Of a stretch of 64,000 bases of DNA, positions 1 through 64,000 are shown piece by piece (the stretch's first letter is position 1; every line of letters begins with the position of its first letter). The notes below the pieces were generated by a model. The model did not search any database. It saw only the letters and a program-made list of their open reading frames with translations, and was not told where the DNA came from. Origin of the DNA: Candidatus Poribacteria bacterium (GTDB taxonomy: Bacteria > Poribacteria > WGA-4E > PCPOR2b). The translations under genes and the position numbers were made by a program. The DNA lies in NCBI GenBank assembly GCA_965208325.1, contig OZ242326.1, forward strand, positions 4,480,001-4,544,000, written 5' to 3'.

Positions 1-302
1 CTGCCACGGCCGGGTGTGTTTTTCGGAAAGTTCGCCGGCCGTATGAGATTTGGCACGGTATCAATAAACTCAAAAACTTCCCGCTGCGCCCAAACGTGGT
101 TCCCGGTTGTAATCACGTCAACGCCCCACTCAAACAGTTCATCAACAATTGCTCGAGTTACTCCTTTACCGCCGGCGGCGTTTTCAGCGTTGGCGATTAC
201 AGCGTCGAATGGACCATGTTTTTGAGTTAAAATAGGCATGAGTGCCAGAGCGGCTTCCCGCCCAGGCCGCCCAACAATATCGCCAATGAATAAGAATTTC
301 AA
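1..302 (-). CDS. ymdB: YmdB/TIGR00282-family metallophosphoesterase, N-terminal part (runs off window start; absent from ORF track)
   Basis: Manual translation from TTG at 302: MKFLFIGDIVGRPGREAA...IANAENAAGGKGVT...GVDVITTGNHVWAQRE, which has the GDIVG, NAENAAGG and TTGNH motifs. Confidence 0.9.
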   Translation of the reverse strand, partial: MKFLFIGDIVGRPGREAALALMPILTQKHGPFDAVIANAENAAGGKGVTRAIVDELFEWGVDVITTGNHVWAQREVFEFIDTVPNLIRPANFPKNTPGRG

Positions 303-366
303 TAATTGTTCCGTTCTTTACGTATTTAATTGACAACAAGGACCGAAACAGCGATGCGGTTTGCGG

Positions 367-1134
367 TCAGACTGCCGTCCAACCGCCATCGACAACGAGT
401 GTGTGTCCGGTAATCATACTGGCGGCATCGCTGGCGAGATACAGCACCGCAGCGGCAATTTCCTCCGGTTCAGCGAGGCGCCCAATCAGAATTTTTTCAA
501 GCGTCATCTCGCGAAACGTCGGGTTTTGCATTGCCTCTTCCGCGAGCGGTGTTCGTGTAACGGTGGGCGCAACGGCGTTTACGGTAATTTTGTGCGGCGC
601 CCACTCTGCCGCCAACGCCTTTGTAACTTGACACACGGCCCCTTTCGCGCCACAGTAAGGGGCACGCAGGGGACCTCCCACGATGCCGACCTGTGAACTG
701 ATGTTGACAACCCTTCCCTCAACGCCGTGGTCTATCATCGACTTCGCCGCAACTTGACTCATAAAGAAAGTGCCCTTATAGTTGACATCCACGATGTAGT
801 CGAAATCATCTTCGGTTACTTCAAGGGCGGGTTGGATTTTGTTGAAACCGGCGTTGTTTACCAGCACATCGACACGCCCAAAGACATCAAGTGTTTTATT
901 CACGAAATCCCGTATGCTCGAAATCTGTGTAACGTCAAGTTGCCATGCCGCAGCGCGTTGCCCAGCTTGGCGAATCTGCTCCGCCGTTTCCTCCACCTCG
1001 CGCAATGTACGGCTTCCCAAAACTACATCTGCGCTAGCTTCTCCACAGGCGAGCGCGATCGATTTTCCGATCCCCCGCCTCCCGCCAGTGACAAGAACGA
1101 CCTTGCCGCTCAAGGAGAGATTGGTCAACCCCAT
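367..1134 (-). CDS. Short-chain dehydrogenase/reductase (gluconate 5-dehydrogenase/FabG-like)
   Basis: TGGRRGIG Rossmann motif, NNAG, YCGAK catalytic motif, VDGGW end. Confidence 0.92.
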   Translation of the reverse strand: MGLTNLSLSGKVVLVTGGRRGIGKSIALACGEASADVVLGSRTLREVEETAEQIRQAGQRAAAWQLDVTQISSIRDFVNKTLDVFGRVDVLVNNAGFNKIQPALEVTEDDFDYIVDVNYKGTFFMSQVAAKSMIDHGVEGRVVNISSQVGIVGGPLRAPYCGAKGAVCQVTKALAAEWAPHKITVNAVAPTVTRTPLAEEAMQNPTFREMTLEKILIGRLAEPEEIAAAVLYLASDAASMITGHTLVVDGGWTAV

Positions 1135-1172
1135 AGGATTATGATCCTTTTCAACCTACTTGATATCAATGC

Positions 1173-2222
1173 TTACGCCGCCACATGAATATGGGCATGC
1201 GACGAATCGGTGACGCGTCCAATTACAGCCGCTTCCGGGCAATCTCGCTCATGCAACACTGCCAGCGCCGAATCTGCATCAGCCTCTGGCAATGCAAAAA
1301 GCAACCCGCCGGAGGTTTCCGCTTCCATCAAAATATGGCGCATTTCCTCCGAGACGCCCGAATCAAAAGTTACCATCTGATCGAGGAATTTCGTATTCGA
1401 TTTGTAAGCTCGGGTTTGAATTTTCTTCTTCACGAGCATGGGGGCTTCGTCGAAGTAGGGGACACTCTTGGAAAAGATTTCCAGTGTGACGCCGTTGCCG
1501 CTTGCCATCTCTGAGCTGTGTCCAAGCAGACCGTATCCAGTTACATCCGTACAGGCATTTACGCTGAATTTCTGCATAACATCTGATGCAGACCGGTTCA
1601 AACGAGTCATTGATTCTACGACTTGCGGCAAGGCACTTTTACCGAGTTTATTGAATTTTAATCCCGTCGTGAGAATGCCGACACCGAGCCGTTTTGTAAG
1701 AATCAGAACATCGCCGGGTCTTGCACCAAAATTCCTTACTACCCGCTCTGGGTGGATTATGCCGGTTACTGCCAATCCATACATCAACTCGGGGGCATCA
1801 ACCGTATGTCCGCCAACAAGTACGGCGCCTGATTCCTTAACTTTATCCGCACCGCCCCTCATGATGTCACCGAGAATTTCCAGGTCCAACCGGTCTTTGG
1901 GCCAGTATAGAACATTGAGCGCGGTTTTGGGGATGCCGCCCATGCTATAGACATCGCTCAACGCATTCGTTGCGGCGATTTGTCCGAATGTGTATGGGTC
2001 ATCAACGATAGGCGTAAAATAGTCGGTGGTATTGATAATTGCAAGATCTTCGGTGAGTTTATAGACGCCTGCATCGTCCGATGTCTCTGTACCGACAAGC
2101 AAATTCGGGTCGTCCATCTCTGGTAGATTATGCAGGACTTGCGCAAGATCCCCCGGATCCAGTTTGGATGCTCACCCAGCGCATTTGACGGTTTTTGTCA
2201 ATTGGACCTTTTTCTTCGTCAT
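1173..2222 (-). CDS. selD: Selenide, water dikinase (selenophosphate synthetase), itself a selenoprotein with in-frame UGA at codon 17
   Basis: The ORF-track protein (DDAGVY, TTDYFTPIVDDP, GGHT, TDVTGYGLLGH, ETSGGLL) extends upstream through TGA 2174-2172 to ATG 2222: MTKKKVQLTKTVKCAG-U-ASKLDPGDL; AAGGAG RBS upstream of that ATG. Confidence 0.95.
2135..2171 (-). promoter_or_regulatory. Putative bacterial SECIS element just 3' of the selD UGA
   Basis: Sequence after UGA, GCATCCAAACTGGATCCGGGGGATCTTGCGCAAGTCC, can form a GATCC/GGATC stem with a G-rich loop at the expected distance; exact fold not computed. Confidence 0.5.
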
Positions 2223-2243
2223 TGTGTGTTATGCTCCTTTTTG

Positions 2244-3097
2244 CGATTTTTCGTCACGCGTGCGCGGCAAGATGCCGCGCCTACGGTGGGTGCGGTTAAG
2301 GCAATTGAACGATAAGGTGTTGTAATACGATTTTTCGTCACGGGTGCGCGGCAAGATGTCCCGCCTACGGTGGGTGCGGTTAAGGCAGTTGAACGATAAG
2401 GTGTTGCAATACGATTTTTCGTCACGGGTGCGCGGCAAGATGCCGCGCCTACGGTGTGTGCGGTTAAGGCAGTTGAACGATAAGGTGTTGTAATACGATT
2501 TTTCGTCACGGGTGCGCGGCAAGATGCCGCGCCTACGGTGTGTGCGGTTAAGGCAGTTGAACGATAAGGTGTTGTAATACGATTTTTCGTCACGGGTGCG
2601 CGGCAAGATGCCGCGCCTACGGTGTGTGCGGTTAAGGCAATTGAACGATAAGGTGTTGTAATACGATTTTTCATCACGAGTGCGGGATAAGATGTCCCGC
2701 CTACGGTGTGTGCGGTTAAGGCAATTGAACGATAAGGTGTTGTAATACGATTTTTCGTCACGGGTGCGCGGCAAGATGCCGCGCCTACGGTGTGTGCGGT
2801 TAAGGCAATTGAACGATAAGGTGTTGTAATACGATTTTTCGTCACGGGTGCGCGGCAAGATGCCGCGCCTACGGTGTGTGCGGTTAAGGCAATTGAACGA
2901 TAAGGTGTTGTAATACGATTTTTCATCACGAGTGCGGGATAAGATGTCCCGCCTACGATGGGTGTGGTTAAGGCAGTTGAACGATAAGGTGTTGTAATAC
3001 GATTTTTCGTCACGGGTGCGCGGCTAATGCAGTTGAACGATAAGATGTTGTAATACGATTTTTCATCACGGGTGCGCGGCAAGATGCCGCGCCTACG
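2244..3097. repeat. Tandem array of 84-bp units (9 full, one 56-bp deleted, one partial), each full unit with a GTAG-type REP-like hairpin
   Basis: CGATTTTTC(G/A)TCACG recurs at 2244, 2328, 2412, 2496, 2580, 2664, 2748, 2832, 2916, 3000 and 3056; minus-strand hairpin GTAG-GCGCGGCATCTTGCCGCGC. Confidence 0.97.
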
Positions 3098-3378
3098 TGG
3101 GTGTAGCTGTAAATAGATGAATTTTCTAAAAGGTTTTTAAGAGCAAATTAACAAAAACGAATCGCGTTCATGCGTTGAGTACATGAGTTTATTCATCCTG
3201 TTGCGGCATTGAGGGATGAGCGGTCTCTTCACGTGAGAACCGGAGATGCGGCGAGGTTTTATGGCAAATGATAACATACAGCAGGATTGGCGTCAAGACT
3301 ATGTGTTTAGGCGGTGCGCAGTTTACTTGTACTTTGAAATCGACTTGGCAAGCATGACATTCTGCGTTCGCATTACTG

Positions 3379-4128
3379 TCAAGGAATCAATATACGTCCG
3401 CCGCTCGCAACTACTGTTGAGCCGGTCATATAGCTTGATTCTTCGCTTAACAGAAATGCGATCACATTCGCCATCTCCTCGGGTTCACCCATACGTCCCA
3501 TCGGCGTCGCGGCGCACAAGTTTTCAATCATAGCGGGCGAAACCTCATTTACCATGTCCGTTGCAATCAATCCCGGCGCAACCGAATTGATTCGAATGTT
3601 GTGTTGCGCGAGGGGTTCGCAACAGGATTTCGTTAAGGCAATTACACCCGCTTTCGAAGCGGCATAGGCGAGTTGATTCGGACGGACTGCCAGTGCGGCG
3701 ATTGATGATACGTTGACGATTCGTCCAAAATTCCGTTCAATCATTGCGGCCTTAACCGCCCATATAACATTGAAGGTACCCGTCAGGTTGATTGCAATGG
3801 TTCGATCCCACTGTTCAGGCGTCAATTCGTCAAAGTTTGAATCTACCACTGCGCCAGCGTTGTTCACTAGCAAATCTATTGCACCCAAGTTTCCTGCGAT
3901 TTTCCTGGCCATTTTGTTGACGGATTCTCGATCCGATATATCCGCCTGAACGACCATCGCCTCGCGTCCCATCGCACGGATTTGCCGGTATACATCCTCC
4001 GCCTGATCCGCTGCCGTGACATAATGCACGGCGACATTTGCACCTTGAGCGGCTAGCTTTAGCGCTGTCGCTTTCCCAATACCACGGCTGGCGCCCGTGA
4101 CTAGCGCAAGCTTTCCTTCAAATCTCAT
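3379..4128 (-). CDS. SDR oxidoreductase, 3-oxoacyl-ACP reductase-like
   Basis: TGASRGIG, NNAG, YAASK; GGAGG RBS. Confidence 0.92.
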   Translation of the reverse strand: MRFEGKLALVTGASRGIGKATALKLAAQGANVAVHYVTAADQAEDVYRQIRAMGREAMVVQADISDRESVNKMARKIAGNLGAIDLLVNNAGAVVDSNFDELTPEQWDRTIAINLTGTFNVIWAVKAAMIERNFGRIVNVSSIAALAVRPNQLAYAASKAGVIALTKSCCEPLAQHNIRINSVAPGLIATDMVNEVSPAMIENLCAATPMGRMGEPEEMANVIAFLLSEESSYMTGSTVVASGGRILIP

Positions 4129-4210
4129 GTATGCCTCCTTTTCTGTCTATATCGGCGGCGGTTGAGTCCGCGTAACTCATCAGTGCGCGCCGGTAATTTC
4201 TGACAATATA

Positions 4211-4789
4211 CTAAAGCGAAATCTGAAGCACTAAAACGGTGCCTGCGACAGCAATTAGTGCTGCCGCGGCAGTTTGTAATATGGTGTGTCTTTTCCGCTG
4301 CACCCTTGCCCAAGCAATCAACGGCAACAACAGAGATAGCCACGCAATTTTCGTATCCACCAATAGAATGAGTATGGTTAACGACCCTGCTGCACTACCG
4401 CAGTGGAAACTGATTTTCCACCGGTGCGTTATCGCTGTAAACACAACTCCGTTTATGGCATAAGCGATGCAAGGCAAAACAATCTGCCGAGGCGCATCAA
4501 ATGATTGCAGGACGAAAATGCCAACCAGCGTGCTTACAAGTGAAAAGTACAACGGCGCCAAACGTTGCTTCCTCACCGCAAGATGAAGGTCGCTCAGGCG
4601 GCCTGACCGCACAAGGGCAAGAATTAAAATGGACGGTAATACTGAGGCGAACAACGTAACCACTAGGATCCATAACATAGCCTGCTGAAGCGAATTCGCG
4701 TAGGTCCAGGCGAGCAATAGGACTGTCGGAACTGGTATAAGAAACGGGCTAAAGATGATTGATATAGCGACAGCGATTCGGTCCAGCAT
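4211..4789 (-). CDS. Multi-pass membrane protein, possibly PAP2-superfamily-related
   Basis: Several hydrophobic segments; KISFH and WARVQRKRHT motifs. Confidence 0.6.
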   Translation of the reverse strand: MLDRIAVAISIIFSPFLIPVPTVLLLAWTYANSLQQAMLWILVVTLFASVLPSILILALVRSGRLSDLHLAVRKQRLAPLYFSLVSTLVGIFVLQSFDAPRQIVLPCIAYAINGVVFTAITHRWKISFHCGSAAGSLTILILLVDTKIAWLSLLLPLIAWARVQRKRHTILQTAAAALIAVAGTVLVLQISL

Positions 4790-4866
4790 TTGCGGTACGT
4801 GAGAGGGAGCACGCGCTTCAAAGGTTCAAAAAAGCCAAGGGTTGAATATTCGTTAATTTGATGAAT

Positions 4867-5181
4867 CTATTTGACATTTTCATCGATCCATTTAAGGTAA
4901 TCTGCGTTCCCACCAACGATTGGAACGGATGTCACCTCGCATATCTCGTAGCTGTGTAATTTCCTTACGCTTTCGATGAGTTCTTCCATTAATTCCGATT
5001 TTGTCTTGATGACAAGCTTGGCTTCCTGATCTGACTCAATTTTCCCGTTCCACCAGTAGTATGAATCTACTTGCGGGATGACGTTAACACAAGCGGCGAG
5101 CTTGCGCTCGACCAAAGATTCCGCAATCCGCTTGGCTTCTTCAACGGTCGGAGTAGTCACGAAGGCTATTACGTACTCCAT
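4867..5181 (-). CDS. cutA: Divalent-cation tolerance protein CutA
   Basis: LAACVN, SYYWWNGKIE, LHSYEICE motifs; GGAGG RBS. Confidence 0.93.
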   Translation of the reverse strand: MEYVIAFVTTPTVEEAKRIAESLVERKLAACVNVIPQVDSYYWWNGKIESDQEAKLVIKTKSELMEELIESVRKLHSYEICEVTSVPIVGGNADYLKWIDENVK

Positions 5182-5237
5182 TTGGACCTCCCGTTTCCGT
5201 CTTTTTCATACGCTCATACGACAAGCATGCCCACCTA

Positions 5238-7655
5238 TCAGCTACGAAGTTCCGCATCTAACTCGTCTTCCAGTGTTTTTACAATTCTGTCATGAACCTG
5301 ATCCACAATTTCATCAGTCAGGGTTTGCGTGTTGGAGTGGTATTCGATGGCATAAGCCAGGCTTTTCTTTCCTTCGGGAACTTGCTCGCCTGTGTACAAA
5401 TCAAACAGGCGGATAGAATTAACGTATTTGCCGGCGGCGGACTTAATCACGCTGGTCGGGCGGCTGGAAGGAATGTCCGCATCAAGCACTATTGCAAGAT
5501 CTCGATTGACGCTGGGATAGATTGAAATCGGCTGAAATTCGTTATTCAGATTGGAGGCTTCAACGAGTTCCTCGAAATCGAGTTCGAACAGATAGGCTTT
5601 ATTGGGCAAATCGTAGCGCTCAATTATGTCGGGGTGGATTTCACCCAAAACACAAATTTTCTGCCCGCCTACACGTATTTCTGCGCTGCGTCCGGGATGG
5701 AAGGCGGGGTGTTCGGCTTGAACGATAGTCTCACCGGAAACGCCGCAAACTTCCAGCATGCCCTCGACAATCCCCTTGATGTCGAAGAAGTCCGCCGGGC
5801 GCTGCAGATCGGCGTATACGCCGGTACCGAGGCTGCCAGTAACAATGCCAGCCACACGTTCCAATTCATTCGGATATTCTCCACTCGTTTCGACACTCTC
5901 GGCGGGATCGCTCGGCATGAAAACTTGGGCAATTTCAAAAAGTTGCACATCGATCACCTGATGGTTTGCGTTCCGCTGCGCATTCTCCAGCAAACTGGGA
6001 ATCAGCGTTGTTCGCATGGTTGAGAAATCTTCCACGAGCGGATTTCGAATCTGAAGCGCACCCCGAAGCGGATCGTCAGCGTCTAGCCGTATGCGGTCGA
6101 AAACGTCCGGATGGTAGAACGAGTAATTTATTGCTTCCATCATGCCGCAGTCAAGGAGGTAGGTTTTCACCTGCTGCCGCAGCATCGATTTCGGATCGAC
6201 ACTTGATGTCGGAAGGTTGCCTTGCGGCAGCGCGATTGGGATATTGTCATAACCGTAAACACGAGCGATCTCTTCGATTAGGTCGATTTCTCGGTCTACA
6301 TCGGGACGGAACGTCGGCACTGTGACTTCGAAACCACCGGACACAGTAAAACCGAGACGAGTGAGTATCTCACGCATCAGGTTTGGCGTAATTTCTGTAC
6401 CCAGAACGAAATTGACACGTTCCGGGCGCAACTTAATCCGATTAGGCGTTCGTACACCGGGGTAAACATCAATGATTCCTGCACCGACTTCACCTCCGGC
6501 AATCTCGGCGATAAGTTGTGCTGCTCGATTAATGGCGGGAATAACACCTTCTGGATCAACGCCGCGTTCGAATCGATGGGAAGCTTCGGTGTGCATGCCT
6601 AAATTTTTTGAGGTTTTGCGGATGCTTGTCGGATGAAAATACGCACTTTCGAGCAGGACATCAACCGTCTGCCCGGTAATTTCCGAATCGAAACCGCCCA
6701 TCACCCCGGCGAGCGCCACGGGTTTCTCGGCATCCGCAATAACAAGCATGTCAGAAGTGAGGTTGCGTTCCTCTTCATCGAGCGTCTTTAAGATTTCGCC
6801 GGCTTTTACGCGGCGAACGACGATTCTGTTTTCGCCAAGCCGATGAAAATCAAAAGCGTGCAGCGGCTGCCCAAATTCCATTAAGGCGAAGTTCGTAATA
6901 TCTACGACGTTGTTAATTGGCGCCATGCCAACGGCTTCAAGCCGGCGCTGCAACCAGGTTGGAGAGGGAGCAATTTTAACCCCCCGAATCAGCCGCGCCG
7001 CGTAACGCGGACAAAGATCCGGCGCATCTATTGTGACCGAGGTAAAATCCCGAATGTTCGCGGCGGATTCTTGCACTATGGATTGCGGCGTTTTCAGCGA
7101 ATTGCTTGTTATGACGCTAATTTCCCGTGCAACACCTATCATACTCAGGCAGTCCGGACGATTGGGTGTAATTTCAAGCTCCATCATAACATCGTCCAAA
7201 CCCAGCGCTTCCACGAGCGGCGTTCCTGCCTTTAGATTGTCCGAGAGCTCCATCAGACCTGACGCTTCATCCGATACATTTAACTCACTTTCAGAGCAGA
7301 GCATTCCGTGTGATGGCTCGCCTCGGATGTTCGCAGATTCGACTGTCACCCCGCTCGGCAATTCTGCCCCGACCAAAGCGACAGGTGCGACCAATCCCGC
7401 GCGCGCGTTAGGCGCGCCGCAAACGATTTGTAGGTCTGCGTCCGATCCAACATCGACATCGCATAAAACGAGATTATTCGCCCCCACGTGCTCCCTGACT
7501 GCGTTAATCCTGCCGACCGTGACTCGGTCCAGCCCTTCTCCGAGCCGCTTAACGGATTCGACTTCAATGCCGAGCATCATCAAACGGTCGGCGAGTTCTT
7601 CTGGGGAAAGGTCGAAATCAACGTATTCCTTTAGCCATTTCACGCTTACGTTCAT
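5238..7655 (-). CDS. pheT: Phenylalanine-tRNA ligase beta subunit
   Basis: IVCGAPN, EITPNRPDCLS, GQPLHAFD, RFERGVD, C-terminal FDX-ACB (RDLA...KKSLAY). Confidence 0.98.
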   Translation of the reverse strand: MNVSVKWLKEYVDFDLSPEELADRLMMLGIEVESVKRLGEGLDRVTVGRINAVREHVGANNLVLCDVDVGSDADLQIVCGAPNARAGLVAPVALVGAELPSGVTVESANIRGEPSHGMLCSESELNVSDEASGLMELSDNLKAGTPLVEALGLDDVMMELEITPNRPDCLSMIGVAREISVITSNSLKTPQSIVQESAANIRDFTSVTIDAPDLCPRYAARLIRGVKIAPSPTWLQRRLEAVGMAPINNVVDITNFALMEFGQPLHAFDFHRLGENRIVVRRVKAGEILKTLDEEERNLTSDMLVIADAEKPVALAGVMGGFDSEITGQTVDVLLESAYFHPTSIRKTSKNLGMHTEASHRFERGVDPEGVIPAINRAAQLIAEIAGGEVGAGIIDVYPGVRTPNRIKLRPERVNFVLGTEITPNLMREILTRLGFTVSGGFEVTVPTFRPDVDREIDLIEEIARVYGYDNIPIALPQGNLPTSSVDPKSMLRQQVKTYLLDCGMMEAINYSFYHPDVFDRIRLDADDPLRGALQIRNPLVEDFSTMRTTLIPSLLENAQRNANHQVIDVQLFEIAQVFMPSDPAESVETSGEYPNELERVAGIVTGSLGTGVYADLQRPADFFDIKGIVEGMLEVCGVSGETIVQAEHPAFHPGRSAEIRVGGQKICVLGEIHPDIIERYDLPNKAYLFELDFEELVEASNLNNEFQPISIYPSVNRDLAIVLDADIPSSRPTSVIKSAAGKYVNSIRLFDLYTGEQVPEGKKSLAYAIEYHSNTQTLTDEIVDQVHDRIVKTLEDELDAELRS

Positions 7656-8002
7656 TTTCTAACATTGCTCCGTAGAGTGGCTTATAACCAAATGTGTTTA
7701 TAACCCCCTCTAACTCCCCCTTGGTATGGGGGAGGATTGGTATTCCGTCACCGTATGGGATCAACCGGGTGAATAGCGAGGGCGATAGTGTTTATCAGGT
7801 CATCCCGCCGATTCACGAATCGCGGATACAGGAAGCCCAAGCATCCAAATATTGATTCATTGCACAATTATGTGGGAGCGTCCTCCCGGACGCGATAATC
7901 TCTAAATATCGAGGCAAGGATGCCTCTCCCACAGTGAAAATTTTGGCAACCGTCAAACGGCGAATTGCGGCAAGCCAAAGATTTTTCCGTCCCCGCCTAA
8001 GA

Positions 8003-9019
8003 TTAAAACTGACGGAGGAACCGCATGTCATTTTCGAATAGCAGCCGTAAGTCTGGGATGCCAAAACGCAGCATCGCGATGCGGTCTACCCCCATGCCAA
8101 ATGCAAAGCCGGTGACTTGATTCGGATCGTAATTTACGTAGCTGAACACGTTTGGATCGACAGATCCGGCGCCCAAGATTTCGAGCCAACCCGTCCATGA
8201 ACAGGTGCGGCAACCCTTGCCGCCGCAAACCGTGCAGGAGATATCGACTTCGGCGCTCGGCTCTGTGAAAGGGAAGAAGTGGGGACGAAAACGCACACGT
8301 GTTCCTTCTCCAAACATCTGCCGCGCAAAGGAATGGAGTACGCCTTTCAGCTCGCTGAAGGTGACGCGGTAATCAACCAGCAACCCTTCAACTTGGTGGA
8401 ACATCGGCGTATGCGATATATCGTAATCGCGCCGGTATGCCTTACCCGGCACAATGATGCGCACGGGCGGCTGCTGTTTTTCCATGACCCGCACCTGAAC
8501 CGGCGAGGTATGGGTGCGCAGCAATAGGCTATCCGTGATATAGAGGGTATCGTGAAGATCCCGCGCTGGATGGTCTTGGGGTGTGTTCAGCGCATCAAAA
8601 TTGTAATATTCGTGCTCAATCTCCGGACCTTCCGCGACTTGGAATCCCATACCGAGAAAGATTTCCTGAATCCGTTCGAGCGACTGCGTTACCGGGTGTT
8701 TTTTGCCGATTGTTGGACGCCGCCCGGGTAGCGTGATGTCTATCGTTTCCAGAGCAAGCTTTTGTTGGCGTTCTTGGCGGGAAAGCGCTTCGGCAAGCTG
8801 ATCAAAAGCCTCCGTAAGCCGTGTTCTCACTGTATTTGCGTGCTTGCCGACGATTGGACGCTCTTCTTTGGAGAGTGCCCCCATGCCTTTCATCAATGCG
8901 GTGAACGCGCCTTTGCGGCCAAAATACCTAATCCGCAGCGACTCAAGCTCAGCTAAATTATCTACGTTTTTCAGGCTTGCAAGCGCATCAGCCTCAATTT
9001 GATTCAACTGCTCCTGCAT
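8003..9019 (-). CDS. pheS: Phenylalanine-tRNA ligase alpha subunit (start likely ATG 9019, not 9052)
   Basis: HPARD, LLRTHTSPVQ, HTPMFHQVEGL, FPFTEPS, GFAFGMG; GGAGA RBS before ATG 9019. Confidence 0.98.
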   Translation of the reverse strand: MQEQLNQIEADALASLKNVDNLAELESLRIRYFGRKGAFTALMKGMGALSKEERPIVGKHANTVRTRLTEAFDQLAEALSRQERQQKLALETIDITLPGRRPTIGKKHPVTQSLERIQEIFLGMGFQVAEGPEIEHEYYNFDALNTPQDHPARDLHDTLYITDSLLLRTHTSPVQVRVMEKQQPPVRIIVPGKAYRRDYDISHTPMFHQVEGLLVDYRVTFSELKGVLHSFARQMFGEGTRVRFRPHFFPFTEPSAEVDISCTVCGGKGCRTCSWTGWLEILGAGSVDPNVFSYVNYDPNQVTGFAFGMGVDRIAMLRFGIPDLRLLFENDMRFLRQF

Positions 9020-9035
9020 GCTTTCTCCAGCCAAC

Positions 9036-9325
9036 AAAAAAACGCCTGTCACTTTAGCCCATTAGGGACGAAAGCAACAGGCGTCAACTTCCGCGGTACC
9101 ACCCTAGTTGACAGAATAAATATCTGCCCTCTTCATTGGTCGAATCAATAACGGTGAAACCCCCGGCACAAACCTACTTGTCCTCCGCACATTGGGGTTG
9201 GACGTTCAGCTTGGCAGCTCCAAGATGAAATTCGGCGGTTGGTTCCAAAGATGCGCTTTCAGCCAGTGGCGCTTCCTCTCTGATTGGAAGATTCCAACCG
9301 CTTACTTTGTCCCTTCATCGCCTTT
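9036..9325 (-). promoter_or_regulatory. T-box riboswitch (Phe, UUC specifier) with intrinsic terminator upstream of pheST
   Basis: Minus strand has the T-box AGGGTGGTACCGCG (9105-9092), a terminator GACGCCTGT...ACAGGCGTTTTTTT, stem I AG-box/GCTGA motifs and specifier GAAT-TTC-A at about 9229-9227. Confidence 0.88.
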
Positions 9326-9367
9326 AAATTACCGTATTCAGTTATTGTTTAAGGGGAAATTCTGAAT

Positions 9368-9617
9368 CTAGGTTCTGTTGACATTTCATCGCAACCGGAC
9401 AATCAAAAACGGTGCACAGACACATGACGCTTCGTAGGGGTTGGGTTCCCCAACCCTTTTTTCACAATCAAATACGATTTCGGACTGCTGTAGGTTGTTT
9501 GGCCAAAATCAACTCAATCTGTATGGTTGGAAGTTCCCTGCCCGCGTTGGTCAATGGGCGAGGTAACCTCGCCCCTACGATTACAGGCCGTTTTACATAA
9601 ATGTCAACACGCCCTAG
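9368..9617. mobile_element. MITE-like element with IS5-like terminal inverted repeats and an internal REP pair
   Basis: Left CTAGGTTCTGTTGACATTT versus right reverse complement CTAGGGCGTGTTGACATTT; internal GTAGGGGTTGGGTTCCCCAACCC and GGGCGAGGTAACCTCGCCCCTAC. Confidence 0.7.
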
Positions 9618-9661
9618 TGCTCCTAATTTAGATGTGTCTTTCCTCGGCAACGCGCACAGCG

Positions 9662-10015
9662 TCAGCTTGACGCCTTCGCGAGCGCTGCAATCTGAGCAAA
9701 TCCAGCCTCATCATGCACCGCTATGTCCGCGAGAACCTTACGATTGAGTTCAATTCCCGCTATTTTAAGGCCGTTCATGAGTCGGTTGTATGATAAACCG
9801 TGCATTCTTGCGGCGGCATTGATTCGCACAATCCAAAGCCTTCTGAATTCCCGTTTGCGGGTCCGCCTATGCGCATACGCGTGATTCCACCCCTTTTCGA
9901 CCGCCTCCATAGCGGTTCGCTTCAAATTGTTCCGTCCGCCGCGATACCCTTTTGAATGTTTTAAGATTCTTTTCCGGCGTTTTAATCGAATGTTTCCCGT
10001 TTCAACTCTTGCCAT
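9662..10015 (-). CDS. rplT: 50S ribosomal protein L20
   Basis: MARV...KGYRG...[25 protein letters not shown]...[10 protein letters not shown]. Confidence 0.98.
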
Positions 10016-10124
10016 TTCGACCTCGTTAAGAAATTGTGTGATGTGTATTTGAAATTGCCATTGTAATCAATTAATACGGCGCGGCATTAGCAGGGCGTTT
10101 TGAAACCCTCCGCGGACGCAGAAA

Positions 10125-10319
10125 CTATTTGGCTAGTAATCGGTTTACCCGTTTCAAATTGGTTGAATCTACCAGGCTGCCCTTTCTGAGCCTGCGTTTG
10201 CGCTTACCCGATTTCGTTAGGAAGAGGTGGTTAGAAAAGGCTTTGAATCTCCGAATTTTACCGCTTCCTGAACGTTTAAACCGCTTTGCCGCGCCTTTAT
10301 GGGTTTTTATCTTTGGCAT
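10125..10319 (-). CDS. rpmI: 50S ribosomal protein L35
   Basis: MPKIKTHKGAAKRFK; located between infC and rplT. Confidence 0.98.
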   Translation of the reverse strand: MPKIKTHKGAAKRFKRSGSGKIRRFKAFSNHLFLTKSGKRKRRLRKGSLVDSTNLKRVNRLLAK

Positions 10320-10374
10320 TTGTCAGATCCTTCGGATGAGTGTTCAACTAAACTACTAAACGTCCGTACTCCCG

Positions 10375-10926
10375 CTACGACGATATTGGAGCGATAATTA
10401 TAAACATTGTCCTCGTTTCCATTCGAGGAGATTGCTCAACCTCCCCAACGTCTGCAAGGTTTTCGGCGAATTGCAGCAGCATTTTGCGGCCAAGGTCGGT
10501 GTGCATCATTTCACGCCCTTTGAATCGGACTGTGGTTTTAACTTTCCAGCCGTTCGTCAAGAATTCCCGGGCGTGGCGCGACTTGAAATCCAAGTCGTGA
10601 TCGCCGGTCCTCACAGAGTTAAATTTTATTTCTTTCAGGACAACCTTGGCTTGTTTCTTCTTCGCTTCTTTCGCGCGTTTGCTCTTCTCATACTGAAATT
10701 TCCCGTAATCCATTATCTTGCACACGGGCGGATCGGCATTGGGAGAAACTTCCACCAAATCAAGACCCTGTTCTCGAGCAATTTGCAACGCCTCGCGAGG
10801 CAACATCGTGCTGAGCTGCGTGTTGTCCGAGTCAATGACAAAAACCTGCCTGGCTCGGATTCGCTCATTCACTCTATTTTGTGGTTCCCGCTGCTTCCCT
10901 CGCCAACGATTGCCTCTTTTCTGAAT
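10375..10926 (-). CDS. infC: Translation initiation factor IF-3, probable ATT start
   Basis: NERIRA, LDLVEVSPNADPPVCKIMDYGKF, KEIKF, FKGRE; SD-like GGGGTG lies 6 nt before an in-frame ATT (10926-10924). Confidence 0.95.
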   Translation of the reverse strand: MQKRGNRWRGKQREPQNRVNERIRARQVFVIDSDNTQLSTMLPREALQIAREQGLDLVEVSPNADPPVCKIMDYGKFQYEKSKRAKEAKKKQAKVVLKEIKFNSVRTGDHDLDFKSRHAREFLTNGWKVKTTVRFKGREMMHTDLGRKMLLQFAENLADVGEVEQSPRMETRTMFIIIAPISS

Positions 10927-11100
10927 TTTATACACCCCCAGAGGTATGGTATGAATGAATCTTCGAAAAAATCACGCGTTGAACGCTGCATTCTTTGAAA
11001 CGCGGCTATGAGCCGCGGCGCGATTTACGGCAAATTTATGGATTTTAATGATTATAGCGTTCAATAGATGTCTGGATTGTAAAGGTAAAAGGTGGCGTTT

Positions 11101-11130
11101 ATTTTAGCACATCACAGTTGACAAATGCAA
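11101..11130 (-). promoter_or_regulatory. Candidate sigma70-type promoter for infC-rpmI-rplT
   Basis: TTGCAT-18 nt-TAAAAT with an extended -10 TG. Confidence 0.45.
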
Positions 11131-11253
11131 GGTAAAATCCTTATTTCACTATGTTCACGGCTAAGACACGATGCCCGCAAGGGGGGTTTTTGGAACGGAA
11201 ATTCCGTTTTCTGCACCCATTCTGTGATTGAACGACCGGCGGGCACTCGCTGG

Positions 11254-12258
11254 CTAACCGCAGTTGACGGGTTGTCCGGTTTCAACAGACTGGTACGCCG
11301 CTAGTGCAATTTCTACCGCAGCACGGCCGTCTTGCCCGGTGATTGGCGGCGTTGTATCGTTGAGTACCGCGTCGACAAAGGCTCGAATCTCGTGGCATAC
11401 CGGTTCTTCACCGTCAATTTCGGAGATTGGGGTGCTTATCTCGTCGCCTTCGAATGTCTTTATATGGATGGACACATCTTTTCCCCAAATATGCGGAAAA
11501 TAGATTGAGCCGTTTTCGCAATCGACGCGCCCGCCGTATCCGCCGATAGCGGAGACTTGGCTTGAGTGAAGCAGGCCGACGCCGCCGTTCTCGAATGATA
11601 AAGAAGCGAGCACGACATCGGGGTAGTCGGCTTCACGCTGAACGTATGTACCGCCAATGGCGTAGACGGTTTTGACTTCTCCGCATGTCCACCGCATGAA
11701 ATCAATCTCGTGCGTGCTAATTTCCATGAGGCTTCCGCCCGACTTTTCGCGCTGCAACCGCCAGTGCGTCGCATAATCGCCGCGGTGCCATGGACCTCCA
11801 ATCCGATGTATCATCATGCAAACTGGTTTACCCAGTTGCCCGCTGCGAACGATTTCACGTACCTTTGAGTGAGTGGCGTGGTATCGGCAGACCAACCCAA
11901 TCGTCAACTTCACGCCGTTCCGCTGAGCGGCTTGAATCATCGCATCACAGTCTTCCAGCGTGGGCGCCATCGGTTTCTCGGAGAACACGTGCTTTCCGGC
12001 GTTTGCGGCGTCCACAGCCATTTGGCGGTGCATGAACGGCGGTGATGCAATAAACACGCCATGTATGCGTCCATCTGCCAGCAGGTCGTGGTAATCGAGA
12101 TAGTATTCTGCATTAACCTCCGCCGCCAGCTTCTTGGCGCGAGGCTCATCCAGATCGCTGACTCGCAGTACCTCGACATGCTCAAGCGCCTGCGCGCTAT
12201 GCGCAAGGCTTCTTCCCATAATACCGCAACCAATCACACCAACTCCAAATTTGTCCAT
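11254..12258 (-). CDS. Gfo/Idh/MocA family oxidoreductase
   Basis: GVIGCGIMG, GKHVFSEKP, GGSLMEISTHEID; start likely MDKFG at 12258. Confidence 0.92.
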   Translation of the reverse strand: MDKFGVGVIGCGIMGRSLAHSAQALEHVEVLRVSDLDEPRAKKLAAEVNAEYYLDYHDLLADGRIHGVFIASPPFMHRQMAVDAANAGKHVFSEKPMAPTLEDCDAMIQAAQRNGVKLTIGLVCRYHATHSKVREIVRSGQLGKPVCMMIHRIGGPWHRGDYATHWRLQREKSGGSLMEISTHEIDFMRWTCGEVKTVYAIGGTYVQREADYPDVVLASLSFENGGVGLLHSSQVSAIGGYGGRVDCENGSIYFPHIWGKDVSIHIKTFEGDEISTPISEIDGEEPVCHEIRAFVDAVLNDTTPPITGQDGRAAVEIALAAYQSVETGQPVNCG

Positions 12259-13200
12259 AAAGTGCCCTTCTACGCTCAACGCAATTAGTTTTCCAAGAGT
12301 ATAACACAATTGAGATGAAAAGCGAGTCTTATCTGTTCTGAAAACGGCAGCTAACGCCGGGTATCATTTTTGCCACAGTTCAACGCATCCTTACCACACT
12401 TTTTGACCCGAATGGTGAAACCTACGCTCGCAGACGCTAGACCCATCGTAGGCGGGGCATCTTGCCCCGCATTGGCAGTTATCTGTTCAACCCAACCTAT
12501 AATAAAAACTATTTTGAGCGTTTCGACATTTGGTGCCGTCAATTCGATAAACGCTGTAAGAATTGGGCATACCGACAACACCTGAAATTATATACCTGTC
12601 GCCCCGCTGGGGCGTGATAGTGGTGAGATTCGGCGTTTCTATACACCTGCCGCCCCGTTGGGGCTGAATAGGTTTTGTAGGTTGGGTTGAGCGACTAATC
12701 GCAAAATCGTTTCGGTGTCCGTACCTCGTCCAATTTCCGCTGCGATGACGTTGAAGAAAATGCAAAGCGATCAAGCGACTGAATAAGGAGTGCGATAGTT
12801 TTCCTGTAGCTCAACCCAACGCTTTTTGGTTTTATCGAGGAGTCACGTCTTTGGTAGATGTGTGAATTATCCTAAGAGCGTTGCCTTGGAGCCCCAGCGG
12901 GGATCTTCAAGCGTATGTAGCAATGTATAGGCGACCCGACATTTAAGGGAATATTTCCGCGATTTTTATTGAAACTTGTTGCAAAATATAGGGTATAATT
13001 TTACAATGGGGCGAACCGCCGCAGCGAAGTGCGTTAGATTGAACCGCGATCGGCTACCTGCGCAAATTAATACGGGAAAGATTTTGGCATATCACTTGCT
13101 ATAACTATTTTGACCAAATATTAATCACTTACTCATTACGCATTACTCATTAATGTTTAAGTTACTGTTGATTGACCCAGAGCAAAAGGAGGAACCTACA

Positions 13201-14001
13201 ATGAAATTGATCGGGTTACAAATCATCGGTCTTTGTCTCGCCGTTTTCCTGTTCGTGGAATTCACCGCATCGGGCAATGCAAAAGTCGGAGCAATTCAAA
13301 TTGAGCTGTCGGGATACGTCAGCAATGACGATGCGCGGCAGATTCGGCGATTGTTAAAGCCGTGGGCGGATCCGGAAAATGTGGTGTTTAAACCTGCGTT
13401 CGACAAAGAGAAACGTAAACGCCATTTCTCAACTGTGGTCGAAATTACCCCGCGATGGGGCAAAAACAGTTATACCGAGAGCCACACTTTTGACATTTAC
13501 AACATTATGCGGCAACTGAACGACCAGCGTTTCCGGGGAAGCCAGATTGGGCCGCGTCCGTGGGTTTCGAAAACCGAAGCCACAGTGTCGGGAGATCTCA
13601 TCGCCTATCATGGATGGTCGCGCAGCCATATCCGAGACGTTCCGAATTGGAGGCGTTGGCGTGAGCACACATCAGAGATCGGTCATGCGTTGTATACGGA
13701 CCGTGCAAATGAGAAGGTTGTATTTAGCAGTAACGACAAGTTCGATGAGTTAAGGCGTGAAGTCAGTAAAGGTGTAGATGAAGGTAAACGTGATCCGGCT
13801 GTTGAGGTCGAGGGCAAGATTGTGGGATTCGACGGCCCCTTCCCTGTGATGTCAATCCGCAAATTTCGCGTGGACTACAAGATTGAAATGCAATCGGGAG
13901 ACAAGGGGAGAAAACAGAAGGACGAGTCCTATGATTATTTGGAGGAATCCTTACCGGAATCGGATGAAATGCCTGAAGATGAGTCGGAGAACGGTAAATA
14001 A
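13201..14001 (+). CDS. Hypothetical exported protein with acidic C-terminus
   Basis: AAGGAGG RBS before ATG 13201; signal peptide MKLIGLQIIGLCLAVFLF; no family recognised. Confidence 0.75.
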   Translation: MKLIGLQIIGLCLAVFLFVEFTASGNAKVGAIQIELSGYVSNDDARQIRRLLKPWADPENVVFKPAFDKEKRKRHFSTVVEITPRWGKNSYTESHTFDIYNIMRQLNDQRFRGSQIGPRPWVSKTEATVSGDLIAYHGWSRSHIRDVPNWRRWREHTSEIGHALYTDRANEKVVFSSNDKFDELRREVSKGVDEGKRDPAVEVEGKIVGFDGPFPVMSIRKFRVDYKIEMQSGDKGRKQKDESYDYLEESLPESDEMPEDESENGK

Positions 14002-14134
14002 CAAGTTCTTGTAGGATCAACCGGCTGAATAAGGAGTGCGATAATTTTCCTGAATAGTCTTCACAAGTTTTGTAGGTAAGGAGATTCGGTTCGGCGAATT
14101 GGAATGATAACGCTGCCGATAATTCAGGTTTTAA

Positions 14135-14171
14135 AGGGAGCGGCACCGCCAGGTGTCTCTCCCTTTTTTTT
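14135..14171 (+). terminator. Rho-independent terminator
   Basis: AGGGAG-CGGCACC...GGTGTCT-CTCCCT stem followed by a T run. Confidence 0.6.
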
Positions 14172-15265
14172 CAGCGTAAAATCAGGAAAGAAACGCAATG
14201 GAAAATGGGTAATTTCCGGTCGAGCCGATGTTGGTGGTTACCTTTTATTGAATTGCACCGGCCCGCTTGTGGTGCGGGTTCATTGAAATCGTGAGGTAAC
14301 CAAAAGGTAACCAAGAAAAAAGATCTGTGAGTCTTTTGAGGGGATTGAAATGCTAATATTTTAGCATAGTTTATAGGGGTGATTTAAAACATTCACTGGC
14401 AGTGAATCGGAAAGAATTTTATCGCAATCGAGAGGCGAAATGGGCGGGAATTTAGCCAGGAACCAATTATCAGTCAATGCGAACGCACAAACGCTAAAGG
14501 GCGCTGTGAAAATTCATCCCCGCGTGAAGGGCGGCGGATTACCCTAAGAATTTGCGGAAACGAGGGAATTTCAACCTCGCGCCATGTGGGTTGATTTTAA
14601 CGGCCGAACAAAGCACAATCAAGCGAGCGAATAGCCGGCGCGATAGTCTTCCCAAGTTAAATCCTCCGCCTTGAGAAAACTTACAATTGCCCGCAAGTCC
14701 GCAAATTCGGGGAGCGTACGGGTTTTCTCCCTTCATTCTTGACGTAACCATGCTGTAAAACACCTGTGGGAAGGGCTTCCTAGCCCTGATTATCGGGACA
14801 GGGATGTCCCTCCCACAGTATTTGTAGGTTGGGTTGAGCGAACCACTGACCGAACAGCGAAGGATCAAGCGACTGAACAAGGAGTGCGATAGTTCTGCTA
14901 TAGTCTTCTGCGTAACCCAACGTATTTTGGTCATTGGAAAGTGTTTGGTATATCCGAACTGCTTCCGAGCAATGAAAAAGCGTTGGGTTACGCTCCATGT
15001 GATGAGCCAAGGGCGTCGGTTGGTGTATTGAACGGTTATTGGCATAGGAACGGATTTGGGATTACCCGCTTAACCCAACCTACAAGAACTTTAAGGATTG
15101 GCGGCGGTGTCTTCGTCCACTTGAGGATTGGACAGAATTCGCAGAGTTCGCTTTCACAGAAGTTATTCAGATGGTGGAAGTCGAATTTCTCGGCTGGTCG
15201 GTGGACAAATGCAACGCGGCGGCGGGGATTGGCGGTAGGGTGTATTACTGGTAGGCTTTACGAAG

Positions 15266-16996
15266 TCATGAGGGTTTCTGCGATTTTTGAATTTTTGCCC
15301 ACGTGTCGCGCAATGATACCGTGCGGTTGAAAACGAGTTTGCCGCTGGACGTGTCATGGTCCACGTAGAAATAGCCCTGTCTTAGGAACTGGTAATGGCT
15401 TCCCGGCACCGCGCCCGCTAAGCTGGATTCGACGCGGCATGAACTCAATACCCTCAACGAATCCGGATTCAGATTGGCTTTGAAATCGGAACCCTCCTCA
15501 ACATCGTCCGGGTCCGGTTTCACAAAGAGGTGGTCGTACAGACGCACCTCGGCTGGGTGTGAATGGGGCGCCGAAACCCAGTGCAGCGTGCCTCTAACCT
15601 TTCGCCCGTCTTCGGACCAGCCGCCCCGCGTCTCAGGGTCGTACGTGCAGTGCAACTCGACCACTTCTCCATGCTCGTCCTTGACGGCACGCTCGCACGT
15701 GATATAGTACGCATGTTTCAGCCGCACCTCGCGCCCCGGCGCCAATCGGAAGTACTTTCTCGGCGGGTCTTCTATGAAATCACCCCGTTCGATGTAGAGT
15801 TCGCGTGAAAAGTGAATCTTTCGTGTTCCGGCGTTAGGCTCCTCCGGGTTGTTGTCCGCATCTAACGCTTCCACTTTTCCCTCCGGATAGTTGTCGATAA
15901 TCACTTTAAGCGGCGACAACACCGCCATCACACGCGGTGCGCGTTGGTTCAAGTCTTGGCGAACGCAATACTCAAGCAGCGCAATATCAACCAAATTGTC
16001 GGCTTTGGCGATACCGATCCGATTACAGAAATCTCGAATCGACTCCGGCGTGTAGCCGCGACGGCGCAGTCCGGACAACGTCGGCATCCGCGGATCGTCC
16101 CACCCGTTGACATAGCCTTCGTCGACCAGTTGGATTAACTTTCGCTTTGCGAGCACGGTGTAGCTGACATTGAGGCGGGCGAACTCGACCTGCTGCGGAT
16201 GATAGATGTCGAGCTGGTCGAGGAACCAGTCGTATAAGGGGCGGTTGTTTTCAAATTCGAGTGAACAGAGCGAATGCGTGATGCCTTCAATTGAATCGGA
16301 GATGCAATGCGTAAAGTCGTACATCGGATAGATGCACCACGTATCGCCCGTTTCATGGTGGGACGCATATAGAATGCGGTACATGACCGGATCCCGCATG
16401 ACCAAATTCGGAGATGACATATCGATTTTAGCGCGAAGTGTGCGAGAGCCTTCCTCAAATTCGCCGGCACGCATACCCGCAAATAGGTCGAGGTTCTCTT
16501 CGACGGAACGGTTGCGGTTAGGGCTTTCCAACCCCGGCTCCGTCAAGGTGCCGCGGTACTTTCCGTATCGAATCTCCTCCGGACTCAGGTCACAGACAAA
16601 TGCCACACCTTTTTTGATTAGCTGCACGGCATATCCATAGAGTTGCTCAAAATAGTCCGATGCGTTGTATTCCCGATCTTCCCAGTCGAAACCGAGCCAT
16701 CGAATGTCGTCTTTAATGGATTCCACAAATTCGACATCTTCTTTGGTGGGATTGGTGTCATCGAACCGCAGATTGTAAAGGCCGCCGTAATCTTCTGCGA
16801 TACCGAAGTTGATACAGATGGCTTTGGCACTGCCCAGATGGATATAGCCGTTGGGTTCCGGCGGGAATCGTGTATGAACCCGTCCGCCGTACTTGTTTGT
16901 CCGCGCGTCTTCATTGATAATCTGCCGGATGAAGTCGGTGGGTTGGGTAGTATCGGTCGAAATTGTATTCACTCGCTCCTCTACATTTTTCTTCAT
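15266..16996 (-). CDS. glnS: Glutamine-tRNA ligase
   Basis: [45 protein letters not shown]. Confidence 0.97.
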
Positions 16997-17009
16997 TTAT
17001 TATCATTAA

Positions 17010-17168
17010 AGGACTTACGCGATAAGTTCATAAGTCCCCCTGATAAGGGATCAAGCGACTGAATAAGGAGCGCGATAGTATTCCTATAGTCTCAGGGGGT
17101 TGAAAACACTGCAATAACGACTATTTAAGTCCAATAGTTCCTTTTTCTGCTCAATTTGCGTAAGTCCT
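17010..17168. mobile_element. MITE-like element with AGGACTTACGC terminal inverted repeats
   Basis: AGGACTTACGC at 17010 and GCGTAAGTCCT ending at 17168; contains a REP interrupted by the ~32-bp unit. Confidence 0.65.
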
Positions 17169-17257
17169 GCATAATCTGCCGCTATTCTTGTGGTTTTCGC
17201 ATAGCCTGAACACGAACTCTAGTCCTAATTGAACTTTCAATGCGAGCCTGCGCCGAC

Positions 17258-18124
17258 TTAATTCGACTGAAGCAACTTTATGACTTTTTGCGCACTCGCT
17301 GATTTTCTGGTGTCTGAGGAGTCCGGCCCGTTCTTATTGAGGGTTTCCAACGATTCAGGGGTGCCAATCCTTCGCAGCGCGGCAGCCGCTGTAATCCGTA
17401 CTTCGGCGCATTCGTGATGGAGGTGGGTTTTTAGCGCCTCAACCAATTCCAGCACGGAATTCGAATGCGCGGCTTTCGTCGCGTTGATGTGGATGCAGCG
17501 CCGATAGCCCTTGCTGCCTAACGCGGCGTGGAACAGCTTGTGGTTCATGAAGATTACATCTCCCGGCGTGTTCACAATCGGATACCTGCCCGGCACGTCT
17601 TCCGGACGTATGTTCAATGATCGGATTGCATTCAAAATTTGTCCGTCCCGGTCGCGCGCCAGCGCCTGGCGGTACGCCGCAAAATGGCTGCCCGGAATCA
17701 CGTTAAGGCATCCATCTTCACTTCCGAGATGATCGAGATAGATATGGGCTCTCATTGTGAAAAAGCCGTCCGGGGCGATGTTGTCGTGGTGCCAGGCGGT
17801 ATCTCCCGTATGCAGGATGCCTTCGCTTGCGGGCAGGATGAAATCGTCGCCGAGTAGATGCCTGAAAATGTCGACAAATCTCTGATCGGTCAATAGGGGA
17901 TAGAACACATCAGGATTGAGGTCGAAGAACGGGACAAACGGGTCGATCAGGTAATTGACCTGCTGTCTTTTATCACCGTGTTCGGGCGGCGGCGCACCAT
18001 CACGCGCGGCTTTCATCGCCGAGTCGAAGGCGTCTGAAAGCACTCGGGTTTCGTGCGGCGAGAAAAACCCCTTGCAATGGATAAAGCCGAACGTCTGAAA
18101 CTGGTTGATAAGCGCTTGATTCAT
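17258..18124 (-). CDS. PhyH (phytanoyl-CoA dioxygenase) family protein with C-terminal HEAT-like repeat
   Basis: WHHD (HxD), GCLNVIPGSH, distal His in KLFHAA; tail EVRITAAAALRRIGTPESL. Confidence 0.88.
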   Translation of the reverse strand: MNQALINQFQTFGFIHCKGFFSPHETRVLSDAFDSAMKAARDGAPPPEHGDKRQQVNYLIDPFVPFFDLNPDVFYPLLTDQRFVDIFRHLLGDDFILPASEGILHTGDTAWHHDNIAPDGFFTMRAHIYLDHLGSEDGCLNVIPGSHFAAYRQALARDRDGQILNAIRSLNIRPEDVPGRYPIVNTPGDVIFMNHKLFHAALGSKGYRRCIHINATKAAHSNSVLELVEALKTHLHHECAEVRITAAAALRRIGTPESLETLNKNGPDSSDTRKSASAQKVIKLLQSN

Positions 18125-18326
18125 GAACTACTTCCTCAATTGTATCTTTCATGGCATTTATCAGATTGGGGCGTGGCTTTCGAAAGCCGCAACCTACAAA
18201 CATTCTCCCCTTTTACAAGGGGGAGTCAGAGGGGGTACATCCCAAACCACGCAAGGCGAACTATGCTTTTTTGTCTCGTAATGGCTTTTTGAGTGTTTTA
18301 GTCCTAACCCGATAACTCCGTTTTTC

Positions 18327-18722
18327 TTAATCGTACTTAATGAGTTGAATTTTGAGCTTGTTCGGTGTAAACAGATGCGCCAACCGGCAACCGCTAGAAT
18401 GGATTTTTTTGAATTGGAAATTCCCTTTACCGACATCAGTTGGCTCGTCGCCGACTTCCAGCCCCTGCGATTTTAGTCTATCGAATGCCGCATCCACATC
18501 GTCCACTTCAAAAGTGATGTGATCCAGTTCTCCGGATGTGCCGTCGGGTTTTAAGATTAGCTCCAATCTGTGGCCTGTATGGACATCTTCAACAAAGGCG
18601 ACCTCTTGAATCTCGCCCACGCCCGGATGGCGAAGGATAAACTTCATCCCCAGGAACTCGCAGAAGGTCTCGATAGCCTTGTCCATATCGTTGACGATGA
18701 TTGCGTGGTGATGCAGTTTCAT
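18327..18722 (-). CDS. VOC/glyoxalase family protein
   Basis: LHHHAIIVNDMDKA...LELI...LDHITFEVDDVD. Confidence 0.88.
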   Translation of the reverse strand: MKLHHHAIIVNDMDKAIETFCEFLGMKFILRHPGVGEIQEVAFVEDVHTGHRLELILKPDGTSGELDHITFEVDDVDAAFDRLKSQGLEVGDEPTDVGKGNFQFKKIHSSGCRLAHLFTPNKLKIQLIKYD

Positions 18723-19088
18723 ATATAATCACTCTCCCATGCTATTATATCACGGTTACGAAAAAGTTGACAGATTAAACATGGGATATTTTAGCGCGGC
18801 GATAGTAAGGAGGAGAAAGAATGTCCGTTGGATCGATTGAAGATGGGGCGAGTGGGTTGTCGAAACTCAAGGTACAAGCACTAGGAAGAACCATAAAAAC
18901 TATCGTCTTTGCTATCCACTCAGTTGATCCGCCTTGGTGAGGAGGGGAATTTTATTCATCCGCAACTCTGATGTTGGTGTGGAAAAGTTGGAACTTAGAG
19001 AAGAAGTTGGACCGTGCCTGGATGGATTTGATTCGATATGTCTTGAATCTATATGTTCAGCAAGTTATTATAATTACTTAACTTTTTT

Positions 19089-19237
19089 TAGGAGTTACGC
19101 AGTTGAACGAATAAAGGTTTGTAGTAGAGCCATTTATTGCCCGTTTTTGCACACAAAATATGTCAGGTTAAGGAAGTGAAAGACCTGCCGGACGCGCAAT
19201 AAATTGCGCTACTACAAACTGAACTGCGTAAGTCCTA
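19089..19237. mobile_element. MITE-like element (same TIR family as 17010) with internal GTAGTAG REP pair
   Basis: TAGGAGTTACGCAGTT ... AACTGCGTAAGTCCTA (15/16 inverted match); internal GTAGTAGAGCCATTTATTG / CAATAAATTGCGCTACTAC. Confidence 0.72.
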
Positions 19238-19320
19238 TTCTTGAACGAAATTTGAAGATTGTACAAAAATGTAATGGGGAATCCACAGTTTTTATGACCT
19301 TATGAGGAGGCTGCACTACT

Positions 19321-20157
19321 ATGAACACGCTGAAAACCGGTTTCCTGCTGACTGCTTTAACGGTGCTAGTGATGTTTATCGGGAGTATGTTTGGTGAGGG
19401 CGGAATGATTATTGCGCTCATGTTTGCAGTTGTAATGAACATCGGTTCCTACTGGTTTAGCGATAGAATTGTCCTGAAGATGTATAAGGCGCAGGAGGTC
19501 GGATCGAACAGCGAATTGTACCGAATGGTAGAGGCACAGGCGCAGCGAGCTGGATTGCCGATGCCGCGCGTCTATGTGATTCCAACCGATTCGCCAAACG
19601 CTTTTGCGACGGGTAGAAATCCGAATAATTCGGCGGTGGCTGCAACGCAAGGAATTATGCGGCTGTTGTCGCGAGAAGAGCTCGCCGGCGTCATTGGACA
19701 CGAACTTGCACACATTAAACACCGCGATATCCTGATTTGCAGTATCGTTGCTACCATGGCCGGAGCGATTATGATGCTTGCTTCCATGGCGCAGTGGGCT
19801 GCAATATTCGGCGGCTTTAGAGGCGATGACGAAGACGACGGAGGCGGCGGCATCTTTGGTTTTCTTTTCATGGTTATTGTGGCGCCGATTGCCGCGATGA
19901 TCATCCAATTTGCTATCTCCCGTTCTCGTGAATATGCTGCCGATCGAGGCGGCGCGGAGATTTGCGGGAACCCGAATGCGCTCGCTCGCGCCCTTCGCAA
20001 ACTTGAGCGCGGCGTCGAAATGTCGCCGATGGAAACTAACGCCGCCACTTCCCACCTTTTCATTGCGAATCCACTGCGCGGCGGGTTCGCAAAGCTCTTC
20101 AGCACGCATCCGCCAATGGAGGAACGCATCCGCCGCCTTGAGGCGATGCGGCGTTAA
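19321..20157 (+). CDS. htpX: Zinc metalloprotease HtpX
   Basis: [40 protein letters not shown]. Confidence 0.97.
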
Positions 20158-20191
20158 TTGCGCTGCCGCGTAAAAAAACGGAGGGGTTGGT

Positions 20192-22930
20192 ATGCTTTTG
20201 AATTTACTCCGATTGTGTGAATTTCGGCTAAAACCGATCCGAATCTCGATCGTTTTGATTCTTGGAATTATGGCGATTGATGGACTTGGCGGCGTCCTTC
20301 ATGCTACAGAAGAACACGCGTCCCAACACCAACTCAAAAACCCGGACGGAACGTGGAAATGGACGAACGCCTTAGTCCACGAGACTAGCCCCTACCTGCT
20401 CTTGCACGTCCACAACCCGGTGGAATGGTATCCTTGGGGTGCGGAGGCGCTGGAGCGCGCGAAAGCTGAAAATAAGCCGATTTTTCTGTCAGTCGGCTAC
20501 TCAACATGTTATTGGTGCCACGTTATGGAAAGGAAGGTCTTCTCAAATCCGGAAATTGCCGAACTAATGAATCGGTGGTTTATCAACATCAAGGTAGACC
20601 GTGAGGAACGTCCGGATATTGACGAAATCTACATGACGGCAACCCAAGTCATGACGCAGCACGGCGGTTGGCCGAACTCTGTCTTTTTAACGCCGGACCT
20701 GCTGCCATTTTTCGCGGGCACCTATTTCCCACCGGAGGACAGCGTCGGCCGCCCCGGTTTTCCGCGCATCCTACGAGGTGTTCATGACGCGTGGATGAAT
20801 CAACGGGAATTGGTTATTGACCGGGCGAAGCAGATTACCGCGGTTATCAGACAAGCGACAAGTGAGGGCATTGTCGAAAGCGGTGAAACGCCGGTAGATC
20901 GGCAACTGATTGAATCTGGCATAGATTATCTCACTGGAAGGTACAGCGCCGACTACGGCGGATTCGGCGATGCACCGAAATTTCCTAGCCCAACCAATCT
21001 TGAGTTTTTGCTGGGTGAATATCAGCGCCGGACTGTGACGCCGATTCGGATTGATTCGGCATTCGCGAGGGATTTGGATGACGGGCGATTTCCGACGGAT
21101 TTACGACACGCGCTTGAACATGCAGGCGTCTCACTTTCTGAAGACGTCGTCGTTTCGGTCAAAGCGAACGGCGCCGAATGGACAATCACTGATGTTGCGA
21201 ACAAACAGACTTACCGTGTCAATGCGGATAGGGGCGAGCTTACGATTTATCGACCGGCTGAGGCGCTACTCAAGATGATTTCCCATACGCTCGACATGAT
21301 GGCATACGGCGGGATGTACGATCAGATAGGAGGCGGATTCCACCGGTACTCGGTCGATGCGAAATGGCTTGTTCCCCACTTCGAAAAGATGCTCTATGAC
21401 AACGCACAACTGGCAAAAGTTTACTTGCATGCATATCGTCTGACGAAGGAGCCGCTCTACCGGTCAATCGCCGAAGAGATTTTCGAGTTCGTTTTCCGCG
21501 AGATGACGTCACCCGAAGGCGGTTTTTACTCTGCAATTGACGCGGAGGTAGATGCGGAGGAAGGCAAATACTACGTTTGGACAGAGGCGGAGGTTAGGAA
21601 GATTTTAGGGAAGCGGAAGGCGAAGTTGTTCAATAAGGTTTACGGTGTAGACAAAGGGCATAATTTTGAGGGAGAAACGAATATCCTGTATCTACCTGAT
21701 CCGATAGCGAGCGCGGCAAAGGCTGAAGGGAAGTCTGAGGAAGAATTTCTTAGGCAGCTTGAACCACTCAAAAGCAAGCTGCTGGCTGCGCGAGAGAAAC
21801 GGAAGCGTCCATTACTCGACACGAAAGTGATAACAAGCTGGAACGGATTAATGATTGACGCGCTCGCGTACGGTTATGAGGTACTGGCAGATACGCGTTA
21901 CCGCGACGCGGCGCAGAAGGCGGCGGAATTCATCCTGGAGCACTTGACGAGAGCGGACGGACAGTTGATGCGGACTTACAAAGACGACATTGCCAAATAT
22001 GACGGCTACCTCGATGATTACACCTTCGTCGTTCGGGGATTGCTTGGGTTGTACCGCGCAACCGGCGAAGGTCGATGGCTGAAAGAGGCAAAGTCTCTAA
22101 ATGACACCATGATTCGACTGTTCTGGGACAACGAAGGCGGAGGATTTTACTTCACGCTCGCCGACCAGGAATACCTTGTGGTTCGCACCAAGAATCCTTA
22201 TGATTCCGCACTTCCATCGGGAAATGCCGTGGCAATCAACAACTTACTCACTCTCACGGGCCTAACGGGTGAAAAGGATTATCTCGGCAAAGCCGAGAAT
22301 AGCCTTCGCAGCTTCGCTAGCGTGATGGCGCAATCGCCCGGCGGCTTTATGCACATGCTCATGGGCGCCAACAACTATCTCTCGACAGATTGGACAGAGG
22401 CTGCGGGCGCGCAGGAAAAACAACACCCTGAATTAGCGACCAAGTTGAAGGGAGAGGGTGGTATTAAAGCCAATTCTCCGCTGAAGAGCCTAAGCGGAAT
22501 CGGTTTGCCCGCAGGAAACGACGTTGTGAAAGTCTCGGTACCAGAATTGTCGAAAAAGCAGATTTCCCACCAACGCCCGTTTGATATCGAAGTTCAACTA
22601 GAGATTGACGACGGCTGGCACATTAACGCCAATCCAGCGTCTGACGATTTCCTCATTCCCACCACCTTATCGGTTAGTCCAGACGCGGCGGTTGAAGTCA
22701 TCTCGGCGTCATATCCCAAAGGGAAGCCACTGAAATTTAGCTACAACGACGACCCCCTGTCTGTTTATGAAGGCGTGCTCACGATTCAGATGCAACTGCA
22801 AATGAAACCAGGTGTTTCCCGTGAGGAGGCGTTTCCCGTGAACCTGAACCTTGAGTATCAGGCGTGCGATGATCAGCGTTGCCTGCCGCCGTCAACTGAT
22901 TCGATCCAGCTTAAGTTGGACCATCGTTAG
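20192..22930 (+). CDS. YyaL/SSP411-type thioredoxin-domain protein with C-terminal DsbD-N-like domain and a ~70-aa internal insertion
   Basis: [51 protein letters not shown]-terminal GWHINAN...[12 protein letters not shown]. Confidence 0.9.
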
Positions 22931-23106
22931 CAGTTTGACCGGACGCCTAGCTAACCTTTATTCATGGGGCAAAACCTTGTGCTATATGGTGAAGTTTTCC
23001 GTAAAATACCCAAAGACGTACCCGCCAATTTCCGTGTGATAAACCGCTTTAACGATGACATCCAACCTCAAGAAGATGCCAGGAAATGCGATGATAGGTG
23101 TGAACC

Positions 23107-23856
23107 ATGAGCGATCGAAATATCAAACTCACGATAGAATACGACGGTACGCACTTTCACGGCTGGCAGATTCAGCGGAATGCGGCGACGATTCAGGAAG
23201 TCGTCCAGAACGCGCTCACGAAAATCACACAAACCGAGACGCAGATTGTCGGCGCGGGCCGAACAGACACAGGCGTACACGCTTCGGGCCAAGTTGCAAA
23301 TTTTCACACACACGCCCAGATGTCCCCGGCTGCGCTCCAGAAAGCGGTTAACGCGCTGCTTCCGAGTGACATCGTGATCACTGGCGCGGAAGAAGCCTCG
23401 GCGGATTTTCACGCCCGTTTCAGTGCATTGAGCCGAACCTACCGATACACCATCCTCAATCGTGTCTATCCCTCCGCTTTCCTCCACAATCGGGCATATT
23501 TTTTGCCTCGTCCAACGATTAACGTGGACGCGGCGAATGCGGTTTGCCGGGCGTTAATCGGCAACCATGATTGTTCTTCATTCCAGCGGACAGGCGGGGG
23601 CCGCGCAAACCCGGTATGCGACATTTACGATTCCCGCTGCTGGAAGGAAGAAGACCTGGTCCACTTCGAGATTGAGGCAGATGCTTTTTTGCGCGGCATG
23701 GTTCGCGCGATTGCCGGTACGATTCTGAAGCTTCATGACAGCGCGTCGCCGGTCGATGAGTTTCGCAAGATTCTCGAGGCGCGCGACAGATCGGCGGCGG
23801 GAGCTTCAGCACCCGCACACGGCTTGTGTTTGACTCGAGTGAAATATGACCCGTGA
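23107..23856 (+). CDS. truA: tRNA pseudouridine(38-40) synthase
   Basis: YDGTHFHGWQ, GAGRTDTGVHA, FLRGMVR, APAHGL. Confidence 0.97.
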   Translation: MSDRNIKLTIEYDGTHFHGWQIQRNAATIQEVVQNALTKITQTETQIVGAGRTDTGVHASGQVANFHTHAQMSPAALQKAVNALLPSDIVITGAEEASADFHARFSALSRTYRYTILNRVYPSAFLHNRAYFLPRPTINVDAANAVCRALIGNHDCSSFQRTGGGRANPVCDIYDSRCWKEEDLVHFEIEADAFLRGMVRAIAGTILKLHDSASPVDEFRKILEARDRSAAGASAPAHGLCLTRVKYDP

Positions 23857-24227
23857 AAGAGATTCAAAGGACTTGAAAACATAGCCGCCGGAACGAAAGT
23901 CAAAATATCACCTTCCTCCGCATACGCACAGACCACGCCGTATTTGACTACCGACCCGCCTTACGCCCAATCGACGCCGGACAGCAGTTGAGTTTTACCT
24001 GAACGCAACCTCCACCGTACGAAACTGCACGAAATCGTTCACGAGAAATGCAATCTTGCACTATTTGGGGCAGTTACAGCGGGAGTTAACGAAGCGTCGA
24101 ATTGGCTGAAAGACGCTACCCGCTTGAATTTTCGAATTGTAGCGCTCTGGCATACAAATTGCGTGTTTCCTGCCTGAAATTCACACAGTCGGATGGAGAT
24201 TTTCGGAAAGGAAGGCGAGCGCCCGCA

Positions 24228-25040
24228 ATGAAGTTGCCCACGATTTCGATTGGACCGCACCGTGTCAGCAAGTTGATTATTGGCGGCAATCCGTACAGCG
24301 GGATTTCACACCATTCCCCTGCGAAATCGAAAGAGATGGAGAATTATTACACTTCCGCGCAGATCATGCGGGATTTACGGGAGGCGGAGCGGTGCGGAAT
24401 TAACACCGTGCTTGCCCGTGCGGACCGGCATATCATGCGGGTATTAAATGAATACCGCGGTGCAGGCGGAAAGATTCAGTGGATTGCGCAGACGGCGAAG
24501 CGAAACGAATACGCGGATCTCATGGATCATATTCGTCTAATTGCGCGTTATCAACCGATAGCTATCTATCAGCACGGCGGAACGACCGATCAGTTCTACG
24601 ACGAAGGAAAGCTCGAATCTCTGCGCGACGCTTTGGCGCTAATTCGAGAACTGGGCTTTGCGGCAGGTATCGGAACTCATGACCCGCGCATACTGAAGCA
24701 TTGTTACCACGAAGGATTCGATGTCGATTTCTACGTCTGCGCACTTTACAATCACACGCGCCGTCCAGAAATGTACCTGCCAGCTGATCGAGATGCTGCA
24801 ATTGCGGCGATTCAGGCGGTGCATCTGCCGGTGATTGCCATCAAAGTGCTCGCCGCCGGGCGCACCGAACCGGTTCCTGCGTTCCGATTTACGCTCGACC
24901 GCATCAAGCCGATTGATGCCATTGCGGTTGGCATGGATACGAATGGGCGACCGGAGCTCATCAACGATAACGTGACATTGGCCGGTAAAATGATTAATCC
25001 TATCGACTCACCAAGGACAGATGAAAGGAGTACATCGTGA
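24228..25040 (+). CDS. Conserved hypothetical protein, aldo/keto-reductase-like
   Basis: VSKLIIGGNPYSGISH, AGIGTH, IAIKVLAAGR; start likely MKLPT. Confidence 0.7.
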   Translation: MKLPTISIGPHRVSKLIIGGNPYSGISHHSPAKSKEMENYYTSAQIMRDLREAERCGINTVLARADRHIMRVLNEYRGAGGKIQWIAQTAKRNEYADLMDHIRLIARYQPIAIYQHGGTTDQFYDEGKLESLRDALALIRELGFAAGIGTHDPRILKHCYHEGFDVDFYVCALYNHTRRPEMYLPADRDAAIAAIQAVHLPVIAIKVLAAGRTEPVPAFRFTLDRIKPIDAIAVGMDTNGRPELINDNVTLAGKMINPIDSPRTDERSTS

Positions 25041-25657
25041 TACAGTATTTGCCGCGCTTTTTTTGCATGTTGATGTGTGTGTTATTGAGCGGCTGCGGCA
25101 TAATTTTGCCGCAATCTGACTACATCTGGAGTGAGAACTACGCGCTGGACAAAAATGGCGGACGCAGTTCTATCCCAGAAGTAAACGACGGGAATTTGGA
25201 AACGTTTGGGCGGCTCGGAGTAAAAGCTGTAGGAACACTCAATAGGGCAAGGAGCAGAGACACGGCAACTCAGTCACCCCTGGAGTTAAGAACGTTCGGC
25301 AGAAGCTACTCATTTGCGGAAGCCGAGGTTTTCCCGCAGGTCAACATTCAATTCCGAGAAAAGTTGCCGATTGACAAAATTATCATCCACGGGACGAATG
25401 TCTACACTTTGGATGTCTATTGGCGAGATGATGAATCCAAATGGCAGCAATTGGCGGGCCTTCGTCAAAACCCCAAAAATCCCATCGTCATCCGTGAACA
25501 CGCCGTAACCGATGCCATACTTATTGATGTGAGACCTCGAAAGCCGGTTCCGTCAAGGCAGTCGATGTACCGATCACTCGAATTTGCACTTGAAGCTGAA
25601 GCGCACATAGCAGAGATTGAAATTTACGGGAAGATGCCCAAGAAGGCGAGTTTATAA
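25037..25657 (+). CDS. Hypothetical lipoprotein, possibly discoidin-like
   Basis: Lipobox LLSGC; NDGNLET and IAEIEIYG motifs; AAGGAG RBS. Confidence 0.75.
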   Translation: MIQYLPRFFCMLMCVLLSGCGIILPQSDYIWSENYALDKNGGRSSIPEVNDGNLETFGRLGVKAVGTLNRARSRDTATQSPLELRTFGRSYSFAEAEVFPQVNIQFREKLPIDKIIIHGTNVYTLDVYWRDDESKWQQLAGLRQNPKNPIVIREHAVTDAILIDVRPRKPVPSRQSMYRSLEFALEAEAHIAEIEIYGKMPKKASL

Positions 25658-25782
25658 GGGGACGTGGTTTCTGTGAAGCTGCTTCTAGCTTGTAGAACCT
25701 CTCGCTTCAGCATAAGGAGCATGAAACCCATTAAAAACTCGGTTTCAAGGGCAATTTGAAGCATCCGATGTATTAAAGACGT

Positions 25783-26712
25783 TTAAGGTTTTACCGGTAG
25801 ATTTTTGAACACTTTGAAATTATCGAATTTTGTGCCTTTGTACGATGTACCTCCCTTTATTGTCCAGACGCCCGCTTTCCCACTTTCATAGCGTTCAGGG
25901 GTGTGGTCGGATGCTTCCAACAACCATGTGCCCGGTTCGGATTCGCCTTTCGGCCAGACTTTGGCCTTCAAATAGGTGTAGGCATCGTGGGTCGTAACCT
26001 CAAACTGAAAAATGTACCAACGGTTATCTTTGAGGTGTAGGTCTATTTCGTTCAGATAAATATTTCCGTACCTGCCCTGCTCAATGGGAACGCGTTTGGC
26101 AATTTGGAGTTTTTTGTGAACATCGGACGTTCGAAGCCTGTAATTCTCGAGGGAGGAGTTCCAGTAGGCGAACACACCGGCATCGCCGGAGTGATCAATG
26201 CGGAGTTCCGCCTGAACGACGTAACTGGCCCAATCCTTTTCCCCAACAAGCGCGGCGCTATTTGGCGCGTTTCTGTTCGACTGTTCCAATACACGGCTGC
26301 CCGAGGTAGAAATGCCCCATCTTCCGCCGGAAGGGAAATTCCATTCCTTCTGATCCTCTACACTTGTCTTGCTTTCGAAGTTGTCCTCAAACAGTGTTTC
26401 GCGGCGAATCCCGCGTAGTTGAGACAGTTTCTTTTCGAGCGTATTGACCCTCGCTTCAAGTTTTTCCTTTTGCTGAACTTTTATCAGTAACTGCGTTTTC
26501 TCGGGGATGACTATCTTTTGTTCCGCCTTAATTACGTCAGGATTAGAGATGCTGTTATACTTGGCGAGTTGCGGCCATAACGAGACATCCTGTAGATTTT
26601 CTTTAGCTATTTTCTCAAGCGTATCGCCCTTTTGGACGGTGTAGAGATTTTCCTCTGCTATCACAATATTACAGCACAGTGTAACCATTAAAACCACGCC
26701 AAGAAACTTCAT
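25783..26712 (-). CDS. Exported LysM-domain protein with coiled coil and lectin/DUF1080-like C-terminal domain
   Basis: Signal peptide; YTVQKGDTLEKIA...LAKYNSISNPDVI (LysM); C-terminal GKAGVW...KFDNFKV. Confidence 0.82.
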   Translation of the reverse strand: MKFLGVVLMVTLCCNIVIAEENLYTVQKGDTLEKIAKENLQDVSLWPQLAKYNSISNPDVIKAEQKIVIPEKTQLLIKVQQKEKLEARVNTLEKKLSQLRGIRRETLFEDNFESKTSVEDQKEWNFPSGGRWGISTSGSRVLEQSNRNAPNSAALVGEKDWASYVVQAELRIDHSGDAGVFAYWNSSLENYRLRTSDVHKKLQIAKRVPIEQGRYGNIYLNEIDLHLKDNRWYIFQFEVTTHDAYTYLKAKVWPKGESEPGTWLLEASDHTPERYESGKAGVWTIKGGTSYKGTKFDNFKVFKNLPVKP

Positions 26713-26911
26713 GATTTAGTCTCCTATTGAGTTCATGAGTTGTTCGTGCGGACGAGAGAAATCGAGATTTCGAGACAAAACCCGGGTACGCCGCTAAAGG
26801 AACGTTGAAATTGTACCCGATTGAGCGGGGAAAGGGCAAACCAGAAATGAAACAATCGACATGAATCGAAACCGCGATTTGAAAAAGTTCGTTTTGGCAG
26901 AGGCGGACGCT

Positions 26912-27282
26912 TTTATGCGGGGCAAGGAAAATCTCTATCGCACTCCCTATTCAGTTGATTAATCCCCGCCTACGGAGAGAGCGAAAGGGGGGGAAGATTC
27001 GGTGCCTACGGATGAAGGGTATGGAACAACTTTATTTTCCCCCAATGTTTAGACAGTGATGTGTGTCTATAAACGGGTGATTTTGTGCGGGGGTAGTAAG
27101 TTTTCAGACAGTGGTTTCGGCACACGGAGTGTGCCTACTACTTTATGCGGGGCAAGGAAGAACTCTATCGCACTCCCTATTCAGTTGCTTGATCCCCGCC
27201 TACGGAGAGAGCGAAAGGGGGGGAAGATTCGGTGCCTACGGAAGAAGGGAATGGAACAACTTTACTTACCCCCAATGTTTAG
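26912..27282. repeat. Two ~140-bp direct repeats (26912-27052 and 27142-27282) built from a REP, the ~32-37 bp unit and flank
   Basis: TTTATGCGGGGCAAGG...CCCCGCCTACGGAGAGAGCGAAAGGGGGGAAGATTCGGTGCCTACGGA...CCCCCAATGTTTAGA occurs twice. Confidence 0.9.
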
Positions 27283-27445
27283 AGAGTTATGCCAGTTTAT
27301 TAAGGGGTAATTTTGGGCGGGGGATAGTACGTTTTCACGCAAAATGGAATATGAACAAGATTGGAACTCGGCAAAAAGAGTCTCATTTAACCATTTCGAC
27401 AACAGGAAAGGGAGTTATATACATTAGTGCCCATTCCTGAAACGC

Positions 27446-27610
27446 TCAGGAATTTTCTTCTTCTTTCTCTTTCCGTTTGATTCCGAACAGTGCCCTTGCG
27501 ATGTTTTCGGGCGTGTCCAAAATAGGTTTCACACCCTTCGCAAATGCTGTGCTTGTATTACGTTTTTTTGTACGCCGTTTCGACACATTTCCCTTCCTTT
27601 TTCTTGCCAT
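27446..27610 (-). CDS. Small basic passenger protein (54 aa; not in ORF track)
   Basis: MARKRKGNVSKRRTKKRNTSTAFAKGVKPILDTPENIARALFGIKRKEKEEENS; AAGGGA RBS-like sequence upstream. Confidence 0.55.
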   Translation of the reverse strand: MARKRKGNVSKRRTKKRNTSTAFAKGVKPILDTPENIARALFGIKRKEKEEENS

Positions 27611-27694
27611 TTTATACTGTCCCTTTCGTTTGGGTCATCTCTCTTGTTATTAGATGTGACTTGTGATATACTTTCCGTGAAAGGAGATTATATC

Positions 27695-27886
27695 GTGGAA
27701 ACAACACTCACAACCTTACTATCATTGACTTTGTTGCCACCAGCAGTTATCATTGGTGTAATCTTTTGGACAACCAATGCACTGCGCAATCAAATGCAAC
27801 GAGAACATGACAAGCTCTGGCACAAAGTTGATTCGCTTGAAAAATTGCTCATTGAGCACATAAAAGACCGAAACCTTCATAATTAA
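27695..27886 (+). CDS. Small membrane-anchored coiled-coil passenger protein (63 aa)
   Basis: AAGGAG RBS before GTG 27695; one TM helix then heptad-like segment; hairpin plus T run downstream at about 27909-27934. Confidence 0.65.
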   Translation: METTLTTLLSLTLLPPAVIIGVIFWTTNALRNQMQREHDKLWHKVDSLEKLLIEHIKDRNLHN

Positions 27887-28066
27887 ATCGCCCGTCCCAA
27901 ATCCCACCGCCCCAGTTTTTGCAGGGGCTTTTTTGTTGTCCTTTCTGGATTTTACCCCTTGACATTTATTAGCGTATAGGCGATCATTTAGGGGCACTGC
28001 TGGGGACATTGGGTCGCCAACAGTGTAACCTGAAAACCTATGCCACGACTGGATTCGTGGCGTTTT

Positions 28067-28934
28067 TTATGTTAAGGAGACGATACATGTTTCGAGTAGT
28101 TTGCAGTACCCTTTGTTTGCGGCACATCGAACCCAATCTGCCATTTGGCTATGGGTATCAAGCCGTCGCCGATTGTGGCGACCGAGAAACTCGCTGATGT
28201 ACCGGTTTAAGTGTTTAACACTCATTTTGTGATAAACACCCTTGTAGCCGCGCTTGAGCGATGCCCAGAACGATTCGATGCCGTTTGTGTGGACTTTGTC
28301 TCGCACATATTCGCCAATCGAATGCGCAACAAACGCATGTTTGCGCGGCAATCCCCTATAGGCACTTGCTTGGTCAGTGTAGACCGTCGTATCCGGTGTT
28401 GTGTGTTTAAGCACAAAACTCTGAAGCGATCGACGGTCTGCTCTGTCCACGACTCGTGCCGTCACTTGATTTGTTCCCTTCGCGGCCGCCGATAAGCGTC
28501 TCATCAACTTCCACCTCCCGCGCAAAGACATCATTGGTAGAGTCATACGCTTGGCGAATGCGATGAAGCATGTGCCATGCGGACTTCTGGGTAATTCCCA
28601 AGTCTCGGTGCAACATCAAACTGGAGACGCCTTTCAGGCTAGTGTTGATGAGATAGATTGCAATCACCCACTTCTGGTATCCGAGGTTGGAAGCATGCAT
28701 AACTGAATTGGTCTTTGCGGAGAACCGCTTACCACAGCTACGACACCGATAAGGCATTGTAGCGTGCTTTGCGTGAGTGTTCACGTTGTCACTATCACAA
28801 TAAGCGCATCGAATCCCATTGGGCCACCGACACTTGACAAACCATTGTTCTGCTGTTGAGTCATCAGGGAATAGTTGAAACAGTTCGACGAGTGTGATAC
28901 CATTTCTGTAGTGTTTTCCAGGGGCATTTTTCAC
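28067..28934 (-). pseudogene. IS1595-family transposase, split by internal deletion/frameshift near 28490
   Basis: Zn ribbon (CAYC...CRSC) and EVEVDET.IGG in one frame; VYTD, HTNGIESFW, GVYHKMS.KHL.RY in another. Confidence 0.88.
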
Positions 28935-29018
28935 AATCAATTTCCTTTGCTAAAATCAAATCAATCCTTCATTTTAACATAATTCGACACTAATGTATAT
29001 AAATCCCCAGGAAAGGGA

Positions 29019-30272
29019 CAGGGCAAACGCATCTAAATTTTGTGCTTGACATGAGAGGAATTTGGGATATGCTTGTGTAAAATCTTCCAGAGGCGCATTC
29101 CCCATGTCTAATCCCCCTATTTCCTCTATTGAAGCGCATTTTGAGTCATTGCCAGATCCTAGACGAGTTGATTGTCAGCACACCCCATAAATTGCTTGAT
29201 ATTGTCGTAATTACTATCTGCGGGGTTATTTGCGGCGCCGATAATTGGGTGGCAATTGAAGCATTCGGAAACGCCAAGCATGAATGGCTAGCCAAGTTTT
29301 TGGAATTACCGAAAGGCGTCCCGTCGCACGATACATTCAGGCGTGTGTTTAGTGCGATGAACGCTGCCAAATTCGAGGCATGTTTTATCAACTGGATGCG
29401 GAGTGCCATTGAAATGACACAAGGTCAAGTGATTGCCGTTGACGGAAAACAGCTTCGTCGTTCCGATGATACTCATAACAACAAATCAGCCATTCACTTG
29501 GTTAGCGCTTGGGCCTGCCATCAAGGGGTAGCGCTAGGACAACTTAAAGTTGCCGACAAGTCGAACGAGATTCCAGCCATACCCCAATTACTTGAAGTAT
29601 TGGACGTGTCAGGGTGCATTGTTACTATTGATGCGATGGGTTGTCAAACCGACATCGCTCAAACCATTGCGGATTCAGAAGCCGACTACGTTTTCGCGCT
29701 TAAAGCCAATCAAGGACAGTTGTATGAAGATGTTCAACTTCTGTTTGATGGCGTCTCAACCGGCGGCATAAGAGATATAAAGGTCAACTCGACGCAAACA
29801 ATTGACGGCAATCATGGACGTATTGAAACCCGTTCTGCTTATGCGATTGCAGACCCCGGTGTAATTTCCACGCTTAGAGCAAGTGAAAACTTTGTCAATC
29901 TCAACTCAATCGTCAAAGTTATTGCCGAGCGCGAAGTCAACCAAAAGATAACCACGGAGTCACGTTACTACATTTCTTCACTTCCCGGTGATGCACAACA
30001 GTTGCTTGAAGCCACCAGACATCACTGGCGGATTGAAAACTCATGTCATTGGGTGTTGGATGTTGCTTTCCGTGAGGACGCCTCTCGGATTCGTAAAGAT
30101 AACAGCGGAGAGAACTTCGCCATTATCCGACGCATCGCGCTCAATTTACTCAAGGCTGAAAAGTCAACCAAACTTGGCGTCGCAAACAAACGGCTCAAAG
30201 CCGCATGGGACAACAATTACTTGACTACTATTTTAGAAACTCTATTCTGAATAATCAGGTGCGTTTGCCCTG
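29019..30272 (+). mobile_element. ISAs1-family insertion sequence
   Basis: TIRs CAGGGCAAACGCA / TGCGTTTGCCCTG; 10-bp target duplication AGGAAAGGGA at 29009-29018 and 30273-30282. Confidence 0.95.
29104..30250 (+). pseudogene. ISAs1 transposase with +1 frameshift near 29165-29185
   Basis: ATG 29104 gives MSNPPISSIEAHFESLPDPRRV then TAA at 29188; the rest (HKLLDIVVITIC..GADNW, PSHDTF, IAVDGK, KSNEIPA, TIDAMGCQ, HWRIEN..HW.LD..F.ED) is in the next frame. Confidence 0.85.
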
Positions 30273-30319
30273 AGGAAAGGGAGTTTTGCTGAACGAGAAG
30301 TTCAGCAGAACATGAGGAT

Positions 30320-30982
30320 ATGAAGCGCATATTAGAACCGGAGGTAATGGACACACGCGAAGAAGCCGAGGCGTATGATGCGATGGATCACGGTGAAGTC
30401 AACGACTCATTTGTAGGGCGCATCATTGAACTTGGCGCATGCGAAGGGAAATTTTTGGACCTTGGGACAGGAACGGCGGACATTCCCATTCTATTAGCCC
30501 AACGCCTGCCGAAGATTCAGATTGTTGGGATTGACCTCTCCCTGAACATGCTGAAATTGGGGGAGGCTCACGTTGCCGATGCGGGGTTAGCCGATCGAAT
30601 TGTGTTGGAATGTGTTGATGCAAAATCCCTGCCGTATCCAGACCAATCGTTCGACGGCGTCATCTCCAATAGCATTATCCACCACATTCCTGATCCGATG
30701 CCGGTGTTAGAGGAAATTAGCCGAACTGTCCGCCAAGGCGGGTTAATTATGATTCGAGATTTGATTCGTCCAGAGACCCCCGAAGCGGCTCAAACATTAG
30801 TAAACCAATATGCAGCAGATGATACACCTTACCAGAAAAACCTGCTTTATAACTCCTTCCGCGCCGCGTTCACCATCGCCGAGGTTGAAGCAATGCACGC
30901 CCAAGTAAATTTGCCCGATGCGGCCGTGGTTCAAAGTTCGGATCGCCACTGGTCGATTGAACGGCCTTTTGACCGGAGTTGA
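30320..30982 (+). CDS. Class I SAM-dependent methyltransferase
   Basis: MKRILEPEVMD, LDLGTGTA, SNSIIHH. Confidence 0.9.
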   Translation: MKRILEPEVMDTREEAEAYDAMDHGEVNDSFVGRIIELGACEGKFLDLGTGTADIPILLAQRLPKIQIVGIDLSLNMLKLGEAHVADAGLADRIVLECVDAKSLPYPDQSFDGVISNSIIHHIPDPMPVLEEISRTVRQGGLIMIRDLIRPETPEAAQTLVNQYAADDTPYQKNLLYNSFRAAFTIAEVEAMHAQVNLPDAAVVQSSDRHWSIERPFDRS

Positions 30983-30992
30983 ACGTTGGCAA

Positions 30993-32303
30993 TCATTCCG
31001 ATGAGGATGCAACCTCTTCATCAATTTCCATCAGGCGATTGTATTTTACAACGCGTTCACCCCGTGATGGACCTACCTTAACAAAGTCGGCGCCCACGGC
31101 TGCAGCGAGGTCAATAATTAGCGTGTCCGTAGTTTCACCGCCGCCTCGATGGGAAACAATGACTTTAAGTCCGTGCTTTTTGGCTAGCGTTACCGCTTCG
31201 ACGGTCTCACTGAGTGTCCCAACCTGGTTTGGCTTAATCAGGATGGCATTTATCGCTTTGAGATCGATGGCTTTTTGCAGGCGAGTCACGTTAGTTGTGG
31301 TGAGATCGTCACCAACGATTATCACGCTCTGACCTAAGCGTTCGTTAAGCAGCGTCCATGAATCCCAATCGTCCTCTCCGAGGCCGTCTTCAATCGAGAA
31401 AATTGGAAATTCGCGGACCAATTCTTCATAATAGCGGATGAGCTGTTCAGCGGAGAGGGTTCTGTCCTCCCGTTCGAGGCGGTAAGAACCGTCACTGTAG
31501 AATTCTGATGCAGCAGGGTCGAGCGCTATGGCGACCTCATCCATCGGCTCATAACCGGCATCGACAATCGCCTTTTGAATGTAGATTAAGGGCTCATTAT
31601 TCGATGGGATTCCGGCTGGTGCGTACGCACCTTCCAGTCCTACATTCATGGGGTACCCGTGGGCTTTGAGCACTTTTCCGAGCGTATGGTAGATTTCGAT
31701 GCCGGCTCGCACCGCGTCTCGGGAATTCACATCGGCGCGAATGCCTACCATATATTCCTGCAGATCTGTAGAATCGTCTGCGTGACACCCGCCTTCAATG
31801 ACAACCATCATGGGTTTCGGCAGATACGGTTTTTCGCCTGCCAAAGTGTACGTTTCCCTGATATACTGATAAAGCGGTAAAGCCCGCGCGTTGCATGCGG
31901 CCCGGGCGCATGCGAGTGAAACGCTGAGAATAGAGTTACCCCCAATATTTTCCCTTCTGGGAGTCTCATCCAAAGCAATTAACTGGGCATCAATCCCTTT
32001 CTGGTCGAACACGTCGGTACCGGCAATTACCGGCGCAATCACGTTGTTCACATTATGGGTTGCCTGGAGCATTCCGCGGCCGCCGTACCTTGCCGGATCG
32101 CCGTCTAACAAGGTTAAGGCTTCGTATCTCCCTGCTGAAGAACCGAACGGGACGGATGCGATTCCAGTGATTCCGCTTTCTAACGTCACAATAGTCTCAA
32201 TCGTGGGGTTTGCGCCGCTGCTCAGAATCTCTCGTGCTCGAATGGTTTTAATTTTTGCGTTCAACCGGGTAATCTGCCTTTCTGGATGTGTGGGGGTGTT
32301 CAA
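30993..32303 (-). CDS. eno: Enolase (divergent)
   Basis: GGNSILSVSLA, LDPAASEF, SIEDGL.EDDW, VGDDL..TN, ILIKPNQVGT, SHR..ET, RGERVVKYNRL. Confidence 0.9.
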   Translation of the reverse strand: MNTPTHPERQITRLNAKIKTIRAREILSSGANPTIETIVTLESGITGIASVPFGSSAGRYEALTLLDGDPARYGGRGMLQATHNVNNVIAPVIAGTDVFDQKGIDAQLIALDETPRRENIGGNSILSVSLACARAACNARALPLYQYIRETYTLAGEKPYLPKPMMVVIEGGCHADDSTDLQEYMVGIRADVNSRDAVRAGIEIYHTLGKVLKAHGYPMNVGLEGAYAPAGIPSNNEPLIYIQKAIVDAGYEPMDEVAIALDPAASEFYSDGSYRLEREDRTLSAEQLIRYYEELVREFPIFSIEDGLGEDDWDSWTLLNERLGQSVIIVGDDLTTTNVTRLQKAIDLKAINAILIKPNQVGTLSETVEAVTLAKKHGLKVIVSHRGGGETTDTLIIDLAAAVGADFVKVGPSRGERVVKYNRLMEIDEEVASSSE

Positions 32304-33259
32304 GGTTAACCTCAGTATTATACCATTATTATGTATTTATAGTGGATTTTACTTACGCCTAATGTAAGGTTACGGCACACGGCGTGTGCGAAATACGTTA
32401 TCGCGGCTGGAAGCCGCTCCCACAGGGGAAGGTTAAAGTAAATTCATGTAAAGACTATCGCCTGCGCTATTCGGGGATTGGCTGTGCGGGGGTGGGGTCA
32501 TTGGAAGGGAGGAAGGATGGAAGGGGTTGCGATTGGCGATGCTGTCTGAACTGTGATTAAATGATGGGGTATGATTAAGGGAGTGTATAAGTATTCGGAA
32601 GTTGATTGGATTGAGGGCGGTTTTTAAGATTGAAGTCCGTTTAAGACTATCGCCCTCCCTATTCAGTCGGTTGATCGTTGGGTTTCGCTACATCTATTGG
32701 ATCTTGTACATGGTTAGGTTGACAGTGTTATTCGTTTAAGTGTGCGGTTTTTGAATGGATCCGCTCTACCCAACCTACAAGAGCAAGATGAAGGGACGTT
32801 ATTTGGATATTGCGGCGCGTATGGTGTGTGCATGGTATGTTGGGCGGAAATCGTTTGTAGAAAGGTTACGGCACACGGCGTGTGCGAAATACGTTATCGC
32901 GGCTGGAAGCCGCTCCTACAGGGTTTACTTGCCCCCAATGTTTAGACAGCTATGGCGGTCTGTTAATGGGTAAATTGAGTTGGAGGTAATACGTTTTCAC
33001 GCAAAGGTTACGGCACACGGAGTGTGCCTACTACTATGTGCGGGGCAAGATGCCCCGCCTACGGGTGAAGAGAATGAAACAACCGAAAGTGATATACTTG
33101 GTTTGGACGACGAACCTACCGCCGCGTACGAATCAACATTGTTTTACTATGGCATAGAACTCGGAATCAATCTATGCTATAATAAAAATATCGTCCAGCA
33201 GCGTACTCCGAGCGAAATCTGCTGGAAATTGGCGCATATAATTCAAAGGGGACGAACGG

Positions 33260-34288
33260 ATGGCGACATCGCGGCGGATTCAGGCGGATAGACTTCGGGA
33301 CTTTTGCACACAACTCTTTAAGGCTGTGGGGACACCGTCAGACATTGCGGTGGTAGAGGCCCGAATTCTTGTCAATTCTGACCTCAAGGGACATCTCTCC
33401 CACGGTGTCTTTCAGATTCCCGGTTATATTCAATCAATAGAAGATAAGGGGTTAATACCTGACGGCACTCCCGAGATAGTACGACAGACAGCGAGCACAG
33501 CTTTTGTGGATTCTAAACTGTGTTGGGGGCACTATGCCGGCGAATGGTGTATGAACCTAGCGATTGAGAAAGCGCGCACTACAGGCATGGGGTCGGTCAG
33601 TATCACAAATTCTCATCATATCGGTAGATTGGGTGAATACGCGGAGCAAGCCGCCGCAGCGGGCTTTGCCTCCCTCCTTGTGACCGGCGGGAAATCAGCA
33701 GGCGGCGCAAGTCCGTTTGGCGGCGCTGAAGGTGCGTTGGGCACGAATCCCATTGCGTTCGGTTTTCCAAGTGCAGATGGGAGGCATTTCGTCTCGGATT
33801 TTGCCACTACCGCAATCGCGGGTGCAAAAATCCACATTGCACGTATTAAAGGGACGGAACTTCCTCCCGGGTCGATCATTGACAAGCATGGGCATCCGAG
33901 TGTTGATCCCGAAGACTTTTTCGCTGGCGGACGGCTTCTCGTCTTCGGCGGGTACAAGGGGTATGCCATTTCATTGGTGACATGCCTGCTCGGCGGTTTA
34001 GCCGGCGTGGTTCCGAATTCAGGCGACGTGGGGGGAACCTATTTTCAAGCGATTGACATCGGCGCTTTCCAGCCGCTTGAGGATTATCAATCGGCCGTGC
34101 AGTCATTCATGAATGATTTCCGAGCTATCCCGCCGGCGCCGGGATTCTCGGAAGTAATGGTGCCTGGCGACCCGGAACGGAACAAGGAAGCAGAACAATT
34201 GCGCGAAGGGATTGATCTGCCTGAGAAGATTTGCCAAGAATTGCTGGAATACGCCGAGAAATACAGCGTTACAGCTACTCTAGGATAG
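33260..34288 (+). CDS. Ldh_2 (malate/L-lactate/L-sulfolactate dehydrogenase-like) oxidoreductase
   Basis: DLKGHLSHG, HHIGRLGEYAE, GTNPIAF, DFATT, GGYKGYA, VPGDPE. Confidence 0.92.
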   Translation: MATSRRIQADRLRDFCTQLFKAVGTPSDIAVVEARILVNSDLKGHLSHGVFQIPGYIQSIEDKGLIPDGTPEIVRQTASTAFVDSKLCWGHYAGEWCMNLAIEKARTTGMGSVSITNSHHIGRLGEYAEQAAAAGFASLLVTGGKSAGGASPFGGAEGALGTNPIAFGFPSADGRHFVSDFATTAIAGAKIHIARIKGTELPPGSIIDKHGHPSVDPEDFFAGGRLLVFGGYKGYAISLVTCLLGGLAGVVPNSGDVGGTYFQAIDIGAFQPLEDYQSAVQSFMNDFRAIPPAPGFSEVMVPGDPERNKEAEQLREGIDLPEKICQELLEYAEKYSVTATLG

Positions 34289-34482
34289 AACAGCACCCTC
34301 GGCGCTATATCCTTGAGCTGGAGCATTCGAAGAAATTTGAAGCGTTACGGATGCGAAGGATTTGAGCGAAGAATGGCGCCGCACAGCGCTAGTTCAGTAG
34401 GTTTAATCGAGCACGCAGTAGTATAGGCGGCATCATTATCAAGCTAAGCCGATTCTTAAAAAAAACCTAGGGGAGTAACCTC

Positions 34483-35274
34483 ATGACAGAAGAACAGGTC
34501 AACTATTTTCGGACATTTGGGTTTATCCAATTCAAAGATTTTCTTGAGCCGGAAGAGGTAGAAACGCTGTCGGAGGCTTTTGAGGAAGCCATGTTAAAGG
34601 GACGCAACGGTGCACCGCCGCCGAAGCCGAATGAGCCGAGGCAACAGATAAATAATAGTATTCCACCGCATATCTCATTCTTCGACCTCAACCCTGACGT
34701 GTTTTATCCGTTATTGGTCGATGAACGGTTCGTCGATGTGTTCCGAAACTTGCTTGGCGACGACTTTATCCTTCCTATTAGTGAGGGGATTCTCCATACC
34801 GCCGGATCCGACTGGCACCACGACAACGTTGCCGAACCGCCTTACTTTACGATGCGTGCGCATATCTATTTGGATCACCTTGGTCCGGAGGATGGTTGCC
34901 TCAATGTTATACCGGGCAGCCATTTTAGTGAGTTCCGGGAAGCGCTTGCCGAGAATATTGGCGGGTTGGGGGTAGGTGCAAAGGACGTGCCGGGCCGGTT
35001 TGCCCTCGTGAACGAGCCGAGGGATGTTATTTTTCTGAATCATAAGACGCACCATTCTGCTTTGAGCGACAGACCCTACCGCCGGTGTATCCATATTAAC
35101 GCTATCAAGCCTAGGCATACGGAATCGGTGCCCGAACAGATTGAGACATTGAAAAACAGCTTGCATGCAAAATATGCGGAAACACGGATTACGGCTGCTG
35201 CCGCGTTGAAGCGGATTGGCACCCCCGAAGCGTTGGCGGCGCTTGAAGCTCACGAAACGTCGAGTCTGGATTGA
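34483..35274 (+). CDS. PhyH family protein with C-terminal HEAT-like repeat (paralog of 17258-18124)
   Basis: WHHD, GCLNVIPGSH, tail ETRITAAAALKRIGTPEAL. Confidence 0.88.
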   Translation: MTEEQVNYFRTFGFIQFKDFLEPEEVETLSEAFEEAMLKGRNGAPPPKPNEPRQQINNSIPPHISFFDLNPDVFYPLLVDERFVDVFRNLLGDDFILPISEGILHTAGSDWHHDNVAEPPYFTMRAHIYLDHLGPEDGCLNVIPGSHFSEFREALAENIGGLGVGAKDVPGRFALVNEPRDVIFLNHKTHHSALSDRPYRRCIHINAIKPRHTESVPEQIETLKNSLHAKYAETRITAAAALKRIGTPEALAALEAHETSSLD

Positions 35275-35429
35275 GATTAGCGTGCCTCAATGTGTAGCTG
35301 CGTCGTCGGAAAGTTGGAAACAACGCGCCCGAGGCACGATTACGATTTGACCGCGTATACTCTACAGTATCGCGATGCGACACCTTCGCTAATGGACAAG
35401 GTACGAGTATTTCTGATTAACTGGAGATT

Positions 35430-36191
35430 GTGATGGCATCCTCCATACACATCACCGATGCGCAAAAACAGCAGTTTGAGGAAGACGGCTATTTCATTCT
35501 AAATAGCGTTATCCCGTCTCATTTTCTGAAATTGCTTCGAGGCGAATGCCAGACGTTCATTGATCAGGCGAACGCCGAAATGGATAAGCAAAACACGGAC
35601 AGCCTGGGCCTCAACCACCGGAACAAACGCTATTTTGTCGCCAACTGCTTTAGACAGCAGCCGAAGCTACGTACATTCCTTTTCAGCGATTTGATGGCGG
35701 AAGTCTGCCGTGCGACGCTCGGGGATACGGCATACCTTTTCTGGGAACAGTATGTCGTGAAAGGTGCAGACGGCGGCATGAAGTTTGGCTGGCACCAGGA
35801 TTCAGGGTATGTTGGCTACCCGGACCACAAGCCTTATTTGACCTGCTGGTGTGCGTTGGACGATATGACGGAGGAAAACGGCACTGCTTACATCATGCCC
35901 TTTTCTCGGATCGGCATCCGCTCATGGGTGAAACATTTTCATGAAGAAGGCAGCAATGACCGAATCGGGTATTTCGGAGACGATCCCGGAATTCCGGTAA
36001 TTGCGCCGGCGGGGAGCATTGCGGTATTTACCAGTATTAACTTTCACCGCAGCGGGCCGAATCGGACTAGCCGATTGCGCCGCACATATTTGGCGCAATA
36101 TTCCGCCGAGCCGATTCTTTCTGCGGACGGCGCTAAATTGTGGGGAAACGCGGAGCCGTTGATGGTTGATGGGAATCGGTGCGCACCGTAA
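35430..36191 (+). CDS. PhyH family dioxygenase
   Basis: WHQDSGY, WCALDD..EENG, FHRSGPN...RR. Confidence 0.9.
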   Translation: MMASSIHITDAQKQQFEEDGYFILNSVIPSHFLKLLRGECQTFIDQANAEMDKQNTDSLGLNHRNKRYFVANCFRQQPKLRTFLFSDLMAEVCRATLGDTAYLFWEQYVVKGADGGMKFGWHQDSGYVGYPDHKPYLTCWCALDDMTEENGTAYIMPFSRIGIRSWVKHFHEEGSNDRIGYFGDDPGIPVIAPAGSIAVFTSINFHRSGPNRTSRLRRTYLAQYSAEPILSADGAKLWGNAEPLMVDGNRCAP

Positions 36192-36232
36192 GCGGGGAAC
36201 ACAGGATTCTAACGCGACGAAAAGAGGGCGAT

Positions 36233-37156
36233 ATGGCGCCGGAACTTGAATTGAAAATTGATGTGCCGAAGGTGCTTGACGAGCGGATGGTCAATTCCTT
36301 CGTTGAGATGGGCTATCTCGCCGTTCCGGAATTGGTTTGCCCTGACGAAATCGAGGAGTTGCGCCGCGATGCCGCCAAATTAGCTCGCGGCGATTATCCA
36401 AACGAAGGTTCAGAATCCTTACCGGCTGGACTCAGCGATGAGGAGGCGTTGCAATACATCCTGTGTATTCATCAGCCGCACTTTGTCAGTCTCGTCATGC
36501 AGAGGTACGTGAAGCATCCGAGGATTTGCGGCGCGTTAAGCCAACTTGCGGCGGCGCATCTGCCGTATTGGGACGGCAGCGTGAAGTGCATGCAGTCGAT
36601 GCTATTCGTCAAACCGGCGGGGTTTCAAGGACAGGCGTGGCATCAGGACGAGATTTACATTCCGACGCGCGACCGCTCCTTGATTGGCGCATGGATTGCC
36701 ATGGATGATGCGACCGTCGAAAACGGATGCTTGTGGGTGCTTCCCGGCTCGCACCGCACGGGTTACCTATACCCGCAGCGGAACCACAACCGCCCCGACG
36801 AGTTCGATTTTTCCCAAGAGAGTTTCGGTTTCGATGATTCCGGCGAAATTCCGGTCGAGGTGCAGACAGGAACAGTCGTATTCTTCAACGGTTATCTGTT
36901 ACACCGTTCTCGAAAGAACCGCGGCGACGACTTTCGGCGCGTTCTGGTGAATCACTATTGCAATGCGTGGTCGCTGCTTCCGTGGGGTTTGCGAGATGGT
37001 GAACACCCCGCGAATGCAGATCGGCGCTGTATCGTACCGGTTGCGGGAATCGATCCCTATGCGTGGAAGGGTTACGAGGCGCCGCCGCAACGCTTTCATT
37101 TGCGTATGTGCAAAGCCGTCGAGGAACGGCGGGCGGAACTAGAAGCGACGAAGTAG
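36233..37156 (+). CDS. PhyH family dioxygenase
   Basis: WHQDE, WIAMDDAT.ENGCL..LPGSH, LHRSRKN; start likely ATG 36233 after GAGGG. Confidence 0.9.
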   Translation: MAPELELKIDVPKVLDERMVNSFVEMGYLAVPELVCPDEIEELRRDAAKLARGDYPNEGSESLPAGLSDEEALQYILCIHQPHFVSLVMQRYVKHPRICGALSQLAAAHLPYWDGSVKCMQSMLFVKPAGFQGQAWHQDEIYIPTRDRSLIGAWIAMDDATVENGCLWVLPGSHRTGYLYPQRNHNRPDEFDFSQESFGFDDSGEIPVEVQTGTVVFFNGYLLHRSRKNRGDDFRRVLVNHYCNAWSLLPWGLRDGEHPANADRRCIVPVAGIDPYAWKGYEAPPQRFHLRMCKAVEERRAELEATK

Positions 37157-37262
37157 AGGTTTGAGAATCGATGCCGTCTGGAGCAGCATAACATGTACTT
37201 GGGTTTCTGACTAGGGTGAATTGCAAAAATTTGACAATTAGCGTTAAAATTTATGTGCGGAG

Positions 37263-37940
37263 GTGTTTTTCATGAAAATCCGGTTCGACAAACTGCTAAT
37301 TGGGTCAATTGTTGCCGCTCTGCTCATTGCGGGCGGTGCGTATTTCGGAGGACGCTGGATTTATCGAGATTTACCGGGTGATACGTCAAAACGCCCGACA
37401 CCGCCCACGATAGAGAAAGATTCCATAGGTGCCAGAGACGATGGAGGCAGGGTATCGGCGCCGAGTTTTCCGAGCCGCCGCAGCAGTGACGACGCTTCCG
37501 CAGATTCATCCGTGCTCAGCGGCGAAGCCGATCGAGTCACGGCGGACCTGGAGCAGACGAGGCGGCACCTGAAAGCGTGGGGCGATGATTATCTTAAACA
37601 ATTCCCGGATGTGCCTGCGGTCGAGGCAACTGTCAAAGGCCTTCAGGAACTACTGGTGCGGGTTGCCGACCGAAACCAGCAATTGAAGCAAGAAGGCGTT
37701 CCGATGGATGCGCGAATGAGGGAACTCGCCAAATTTGCCGAGAAAACCTCGGACGACATCGTAACGCGGAGACGTACCAAGGAACTTCACATCCAGTTGC
37801 TTCGTGAAAACACTGAGTTGAAGTTGAAAATTGACCGTTACATGCATAGCAATCAATATTTCCTACTTTTCCCACCTTACCTGCTGGGGTTGAGCGAGGA
37901 AGAATTACACGCGCTTCAGCATGAACATCATCACAACTAG
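37263..37940 (+). CDS. Hypothetical membrane-anchored protein
   Basis: N-terminal TM segment, helical C-terminus; GGAGGTG upstream (true start may be ATG 37272). Confidence 0.7.
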   Translation: MFFMKIRFDKLLIGSIVAALLIAGGAYFGGRWIYRDLPGDTSKRPTPPTIEKDSIGARDDGGRVSAPSFPSRRSSDDASADSSVLSGEADRVTADLEQTRRHLKAWGDDYLKQFPDVPAVEATVKGLQELLVRVADRNQQLKQEGVPMDARMRELAKFAEKTSDDIVTRRRTKELHIQLLRENTELKLKIDRYMHSNQYFLLFPPYLLGLSEEELHALQHEHHHN

Positions 37941-38010
37941 CCTTAGCTGAGACAGGGGTAACCTAGTTCACCTAACATATCAAATAATAATTCGATAAGG
38001 AGACCGATAA

Positions 38011-38511
38011 ATGCGCATGCATAAAAACTCAATCCGCGCTTTAGTGATAGCAATTTTTTCTCTGACTACGGTGTTTGTGTTTTTTACAGTTGCCTCGTAC
38101 GCGATTTCTGTAGACAAGGGGTGCAATTCTAGTATTTGGACTCCGTGGTATTACTTTGGATCAACAGATGTTAAGTTAAAAACTCATGGTTACGCCGAAC
38201 ACCTTCGGGTATGGCTTTTCGACCACCAGATACACGTTCATATCGGCGGGGGTCGCGCTTATGCAAGCGCAGGATATGATCGGGAAGTGGCAGATCCGCC
38301 TCTGTCTGATGATGGCCCCCGTGAAAAAACATTCAATTTTTATATTTCCTCCACTAATTCCCCAAATGACCTCAGCGATCTCGCTAATTTCAAGGTTTCT
38401 GCGACAATTCGAGCGTATGCGACTGAAACCGCTTATACATACGGTTATGTAAGGGAAGGCAACCCTGGTGAGGAAGGCTACTCCGTCGCGTCCTCATGCA
38501 CAGGGCAATGA
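38011..38511 (+). CDS. Hypothetical secreted protein
   Basis: TAAGGAG RBS; signal peptide ending ASYA; Cys near both ends of the mature part. Confidence 0.75.
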   Translation: MRMHKNSIRALVIAIFSLTTVFVFFTVASYAISVDKGCNSSIWTPWYYFGSTDVKLKTHGYAEHLRVWLFDHQIHVHIGGGRAYASAGYDREVADPPLSDDGPREKTFNFYISSTNSPNDLSDLANFKVSATIRAYATETAYTYGYVREGNPGEEGYSVASSCTGQ

Positions 38512-38527
38512 AAAGGAAAACTGATGA

Positions 38528-39622
38528 ATGAAATCCCTTAGAACATTGCTCTGTTTATGCGCCGTTGCCATTGTCGTGGCTTTAGGCGTTGCTATCGTGA
38601 TACTCAAGCAAGGTTCCCTTTCCAATCTAAGCGACACCGGGTCGAGGGAGTCTTTTAAGGACAATTTCACAACCAGCGAGGCTACTTTGTCCACGCCAAA
38701 AGCCGACGGTCGAACGAAGGGAGGCGGTTCCACCTCTGGTAACGGTGTTGCAGACCCGAAACCGGTTCATCAAGCGATGTCAGGCGGACACACAATGGCT
38801 GATTCGTCCCTCACCCCGGAGGTTCCGATTTGGTTTCCGGATGGGACGCTTGTGCCGCAACCTCCGCAGAGAACATTAGAAGAGGACGTAGCACTTGTAA
38901 AACGCTTTCTTGAGTTTTATGACAAAGATTCATCAACGATTGGCGTTGTTGACCGGGGAGGCGGCAAGTATTTCCCGCTATACCCAAACACAGTCTACCT
39001 TACACCCATAAAGCGTGTAAATGAACAGGGACAGGAGCATTGGATAGGGCAAACCGCTTTCGGTACGGCAGGGATACCCGATGATGCGCCAATCCCCGCG
39101 GGCGTAAGAGTTATAGAACTCAGCCCGCAGGGCGATCCGATTCGGGAGTACATTGCATCTGGTGATTGGCGGGAGTACCTATTAGAACAAGGTGTCGACC
39201 CGACTCAGCTTGAGGACATTCTTGCCGAATTGGAAAAGGTGGGTGATCCTACGAAAGGGGCTAACACTGCTGTCGTTGACGCGATGAACGACGAAGGGAT
39301 TGCCGACACGGTGACCTATCCCGATCAAACCGATGACTTCGCCGAGAATTACCCGCACGATGAAGTAGACGCGGAGTCGTCTGACCAGTCAACGCGGGCG
39401 GATAGAGAACAGCGATTGCGTTCGTTAATGCGTAAATTGGAACTTGAAGACGAAGAATACCGTCAGGAGAGGGAAAACGCTGAAACGGTAGAACGGCAAA
39501 TTCGACCGCAAGTGCGCGAAGAGCCCGATAACCCGGAAGAAATCCTCAAGCGAGGTAGGGTTGCGGGGAATGACAGGGAGACTGAAGAAGAATCTGGAAA
39601 GTATGCATCGCCACCAGATTAA
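38528..39622 (+). CDS. Hypothetical membrane-anchored protein with acidic, low-complexity C-terminus
   Basis: N-terminal TM segment; YFPLYPNTVY core motif; followed by terminator. Confidence 0.75.
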   Translation: MKSLRTLLCLCAVAIVVALGVAIVILKQGSLSNLSDTGSRESFKDNFTTSEATLSTPKADGRTKGGGSTSGNGVADPKPVHQAMSGGHTMADSSLTPEVPIWFPDGTLVPQPPQRTLEEDVALVKRFLEFYDKDSSTIGVVDRGGGKYFPLYPNTVYLTPIKRVNEQGQEHWIGQTAFGTAGIPDDAPIPAGVRVIELSPQGDPIREYIASGDWREYLLEQGVDPTQLEDILAELEKVGDPTKGANTAVVDAMNDEGIADTVTYPDQTDDFAENYPHDEVDAESSDQSTRADREQRLRSLMRKLELEDEEYRQERENAETVERQIRPQVREEPDNPEEILKRGRVAGNDRETEEESGKYASPPD

Positions 39623-39644
39623 TTTACCCTAATGAAGGCCAATG

Positions 39645-39676
39645 AAGCCCGAGGAATCGCACCTCGGGCTTTTTTT
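39645..39676 (+). terminator. Rho-independent terminator
   Basis: AAGCCCGAGG-AATCGCA-CCTCGGGCTT followed by further Ts. Confidence 0.85.
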
Positions 39677-39773
39677 GTGCATAGAAGTCATTTGGTTCCG
39701 CCGAAACAGAGTAAAAGTTGTGGACGCAAATCGCTCCCTTAACTGCGTTAGTTTAACTTGGTACGCATTTCAA

Positions 39774-40565
39774 TTAGGCTAGATAAATGGGCAAGCTGCT
39801 GTCGGCGCCGCGGTAATCATCATGCTTGCCGGACAGCCATAAGAATACTTCGGCGGTATCATTGAAAGCCCGGTGCGCCTCCCGTCCGTATGGGAAATGG
39901 CCTGACCGCATATTATAGAGGTCGTCCATGTTGAAATCCGGTTCGACAATCCAGTCGCGCTCCGGCGGCACGGTACGTACGTACCAGTATTTCAACATAT
40001 TGCGAACGCCGGTTGCAGTGGATGCTCCCTTTCGGTGCCACAATTGATAGATGGTAACGAAGATAGACCCTGCGGGCGCCGCCGTTGAAATGACGCCGCG
40101 AATCCCCGTGTAGTGCGCCATGTAACTCTGCAGTGCGAAGAAGTAATGCGAACCGGGCACCACGTCGGTCGGCCCCATTTCAACAGGGGTATCGTGCGGA
40201 TAATAAAAAACCTGTAACGCGTCTATTTTAGGACCGTAAATCGAGCCGCCATCACGGTGCCAATGCTGCGGCGGTGCAGGGCAATTCGCGCGATGGTTGC
40301 TCATGAAAATGGGCAGTTGGAAATTTCGACCCAATAACGTCCGGATGATTCCGGCCGCTTGGGGATTGAGAATCACATTGTCTACAAACCAATCATGCTG
40401 GAGGATACCGTCTGCGTCATCGGGCTGAATGTCTGCAAGAAAATCTACTGTTTTTCGGTTTATCTCGTCGGGAACAACTGCCTCCAGCATTAGAAACCCT
40501 TTTTGGCAGAAGTTGTACACCTGGGTGTCTGTCATTGTTGGTTCGCAATCAAAGGTTCGTTTCAT
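39774..40565 (-). CDS. PhyH family dioxygenase
   Basis: WHRDGG, LQVFYYP.DTP.EMGPT.VVPGSH, LWHRK. Confidence 0.85.
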   Translation of the reverse strand: MKRTFDCEPTMTDTQVYNFCQKGFLMLEAVVPDEINRKTVDFLADIQPDDADGILQHDWFVDNVILNPQAAGIIRTLLGRNFQLPIFMSNHRANCPAPPQHWHRDGGSIYGPKIDALQVFYYPHDTPVEMGPTDVVPGSHYFFALQSYMAHYTGIRGVISTAAPAGSIFVTIYQLWHRKGASTATGVRNMLKYWYVRTVPPERDWIVEPDFNMDDLYNMRSGHFPYGREAHRAFNDTAEVFLWLSGKHDDYRGADSSLPIYLA

Positions 40566-40566
40566 T

Positions 40567-40942
40567 ATAGATAGACTCCATTTTTTAAATTGATTTTGGA
40601 TTGTGGATAAAAAATCTGGATGTTAATCCTGACATGCTTTCAGTATTTCCGCGCTGTGTTACTGTGTTCGCTGTGAAATATGAAATGACGGGGTATGTTT
40701 CCTCTCAAGAAACCGACTGATTGAAAATCGAGGCTAGGAAGCCTCTCCCACAAAATAGATAGACTCCATATGTTGAATTGAATTTAGATTGTGGATAAAA
40801 AGTCTGGATGTCTATCCTGACATGCTTTCAGTATTTGCGTGCTGTGTTACTGTGTTCGCTGTGAAATATGAAATGACGGGGTATGTTTCCTCTTGAGAAG
40901 CTGACTGATTGAAAATCGAGGCTATGAAGCCTCTCCCACAAA
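40567..40942. repeat. 188-bp tandem duplication, each copy ending in a GTGGGAG-type REP
   Basis: ATAGATAGACTCCA...ATCGAGGCTA(G/T)GAAGCCTCTCCCACAAA begins at 40567 and 40755. Confidence 0.93.
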
Positions 40943-41155
40943 TGAATAAGTATAGGAGTTACGCAGTTGAACGATTGGGTGTTGTAGTTTAATGCTTCAT
41001 CACCAATGCGGGGCATGGGGAAAACTATCGCATTCGCAATCCGCTCAATTGATCCCCGCTTACGGAGGGTAGTGGGGTACTATACACCTTCGGCCCTCTT
41101 GGCGCTGTATAAAATGCATTTTCGAACAAGTTCTAAGGTACGATTCGCTTGCAGG

Positions 41156-42013
41156 CTATCCGTCGGCTGGGAATTTGTGGAAACCTTCGGGCTTTCGGGA
41201 CGGTGAATAAGCCATTGGCCACCCGCCGCCGCCTACGAAAGCGGGGAACTCTTTTGCCTTCCCACAAACCCAGAAGAACATCTGGGCGGCATCATACCAG
41301 TCGCGATGTTGTTGCCGAGGCGGCGGAGAGGGCCACCCATCCCAACTGTACGGGGCAGTACCGAAATTAAAGTCGGGTTCGCAGATCCAATCCCGCTGCG
41401 GAGGTACAGTTCTCCAATAACAGTATTTTAACAGACTTCGGATGCCAGGGACAGTAGACGCGGTACGCCGATGCCATATCGAATAGACGGTAATGAAAAT
41501 AGTGCCCGCCGGGGCCGCCGTTTTGACGCCGCCGCGGATGCCATTGTAGTGGGACATCCAACTCTGCAAGGCAAAAAGGAAATGCGACCCGGGCAAAACC
41601 TCCGTTGGACCGAGCTCCAGCGGCGTGTCTTGGGGATAGTAAAACACCTGCAGGTGATTCAATTCTGAACCGTAGTGGGAGCCGCCGTCCCGGTGCCACT
41701 GTTGCGCCGGAGCGGGACACTGAACCCAATGGTTGCTTGGCCTGATGGGCAGGCCGAAATTATTGCCCAGCAATGACCGCACCGCGCCCGCGGCTTGTGG
41801 GTTAAGAAGTACGTTCTCGACAAACCAGTCCTCTTGACCGAGCGGGTTGTTGATAGTGGCTTGGAACGTCCGAAACTTATTCACATCTATGTATTCGCAC
41901 GTTCGCCGGTTGATTGTATCCGGAACTACACCTTCCAGCATTAGGTAGCCGCGTTTGCAGAATTCCAGTACCTGTGCATCTGTCAGTGTGGGTTCACAGT
42001 CATATGTTTGCAT
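41156..42013 (-). CDS. PhyH family dioxygenase (paralog of 39774-40565)
   Basis: MQTYDCEPTLTD, WHRDGG, LQVFYYPQDTP, PGSH, IWHRR. Confidence 0.85.
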   Translation of the reverse strand: MQTYDCEPTLTDAQVLEFCKRGYLMLEGVVPDTINRRTCEYIDVNKFRTFQATINNPLGQEDWFVENVLLNPQAAGAVRSLLGNNFGLPIRPSNHWVQCPAPAQQWHRDGGSHYGSELNHLQVFYYPQDTPLELGPTEVLPGSHFLFALQSWMSHYNGIRGGVKTAAPAGTIFITVYSIWHRRTASTVPGIRSLLKYCYWRTVPPQRDWICEPDFNFGTAPYSWDGWPSPPPRQQHRDWYDAAQMFFWVCGKAKEFPAFVGGGGWPMAYSPSRKPEGFHKFPADG

Positions 42014-42138
42014 TGGACAAGCTCCAATTTTCCCAAAGTGCGTTAGTTTTAAGATTTGCTGCAACTGCGGAATAACAGTTTAAAGCCTGATTGAAAAATA
42101 GGTGACCTAACCATTCGTCGGCGTTTAGTTTGCCTAAT

Positions 42139-42366
42139 CTGTCGCCCCGCTGGGGCTTTTAATGTAGGTGAATTGACGATTCTATATACCTGTCGTCCCG
42201 CTGGGGCTTTTGATGAAAGGTGAATTGACGAATCTATATACCTGTCGCCCCGCTGTGGCTTTTGATGTAAGGTGAAATGACGATTCTATATACCTGTCGC
42301 CCCGCTGGGGCTTTTGATGAAAGGTGAATTGACGATTCTATATACCTATCGCCCCGCTGGGGCTTT
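42139..42366. repeat. Tandem array of 51-52 bp units, each with a GCCCCGCTGGGGC hairpin (4 units plus a fifth hairpin)
   Basis: (G/A)TCG(C/T)CCCGCTG(G/T)GGCTTT at 42141, 42192, 42244, 42296 and 42348; same family at 12598 and 12649. Confidence 0.95.
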
Positions 42367-42629
42367 CGATTTATTGTGAATTAATGATTTTATAATCCTG
42401 ATAAACCCTATAGCACTCGCGAATCGCTCGCTTAATCCTAGGCTGGGGGCTTTGACAGAAGATAACTGGTGCTGTAAACACTGAATTTCTGAACAGGTTC
42501 TTTAATGGCGTCGCCGGATTTCGCAGCGTCTCAATATTCCCCACGATTGGTTAAGAACGGAATCATCAGTGATATTTGAATCCACCCTGTGCCGCTCCCA
42601 TAGGAGAGTCGGCAGCACTGCGGATGCCG

Positions 42630-43631
42630 TTATTGGTCACGTTCGATTTGCTTTAACCAACCCCAAGTCAAGGTTTTTTTGTTGTCGGGCGCAACTGAGA
42701 ACGCCACGACAAATCTAGGATCGAACCAGGACGGAGCGCGGTTGACACCGCCCACGTCGGGCGCTTCAAAGCGATTCTCCCCGTCGGGATCGGTGATGTA
42801 CAAAGAGCTAACTCCACCCATGAACGCGATGTGGGCGAGTTTCTTGCCGCTCGGCGCCCAAGTAAGGTCGCTTTCTTCCCACTGTCCCTCTAGTCCGGCT
42901 GCGAAGCCAGTGAGTTGAATCACATTTTCTCCGTTCGAATCCATCACGAAGATGTCCCCGTTTCCGTGCCGGGACGAGGACCAAGCAATTTTCGAATCAT
43001 CGGGGGACCATGTAGGTTCGAAGTCTCCGCCCTTATGGTTCGTCAGGTTCACGAGACTGCCGCCGTTCGGGGCCATCAAGTAGACGTCAGAAATCGTTCT
43101 GCCCCGTTTGGAAGAAAAGGCGATTGTTCTTCCGTCGTGAGACCAATCGGGTTGCACGTCCTTAGCTGGATCTTTTGTGATGTTTCTCAAGGCTCTGCCT
43201 AAAACTATCATCTCATAGATTTCAAAATTGCCGTCGCGATCGGTCCCGAAAGCGAGGCGTTGGCCGTTCGGGTGCCAACTAGGATAGCTATCCTCCGACT
43301 CACTGTCGGTGAGTCTCTGCAGGTTCTTACCTTCTGAATCTACCATATAAATGTCAACGTTTCCTTTTGCTTCCGTGTGAAAGGCGATGCGGTTTCCGTC
43401 CGGGGACCAGACCAGTCCGAGCGGCAGCGGATTCGCATCAATAAACAATAACGGACGCGGGTCGTGTCCGTTATCATCGGTCAACCAGATGTTTGATTCA
43501 CCTCCATCGGCGGAGAGGACAAACGTCCCCTTGTTAGGCGGTCTTGCCTCTGAATTCATGGCCGTCGCGATTGAAATTAACACCGTTATTGCCGCAAATG
43601 CGGTTGACAGCGTCAAATTGCCGATTCTCAT
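42630..43631 (-). CDS. TolB-like PD40 beta-propeller exported protein with C-terminal TWG-x-LK tail
   Basis: Signal peptide; repeated P.WSPDG..IAF motifs; ends SVAPDNKKTLTWGWLKQ. Confidence 0.88.
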   Translation of the reverse strand: MRIGNLTLSTAFAAITVLISIATAMNSEARPPNKGTFVLSADGGESNIWLTDDNGHDPRPLLFIDANPLPLGLVWSPDGNRIAFHTEAKGNVDIYMVDSEGKNLQRLTDSESEDSYPSWHPNGQRLAFGTDRDGNFEIYEMIVLGRALRNITKDPAKDVQPDWSHDGRTIAFSSKRGRTISDVYLMAPNGGSLVNLTNHKGGDFEPTWSPDDSKIAWSSSRHGNGDIFVMDSNGENVIQLTGFAAGLEGQWEESDLTWAPSGKKLAHIAFMGGVSSLYITDPDGENRFEAPDVGGVNRAPSWFDPRFVVAFSVAPDNKKTLTWGWLKQIERDQ

Positions 43632-43731
43632 GGTTCGTACCCTCCTTTGCAGTGATTTTGCAATACAAGCGACGCGGTTTTGATCATGGTTTTACGGAAT
43701 GGACTGTTGGTGAAACACTTTACAGGCTATG

Positions 43732-44469
43732 TTAAACCCTCTCTGCCCAAAATACCAGCATATTTTTTCGCTGCGGCGGGGCATCCTCGTAGAGCTCGGG
43801 CGTATACCAGCCGCCCTGACCGCCGACGTCCCAGACGTACCGAATGTCGGCCTCCGTTTGTGGTTTCTGCATGAAATTGAGGTACAACCCGCGGCGGGAT
43901 CCATCGGGAAATGCACCGTGGTACGTCTTTACATTAAAAACGATTACATCGCCCGGTTCCGTCTCGCACGGGTGGGCGCCGGGAACATCTTTGCCTTGCG
44001 GCAAAATTTCGTTGCCGTATGTCTGCATACGCTCTCGATATGGGAGGAATTGGCTGCCGGGCAAGAGGTAGAGGCAACCGGTGTCCACTGTTGTCGGATC
44101 CAGAAACAGCAATACCTTCAGGTGTGTATGGGTTTCGGCAGAGACGGCGTCGTGGTGCCACGCAGTTCCGGTCCAGTGTTTGATAGCTTCGGAGACTGTA
44201 AACACAAATCCTTCACCGATTAGGTCCTCAAGCACTGCGATTATGCGGTTATCGTCGAGCAGGCGGTTATAGACGTCGGGATTATGCCTGAAGAATGGCA
44301 ATACCTGATGGCGCACAGGGGCCCGCGACCACGGCTCACCGCCGTTGGCTCTGACAAGCGTGTCTTCGAACGCGTCGGCGTACAGCTTTACCTCATCGCG
44401 CGGCAGGAAGTCTCTCAAAATGATGAATCCGAGCGTTTCAAAATGGTGTTTCTGAGCTTCACTGAGCAT
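43732..44469 (-). CDS. PhyH family dioxygenase
   Basis: WHHD, GCLYLLPGS, PGDVIVFNVKTYHGA; AAGGAG RBS. Confidence 0.87.
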   Translation of the reverse strand: MLSEAQKHHFETLGFIILRDFLPRDEVKLYADAFEDTLVRANGGEPWSRAPVRHQVLPFFRHNPDVYNRLLDDNRIIAVLEDLIGEGFVFTVSEAIKHWTGTAWHHDAVSAETHTHLKVLLFLDPTTVDTGCLYLLPGSQFLPYRERMQTYGNEILPQGKDVPGAHPCETEPGDVIVFNVKTYHGAFPDGSRRGLYLNFMQKPQTEADIRYVWDVGGQGGWYTPELYEDAPPQRKNMLVFWAERV

Positions 44470-44540
44470 ATTTGACTCCTTGCGGTTAGGGTCCGATTAT
44501 CAAATTCAACCCTAAGCCGATTCAGGCGACTCAAAAACGA

Positions 44541-45401
44541 CTACAACATTTCTCGTGTAAAAGTGTATGCTTCCCTCAACCACGATGCGTAATAGAGTCC
44601 GTTGGCATAGAGGAAATACAGCGATTTCAAACAGATAACGCTCAACAAACATGCCAAAAGGAGTACCATTAAGCTTCCATCGCGCCGACCCATCTTTAAG
44701 GCACGCAGGGAAGTGCGATTTCCCGCGGCAACTTCCGGAGAAAAGCCGCGGCTTTCAACGGCTTCGCCAAGTTGAGTTGCGCGGCGAACATTGTTCATTA
44801 AAATCGGACGCAGACTGTTTAAGATTCCGCTAAAGGTGCGGATTGGATTCAACCGCAAAAAACGAAACCCGCGCAGCCGCTGCAATCTGACGACTGTGAC
44901 AGCTTCCGAGCCGATGAGTGGAATGTAACGCAAGGCGGTGGTTACCATAAACGCCAAGCTATAGGGGACACCTAGTTGAACCAATGCAACGAGCAGATCT
45001 CGCGGCGGTGTTGTCCACACAATAAAACAGCCGATCGCCAGCGTTGTGTTGAACCGCAGGGATTGAACTGCGCCATACAATAACCCCTCGCGGTAAAACC
45101 GGATGCCGCCCGTAACTTCGCCTATAACGGGGAAATCCTGGTCAATAAGCGTGAAAATCGGAGTACGCGGGAATTCACTGTAGAAAATTGCTTGGCTGTA
45201 CACCAAGCCCCATGTCCCGAGTAGCACAACCAATATCAGCAGACGAATCTGATGCCACGATGCTCTGGAGCGTGCAACTAAACAGGTGCTAGTAAGAAAA
45301 CAGACAGCAAGTGATATTGGGCTGTCGAGCAAAACCACGAGACAGCCGACGACTGCGAGGATAACGATTTTCGTACGAGGATGGAGATGTATGATTGACA
45401 C
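44541..45401 (-). CDS. ecfT: ECF transporter transmembrane component T
   Basis: LHPRTK start, ALRYIP, QRLRG and AVESRGF (X-R-X motifs). Confidence 0.9.
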   Translation of the reverse strand: MSIIHLHPRTKIVILAVVGCLVVLLDSPISLAVCFLTSTCLVARSRASWHQIRLLILVVLLGTWGLVYSQAIFYSEFPRTPIFTLIDQDFPVIGEVTGGIRFYREGLLYGAVQSLRFNTTLAIGCFIVWTTPPRDLLVALVQLGVPYSLAFMVTTALRYIPLIGSEAVTVVRLQRLRGFRFLRLNPIRTFSGILNSLRPILMNNVRRATQLGEAVESRGFSPEVAAGNRTSLRALKMGRRDGSLMVLLLACLLSVICLKSLYFLYANGLYYASWLREAYTFTREML

Positions 45402-45415
45402 ACCACCTCAATTGG

Positions 45416-46399
45416 TCAGTTGAGACTTGTATCTTCTGAAAATCCCAGCATTAGGTTCATATTCTGAATCGCGGCGCCGGACGCACCTTTTCCCAAGTTG
45501 TCCAACCGCGAACACAGGTTCACGTGCGTGTCATTACCGCCACACACAATTATTTCCAACCGGTTGCTATCATTGCAGCTCACGGCGTCTAGATAGGTGT
45601 AAGGAAGTTGGGGATGATTGCGCAGCGGCGTCTCTGTCCATTTGGACACCGAAACATATTTTTCCCCACGATAATAGTCGTTCAGACATTGGAAAACGTC
45701 ATCGAAACCAGTCTGGTATGCCTCCAGGTATTTTCGATGGATGGGAATATTGACAAGCATTCCCTGTTTCGAATAATCGACCGCGGGCAGCAACAACGGC
45801 GGTTGCGTCAACCCGGATATCACCGTCATTTCTTTTAGGTGTTTATGATTGAGACTTAGCCCGTACTGCAAGAAATGGTATAATTCATGCGGCTCGCCGA
45901 ACCCCTTTTCCGAGAACACTTCTATCATTTTCCTACCGCCGCCCGAATGGCCGGATACGGCGTTTACAACAAAAGCGTGGTCTCGCGGGAAAAGATTCGA
46001 GTCGATTAACGGCTTTACCGGTGCGATAAATCCTGACGCATAACAGCCTACATTGGCGACTCGGCGACTTGCGGCGATTCTCTCACGAAAATCGGGCCTT
46101 AATTCCGGAAAGCCGTATGTCCATCCCGGTGCGGTTCGATGGGCCGTACTTGCGTCAATGATTTTCGCCGTTATGTTTTCGGCTTCGATTAGCGACACTG
46201 TTTCCTTTGCAGAATCGTCTGGCAAACACAAGAAAACGAGGTCAGATTGGCGGATGCAATCTAGCTTTGCGGCATTGTCCTTTCGTTTCGCCTCGGGAAT
46301 GTGGATAACTTCGACATCGCTTCTCGCCTTAATTCTATCGTAAATTTGAAGCCCCGTAGTACCCGATTGCCCATCGACAAAAATCTTTGGTTTGTGCAC
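45416..46399 (-). CDS. argC: N-acetyl-gamma-glutamyl-phosphate reductase, type 2
   Basis: KIFVDGQSGTTG, IIDASTAHR, ANVGCY, SGHSGGG, LDNLGKGASGAAIQNMN; GGAGG RBS before GTG 46399. Confidence 0.95.
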   Translation of the reverse strand: MHKPKIFVDGQSGTTGLQIYDRIKARSDVEVIHIPEAKRKDNAAKLDCIRQSDLVFLCLPDDSAKETVSLIEAENITAKIIDASTAHRTAPGWTYGFPELRPDFRERIAASRRVANVGCYASGFIAPVKPLIDSNLFPRDHAFVVNAVSGHSGGGRKMIEVFSEKGFGEPHELYHFLQYGLSLNHKHLKEMTVISGLTQPPLLLPAVDYSKQGMLVNIPIHRKYLEAYQTGFDDVFQCLNDYYRGEKYVSVSKWTETPLRNHPQLPYTYLDAVSCNDSNRLEIIVCGGNDTHVNLCSRLDNLGKGASGAAIQNMNLMLGFSEDTSLN

Positions 46400-46480
46400 T
46401 TCTATTCCTCCCACACTCTGCACTCTCAAACTCAATTATGCGCGTGCCGATAATTCACGACGACTATTCATTATGCCGCC

Positions 46481-48196
46481 TTACCGGCTGTTAAGTGCAT
46501 ACCCCAATTGCATCCCCAGCGGCGGAATGAGCGATGCCCGTTCTACGCAATCCGGGTCGGCGAAAGCGGTGTCGGGAGATCCATCAAAGATTAGTTCACC
46601 GCGGTCAAGCAGCAGCACTCGATTGGCGTACTTTAACGTGAGATGAGCGTCGTGGGTCGAGAAAATTACGGTTCTGTTCCGCTTTGCCATTGCGTCATTC
46701 AGCACACTCATGAGTTTTTGCAGATGATAGCGATCTTGGCCGGTTGTAGGTTCATCAAGAAGGAGGAGTTGCGGATGGAGCGAAAATACCGTAGCGACCG
46801 CCGTGCGTTGACGCTGCCCTTGCGAGAGTGCATACGGCGTTTGCGAGCGAAGGTTCATGAGATTGAACATCTGCAGCGTGTTCTCAATTCGATCTGCGAG
46901 GTTTTGAGAGGTTAGCTTGAGATTTTTCGGTCCGAAGGCGACCTCATCGGATACCGTCGCGGCTTGCAGGAGCAGGTCCGGATTTTGAAAAGCTAACCCC
47001 GCCAAACCCGCAAGCTGATGAGGTTTGTAACGCACAGCATCTCGTCCGTCGAGAATCACGCGGCCTTCGGACGGAGTGAGAAGCCCAATCATCAACATGA
47101 GCAAGGTTGTTTTACCGCATCCATTTTCCCCCATAATTGCTATGGTTTCACCGCGACCGACTTGAAACGAGATGCGCATCAGTACGTCCGGTGATGCCCG
47201 ATGATAACGAAACGTGAGATTTTGAACGTCAATCAGCGGATTGCCATTAAAATTAGACCCGCGTCCGGTTGGGTACTCGTCTGGTATATTTGAGCACGGA
47301 CCGTTTCGCATTTCGTCCGCCGCTGTCCGATTTTCAACCTTCGTAATGAAGGGCGGTTGCATTCCACCTGTGTCACGCCGAAAACAGTACAGCGCATCTT
47401 CAAGCGTTAACGGCCGATCAGCGAGTCCGTTCTCCTCCGCGATCTGCGCGAGTGCAGGCGCGGCAATCCCCAGTTGCCGAAACTGATCCAGTCGCTGGAA
47501 AGCTCGGTCTTTTGGCAGATCAGACACAATTTCGCCACTATGCATCAACCAAACGCGATTGCACAACGGGGCAACTTCATCGACCTGATGCCCAGCGATA
47601 ATCACGGTGGTGCCTGCGGTTTCGTTCAGTTGGCGAACGAGTTCGAGCAGATTGGACGCTCCCTTTGAATCCAGATAACTGGTCGGTTCATCGAGCAGAA
47701 GAATCTGCGGCTGCATGGTTAACAGACTGGCAAGGGCGATTCGCTGTTTTTGTCCACTGGAGAGTGAAGCAATCACCCGTCCCCGGAATCCGGTTAGCCC
47801 AACCTGCGATAGGGCGGCATCAATTCGACGATTTACCTCATCCGGCGGCATGGCGAGGTTTTCCAACCCAAATGCGACTTCATCTTCTACAACGACGGAA
47901 AAAAGTTGATCTTCGGGATTTTGGAATAAAAACCCGACCTGTTTTGACGTGGCGCTTAGCGGCTGTTCTGCGACGTTTGCCTCGTTGATACGCACGCGAC
48001 CGGAAATCAACCCGCCCGAAGTGTGGGGAATTAAGCCGTTTATGGATCGCAGCAGCGTAGATTTACCGCACCCTGTGGGGCCTAACAGCAGAACGAAGTC
48101 TCCAGAATTGACGCGCGCATTGATTTTCCGCAGTGTCGGTTCGCTGCGCCCCGCGTAGGTAAAACTGAGAGATTCGATCGCAATATTTTGTGACAT
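46481..48196 (-). CDS. ecfA: ECF transporter ATPase with two fused ABC domains
   Basis: GPTGCGKST / LSSGQKQR / LLLDEPT and GENGCGKTT / LSQGQRQR / LLLDEPT; FQNP Q-loops. Confidence 0.92.
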   Translation of the reverse strand: MSQNIAIESLSFTYAGRSEPTLRKINARVNSGDFVLLLGPTGCGKSTLLRSINGLIPHTSGGLISGRVRINEANVAEQPLSATSKQVGFLFQNPEDQLFSVVVEDEVAFGLENLAMPPDEVNRRIDAALSQVGLTGFRGRVIASLSSGQKQRIALASLLTMQPQILLLDEPTSYLDSKGASNLLELVRQLNETAGTTVIIAGHQVDEVAPLCNRVWLMHSGEIVSDLPKDRAFQRLDQFRQLGIAAPALAQIAEENGLADRPLTLEDALYCFRRDTGGMQPPFITKVENRTAADEMRNGPCSNIPDEYPTGRGSNFNGNPLIDVQNLTFRYHRASPDVLMRISFQVGRGETIAIMGENGCGKTTLLMLMIGLLTPSEGRVILDGRDAVRYKPHQLAGLAGLAFQNPDLLLQAATVSDEVAFGPKNLKLTSQNLADRIENTLQMFNLMNLRSQTPYALSQGQRQRTAVATVFSLHPQLLLLDEPTTGQDRYHLQKLMSVLNDAMAKRNRTVIFSTHDAHLTLKYANRVLLLDRGELIFDGSPDTAFADPDCVERASLIPPLGMQLGYALNSR

Positions 48197-48360
48197 TAAC
48201 GGCTCGAAATGGTGATACCCTGAGTGCCTGGCGCTATACGATCGGAGAGGGATTTGTGTCTTTTTGATAAGATGATTGATAATCTGACATCGGGGGTATG
48301 TAAACCGCGGCCTGGCTAAACGATGGTATTAGGGCATGGATGTCCAAGGGGGATGGTACA

Positions 48361-50328
48361 TTAGGCCTTAATTGCGACCGGTACGCCAACCTGGTCCAAA
48401 TGCGACTTCACAGACAGTTTGAAGGCTTCAAGCGTGTCTTCTAAATTGTCTCTGAAATCGTGGTGTACGCGGTCATATTGCGCCTCTACCCGTGCGAGCA
48501 GTTCTTGTGTACGGGCTCCAATTGTCTCGATTCGATTACTTTGTGTTTTTGCAAATCGAGAAACGGTTTCCTTAAACACGCGCATTTCAGCGTCAAGATA
48601 CTGCCTGAAAACTGATGTCTGGAAGGAAACAAGCGTGTCATGAACGCTGTGCCTGAAATCGCCGTGAATCTGCTCATACTGAACCTGTACCCGCGCAAAA
48701 AGTGCTTGCGCATAGGTGCCAACGGCTGCGATTCGGTCGCCTTGGGTTCTGCGCGACACCGTTTCTTTGAAGGCTTCAGATTCGGATTCGAGGGACTGTT
48801 TGAAGTTGTCGACCGCAACCGTCTGGCTCGTTATCTTCTCGAAATGATACCCATGAATTGCCAGCGTAACTGCGGGTACAAACATTTTCGGGTGATCTGC
48901 AATCACTTTCATCAGATACCGGAAATACGCGGGACCCTGTTTCGAGAAGAGCTGCCTCTTTATAGACTTGACTAAAGCCATCAACTCTTTTAAACCGAGG
49001 CTGCGGGTACCGTGTTGCACCGGTTTTAGGTGCTTGAACATTGATAGGCACCGCTCAAAATAGTTCTTCAGCGTCGGATCATAGAGCGTTGACAGTACGC
49101 GCTTGTATCCATCAATGAGTACCTGCCGATCCATCTCCGTCTTAAAATTCAAGCTGTCGAGACCGACATTGTTGCCATCAGACTCTCCCAGCAACCTGCC
49201 TTCTTTCTGCAGGCGGAAGAAAAGATCAGTATTTTTCAGAACAGTTAAAAGCCCAACCATTGCGCGCGGGATGCCGACAGTTTGGATGAAATCAATTTGT
49301 GTATCAAAAGCGTCTTCCGTATCGTCGTCCAATCCCAGGATAAATCCAGCCATCACTTCCATGCCTTTTTCCTGAATGCTCCGCACCGCTTTTACCAGAT
49401 AGTTATCTTCACCTTTTTTCGTGTTCTGTTTCTTCTTCATCTTTACTAACGCATCGGGATTAGGTGTTTCAATCCCTAAAAACACCTCACTCAAGCCGGC
49501 TGAAACCATTGCGTCCATTAGTGGTTCCATGTCGGCGAGGTTTACGCTTGCCTCGGTGTACAGGTCGAACGGAAAGTCTCTGTCGTTTTGCCACTGCGCG
49601 ACTTCCGGCAATAGGCGCATAGCGTCCCGTTTATTTCCGATGAAGTTATCATCGACGAGGAAGAGCGATCCGCGCCAACCGAGATCGTGCAGCAATTGAA
49701 ACTCACTTAACATTTGTTCATTGGATTTGGTGCGCGGTACGCGCCCGAACAGCTTGGTGATATCGCAAAACTCGCAGTCGAACGGGCAACCTCGAGAGAA
49801 CTGAAGCGCCATGGAACCGTAATTTTGAAGATTGATTAGATCGAACCGCGGTATTGGGGTCTGCGTTACATCTGGTTTTCTCGTCTCTGCATACACCTCT
49901 TTGGCGACACCGCTCTTGAGATCGGTGAGAAAATCGCCAAAGACCTCCTCGACCTCTCCATAAAGAAAGTGGTTGACCGTTCCATCAGCTTCCTCTTTGA
50001 TATTGTCGTGATAAGAGGTCGGATGCGGACCGCCGGCGATAATGGGTACGTCTGCGCGGTTGCATCGCCGCACAACGTCGTATAGCGACTCTTTCTGAAC
50101 AATCATTGTGGAGGTTAAGACGAGATCAGCCCACTCGAGATCCGCGTCCGATAAAGTATCCACATTCATGTCAACTACTTTGAGTTGGTAATCTTTTGGG
50201 AACAAACCCGCAACCGTTAGCAAGCCAAGCGGCGGCATTGAGGCTTTTTTTCCAATAAACTCTAAGGCGAACTGATAACCCCAGTAGGATGGGGGAAATT
50301 CTGGGTAAACTAACAACGCATTCGGCAC
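48361..50328 (-). CDS. B12-binding radical SAM protein (DUF4070-type) with duplicated C-terminal helical unit
   Basis: PPLGLLTVA, GGPHPT, SRGCPFDCEFC (CxxxCxxC), VDDNFIGN; GGAGG RBS before GTG 50328. Confidence 0.92.
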   Translation of the reverse strand: MPNALLVYPEFPPSYWGYQFALEFIGKKASMPPLGLLTVAGLFPKDYQLKVVDMNVDTLSDADLEWADLVLTSTMIVQKESLYDVVRRCNRADVPIIAGGPHPTSYHDNIKEEADGTVNHFLYGEVEEVFGDFLTDLKSGVAKEVYAETRKPDVTQTPIPRFDLINLQNYGSMALQFSRGCPFDCEFCDITKLFGRVPRTKSNEQMLSEFQLLHDLGWRGSLFLVDDNFIGNKRDAMRLLPEVAQWQNDRDFPFDLYTEASVNLADMEPLMDAMVSAGLSEVFLGIETPNPDALVKMKKKQNTKKGEDNYLVKAVRSIQEKGMEVMAGFILGLDDDTEDAFDTQIDFIQTVGIPRAMVGLLTVLKNTDLFFRLQKEGRLLGESDGNNVGLDSLNFKTEMDRQVLIDGYKRVLSTLYDPTLKNYFERCLSMFKHLKPVQHGTRSLGLKELMALVKSIKRQLFSKQGPAYFRYLMKVIADHPKMFVPAVTLAIHGYHFEKITSQTVAVDNFKQSLESESEAFKETVSRRTQGDRIAAVGTYAQALFARVQVQYEQIHGDFRHSVHDTLVSFQTSVFRQYLDAEMRVFKETVSRFAKTQSNRIETIGARTQELLARVEAQYDRVHHDFRDNLEDTLEAFKLSVKSHLDQVGVPVAIKA

Positions 50329-50577
50329 AATAACCCTCCAACTTATCGTTTGCAGCAATGTGGTGAGAGGGATTATATCACAACTTTATGAATAATCTCA
50401 ACCTTTTTCTTGCGGGTGTTCATCCGAAGTGTTAGAATTACCGCGCAACCTCACCGTATAGTACACCCAACCGTAGATGGAATCGAAGATTCGAAGACCG
50501 CGAAGAACCCCAAGGCAACGACAGACCTGGAGTTCATTAGCACGCGAAACCCAATGCAGACAAAAATGCGCCGGCGC

Positions 50578-52464
50578 ATGATAATCCATTTCAAAACAGA
50601 AACCGAGTTTTTGCCAAAAACTCGGTTTCTATTCGCGCTTATCCTCATTTTATCGCTTTTGACAATCCCACTTACCGCGCTCAGCGATGCGGATGATACA
50701 GCTATCCCCACTCCAATCAACCCCGATCTGACTTTCCTGATTCGGCAAATTACGTTTGAAGGCAACGACTTTCTCAATCGGAAAGCGTTGGCGCAGCACA
50801 TCGGTGTTGGCGCCGGACAACCATATGACAAAGGAGAGATTCTTGAGGGACTAAACCGCATTGCCGCAGAATACAGAAAAAACGGGTTTATTTCCGTGGT
50901 GCTTCACCCGGAGGTTACCGAGATTTCGGCTGATCAGGTGCGTATACGCGTTCACATTGACGAAGGAAAGCGAGTTCGGACGGGTGAAATTACGATTGAC
51001 GGCGCCCAACTGTTTTCTGTACGCGAGCTGAGGCGAGAACTTCGTCTGCATAGAGGCGCACCATTTAGCCATACGGCGCTAGAACGAGGAATTGCACGCA
51101 TCCTCGCCCTGTACAGCGAACGCGGTTATCCGAAAGTAGAGATTCAACCGGGAGATTTTCGACTATCGCCCGAAGAGGATTTGGTCGATTTTCACCTCCA
51201 AATCGATGAAGGTAATCTGATCCGCATCGGAGGGGTGAAATTGACCGGTTTGAAGAAAACAAAAGCAGATGTCGTCTCCCGCGAGTTGCCGATTCAATCC
51301 GGCGACGTGTTTAATCAGCGCAAAATCGATCAGAGTTTTCACCGGCTGGTAAATCTCGGCTACTTTTATGAGGTGAATCCTGATGTGCTGGAGCCGGGGA
51401 ACGCGCCGGACGAGGTCATATTTAACGCACTGGTCACAGAAGCGCGGACAGGCAGATTTAGCGGTGTGATTGGTTACGCCCCGCCGACATCCGGCCTTGA
51501 AAACGCCCCCCAACTCACCGGAGTGATTGAAGCCAGCGAATCAAATCTGCTCGGCACGGGCCGGCAGGCAAACTTTTTTTGGAAATCCGGTTTGATTTCG
51601 ACGCTGCAGGTCGGGTATGAAGAACCTTGGCCCTTCGGTAAACCGCTCAAAATCGGCGTCGAATACAGCCGGTTGACGCAGCGGAACCAATTTACGGACG
51701 CAGAATCTAAAGAGCAATCCACCCGCTTAATCGTTGGGACGCGTTTTCGCAGTTTATTTGAAGGGTCTCTGGCGCTCTCGTACAAACGGATTGAACTGCC
51801 AACCATTGCCGCACCCTTCACTTCTTTGGACGCAACCGATCCATTTTTCCGAGGGGGTTCACAGCGCCAGCCGCGTGACATCTCGGATTCAGATGGAGCG
51901 GGCGCGTATATCGGTGAGAACGGCGTAAAGTACGGGGTAACTTTGAGCATTGCGCGCGACAGCAGGGATTCCTTCCTGAATCCGACCCGCGGCCGGCGCG
52001 ATCACATCGCTTTTGAATTTTCGCGCGGCGATTTCAAGCTTCGCAAATTGTGGTTAGATTTCCAACAGTATTTTCCGACGTGGCGCAGGCAGGTTATCGC
52101 TATCGGCGTGCATGGGGCGGCGGCTTGGGGGGCGAATATCCCGCCGACAGAACTTTTCTATTTGGGCGGCGCAAACACGCTGCGCGGTTACGATGAGGAT
52201 TGGTTCTCCGGTCCTCGCCGTGTGCACGGCAATTTCGAGTATCGATTTCTGACCGGGCGAACCTCGCAAATCTTCGCGTTTGTCGATCTCGGGTCGGTGA
52301 CGGCAATTGACGAGCCGACGCGGCTGGACCCGCTTCGCGTCGGCTACGGTTTCGGCATGCGGCTCGAATCAAAAGGCGGCGCACTGCGTATGGACTACGG
52401 ACTGGCTGAGGGAAGTTCGGCGCTGCAAGGGAAGATTCATGTGAACTTGGGAACTGCATTCTAA
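50578..52464 (+). CDS. BamA/TamA (Omp85) family outer-membrane protein with POTRA domains (start uncertain)
   Basis: POTRA-like repeats (ITFEGN...Y..NGF; Y.ERGY), FYLGGANTLRGY, GYGFGMR, terminal Phe. Confidence 0.9.
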   Translation: MIIHFKTETEFLPKTRFLFALILILSLLTIPLTALSDADDTAIPTPINPDLTFLIRQITFEGNDFLNRKALAQHIGVGAGQPYDKGEILEGLNRIAAEYRKNGFISVVLHPEVTEISADQVRIRVHIDEGKRVRTGEITIDGAQLFSVRELRRELRLHRGAPFSHTALERGIARILALYSERGYPKVEIQPGDFRLSPEEDLVDFHLQIDEGNLIRIGGVKLTGLKKTKADVVSRELPIQSGDVFNQRKIDQSFHRLVNLGYFYEVNPDVLEPGNAPDEVIFNALVTEARTGRFSGVIGYAPPTSGLENAPQLTGVIEASESNLLGTGRQANFFWKSGLISTLQVGYEEPWPFGKPLKIGVEYSRLTQRNQFTDAESKEQSTRLIVGTRFRSLFEGSLALSYKRIELPTIAAPFTSLDATDPFFRGGSQRQPRDISDSDGAGAYIGENGVKYGVTLSIARDSRDSFLNPTRGRRDHIAFEFSRGDFKLRKLWLDFQQYFPTWRRQVIAIGVHGAAAWGANIPPTELFYLGGANTLRGYDEDWFSGPRRVHGNFEYRFLTGRTSQIFAFVDLGSVTAIDEPTRLDPLRVGYGFGMRLESKGGALRMDYGLAEGSSALQGKIHVNLGTAF

Positions 52465-52469
52465 GGTCT

Positions 52470-52585
52470 ATAGTCATTTAGGTTCATATTTACACAAGGC
52501 GAGATTGACTGATTGTTAATCGAGGCTGGGAAGCCTCTCCCACCAACCAATGAGTAAATGTATAATTTTTAGTTGCAATGACTAT
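52470..52585. mobile_element. 116-bp MITE-like element carrying a GTGGGAG REP (copy 1)
   Basis: ATAGTCATT...AATGACTAT termini; equal-length, highly similar copy at 62708-62823. Confidence 0.8.
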
Positions 52586-52635
52586 TGGTGCCGGCGGACG
52601 GACGAAATGATTCCCGTAAAATACCGATTAATACT

Positions 52636-53544
52636 TCAACGCGCAATGCGAAATCCGATTATGAACTCGGTGTAGTCGGGACTGAAATAGTCAAAACTGG
52701 TGCAGGTACTTGCCTCGTGATTGTAGTACCACGCACCGCCGCACACGACTCGAAATTGCGGGTCTTGCTCGTCGTACCAAGTGTTCGTCCATTCCCATAC
52801 GTTGCCCATCATATCATAGCACCCTAAGGGGCTAACACCGCCGGGGAACGCGCCAACAGGCGTTGTGCCGCCTGCACCGAGTTCTGCGGTGTTACAACGC
52901 GGTCTATCAATCTCGTTTCCCCACGGAAAGCGGCGCCCGTCGTCTCCGCGGGCGGCTCGTGTCCACTCCTCAAATGTCGGCAACCGACAGCCACACCATT
53001 CGGCATAAGCCGCCGTATCGTCTGAATTTACCCAGACAACCGGATGATCGCCCTTCTTATCGGGATAGGCATCACCCTCCCACGATTGCGGGGAGGGATG
53101 TCCCGTGCCCCGAATAAACCGCTGGTATTGGGCGTTGGTGACGGGGTAACGGCCAATCTGAAATGCCTCCACCCGTAACGGCGTCAATTCATCGCCGATG
53201 TGGACACATCCGGCGGGTACCTCGGCGATTGCGTCCAACACTTGAAGCGCCGATTGGCGTATAAGTTCGTCACTCGAATCGAGCGCGATTCCCAACGGCG
53301 AAATAACCTCTCCGACGGGCGGGGTTGTGAGTTCCCGGTTTTTGCCCCAGCCCAGATCCGCCGCCAAAAGCGTCCGAACCGCGTTGAACAGGGAGGCGTC
53401 GAAATGCCATCGCCAATACCGCTTAATGAGGAGGTCTAACGCCGCCGGATCGCCACACTCAACGAGCGATTTTCTGTTTTGATCGAAGTCATCCTGTTGA
53501 GCGCCGTCCGGCAATTTGAGTTTTATTAGCGTCTCGTCCGCCAA
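52636..53544 (-). CDS. FGE-sulfatase (SUMF1-like) domain protein with N-terminal HEAT-like segment
   Basis: YPVTNAQY..F, HPVVWV, RLPTFEEW..AARG, DMMGNVWEW, IGFRIA. Confidence 0.9.
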   Translation of the reverse strand: MADETLIKLKLPDGAQQDDFDQNRKSLVECGDPAALDLLIKRYWRWHFDASLFNAVRTLLAADLGWGKNRELTTPPVGEVISPLGIALDSSDELIRQSALQVLDAIAEVPAGCVHIGDELTPLRVEAFQIGRYPVTNAQYQRFIRGTGHPSPQSWEGDAYPDKKGDHPVVWVNSDDTAAYAEWCGCRLPTFEEWTRAARGDDGRRFPWGNEIDRPRCNTAELGAGGTTPVGAFPGGVSPLGCYDMMGNVWEWTNTWYDEQDPQFRVVCGGAWYYNHEASTCTSFDYFSPDYTEFIIGFRIAR

Positions 53545-53747
53545 AATTGGTTAACCTTTTGAAGAATTCTCATGGTCCAGTTGTCAAGCGTTCTTAACCT
53601 CCCCTAACCCATCCTTGTTAAGGAGGGGGATGCTACTTCAGTTCCATTCACATGCAAGCTGCCGCCGGAGAATTCATCCGGATCTTCCACCTCGCCAAAG
53701 AGAGCGGGAACGGCGTCGGGTGATTTGTGATAGTGGAAAACCACGGC

Positions 53748-55430
53748 TTAACCCGCTGCGTCTTGATGCCGATGGCGAGGTCCATTTAGCAACGTGCCGA
53801 CCGGTGTATAGCGCACCAAGTATTCGTAAGTCACCAACAGCACCGCTGTGGTAACGACACATATCAGACTGAACTTTAGCAGCGCCGGAAGCTGCCAAGA
53901 CCTTATTAGCCATTGCGCGATGACGATTAGTGGGAGGTGCGCCAGATAAATCCAGTAAGATGCATCCGAGACATACCGCCACACTCTGCTGCCTTTAACT
54001 ACCAGCCGACGAAACGCACCCATCAAGGAAAACACCATCATCCAAGCGAACAGTGCCTGCGCGGTGACCGAGACGATATGATTTGGCACTGCCGGATCCG
54101 CCGACCAGCCGAGCGTTAAGCCGATGGGGGAGACAATTAGCAAGGTTACGGGCAGGGTGAAGATCCACCGTTTGCCGACTTTTCCAGTCTCGTCATTGGA
54201 ATCGTAGTAGAGCGCGCCGAAGAAAAAGAAGATGGCGTAATAAAAGAGCATGTGCGGTTTAGGTAAAAAATTGGCTGAAAGGTCTGGACCAAAATGCGGG
54301 ATTTTGCCTTGGGCGCCCATAAACCATTGCGGCAGCATCGTGAGCGGAATGAGCCACAGGCAGCGGCTCCACGGGAGTGCGAACCTATGAAGACGACGCG
54401 ACCAACCGGTTCGATCGTCGATGGCGGCATATAATGCGAAGGCAGCCACAAACCAGCATAGATACCAGAGGAACCAGAGGTGTGTGAGTATCTCGCCTCC
54501 GGTAAGGAAATTCCAAATGCGGCTCAAAATCTCGTAACTGGCGTACGCATCTTTGCTATCCGTTATTAACTCGTGATGCCCTTCTTGCGCCATGCGATCA
54601 CGGAGTATTTCAATTACCTCCGACCTGCCGGCTTTCACATTTTTCGAGTCAAATGAAATTTGCAAATAATTTGCGATTGCTCGTGTGTACGTCCAATTTG
54701 CTTGTGCGGTGTCCAGCGGCGTTTCACCGTTTAGGGTTTTGGCGGTGACATCTGCGCCGTAGTCCAGAAGCAGTTTTACAATCTCAAGCTGTCCCATGAA
54801 TGCTGCGGCGTGCAATGGCGTCGCCCCGTCCAAGTTTTTCGCGCCGATGTCAGCCCCTGCTTCAATGAGAAGTTCCGCTATTTCATCCTTTCCCTCAAGG
54901 GCTGCCCATGACAGCGCCGTAACGCCGAATTCAGAATCTGCGGCATTGGGATCGGCGCCATCCGACAAGTGAAGTTTGAGCGCTTCAACGTCTCCAGTTT
55001 TTGCTGCCGAGTAGACATCGCGGCGCCGAATTTCTGACGGTGAACTCGATTTGCCCTTGTCAGGCGTGACTGAAAAAGTGAAATTCGTCGCGGCAGCGAA
55101 GTAGCTAAAATGGGTAATAGGGACGATGGTAAACAGCCCCAAAATAAACGGGAGCAAGATGCGGCGAAACCGATGCCGCAAGAGCGACGCCAACCCTCGT
55201 TTGCGCCACAACATCGCCGTGAAAAAACCGCTCATGACAAAGAATACCGGCATTCGAAATCCGTGAATCAGCGCAAAAACGATACCGAGTCCGTCGGTTC
55301 GTTGCGTGTCTTGAACGGGCCAAATTGGCATATAAAAATATGCCATTGAAGCGTGCAATACGATGCCTAGCAGCATGGCGGCGGCACGCAAGGCATCGAG
55401 GTCGTGCCGCCGATTGGGAGGGGTGTTCAT
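53748..55430 (-). CDS. Acyltransferase-3 (OpgC-like) membrane protein with inserted ankyrin repeats
   Basis: RRHDLDALRA, HGFRMPVFF..SGFF, HLWFLWYL, SYWIYLAH; internal GVTALSWAA, GATPLHAAA, GETPLDTA. Confidence 0.9.
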   Translation of the reverse strand: MNTPPNRRHDLDALRAAAMLLGIVLHASMAYFYMPIWPVQDTQRTDGLGIVFALIHGFRMPVFFVMSGFFTAMLWRKRGLASLLRHRFRRILLPFILGLFTIVPITHFSYFAAATNFTFSVTPDKGKSSSPSEIRRRDVYSAAKTGDVEALKLHLSDGADPNAADSEFGVTALSWAALEGKDEIAELLIEAGADIGAKNLDGATPLHAAAFMGQLEIVKLLLDYGADVTAKTLNGETPLDTAQANWTYTRAIANYLQISFDSKNVKAGRSEVIEILRDRMAQEGHHELITDSKDAYASYEILSRIWNFLTGGEILTHLWFLWYLCWFVAAFALYAAIDDRTGWSRRLHRFALPWSRCLWLIPLTMLPQWFMGAQGKIPHFGPDLSANFLPKPHMLFYYAIFFFFGALYYDSNDETGKVGKRWIFTLPVTLLIVSPIGLTLGWSADPAVPNHIVSVTAQALFAWMMVFSLMGAFRRLVVKGSRVWRYVSDASYWIYLAHLPLIVIAQWLIRSWQLPALLKFSLICVVTTAVLLVTYEYLVRYTPVGTLLNGPRHRHQDAAG

Positions 55431-55549
55431 TTAATGAAATCCTTTCAGTCCAGGGATTTTGCGTGGGGGTTTTTGAATATGGAAAAGACTATCGCCTTCG
55501 CTATTCGCTCAGTTGATCCTTCGCTGTTCGTTCAGTTGATCCCTCCTTA

Positions 55550-58500
55550 TTAAGGCGGGGAATGATGATTTTGTTCGGTTTCAAGGTTTTCAATCACCAG
55601 CCATGTGACGAGTTCGAAGTCTGTTGCGCCGCTAACCTGATCGGTTACAAGGGGCAGGGCGCCGCCGCGGCCTGATGTGAGGTTGTCGAATGCGCGTTTT
55701 CTGTAGGTCTGGGCGATAGATTTTACGGTCTTGTCAAGAAGGTCGTCGTATTGGGACATGTCTGCGCCGTTAGCCGTGCGTTCGTCGAACAGCGCACAGA
55801 GTTCGTCATAGGGTCTATTATTGCCAGAGCAGAGTTGGCGGTACATTTCCAGAATTTGTTTGGGATAGGCGAAGGAAAAACGCACAACCCCATCGTTCCG
55901 AACATAGACGAGGAAATAGGGTTGGGTGGGATTCAGGTTCCGGTTTTCATCCGACTCGGTTTTCTGGCGCAAGCAGAAGATGACACCGGGTTGAATTATC
56001 GGGTCATTTGGAGGCGGCGGCACGACGGCATAGAGCCCAAAAGGCGATTCCTCAAGTTTTTTTCGGTTACTTTCAATGTATTTGATGAGTTCCATACGGA
56101 AATCGTCAAGCGTGAACTCGTTAAGGGCAACACTTTCGGTAAACTCTTCAAGGTCAAGGACTTCATCCTTGAGCCGAAGCAGTTGTTGGTCACGGTATCG
56201 GAGATCGCCTTCGATAACGTCGTGAAGTGCATCGGGATCGAGCAGGTTATCTCCCTGTGTGGCGGTGACATCCACGAGGGCCATCCGTGCTTCAACCCGG
56301 TTTTTGAGGTTAATGTAACGATTCAGATCTTCGGTGGGCCAGAAATTCACCAAATGCACACTGTTATTGACGCTTCCAATTCTATCAATCCGTCCGAACC
56401 GTTGGATGATGCGCACCGGATTCCAGTGGATGTCGTAATTGATTAGGTAGTCGCAGTCTTGGAGGTTTTGTCCTTCCGAGATGCAGTCGGTGCCGATCAG
56501 CAGATCAATCTCCTCGTTCTGCGGCATTGAGGCGATGCCGGCGCGGTTCTTCGCAATCGGGGAGAAGTTGGTGAGAATGTCGATGAAGTTGGTCCTGCCA
56601 AGCGTGGTTTTGTTCGCGCCTGCGCCGGTCACCATCCCGGTGTGGATATTCAGTTTTGCCGCAGCCCATTCATGGAGTGCGCCGTAGAGGTAGTCGGCGG
56701 TGTCGGCAAATGCAGTGAATACAAGCACCTTGCGATTCGGTTTATTTTCCTTCGTGGTAGTCGGATTGTTGACCTTCGCCTGAATCAGTTCTTTGAGTTT
56801 AGCGAGTTTGGCATCGCGGTGCATGTTGATTTTTTTTGCCGAACGGTAGGGGCCTTCAAGTTGGTCTCGGTCATGTTGTAAATCCTCGAGCCACCGCTCA
56901 ACGTCAAGGTGCGCCATCTTGAACTTTAGGCTTTTACCAACCTGCATTGCCGCTTGCAACTCTTCATCTTCGAGAGCATCAATATCCACGTCGCCTAAGT
57001 CCGCATCCGGGTTTTCGCCGCGGTATTCCTGAAACCGCCGGATTCGACCTTCCAAATCGTCAATTTTTTCAAGCGTACGTTCCAGCGTAATCTTAAAGGA
57101 GTGAACAGAACTCTCCAAGCGTTTAAGAAAATTCACTTTCATCATGCCGATTAGGTAGTATTCGCGGTCACTCTGCGTAAAGTGATTGATGTGCCCTAGG
57201 TCGTATTCGGAATGGTGTTCGGGGCGGAGATATTTGGTCGGATTGTAGAGGGAGAGCTGATACTGCGAAATTTCCGCGTTTAGCTCGTCGTAAGACATGA
57301 ATTGACCGCGTGTATCAATGTCCGGATAAACGGGTTCGGGTTTACTACGCTCCGGGAACCCGCCCAATTCCTTCAGTGAGCTAGGATAGTATTTTTCAAT
57401 CTGTTTCCGGGAACGGGCGATTGTCAACCCGTCAAGCAATCTGAAGAAGGAGGTGCTTAGTATTTCAAGCAACCCTTGACTGCTTCGCGCTCCATCCTGT
57501 TTTGCCCACCTGTTGAAGGCGGTTTGGGCGGTTGAGATGGTTTCTCTCAGATTAACGACACCGAGCGATTCCTCGAAAGCGTCGTCACGCTCTTCGGTGA
57601 GAAAGTAGAGTTGGTTGCGCAGATCCCTTAGGTCGTTGTTTACGGGCGTCGCGGACAGCAGCAACATCTTGGTCTTTACGCCGCTCTTGACGATGTCTTC
57701 CATCAGCCGCTCGTAGCGGGATCGGCTAATGGGAACGCCGTCCTCGTCCCGTTTTCCGCGGGTGTTGTTTCGGAAGTTGTGCGACTCGTCGATAACCACC
57801 AGCCCGTAGTTTCCCCAGTTAAACGATGCAAGGTTAATACTGTCCGACATACCGCTGCTCCGGCTCAGGTCGGTGTGCGACAGAACGGTGTAACCGAAGC
57901 GGTCGTTGGGGAACGGATTAAACTTGTTTCCGGTGTGCGCTTGGTAGAGCGTCCAGTTCTCGCGCAATTTCTTGGGGCACAGCACCAGCACGTTTTCGTT
58001 GCGGAGTTCGAAGTATTTTATCACCGCCAACGCCTCGAACGTCTTGCCCAAGCCGACGCTGTCAGCGATGATGCACCCGTTGTGCGTCAAGATTTTGTTG
58101 ATGGCGCCTTTCACGCCGTCCTTTTGAAATTCATAGAGAACTTTCCAGATTTGGGTATCAACCAGTTGCGGCGGTTCGTCCAGCAGACCCCAACCCTCCT
58201 GGTCGCCCAAATATTTTTCGAAAAGGTGAAATAGCGTCTTGTAGTATATGAATTCCGGATCGTGATTCTCATAGAGCTGGTTAAGGTAGGCCAATACCTC
58301 TTCCTTGACATCCTTCACGCGGCTCTTGTCATACCAGAGTTCATCAAACCACAATTTCAAGTCGTTCAGGTCGCGCCTGTCTTCCACCGTCAGATTGAGT
58401 TCAATATTACCCGCTGTTTGACTTAACCCTAAACCCCGAACGGTAAAATTTGAACTGCCGAGGATGGCGTTTTCAACGCCGTTCTTAGCGATGTGGTACA

Positions 58501-58882
58501 TCTTGCCGTGCAGCAAATTTGATTCACGGATTGACCGCACCTCTACTTTCTCCCCAATCCAGTCAGCGCATTCTCGCGCCACCTGCTTGAGTTGAAGTTG
58601 GTTCTTCAACTGCAAACCGTCAGCGTTTATGATGAATGATTTCTTCTCTGTTTTATCGGGATCAAGCCCTTGGATGAACCGGGGTTCGCCAAATAGGAAG
58701 CGAAGGTCATTGATTTGATACAGGGATGATTTCAGCGCCTCGAACGCGTAAATTGTAAAGTAAGCGGATACAACCGAGAGTGACGTACCGTTTTCGATTT
58801 GCGACTTCAGAAACTCACCGACCGTACCGCGCTCGCGGTTATCGCGGATGCCGGACGGGAATAGTGTCGTGTTTTCTGGCAT
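55550..58882 (-). CDS. SNF2-like helicase with N-terminal PLD-type nuclease domain
   Basis: LHGKMY...GSSNFT (HKD-type), ADSVGLGKT, IDESHNFR, LLSATP, TDCISEGQNLQ, QRFGRIDRIG. Confidence 0.92.
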   Translation of the reverse strand: MPENTTLFPSGIRDNRERGTVGEFLKSQIENGTSLSVVSAYFTIYAFEALKSSLYQINDLRFLFGEPRFIQGLDPDKTEKKSFIINADGLQLKNQLQLKQVARECADWIGEKVEVRSIRESNLLHGKMYHIAKNGVENAILGSSNFTVRGLGLSQTAGNIELNLTVEDRRDLNDLKLWFDELWYDKSRVKDVKEEVLAYLNQLYENHDPEFIYYKTLFHLFEKYLGDQEGWGLLDEPPQLVDTQIWKVLYEFQKDGVKGAINKILTHNGCIIADSVGLGKTFEALAVIKYFELRNENVLVLCPKKLRENWTLYQAHTGNKFNPFPNDRFGYTVLSHTDLSRSSGMSDSINLASFNWGNYGLVVIDESHNFRNNTRGKRDEDGVPISRSRYERLMEDIVKSGVKTKMLLLSATPVNNDLRDLRNQLYFLTEERDDAFEESLGVVNLRETISTAQTAFNRWAKQDGARSSQGLLEILSTSFFRLLDGLTIARSRKQIEKYYPSSLKELGGFPERSKPEPVYPDIDTRGQFMSYDELNAEISQYQLSLYNPTKYLRPEHHSEYDLGHINHFTQSDREYYLIGMMKVNFLKRLESSVHSFKITLERTLEKIDDLEGRIRRFQEYRGENPDADLGDVDIDALEDEELQAAMQVGKSLKFKMAHLDVERWLEDLQHDRDQLEGPYRSAKKINMHRDAKLAKLKELIQAKVNNPTTTKENKPNRKVLVFTAFADTADYLYGALHEWAAAKLNIHTGMVTGAGANKTTLGRTNFIDILTNFSPIAKNRAGIASMPQNEEIDLLIGTDCISEGQNLQDCDYLINYDIHWNPVRIIQRFGRIDRIGSVNNSVHLVNFWPTEDLNRYINLKNRVEARMALVDVTATQGDNLLDPDALHDVIEGDLRYRDQQLLRLKDEVLDLEEFTESVALNEFTLDDFRMELIKYIESNRKKLEESPFGLYAVVPPPPNDPIIQPGVIFCLRQKTESDENRNLNPTQPYFLVYVRNDGVVRFSFAYPKQILEMYRQLCSGNNRPYDELCALFDERTANGADMSQYDDLLDKTVKSIAQTYRKRAFDNLTSGRGGALPLVTDQVSGATDFELVTWLVIENLETEQNHHSPP

Positions 58883-59009
58883 ATTCTTCTCCTATGGGGC
58901 GGAGTTGGCTATTTTGGAGTTTGGGTTTTTAAGTTGTCTGAATCGCGGATTGCCACTAGGTAAATGATGGATGCAGATACAATGTGCCGAATCCATATCA
59001 TATGCTTAA

Positions 59010-59285
59010 TTACGGACGATATGCTCTGCCACGCCGATAAATGCCTTTGATGGTGCACACCCGACGTTGCGTGTCCAAACTGTAGACAATTCGGTAACTT
59101 CCGACACGGTATCTGTACTGTCCAGCATATTCTCCCTTCAACTTGACAATTTTCCGCCCAAAGAACGGATTTTGGGCTATCCGCTCAATCGCTTCATTTA
59201 CTCGCCGCGTCATGTTGGCATCAAGTACGTTGTAGTGTGTCACTGCCTCATCAGTGAGTCGTACATCAAACGTCGCGTCTAACAT
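59010..59285 (-). CDS. RelE/ParE family toxin
   Basis: KLKGEYAGQYRYRVGSYRIVY...RGRAY; overlaps upstream antitoxin. Confidence 0.9.
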   Translation of the reverse strand: MLDATFDVRLTDEAVTHYNVLDANMTRRVNEAIERIAQNPFFGRKIVKLKGEYAGQYRYRVGSYRIVYSLDTQRRVCTIKGIYRRGRAYRP

Positions 59286-59496
59286 CGGTCCAACGCTTTA
59301 GCCTCCCTGCCTGCACATCCGTTTCTGAACGTTCTAAACTTTTAACGATTTCCGGATTACTCGCCAATTCGTGGGTCGCTTCCCACGCTTCTTTATCTTG
59401 CAGATAGCGCAGATAGTCAATAACCGTCTTCAGCTTTTCTGTCGAAAGCTGCTCTATTAGCTCAACTGCTTGTTGTTGCAAAGATGCTTTTCGCAT
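59266..59496 (-). CDS. Cognate antitoxin (DUF2281-like)
   Basis: LIEQLSTEKLKTVIDYLRYL...WEATHEL...DVQAGRL..W..VR; directly upstream of the toxin. Confidence 0.8.
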   Translation of the reverse strand: MRKASLQQQAVELIEQLSTEKLKTVIDYLRYLQDKEAWEATHELASNPEIVKSLERSETDVQAGRLKRWTDVRRDV

Positions 59497-59998
59497 AGTG
59501 CCCCCTTTCAATCAAGATTTCATATCAGTATATAAAAAAATAAGAAATGAAGCTTTGATCAGCCCTCCGTATTTAGCCACCCTCTGTCTGAATCGCGGAT
59601 TTCCGCGGATTGAGGGATTACACGGATTGAGAAGTCCACGCTGTCGGCCCTGCTAGCGGCGGGAGGGCCTCCCCCGTTAAGATTACCGATGAATCGGGAC
59701 GACCCTCTCGATTGCATCGGGGCACTTGTGCTTGCCCAAAGACAATGATGTTCAACACCAATCATGAGCAAGGCAACCACAAGTCTCTTTATCCCGATTT
59801 ATCGCGGGGTTACCCCGATAAAAATTAACCATTTGCAGAAATCGTTCACATCGCTTTGCACCCACTTTTTTACATGCGGCGAAATATGGTGAATCTTAGA
59901 ATTAATGAGACGCTCCAAAACGGTGCCGTTCGGAAACCGCGCCTACCGCGGCGGACGATAGTGTATATTCATTTGGTGGTAACCATAATTCAAGGTAC

Positions 59999-60766
59999 TC
60001 ATGTGACATCAAGGACCAGTTTACGCCCATTTAACGGCTGTACCGGCCGGTTGTTGCCGTGGATAATCGCTTTAAATGCCGCAATTTGCGATACAGACAT
60101 CTCAGCGGGCGTTGTGAGCACAATCCATTTGACTCCCTCTAAACAGGGCGGGGTGGTCAGTGAACCGTCGTATCGGTAGGTGCTGGGAAAAGCCGCTCCG
60201 GCTTGATCACGCATCTGTCCATTGGGCGACAGCATCAAATCAAGATCTAGTACGACATTCTCAATGCGCCGCGTTTCGAGCGGGGCGGCCGGTAAATCGG
60301 CCCAGATTGGATCAAATGCAGGGTGGTGACGACCACTCTCGATTAACAAACCCACGACTGCTAATTCGCCCGCTTCACTTTGGTGAACGAGGTGCATTTC
60401 CATATCAAACGGTTTACCGGCTACCGTGTGTTCGCTAGGAGCATGGAAATGGAATTGGAGCAGTTGATAGTCGGTGCCATCGATCTGGATTCGGCTGTCT
60501 TCAGGATACGCCACTTCAATCGTGTGTCCATTATGGTGGATGTCCACACCCGTTGCAGGCTGGTATTCATAGGAGAAAACCGGGAGTTGGGTTTGCACCG
60601 GGTTCACAATGTCGATCGGTGATTGGTGCGTCCCCTCGCCGCAAAGGACATATTCCTGATTAAGCTGCCCCCAAACATCCGGCCCATTCTCTGCTGCATA
60701 ACCCCACTCCGCCTTGTGAGTATGGGCGGGAAATTTTTTTGTCCTACCACAACCTGTTATACACAT
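59999..60766 (-). CDS. cah: Alpha-class carbonic anhydrase, probable lipoprotein; upstream signal region interrupted by TGA
   Basis: WGY, QSPIDI, NGHT, QFHFHAPSEH, EMHLVH, YRYDGSLTTPPC.EGV.W, NNRPVQPLNGR. Confidence 0.92.
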   Translation of the reverse strand: MCITGCGRTKKFPAHTHKAEWGYAAENGPDVWGQLNQEYVLCGEGTHQSPIDIVNPVQTQLPVFSYEYQPATGVDIHHNGHTIEVAYPEDSRIQIDGTDYQLLQFHFHAPSEHTVAGKPFDMEMHLVHQSEAGELAVVGLLIESGRHHPAFDPIWADLPAAPLETRRIENVVLDLDLMLSPNGQMRDQAGAAFPSTYRYDGSLTTPPCLEGVKWIVLTTPAEMSVSQIAAFKAIIHGNNRPVQPLNGRKLVLDVT

Positions 60767-60921
60767 AATAAATCAGATAACGATGGTAAATCTCTTTGCA
60801 ATACAAGGACTCTGGAAATCAAGCGCTGCCAGTAGTAAATAGACTTGGAATTGCGTCATCATCAATCACTTCGGGTTTTTTTATCGGCAACGTTCAGAAT
60901 TTGTTTGAGAGAAGATACGGA

Positions 60922-60998
60922 GGAAAACGGGAAAACGGGAAAACGGGAAAACGAGAAAACGTGAAACGGAAAACGAGAAAACGAGAAAACGAATAACG
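60922..60998. repeat. Degenerate 7-8 bp tandem repeat (G/A)GAAAACG
   Basis: GGAAAACG GGAAAACG GGAAAACG GGAAAACG AGAAAACG TGAAACG GAAAACG AGAAAACG... Confidence 0.9.
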
Positions 60999-61153
60999 AG
61001 TAACTCACAAAGATTTTGTTTGTCTGAATCACGGATTGGCGCGGATTTTACGGATTGAACAGATAGAAGAAATTCACAATGTTTGGGTTCGTATGGCAAA
61101 AATGGGTGTCATGTTTTCATGGTCAATGAGTCACAGTGGCCTGTCGTTTGCCA

Positions 61154-62625
61154 CTACTGCGGCGGCGTCAGCATGGCGGCGATGTCTGCAGGTAGTTTTA
61201 CGCCATTGCATTCCTCGAAGTCTGAGACGCTTTCGCAGAAGAAATGAAATGCGGTGATAATATCCATCCCCATGTCCTTGGCTTTTGTTAGGTCTGCCCT
61301 TGCTTTTTTCCATTCGCCTAGGTGTAACTGCGCTACTCCGCGTCCGGCATAAGGCTCAGCAAGGTCAGGTTTAAGTTCTATTGCTCTGTTGTAATCTTCA
61401 AGCGCAACGTCAATTCTGCCTCTTTTGGTGTAAGCATTACCACGATTGTTATAAGCCTCAACGAGATCACGTTTCAGTTCTATCGCCTTGGTATAACCTA
61501 CGATAGCACGGTCAAAATTGCCTTTTTTGATGTAGGCAATCCCACGGTTGTAATGCGCTTCGACAAAATCGGGCTTCAACTCTATCGCCTTGTTATAGTC
61601 TGCGATAGCGCGCTCCGCGTCGCCTTTTTCGCGATAAACGGCACCACGATTGCTATAAGGCTCAGCGTAGCTAGGATCCAGCTCAATCGCCCTATTACAG
61701 TCTTCAATCGCACGGTCATACTCGCCTAGGATGCGGTAAACCGAACCACGATTGTTGTAAGCGAAGACATCATCTGGTTTCAGTTTTATTGCCATGCTAA
61801 AATCTTGAATTGCAAGATCGTATTCACCTTTATCAGCATAAGCAATGCCGCGATTATTATAGGCGATGACAAATTTGGGCTTCAATTCTATTGCTTTGCT
61901 ATAGTGTGCAATTGCATTATCGTAATGCTCAAGATTCGCTTGTGAGTTCATTCTTCGGGTCTCCTGTTGGTTGCTGGGTTGAACCGACATAAAATTCAAT
62001 ACAGGCAATCTGGTGCAAGTCCTGTTTTCTAATGAACCCATGGAGGTCATTGTAAATGGTTTCTGTAGATATACCGTGATGTTTGTCCAAGTAGCTTAAT
62101 ATCGGTTGTTTGAGGTGTGCCGGAATGACGATTACTTCGTCCGGTTCAATAAATCCTGCGAGTGGTCGAACAAATATGCTCTTCTGGGCTATGATGCGAT
62201 TTCGTGGGTTCTGAGGTTTTCTCTTAACTCGATTCTCGTCCTGTGATTCCTCTCCCATAAGGATAACTCTGCCTGCTTTGTCAAAGAAGCGATCGCAAGC
62301 GAAGAATAGGGCTATGTGATTGTCGGTCGTAAAATCTATGAGATTGGTGTGCCCTCCATAGTGTTGAAGTTCTGCCCAGATTTCAATCTCCTCTTGTTCG
62401 GGGGTATAGTTTTTTGCCGAGTCCAGTATTAGTCCTTCGATCGCTTGTATATCGAAATCCTCGGTTCGCATTTTTTTCTTGCACTCACGCCAAAGACTTG
62501 ACGAAACTTTTCTATAGCGCCTCGGTTCACCGCGGTAGATATAGTTGCCTCTGGCTGTTTTTTCTGCTAACTCACGAAGGATTTCCAAAACAGCGTTTAA
62601 GCTATCTTGCGGATTGGTTTTCCAT
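61154..62625 (-). pseudogene. FRG-domain plus TPR fusion gene broken by frameshift(s)
   Basis: FRG motifs (YIYRGE, LQHYGGHTNLIDFT..IALFFAC, NRIIAQKSIF) in ORF 61929-62702; TPRs (AYNNRG) in overlapping ORF 61154-62050; ATG GAA AAC CAA at 62625 is out of frame with FRG. Confidence 0.72.
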
Positions 62626-62707
62626 GCTGAAGATTTTTTCCCGAAAACGGATATTTCTTCATTGTCTGAATGGCTAATTGGCGCGGATTTGACGGATGAC
62701 ACAGATT

Positions 62708-62823
62708 ATAGTCATTTAGGTTCACATTTACACACAGAGTAATGAACTGATTTACAATCGAGGCTAGGAAGCCTCTCCCACAAACCAATGAGTAAATGTA
62801 TAATTTTTAGTCGAAATGACTAT
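62708..62823. mobile_element. 116-bp MITE-like element carrying a GTGGGAG REP (copy 2)
   Basis: TATAGTCATT...AATGACTATA; matches 52470-52585. Confidence 0.8.
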
Positions 62824-62908
62824 AAAACAACACCGTAACATTTGGGTTCGTTTCGCGATATTGAGTGTCATGTTTTCATCGTAATTAGTCACAGTGGTCT
62901 GTCGTTTG

Positions 62909-63739
62909 TCACTCCTGCGGCGGTGTCAGCATGGCGGTGATGTCTGGCGGTAGCTTCACCTTATGTTTCTGCTCGAAGTCCGGGACGCTTTCGTAGTCGT
63001 TATGGAACGCGGCAATAACTATTAATCCCAAGTTCTCAGCGGTAATCAGGTCTGCTTTGGCTTTTTCCCATTCCGCCAGGATTAACCATGCTTCACCACG
63101 ATTGTAATAGGCATCGGCAAAATCGAGTTTGATTTGTACGGCTTTCGAATAATTTGCGATGGCACGCCCAACCTTCCTCTTTTTGACATAGGCTACGCCG
63201 CGGTTGCTATAGGCTTCGGTTAACTTGGTATCTAGTTCTAATGCCTTGTTAAAATCTACGATTGCGCGGTCATACTCTCCTTTTCTGAGGAAGGCTGTCC
63301 CCCGATTGTTATAAGGTTCAGCATAATCTGAATTCAACGCCAGTGCCTTGTTAAAGTCTTCAATGGCTCGGTCAAAATCTTTTTTGTTGCGGTAAGCGCT
63401 GCCGCGGTTGTTATAGGCTTGAGCGAACTCCGGTTTTAGCTGAATCGCCTTATTATAGTCTTCGATAGCCCGGTCAAACTTGCCCATCTCGTCCCGAACA
63501 ACGCCGCGGTTGTTGTAGGCTATAGCAAAATTAGGATTAATCTCTATTGCTTTGGTAAAGTGTTCAATGGCAAGTTTACAATCGCCTGCGTTGCGACAGT
63601 CAAGGCCGAGATTGTTTAAAATTGCGGCTTCGTGCCGCTTTTGACGTGCTTCCGGCCCACGAATTTCGCCTAGATCTGACGCGTATTCCTTCATGTACGT
63701 TTGATAATCAAATTCCACTTCTTCTTCTGTCGTATTCAT
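62909..63739 (-). CDS. TPR repeat protein, paralog of the TPR part of 61154
   Basis: About six AYNNRG-type TPRs; C-terminus FHNDYESVPDFEQKHKVKLPPDITAMLTPPQ shared with neighbour; AAGGAG RBS before ATG 63739. Confidence 0.9.
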   Translation of the reverse strand: MNTTEEEVEFDYQTYMKEYASDLGEIRGPEARQKRHEAAILNNLGLDCRNAGDCKLAIEHFTKAIEINPNFAIAYNNRGVVRDEMGKFDRAIEDYNKAIQLKPEFAQAYNNRGSAYRNKKDFDRAIEDFNKALALNSDYAEPYNNRGTAFLRKGEYDRAIVDFNKALELDTKLTEAYSNRGVAYVKKRKVGRAIANYSKAVQIKLDFADAYYNRGEAWLILAEWEKAKADLITAENLGLIVIAAFHNDYESVPDFEQKHKVKLPPDITAMLTPPQE

Positions 63740-64000
63740 TGAGTAATCTCCTTTCTGCATTAAATGAAGTGATTACATCATAAAACAAGCCACTGTGCTT
63801 CCGTAAATTTGTGTGTTTTCTAGGCTGAATCGTGGATTTTGCGGAAGACACGGAACTGTCTGAATCGCGGATTGCCACGGATTTTACGGATTACGCAGAT
63901 TGAAGAAATCCACGATTTTTAGGTTCGTTTCGCAAAGCTCGGTGTTGCAATTTCATTGTTGATATTCCAATAGAGATACATAACTGTCAGACACATCTCC

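Follow-up and report, generated by a model that had tools for sequence, protein, structure and literature searches.

A short hairpin-bearing insertion unit in and around REP elements of Candidatus Poribacteria

Introduction

What is the short piece of DNA that splits a REP hairpin in this Candidatus Poribacteria genome, that of a sponge symbiont, and does it move by itself? In the window analyzed here, a stretch of 64,000 nt (positions 4,480,001 to 4,544,000 of contig OZ242326.1, assembly GCA_965208325.1), the minus strand of 27147-27203 carries a REP-A element whose sequence runs GTAGGCGGGG, then the unit, then TTGCCCCGC, whereas a paralogous REP-A on the minus strand of 33040-33062, with the same upstream CGGCACACGGAGTGTGCC hairpin, is empty (GTAGGCGGGGCATCTTGCCCCGC). 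Over a longer stretch, 33004-33065 reads CGGCACACGGAGTGTGCC..GCGGGGCAAG-ATG-CCCCGCCTAC, and 27118-27205 has identical flanks with 37-38 nt replacing ATG. A preliminary description of this DNA had taken 27118-27205 and about 33011-33064 for the filled and empty forms of one site, which these sequences confirm. It had further proposed a minimal, non-palindromic mobile unit, with no ORF and no long TIR, that targets REPs and is perhaps inserted at nicks made by an HUH/RAYT-type nuclease. As checks, it suggested scanning the whole genome with a profile, measuring the fraction of copies in REPs, looking for empty orthologous sites and for copies beside HUH/RAYT, IS110 or reverse-transcriptase genes, and asking whether the unit is the terminus of a known IS.

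Results

Copies and extent of the unit

The unit measures 35 nt from ATCAA, or 37 nt with the preceding GG, and is laid out as (G/C)G-ATCAA-NN-GA-NN-GAATA-NN-GA-NN-GCGATAG followed by a tail of about six variable nucleotides. Searched at up to three mismatches, the 32-mer consensus of the preliminary description returned five sites in the window against 0.00 expected from shuffles. In the host genome, a single contig of 4.71 Mb with 49.4% G+C, 244 copies were found at up to nine mismatches (104 on the plus and 140 on the minus strand), and the profile scan returned 303 copies at E ≤1e-3 and 341 at E ≤0.01; the total, 244 to 341, is set by the threshold, be it a mismatch count or a profile E value. 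When copies were aligned with 60 nt of flank, a block of about 37 nt stood out at 1.6-1.9 bits per position between flanks of about 0 bits. All 14 places that had been listed in the window, in both orientations, were recovered by the genome-built profile, compared with 4.1 copies expected from the genome mean, and two partial heads (14835-14863 and 55519-55545) were found besides. The unit had been called always intergenic, which holds for 259 of the 303 profile copies on a crude ORF map covering 83.5% of the genome; the other 44 lie inside mapped ORFs, probably for the most part spurious ones. TAAGGAG, which had been counted as part of the unit, is present in only 19 of 244 copies, within the variable stem.

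The copy that raised the question occupies 27159-27195 on the minus strand (35-nt core 27159-27193; 37 nt from GG) and was found by both the profile and the covariance model, at 55.9 bits. Its neighbor at 26929-26965 (minus strand) also lies in a REP-A, and the two belong to a 230-nt tandem duplicate (26912-27093 and 27142-27323). A further REP-A holds the copy at 41019-41055 (minus strand), directly after GTAAGCGGGG. REP-B-type elements harbor the copy at 12768-12804 (plus strand), which sits in the hairpin, the copy at 32641-32677 (minus strand), which stands directly 3′ of the 3′ arm (AACCCAACG^), and a nested pair in the loop at 14835-14898 (plus strand), where an outer head (14835-14863) is followed by a full inner unit (14862-14898) and then by the outer tail. 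The copy at 17048-17084 (plus strand) lies within the hairpin CCCCCTGA..TCAGGGGG, that at 18894-18930 (minus strand) lies 3′ of a CCTCCTnnnnAAGG-type hairpin, and that at 14014-14050 (plus strand) lies directly 3′ of GTAGG. At 7758-7794 (plus strand) the unit forms the 5′ end of a composite element of about 220 nt, and 55483-55545 (minus strand) is a nested pair made up of a full unit (55483-55519) and an upstream partial head (55519-55545). The series is completed by a copy at 14616-14652 (plus strand), an old, degenerate copy at 42402-42438 (minus strand), and a degenerate partial unit at 32446-32474 (minus strand; profile E 0.00095). Host hairpins other than REP-A had been reported at 17036-17100 (CCCCCTGA..TCAGGGGG) and near 12674-12830 and 14821-14931 (GTAGGTTGGGTTGAGCG..AACCCAAC), and they were found there.

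Insertion points and empty sites

Sorted by left junction, 23 of the 244 copies follow GTAGGCGGGG (REP-A), 35 follow the REP-B 3′ arm AACCCAACG, and 19 lie in the REP-B 5′ arm or loop; 14 follow CGTAGGGG (REP-D), 17 have another GTAG within 8 nt, and 15 follow a CCTCCTTnnnAAGGAGG hairpin. Another unit is the host for 53 copies, of which 35 stand directly after its head and 18 in its loop, and the remaining 68 have other junctions. Under a slightly different rule set, 123 of 244 units (50.4%) lie at defined REP/hairpin junctions, compared with 3.0% of 20,000 random intergenic points; since copies are not independent, this enrichment reflects association, not how many insertions took place. The idea of REP targeting stands as a strong enrichment at fixed points of GTAG-type REPs, but non-GTAG hairpins, a CRISPR repeat, and the unit itself are hit too. 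Common to the sites is a G-run and then C (GG^C), not a constant place in a hairpin. Immediately 5′ of ATCAA, at least 203 of 244 copies have a G.

REP-A offers the fullest series of filled and empty sites. Among 310 elements with both arms present, 218 are empty with a 4-5-nt loop (CATCT in 191), 20 are singly filled (38-39 nt) by units from at least two subfamilies, and eight are nested doubles, unit in unit (74 nt). A flank search gave candidate empty paralogues for 58 of the 244 copies, or for 51 under stricter rules, which correspond to 31 distinct empty sites. In 30 of the 31 the insertion point comes directly after a G, a figure somewhat favored by the left flank query having carried the copy's own two end bases, and C follows it in 24; the net gain is 33-37 nt at 22 of them, with a mode of 35. 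Among the targets are GTAGGGG^CGAGG, the unit itself at GAGGG^CGATAG, AACCCAACG^CTTTT, and GTAGTAGGG^CAAT. No direct repeat was seen at the joints of filled/empty pairs. The 5′ joint is exact, and at the 3′ joint zero to five target bases are altered or lost (CG becoming C, T, TT, or TC). ATC/GATC as a duplicated target, as for HIP1/SDR5, was considered and rejected because empty sites lack ATC.

One target lies in the only CRISPR array found in the genome, outside the window (G000:C1:3307471-3310535; about 42 repeats of 37 nt). There, the outer portion of the array's first repeat has given way to a unit, at AAAAG^CGGAC. The repeat of that array is unrelated to the unit and units are irregularly spaced; the unit is not a CRISPR repeat. 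It is a discrete insertion module with sharp ends, placed in one orientation directly after G-runs.

Comparison with a sister genome

We compared the window with 67.5 kb of the sister genome G002, whose genes are 90-95% identical. Six of the 14 window copies are at places common to both genomes, and the units there differ at 12, 5, 9, 8, 4, and 3 of 35 nt, that is, at 8-12 of 35 nt in three of the six. Among the shared places, 14014-14050 has the same junction and another stem variant in G002 (12 of 35 nt differ), 14616-14652 differs at 5 and 42402-42438 at 4 of 35 nt, 18894-18930 shows a compensatory stem change, and the nested pair at 55483-55545 is common to both. The remaining eight copies lie in stretches that are missing from G002 or unalignable; the copy at 32641-32677, for instance, is inside about 430 nt missing there. 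The search for empty orthologous sites yielded one clean unit-only difference, at 12768-12804, where the flanks align and just the unit and a few bases are missing in G002 (42-nt indel); given AGC microhomology and no outgroup, it may be an insertion here or a deletion in G002.

Two larger differences in the window involve units. A 3.3-kb stretch, 26912-30272, is absent from G002 and has the 26929 and 27159 copies at its left edge. It begins with the 230-nt tandem duplicate and contains an IS1595-like transposase split into two ORFs (28067-28940, minus strand) and an IS4-like DDE transposase (29129-30250, plus strand) with three close copies elsewhere in the genome. In three sister genomes, the position corresponding to 7754-7984 lacks the non-coding element of about 220 nt; this element lies between the two forms of a near-repeat, TTCCGTCACCG and TTCCGTCCCCG, and resembles a MITE insertion with an 11-nt duplication. 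In four short-read DNA runs examined over 7500-27400, contigs end at repeats.

These comparisons bear on whether the unit is merely a passive component of mosaic REP clusters, comparable to the additional motifs in E. coli BIMEs, that moves only with its host REPs through RAYT action, duplication, or gene conversion. Grouped by their flanks, the 244 copies represent about 75 contexts, and many of them are not independent; large groups have both flanks in common, as a passive block would give, namely context clusters of 14-31 copies and the REP-A and REP-D composites, yet 47 of the 75 contexts are single. Carriage along with a host would equally account for the 7758 copy, which arrived within the 220-nt element, for the 26929 and 27159 copies in their tandem duplicate, and, by way of gene conversion, for the different unit variants at orthologous sites. 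It does not sit well with a conserved block that ends sharply against flanks of about 0 bits, with an equal 35-nt gain in unrelated hosts and always after G, with self-nesting at one fixed internal point, or with the unit-only indel at 12768. We regard purely passive spread as rather unlikely.

A covarying hairpin

The unit had been described as non-palindromic. Its copies are nevertheless structured and share a hairpin of the form NN-GA-NN / GAATA loop / NN-GA-NN, with four Watson-Crick pairs and tandem G.A. The top three mutual-information pairs of all position pairs are 12:20, 9:23, and 8:24, and pair 12:20 is C-G in 87, G-C in 85, and A-T in 10 of 208 distinct copies; the GA/GA stem positions are nearly invariant. 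In 13 window copies, 94.2% of cells are paired compared with 67.6% after shuffling, and none of 500 shuffles was as high. A covariance model made from these 13 was then used to align 145 copies, comprising the window copies and 99 of 137 loci of other genomes, fetched with a degenerate pattern that leaves the eight stem positions unconstrained. In this alignment, 96.6% of cells are paired (64.4% shuffled) and 244 cells are changed on both sides (42.8 shuffled), with none of 500 shuffles reaching either observed value, and covariation is seen in all four hairpin pairs. Controls at slid positions gave 23-57% pairing. RNAalifold, run unguided, predicted exactly the same four pairs. Folding energy by itself did not set the hairpin apart (z -0.1 and -0.7). 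Energy calculations also predicted an alternative helix that joins stem positions 19-25 to the tail, which was rejected by eye because the tail varies between genomes.

Among the 832 cells of the 208 distinct copies, G-U pairs (81) outnumber A-C pairs (25), so the written strand is the folding one, whether as RNA or as single-stranded DNA. For units between co-directional genes, this strand is sense in 88 cases and antisense in 43; it matches the direction of most local genes in 158 cases and runs opposite in 86. Neighboring units 300-5000 nt apart are co-oriented in 72 of 92 pairs. Clusters of six to eight units within 6 kb are almost all co-oriented. Such co-orientation could come from local duplication, transcription direction, or insertion bias. 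Orientation does not switch between the GC-skew halves, a weak test of replichores since the skew curve is poor, only 1.5 Mb separating its minimum from its maximum in a 4.7-Mb genome. A weak association with the sign of local skew was seen (193 against 110).

Compensatory changes, strand-specific G-U pairs, and the preference for the sense strand are all features that a functional structured RNA would show, for example a protein-binding hairpin of transcripts that stabilizes mRNA ends and whose structure is kept by selection for function. A GAATA pentaloop and tandem G.A are classic protein-binding features of RNA, and by that analogy the hairpin might be bound as well. Nesting is hard to reconcile with such a role, since inner copies disrupt the outer hairpin (18 of 244 lie in another's loop), and so are copies inside other selfish repeats and a CRISPR repeat. 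Nor does the unit have a constant gene neighbor; eight of the 14 window copies are missing from the sister species, and the distribution over genera is patchy. Against Rfam, no family matched the unit: the whole window at gathering score gave a T-box elsewhere only, and 26880-27340 searched at E up to 10 gave nothing below E 2.8. A look-up of RNA data for 7500-17400 listed no data set that contains this stretch. The unit is not a known RNA family, and we consider conservation for an RNA function improbable. The T-box leader (9061-9327, minus strand; 102.8 bits, gathering score 93) lies upstream of a 349-aa ORF (8003-9052, minus strand).

Distribution

The exact degenerate pattern, for which a reversed control gave 0 matches, was searched in 41 genomes. 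It has 93-122 copies in each of four genomes of the host's own genus (g1) and 196-466 in each of four genomes of g11, a genus from a different family in the same order; three further genomes have one or two copies, one g5 genome has 10, and 29 of the 41 have none. With the covariance model, 16 of 151 sampled genomes of the phylum gave matches: all four of g1, all nine of g11, the single g9 genome, and two of 20 from g5, compared with none of 100 genomes of family f2. In one g5 genome, all 21 unit matches are on four of 130 contigs (C72, C83, C91, and C116), 11 of them within 5.5 kb of C72. These contigs may be mis-binned from a g11-type genome or may be acquired islands, and g5 is accordingly not counted as a unit holder. 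A scan of public genomes gave at least 137 loci, and among the matches listed all are from Candidatus Poribacteria; viral contigs gave 0 unit matches, plasmids none, and phages one 20-nt chance match. Among the lineages searched, the unit is confined to two, both in Poribacteria.

In other genomes, the tail is mostly GCGATAGAGATCC, and GGATC..GATCC end pairing with four to five matches is found in 63 of 155 copies, compared with 17 of 244 in the host genome. Nesting was seen in 39 of those 155 copies.

Search for a mobilizing enzyme

Of the 41 genomes searched, 36 carry Y1/HUH genes. The host genome has two, with GTAGGCGCGG REPs flanking one and AAACCGAG..CTCGGTTT hairpins flanking the other, and no unit lies within 3 kb of either. 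One of the two, the second RAYT-like gene (G000:C1:3321737-3322303), has a separate hairpin repeat family (AAACCGAGTTTTTTCTTCAAAACTCGGTTT) on both sides. Three Y1 types, the relatives of both host genes and a third type from g11, were followed over the 41 genomes and do not track the unit; many unit-free genomes have them and some unit-bearing ones lack them. The proposal of insertion at nicks made by an HUH/RAYT nuclease thus finds no RAYT link, either in the neighborhood of the host's Y1 genes or in the distribution.

Units do lie close to Y1 genes in g11: across three genomes of that genus, a unit was located no more than 350 nt from 13 of the 18 Y1 matches (distances computed by hand). Six of 17 g11 Y1 loci were read base by base, and the parsed units lie in or beside REP-type hairpins flanking the genes; at one of these genes (L177), the upstream REP is empty and the downstream REP has a clean 35-nt insert at GGGG^CG. 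Such nearness would also be expected of the passive motif weighed above, the units being in the flanking REPs. It is a consequence of REP targeting and does not point to the enzyme responsible for movement.

No copy in the host genome could be linked to an IS110 gene either: IS110 DEDD and TnpB domains each gave 0 matches there. Nor did the unit prove to be the terminus of a resident IS: the 12 largest of 65 multi-copy gene families have no regular unit at their ends; units as ends of Tn5-like, ISL3, IS4-like, and DUF1670 elements were considered individually, and none was found at those ends. The DUF1670 element, 2.04 kb long with two genes and present in four copies at 99.9% identity (G000:C1:79405-81450 and three other places), looks mobile from its sequence, though without a recognized transposase domain. 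Insertion through an RNA copy and reverse transcription, which has reportedly been proposed for the small dispersed repeats (SDRs) of cyanobacteria, would suit an exact 5′ and a ragged 3′ joint like those of target-primed copying, and the structure could be the RNA's, but it is very improbable with 0 RVT_1 candidates in the host genome and in G002, each of which has about 100 or more exact-pattern copies, RVT_1 being present in 17 of the 41 genomes searched.

Discussion

We started from a REP hairpin split by 37-38 nt and find a discrete unit whose mobility, as first proposed, agrees with its roughly 75 contexts, sharp ends, filled and empty paralogues, self-nesting, and unit-only indel relative to the sister. 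The explanation we prefer, at a probability of about 0.55, is that it is a very small non-coding insertion module which moves by itself, with its hairpin read by the machinery and with HUH-type single-strand chemistry; the HUH step alone is much less certain. Its copies share one orientation relative to the target and stand immediately 3′ of a G-run (GG^C), with no target duplication. The stems and loops of several GTAG-type REP families provide such sites, as do other G-rich hairpins, a CRISPR repeat, and G25^C26 inside the unit, and this self-target accounts for the nested head-head-tail-tail arrangement. Once in a REP or larger repeat, the unit is amplified passively with its host as well. 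Compensatory change would preserve the hairpin because the moving machinery reads the single strand by shape. The likeliest route, we infer, would be cleavage and joining of single-strand DNA by a trans-acting enzyme of the HUH/Y1 type, which a fixed short target sequence, one orientation, and no duplication would fit. Four points speak against the HUH step: the unit has one hairpin where IS200/IS605 ends have two, its 3′ joint is ragged, which HUH chemistry should not leave, no matching enzyme was found, and the junction is unlike the C^T cut by E. coli RAYT (PMC3479197).

A more tentative reading is that a 35-nt hairpin module transposes alone through an enzyme or host process so far unlinked to any mobile element, at GG^C in DNA prone to be single-stranded, such as REP hairpins, CRISPR repeats, and its own body; we give this a fairly low probability. 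If a self-transposing 35-nt module is confirmed, it would be among the smallest mobile DNAs known. Its effects on the genome are tangible, as the unit breaks short-read assemblies at every copy and reshapes REPs, intergenic regions, and a CRISPR array.

Comparison with known systems

We found no description of such a repeat of Poribacteria in the literature, and four kinds of known element invite comparison. In E. coli, BIME mosaics place additional motifs between their REPs, among them the IHF-binding RIP/RIB motif. Like these, the unit is a conserved non-REP motif of about 35 nt between or within REPs, but it also occurs in 47 single contexts and nests in itself, and its hairpin covariation is unlike a double-strand protein site.

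Members of IS200/IS605 and their miniature derivatives (PATEs) have two end hairpins and measure at least 100 nt. Resembling them, the unit sits immediately downstream of a short fixed sequence, with a single orientation and no duplication, and has an imperfect hairpin on one strand. It differs in being 35 nt long with a single hairpin and a ragged 3′ joint, with no matching TnpA and no clear replication-strand bias; neither hairpins at both ends nor a Y1 transposase tracking the element was found.

REPs and REPINs with their RAYT (a Y1 HUH enzyme) are short, intergenic, hairpin-forming, and read as single strands (PMC3479197, PMC3116915), and the E. coli RAYT/TnpA-REP cuts C^T (PMC3479197). 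The unit too is short, intergenic, and hairpin-forming, lives mostly in or beside REPs, and in g11 is common near Y1 genes. In contrast to them, it starts with (G)GATCAA, has a variable stem, does not form inverted doublets, and has a G^C or G^A junction instead of C^T; no cognate RAYT was found for it, and neither the GTAG tag nor a conserved palindrome is present. It is neither a REP nor an IS end.

The closest known kind, likened here by description, is the SDRs of cyanobacteria. These are said to be 21-27 nt long, to lie in other repeats and in copies of themselves, and to have structure with compensatory changes; SDR1-SDR8 of Nostocaceae were reportedly described by Elhai et al. in 2008 (Genome Res 18:1484). 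The unit appears similar in being tens of nucleotides long (below about 40), repeated in hundreds of dispersed copies, gene-free, nested or embedded in other repeats, and compensatory in its structure, with an exact target point. SDR5 is located between nt 3 and 4 of HIP1 (PMC4390886), and SDRs are reported only from Nostocaceae (PMC5861425). Against this, the unit has 35-37 nt, a tandem-G.A hairpin with a GAATA loop, and a GG^C target mostly in GTAG REPs and not in HIP1, and it belongs to Poribacteria, as do all of the at least 137 loci among the matches listed.

Ever since the description of SDRs in 2008, the spread of repeats only tens of nucleotides long has called for an explanation, and the unit is a second, independent case, in another phylum. 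Its rules are clear (an exact 5′ end, a GG^C target, a covarying hairpin, and self-nesting at a fixed point), and at least 13 genomes, many of them assembled in one to three contigs, hold hundreds of copies, so that the mechanism is testable by comparative genomics and with oligonucleotides in vitro. If the unit does transpose alone, the SDR phenomenon would be no cyanobacterial oddity but a wider class with a shared mechanism.
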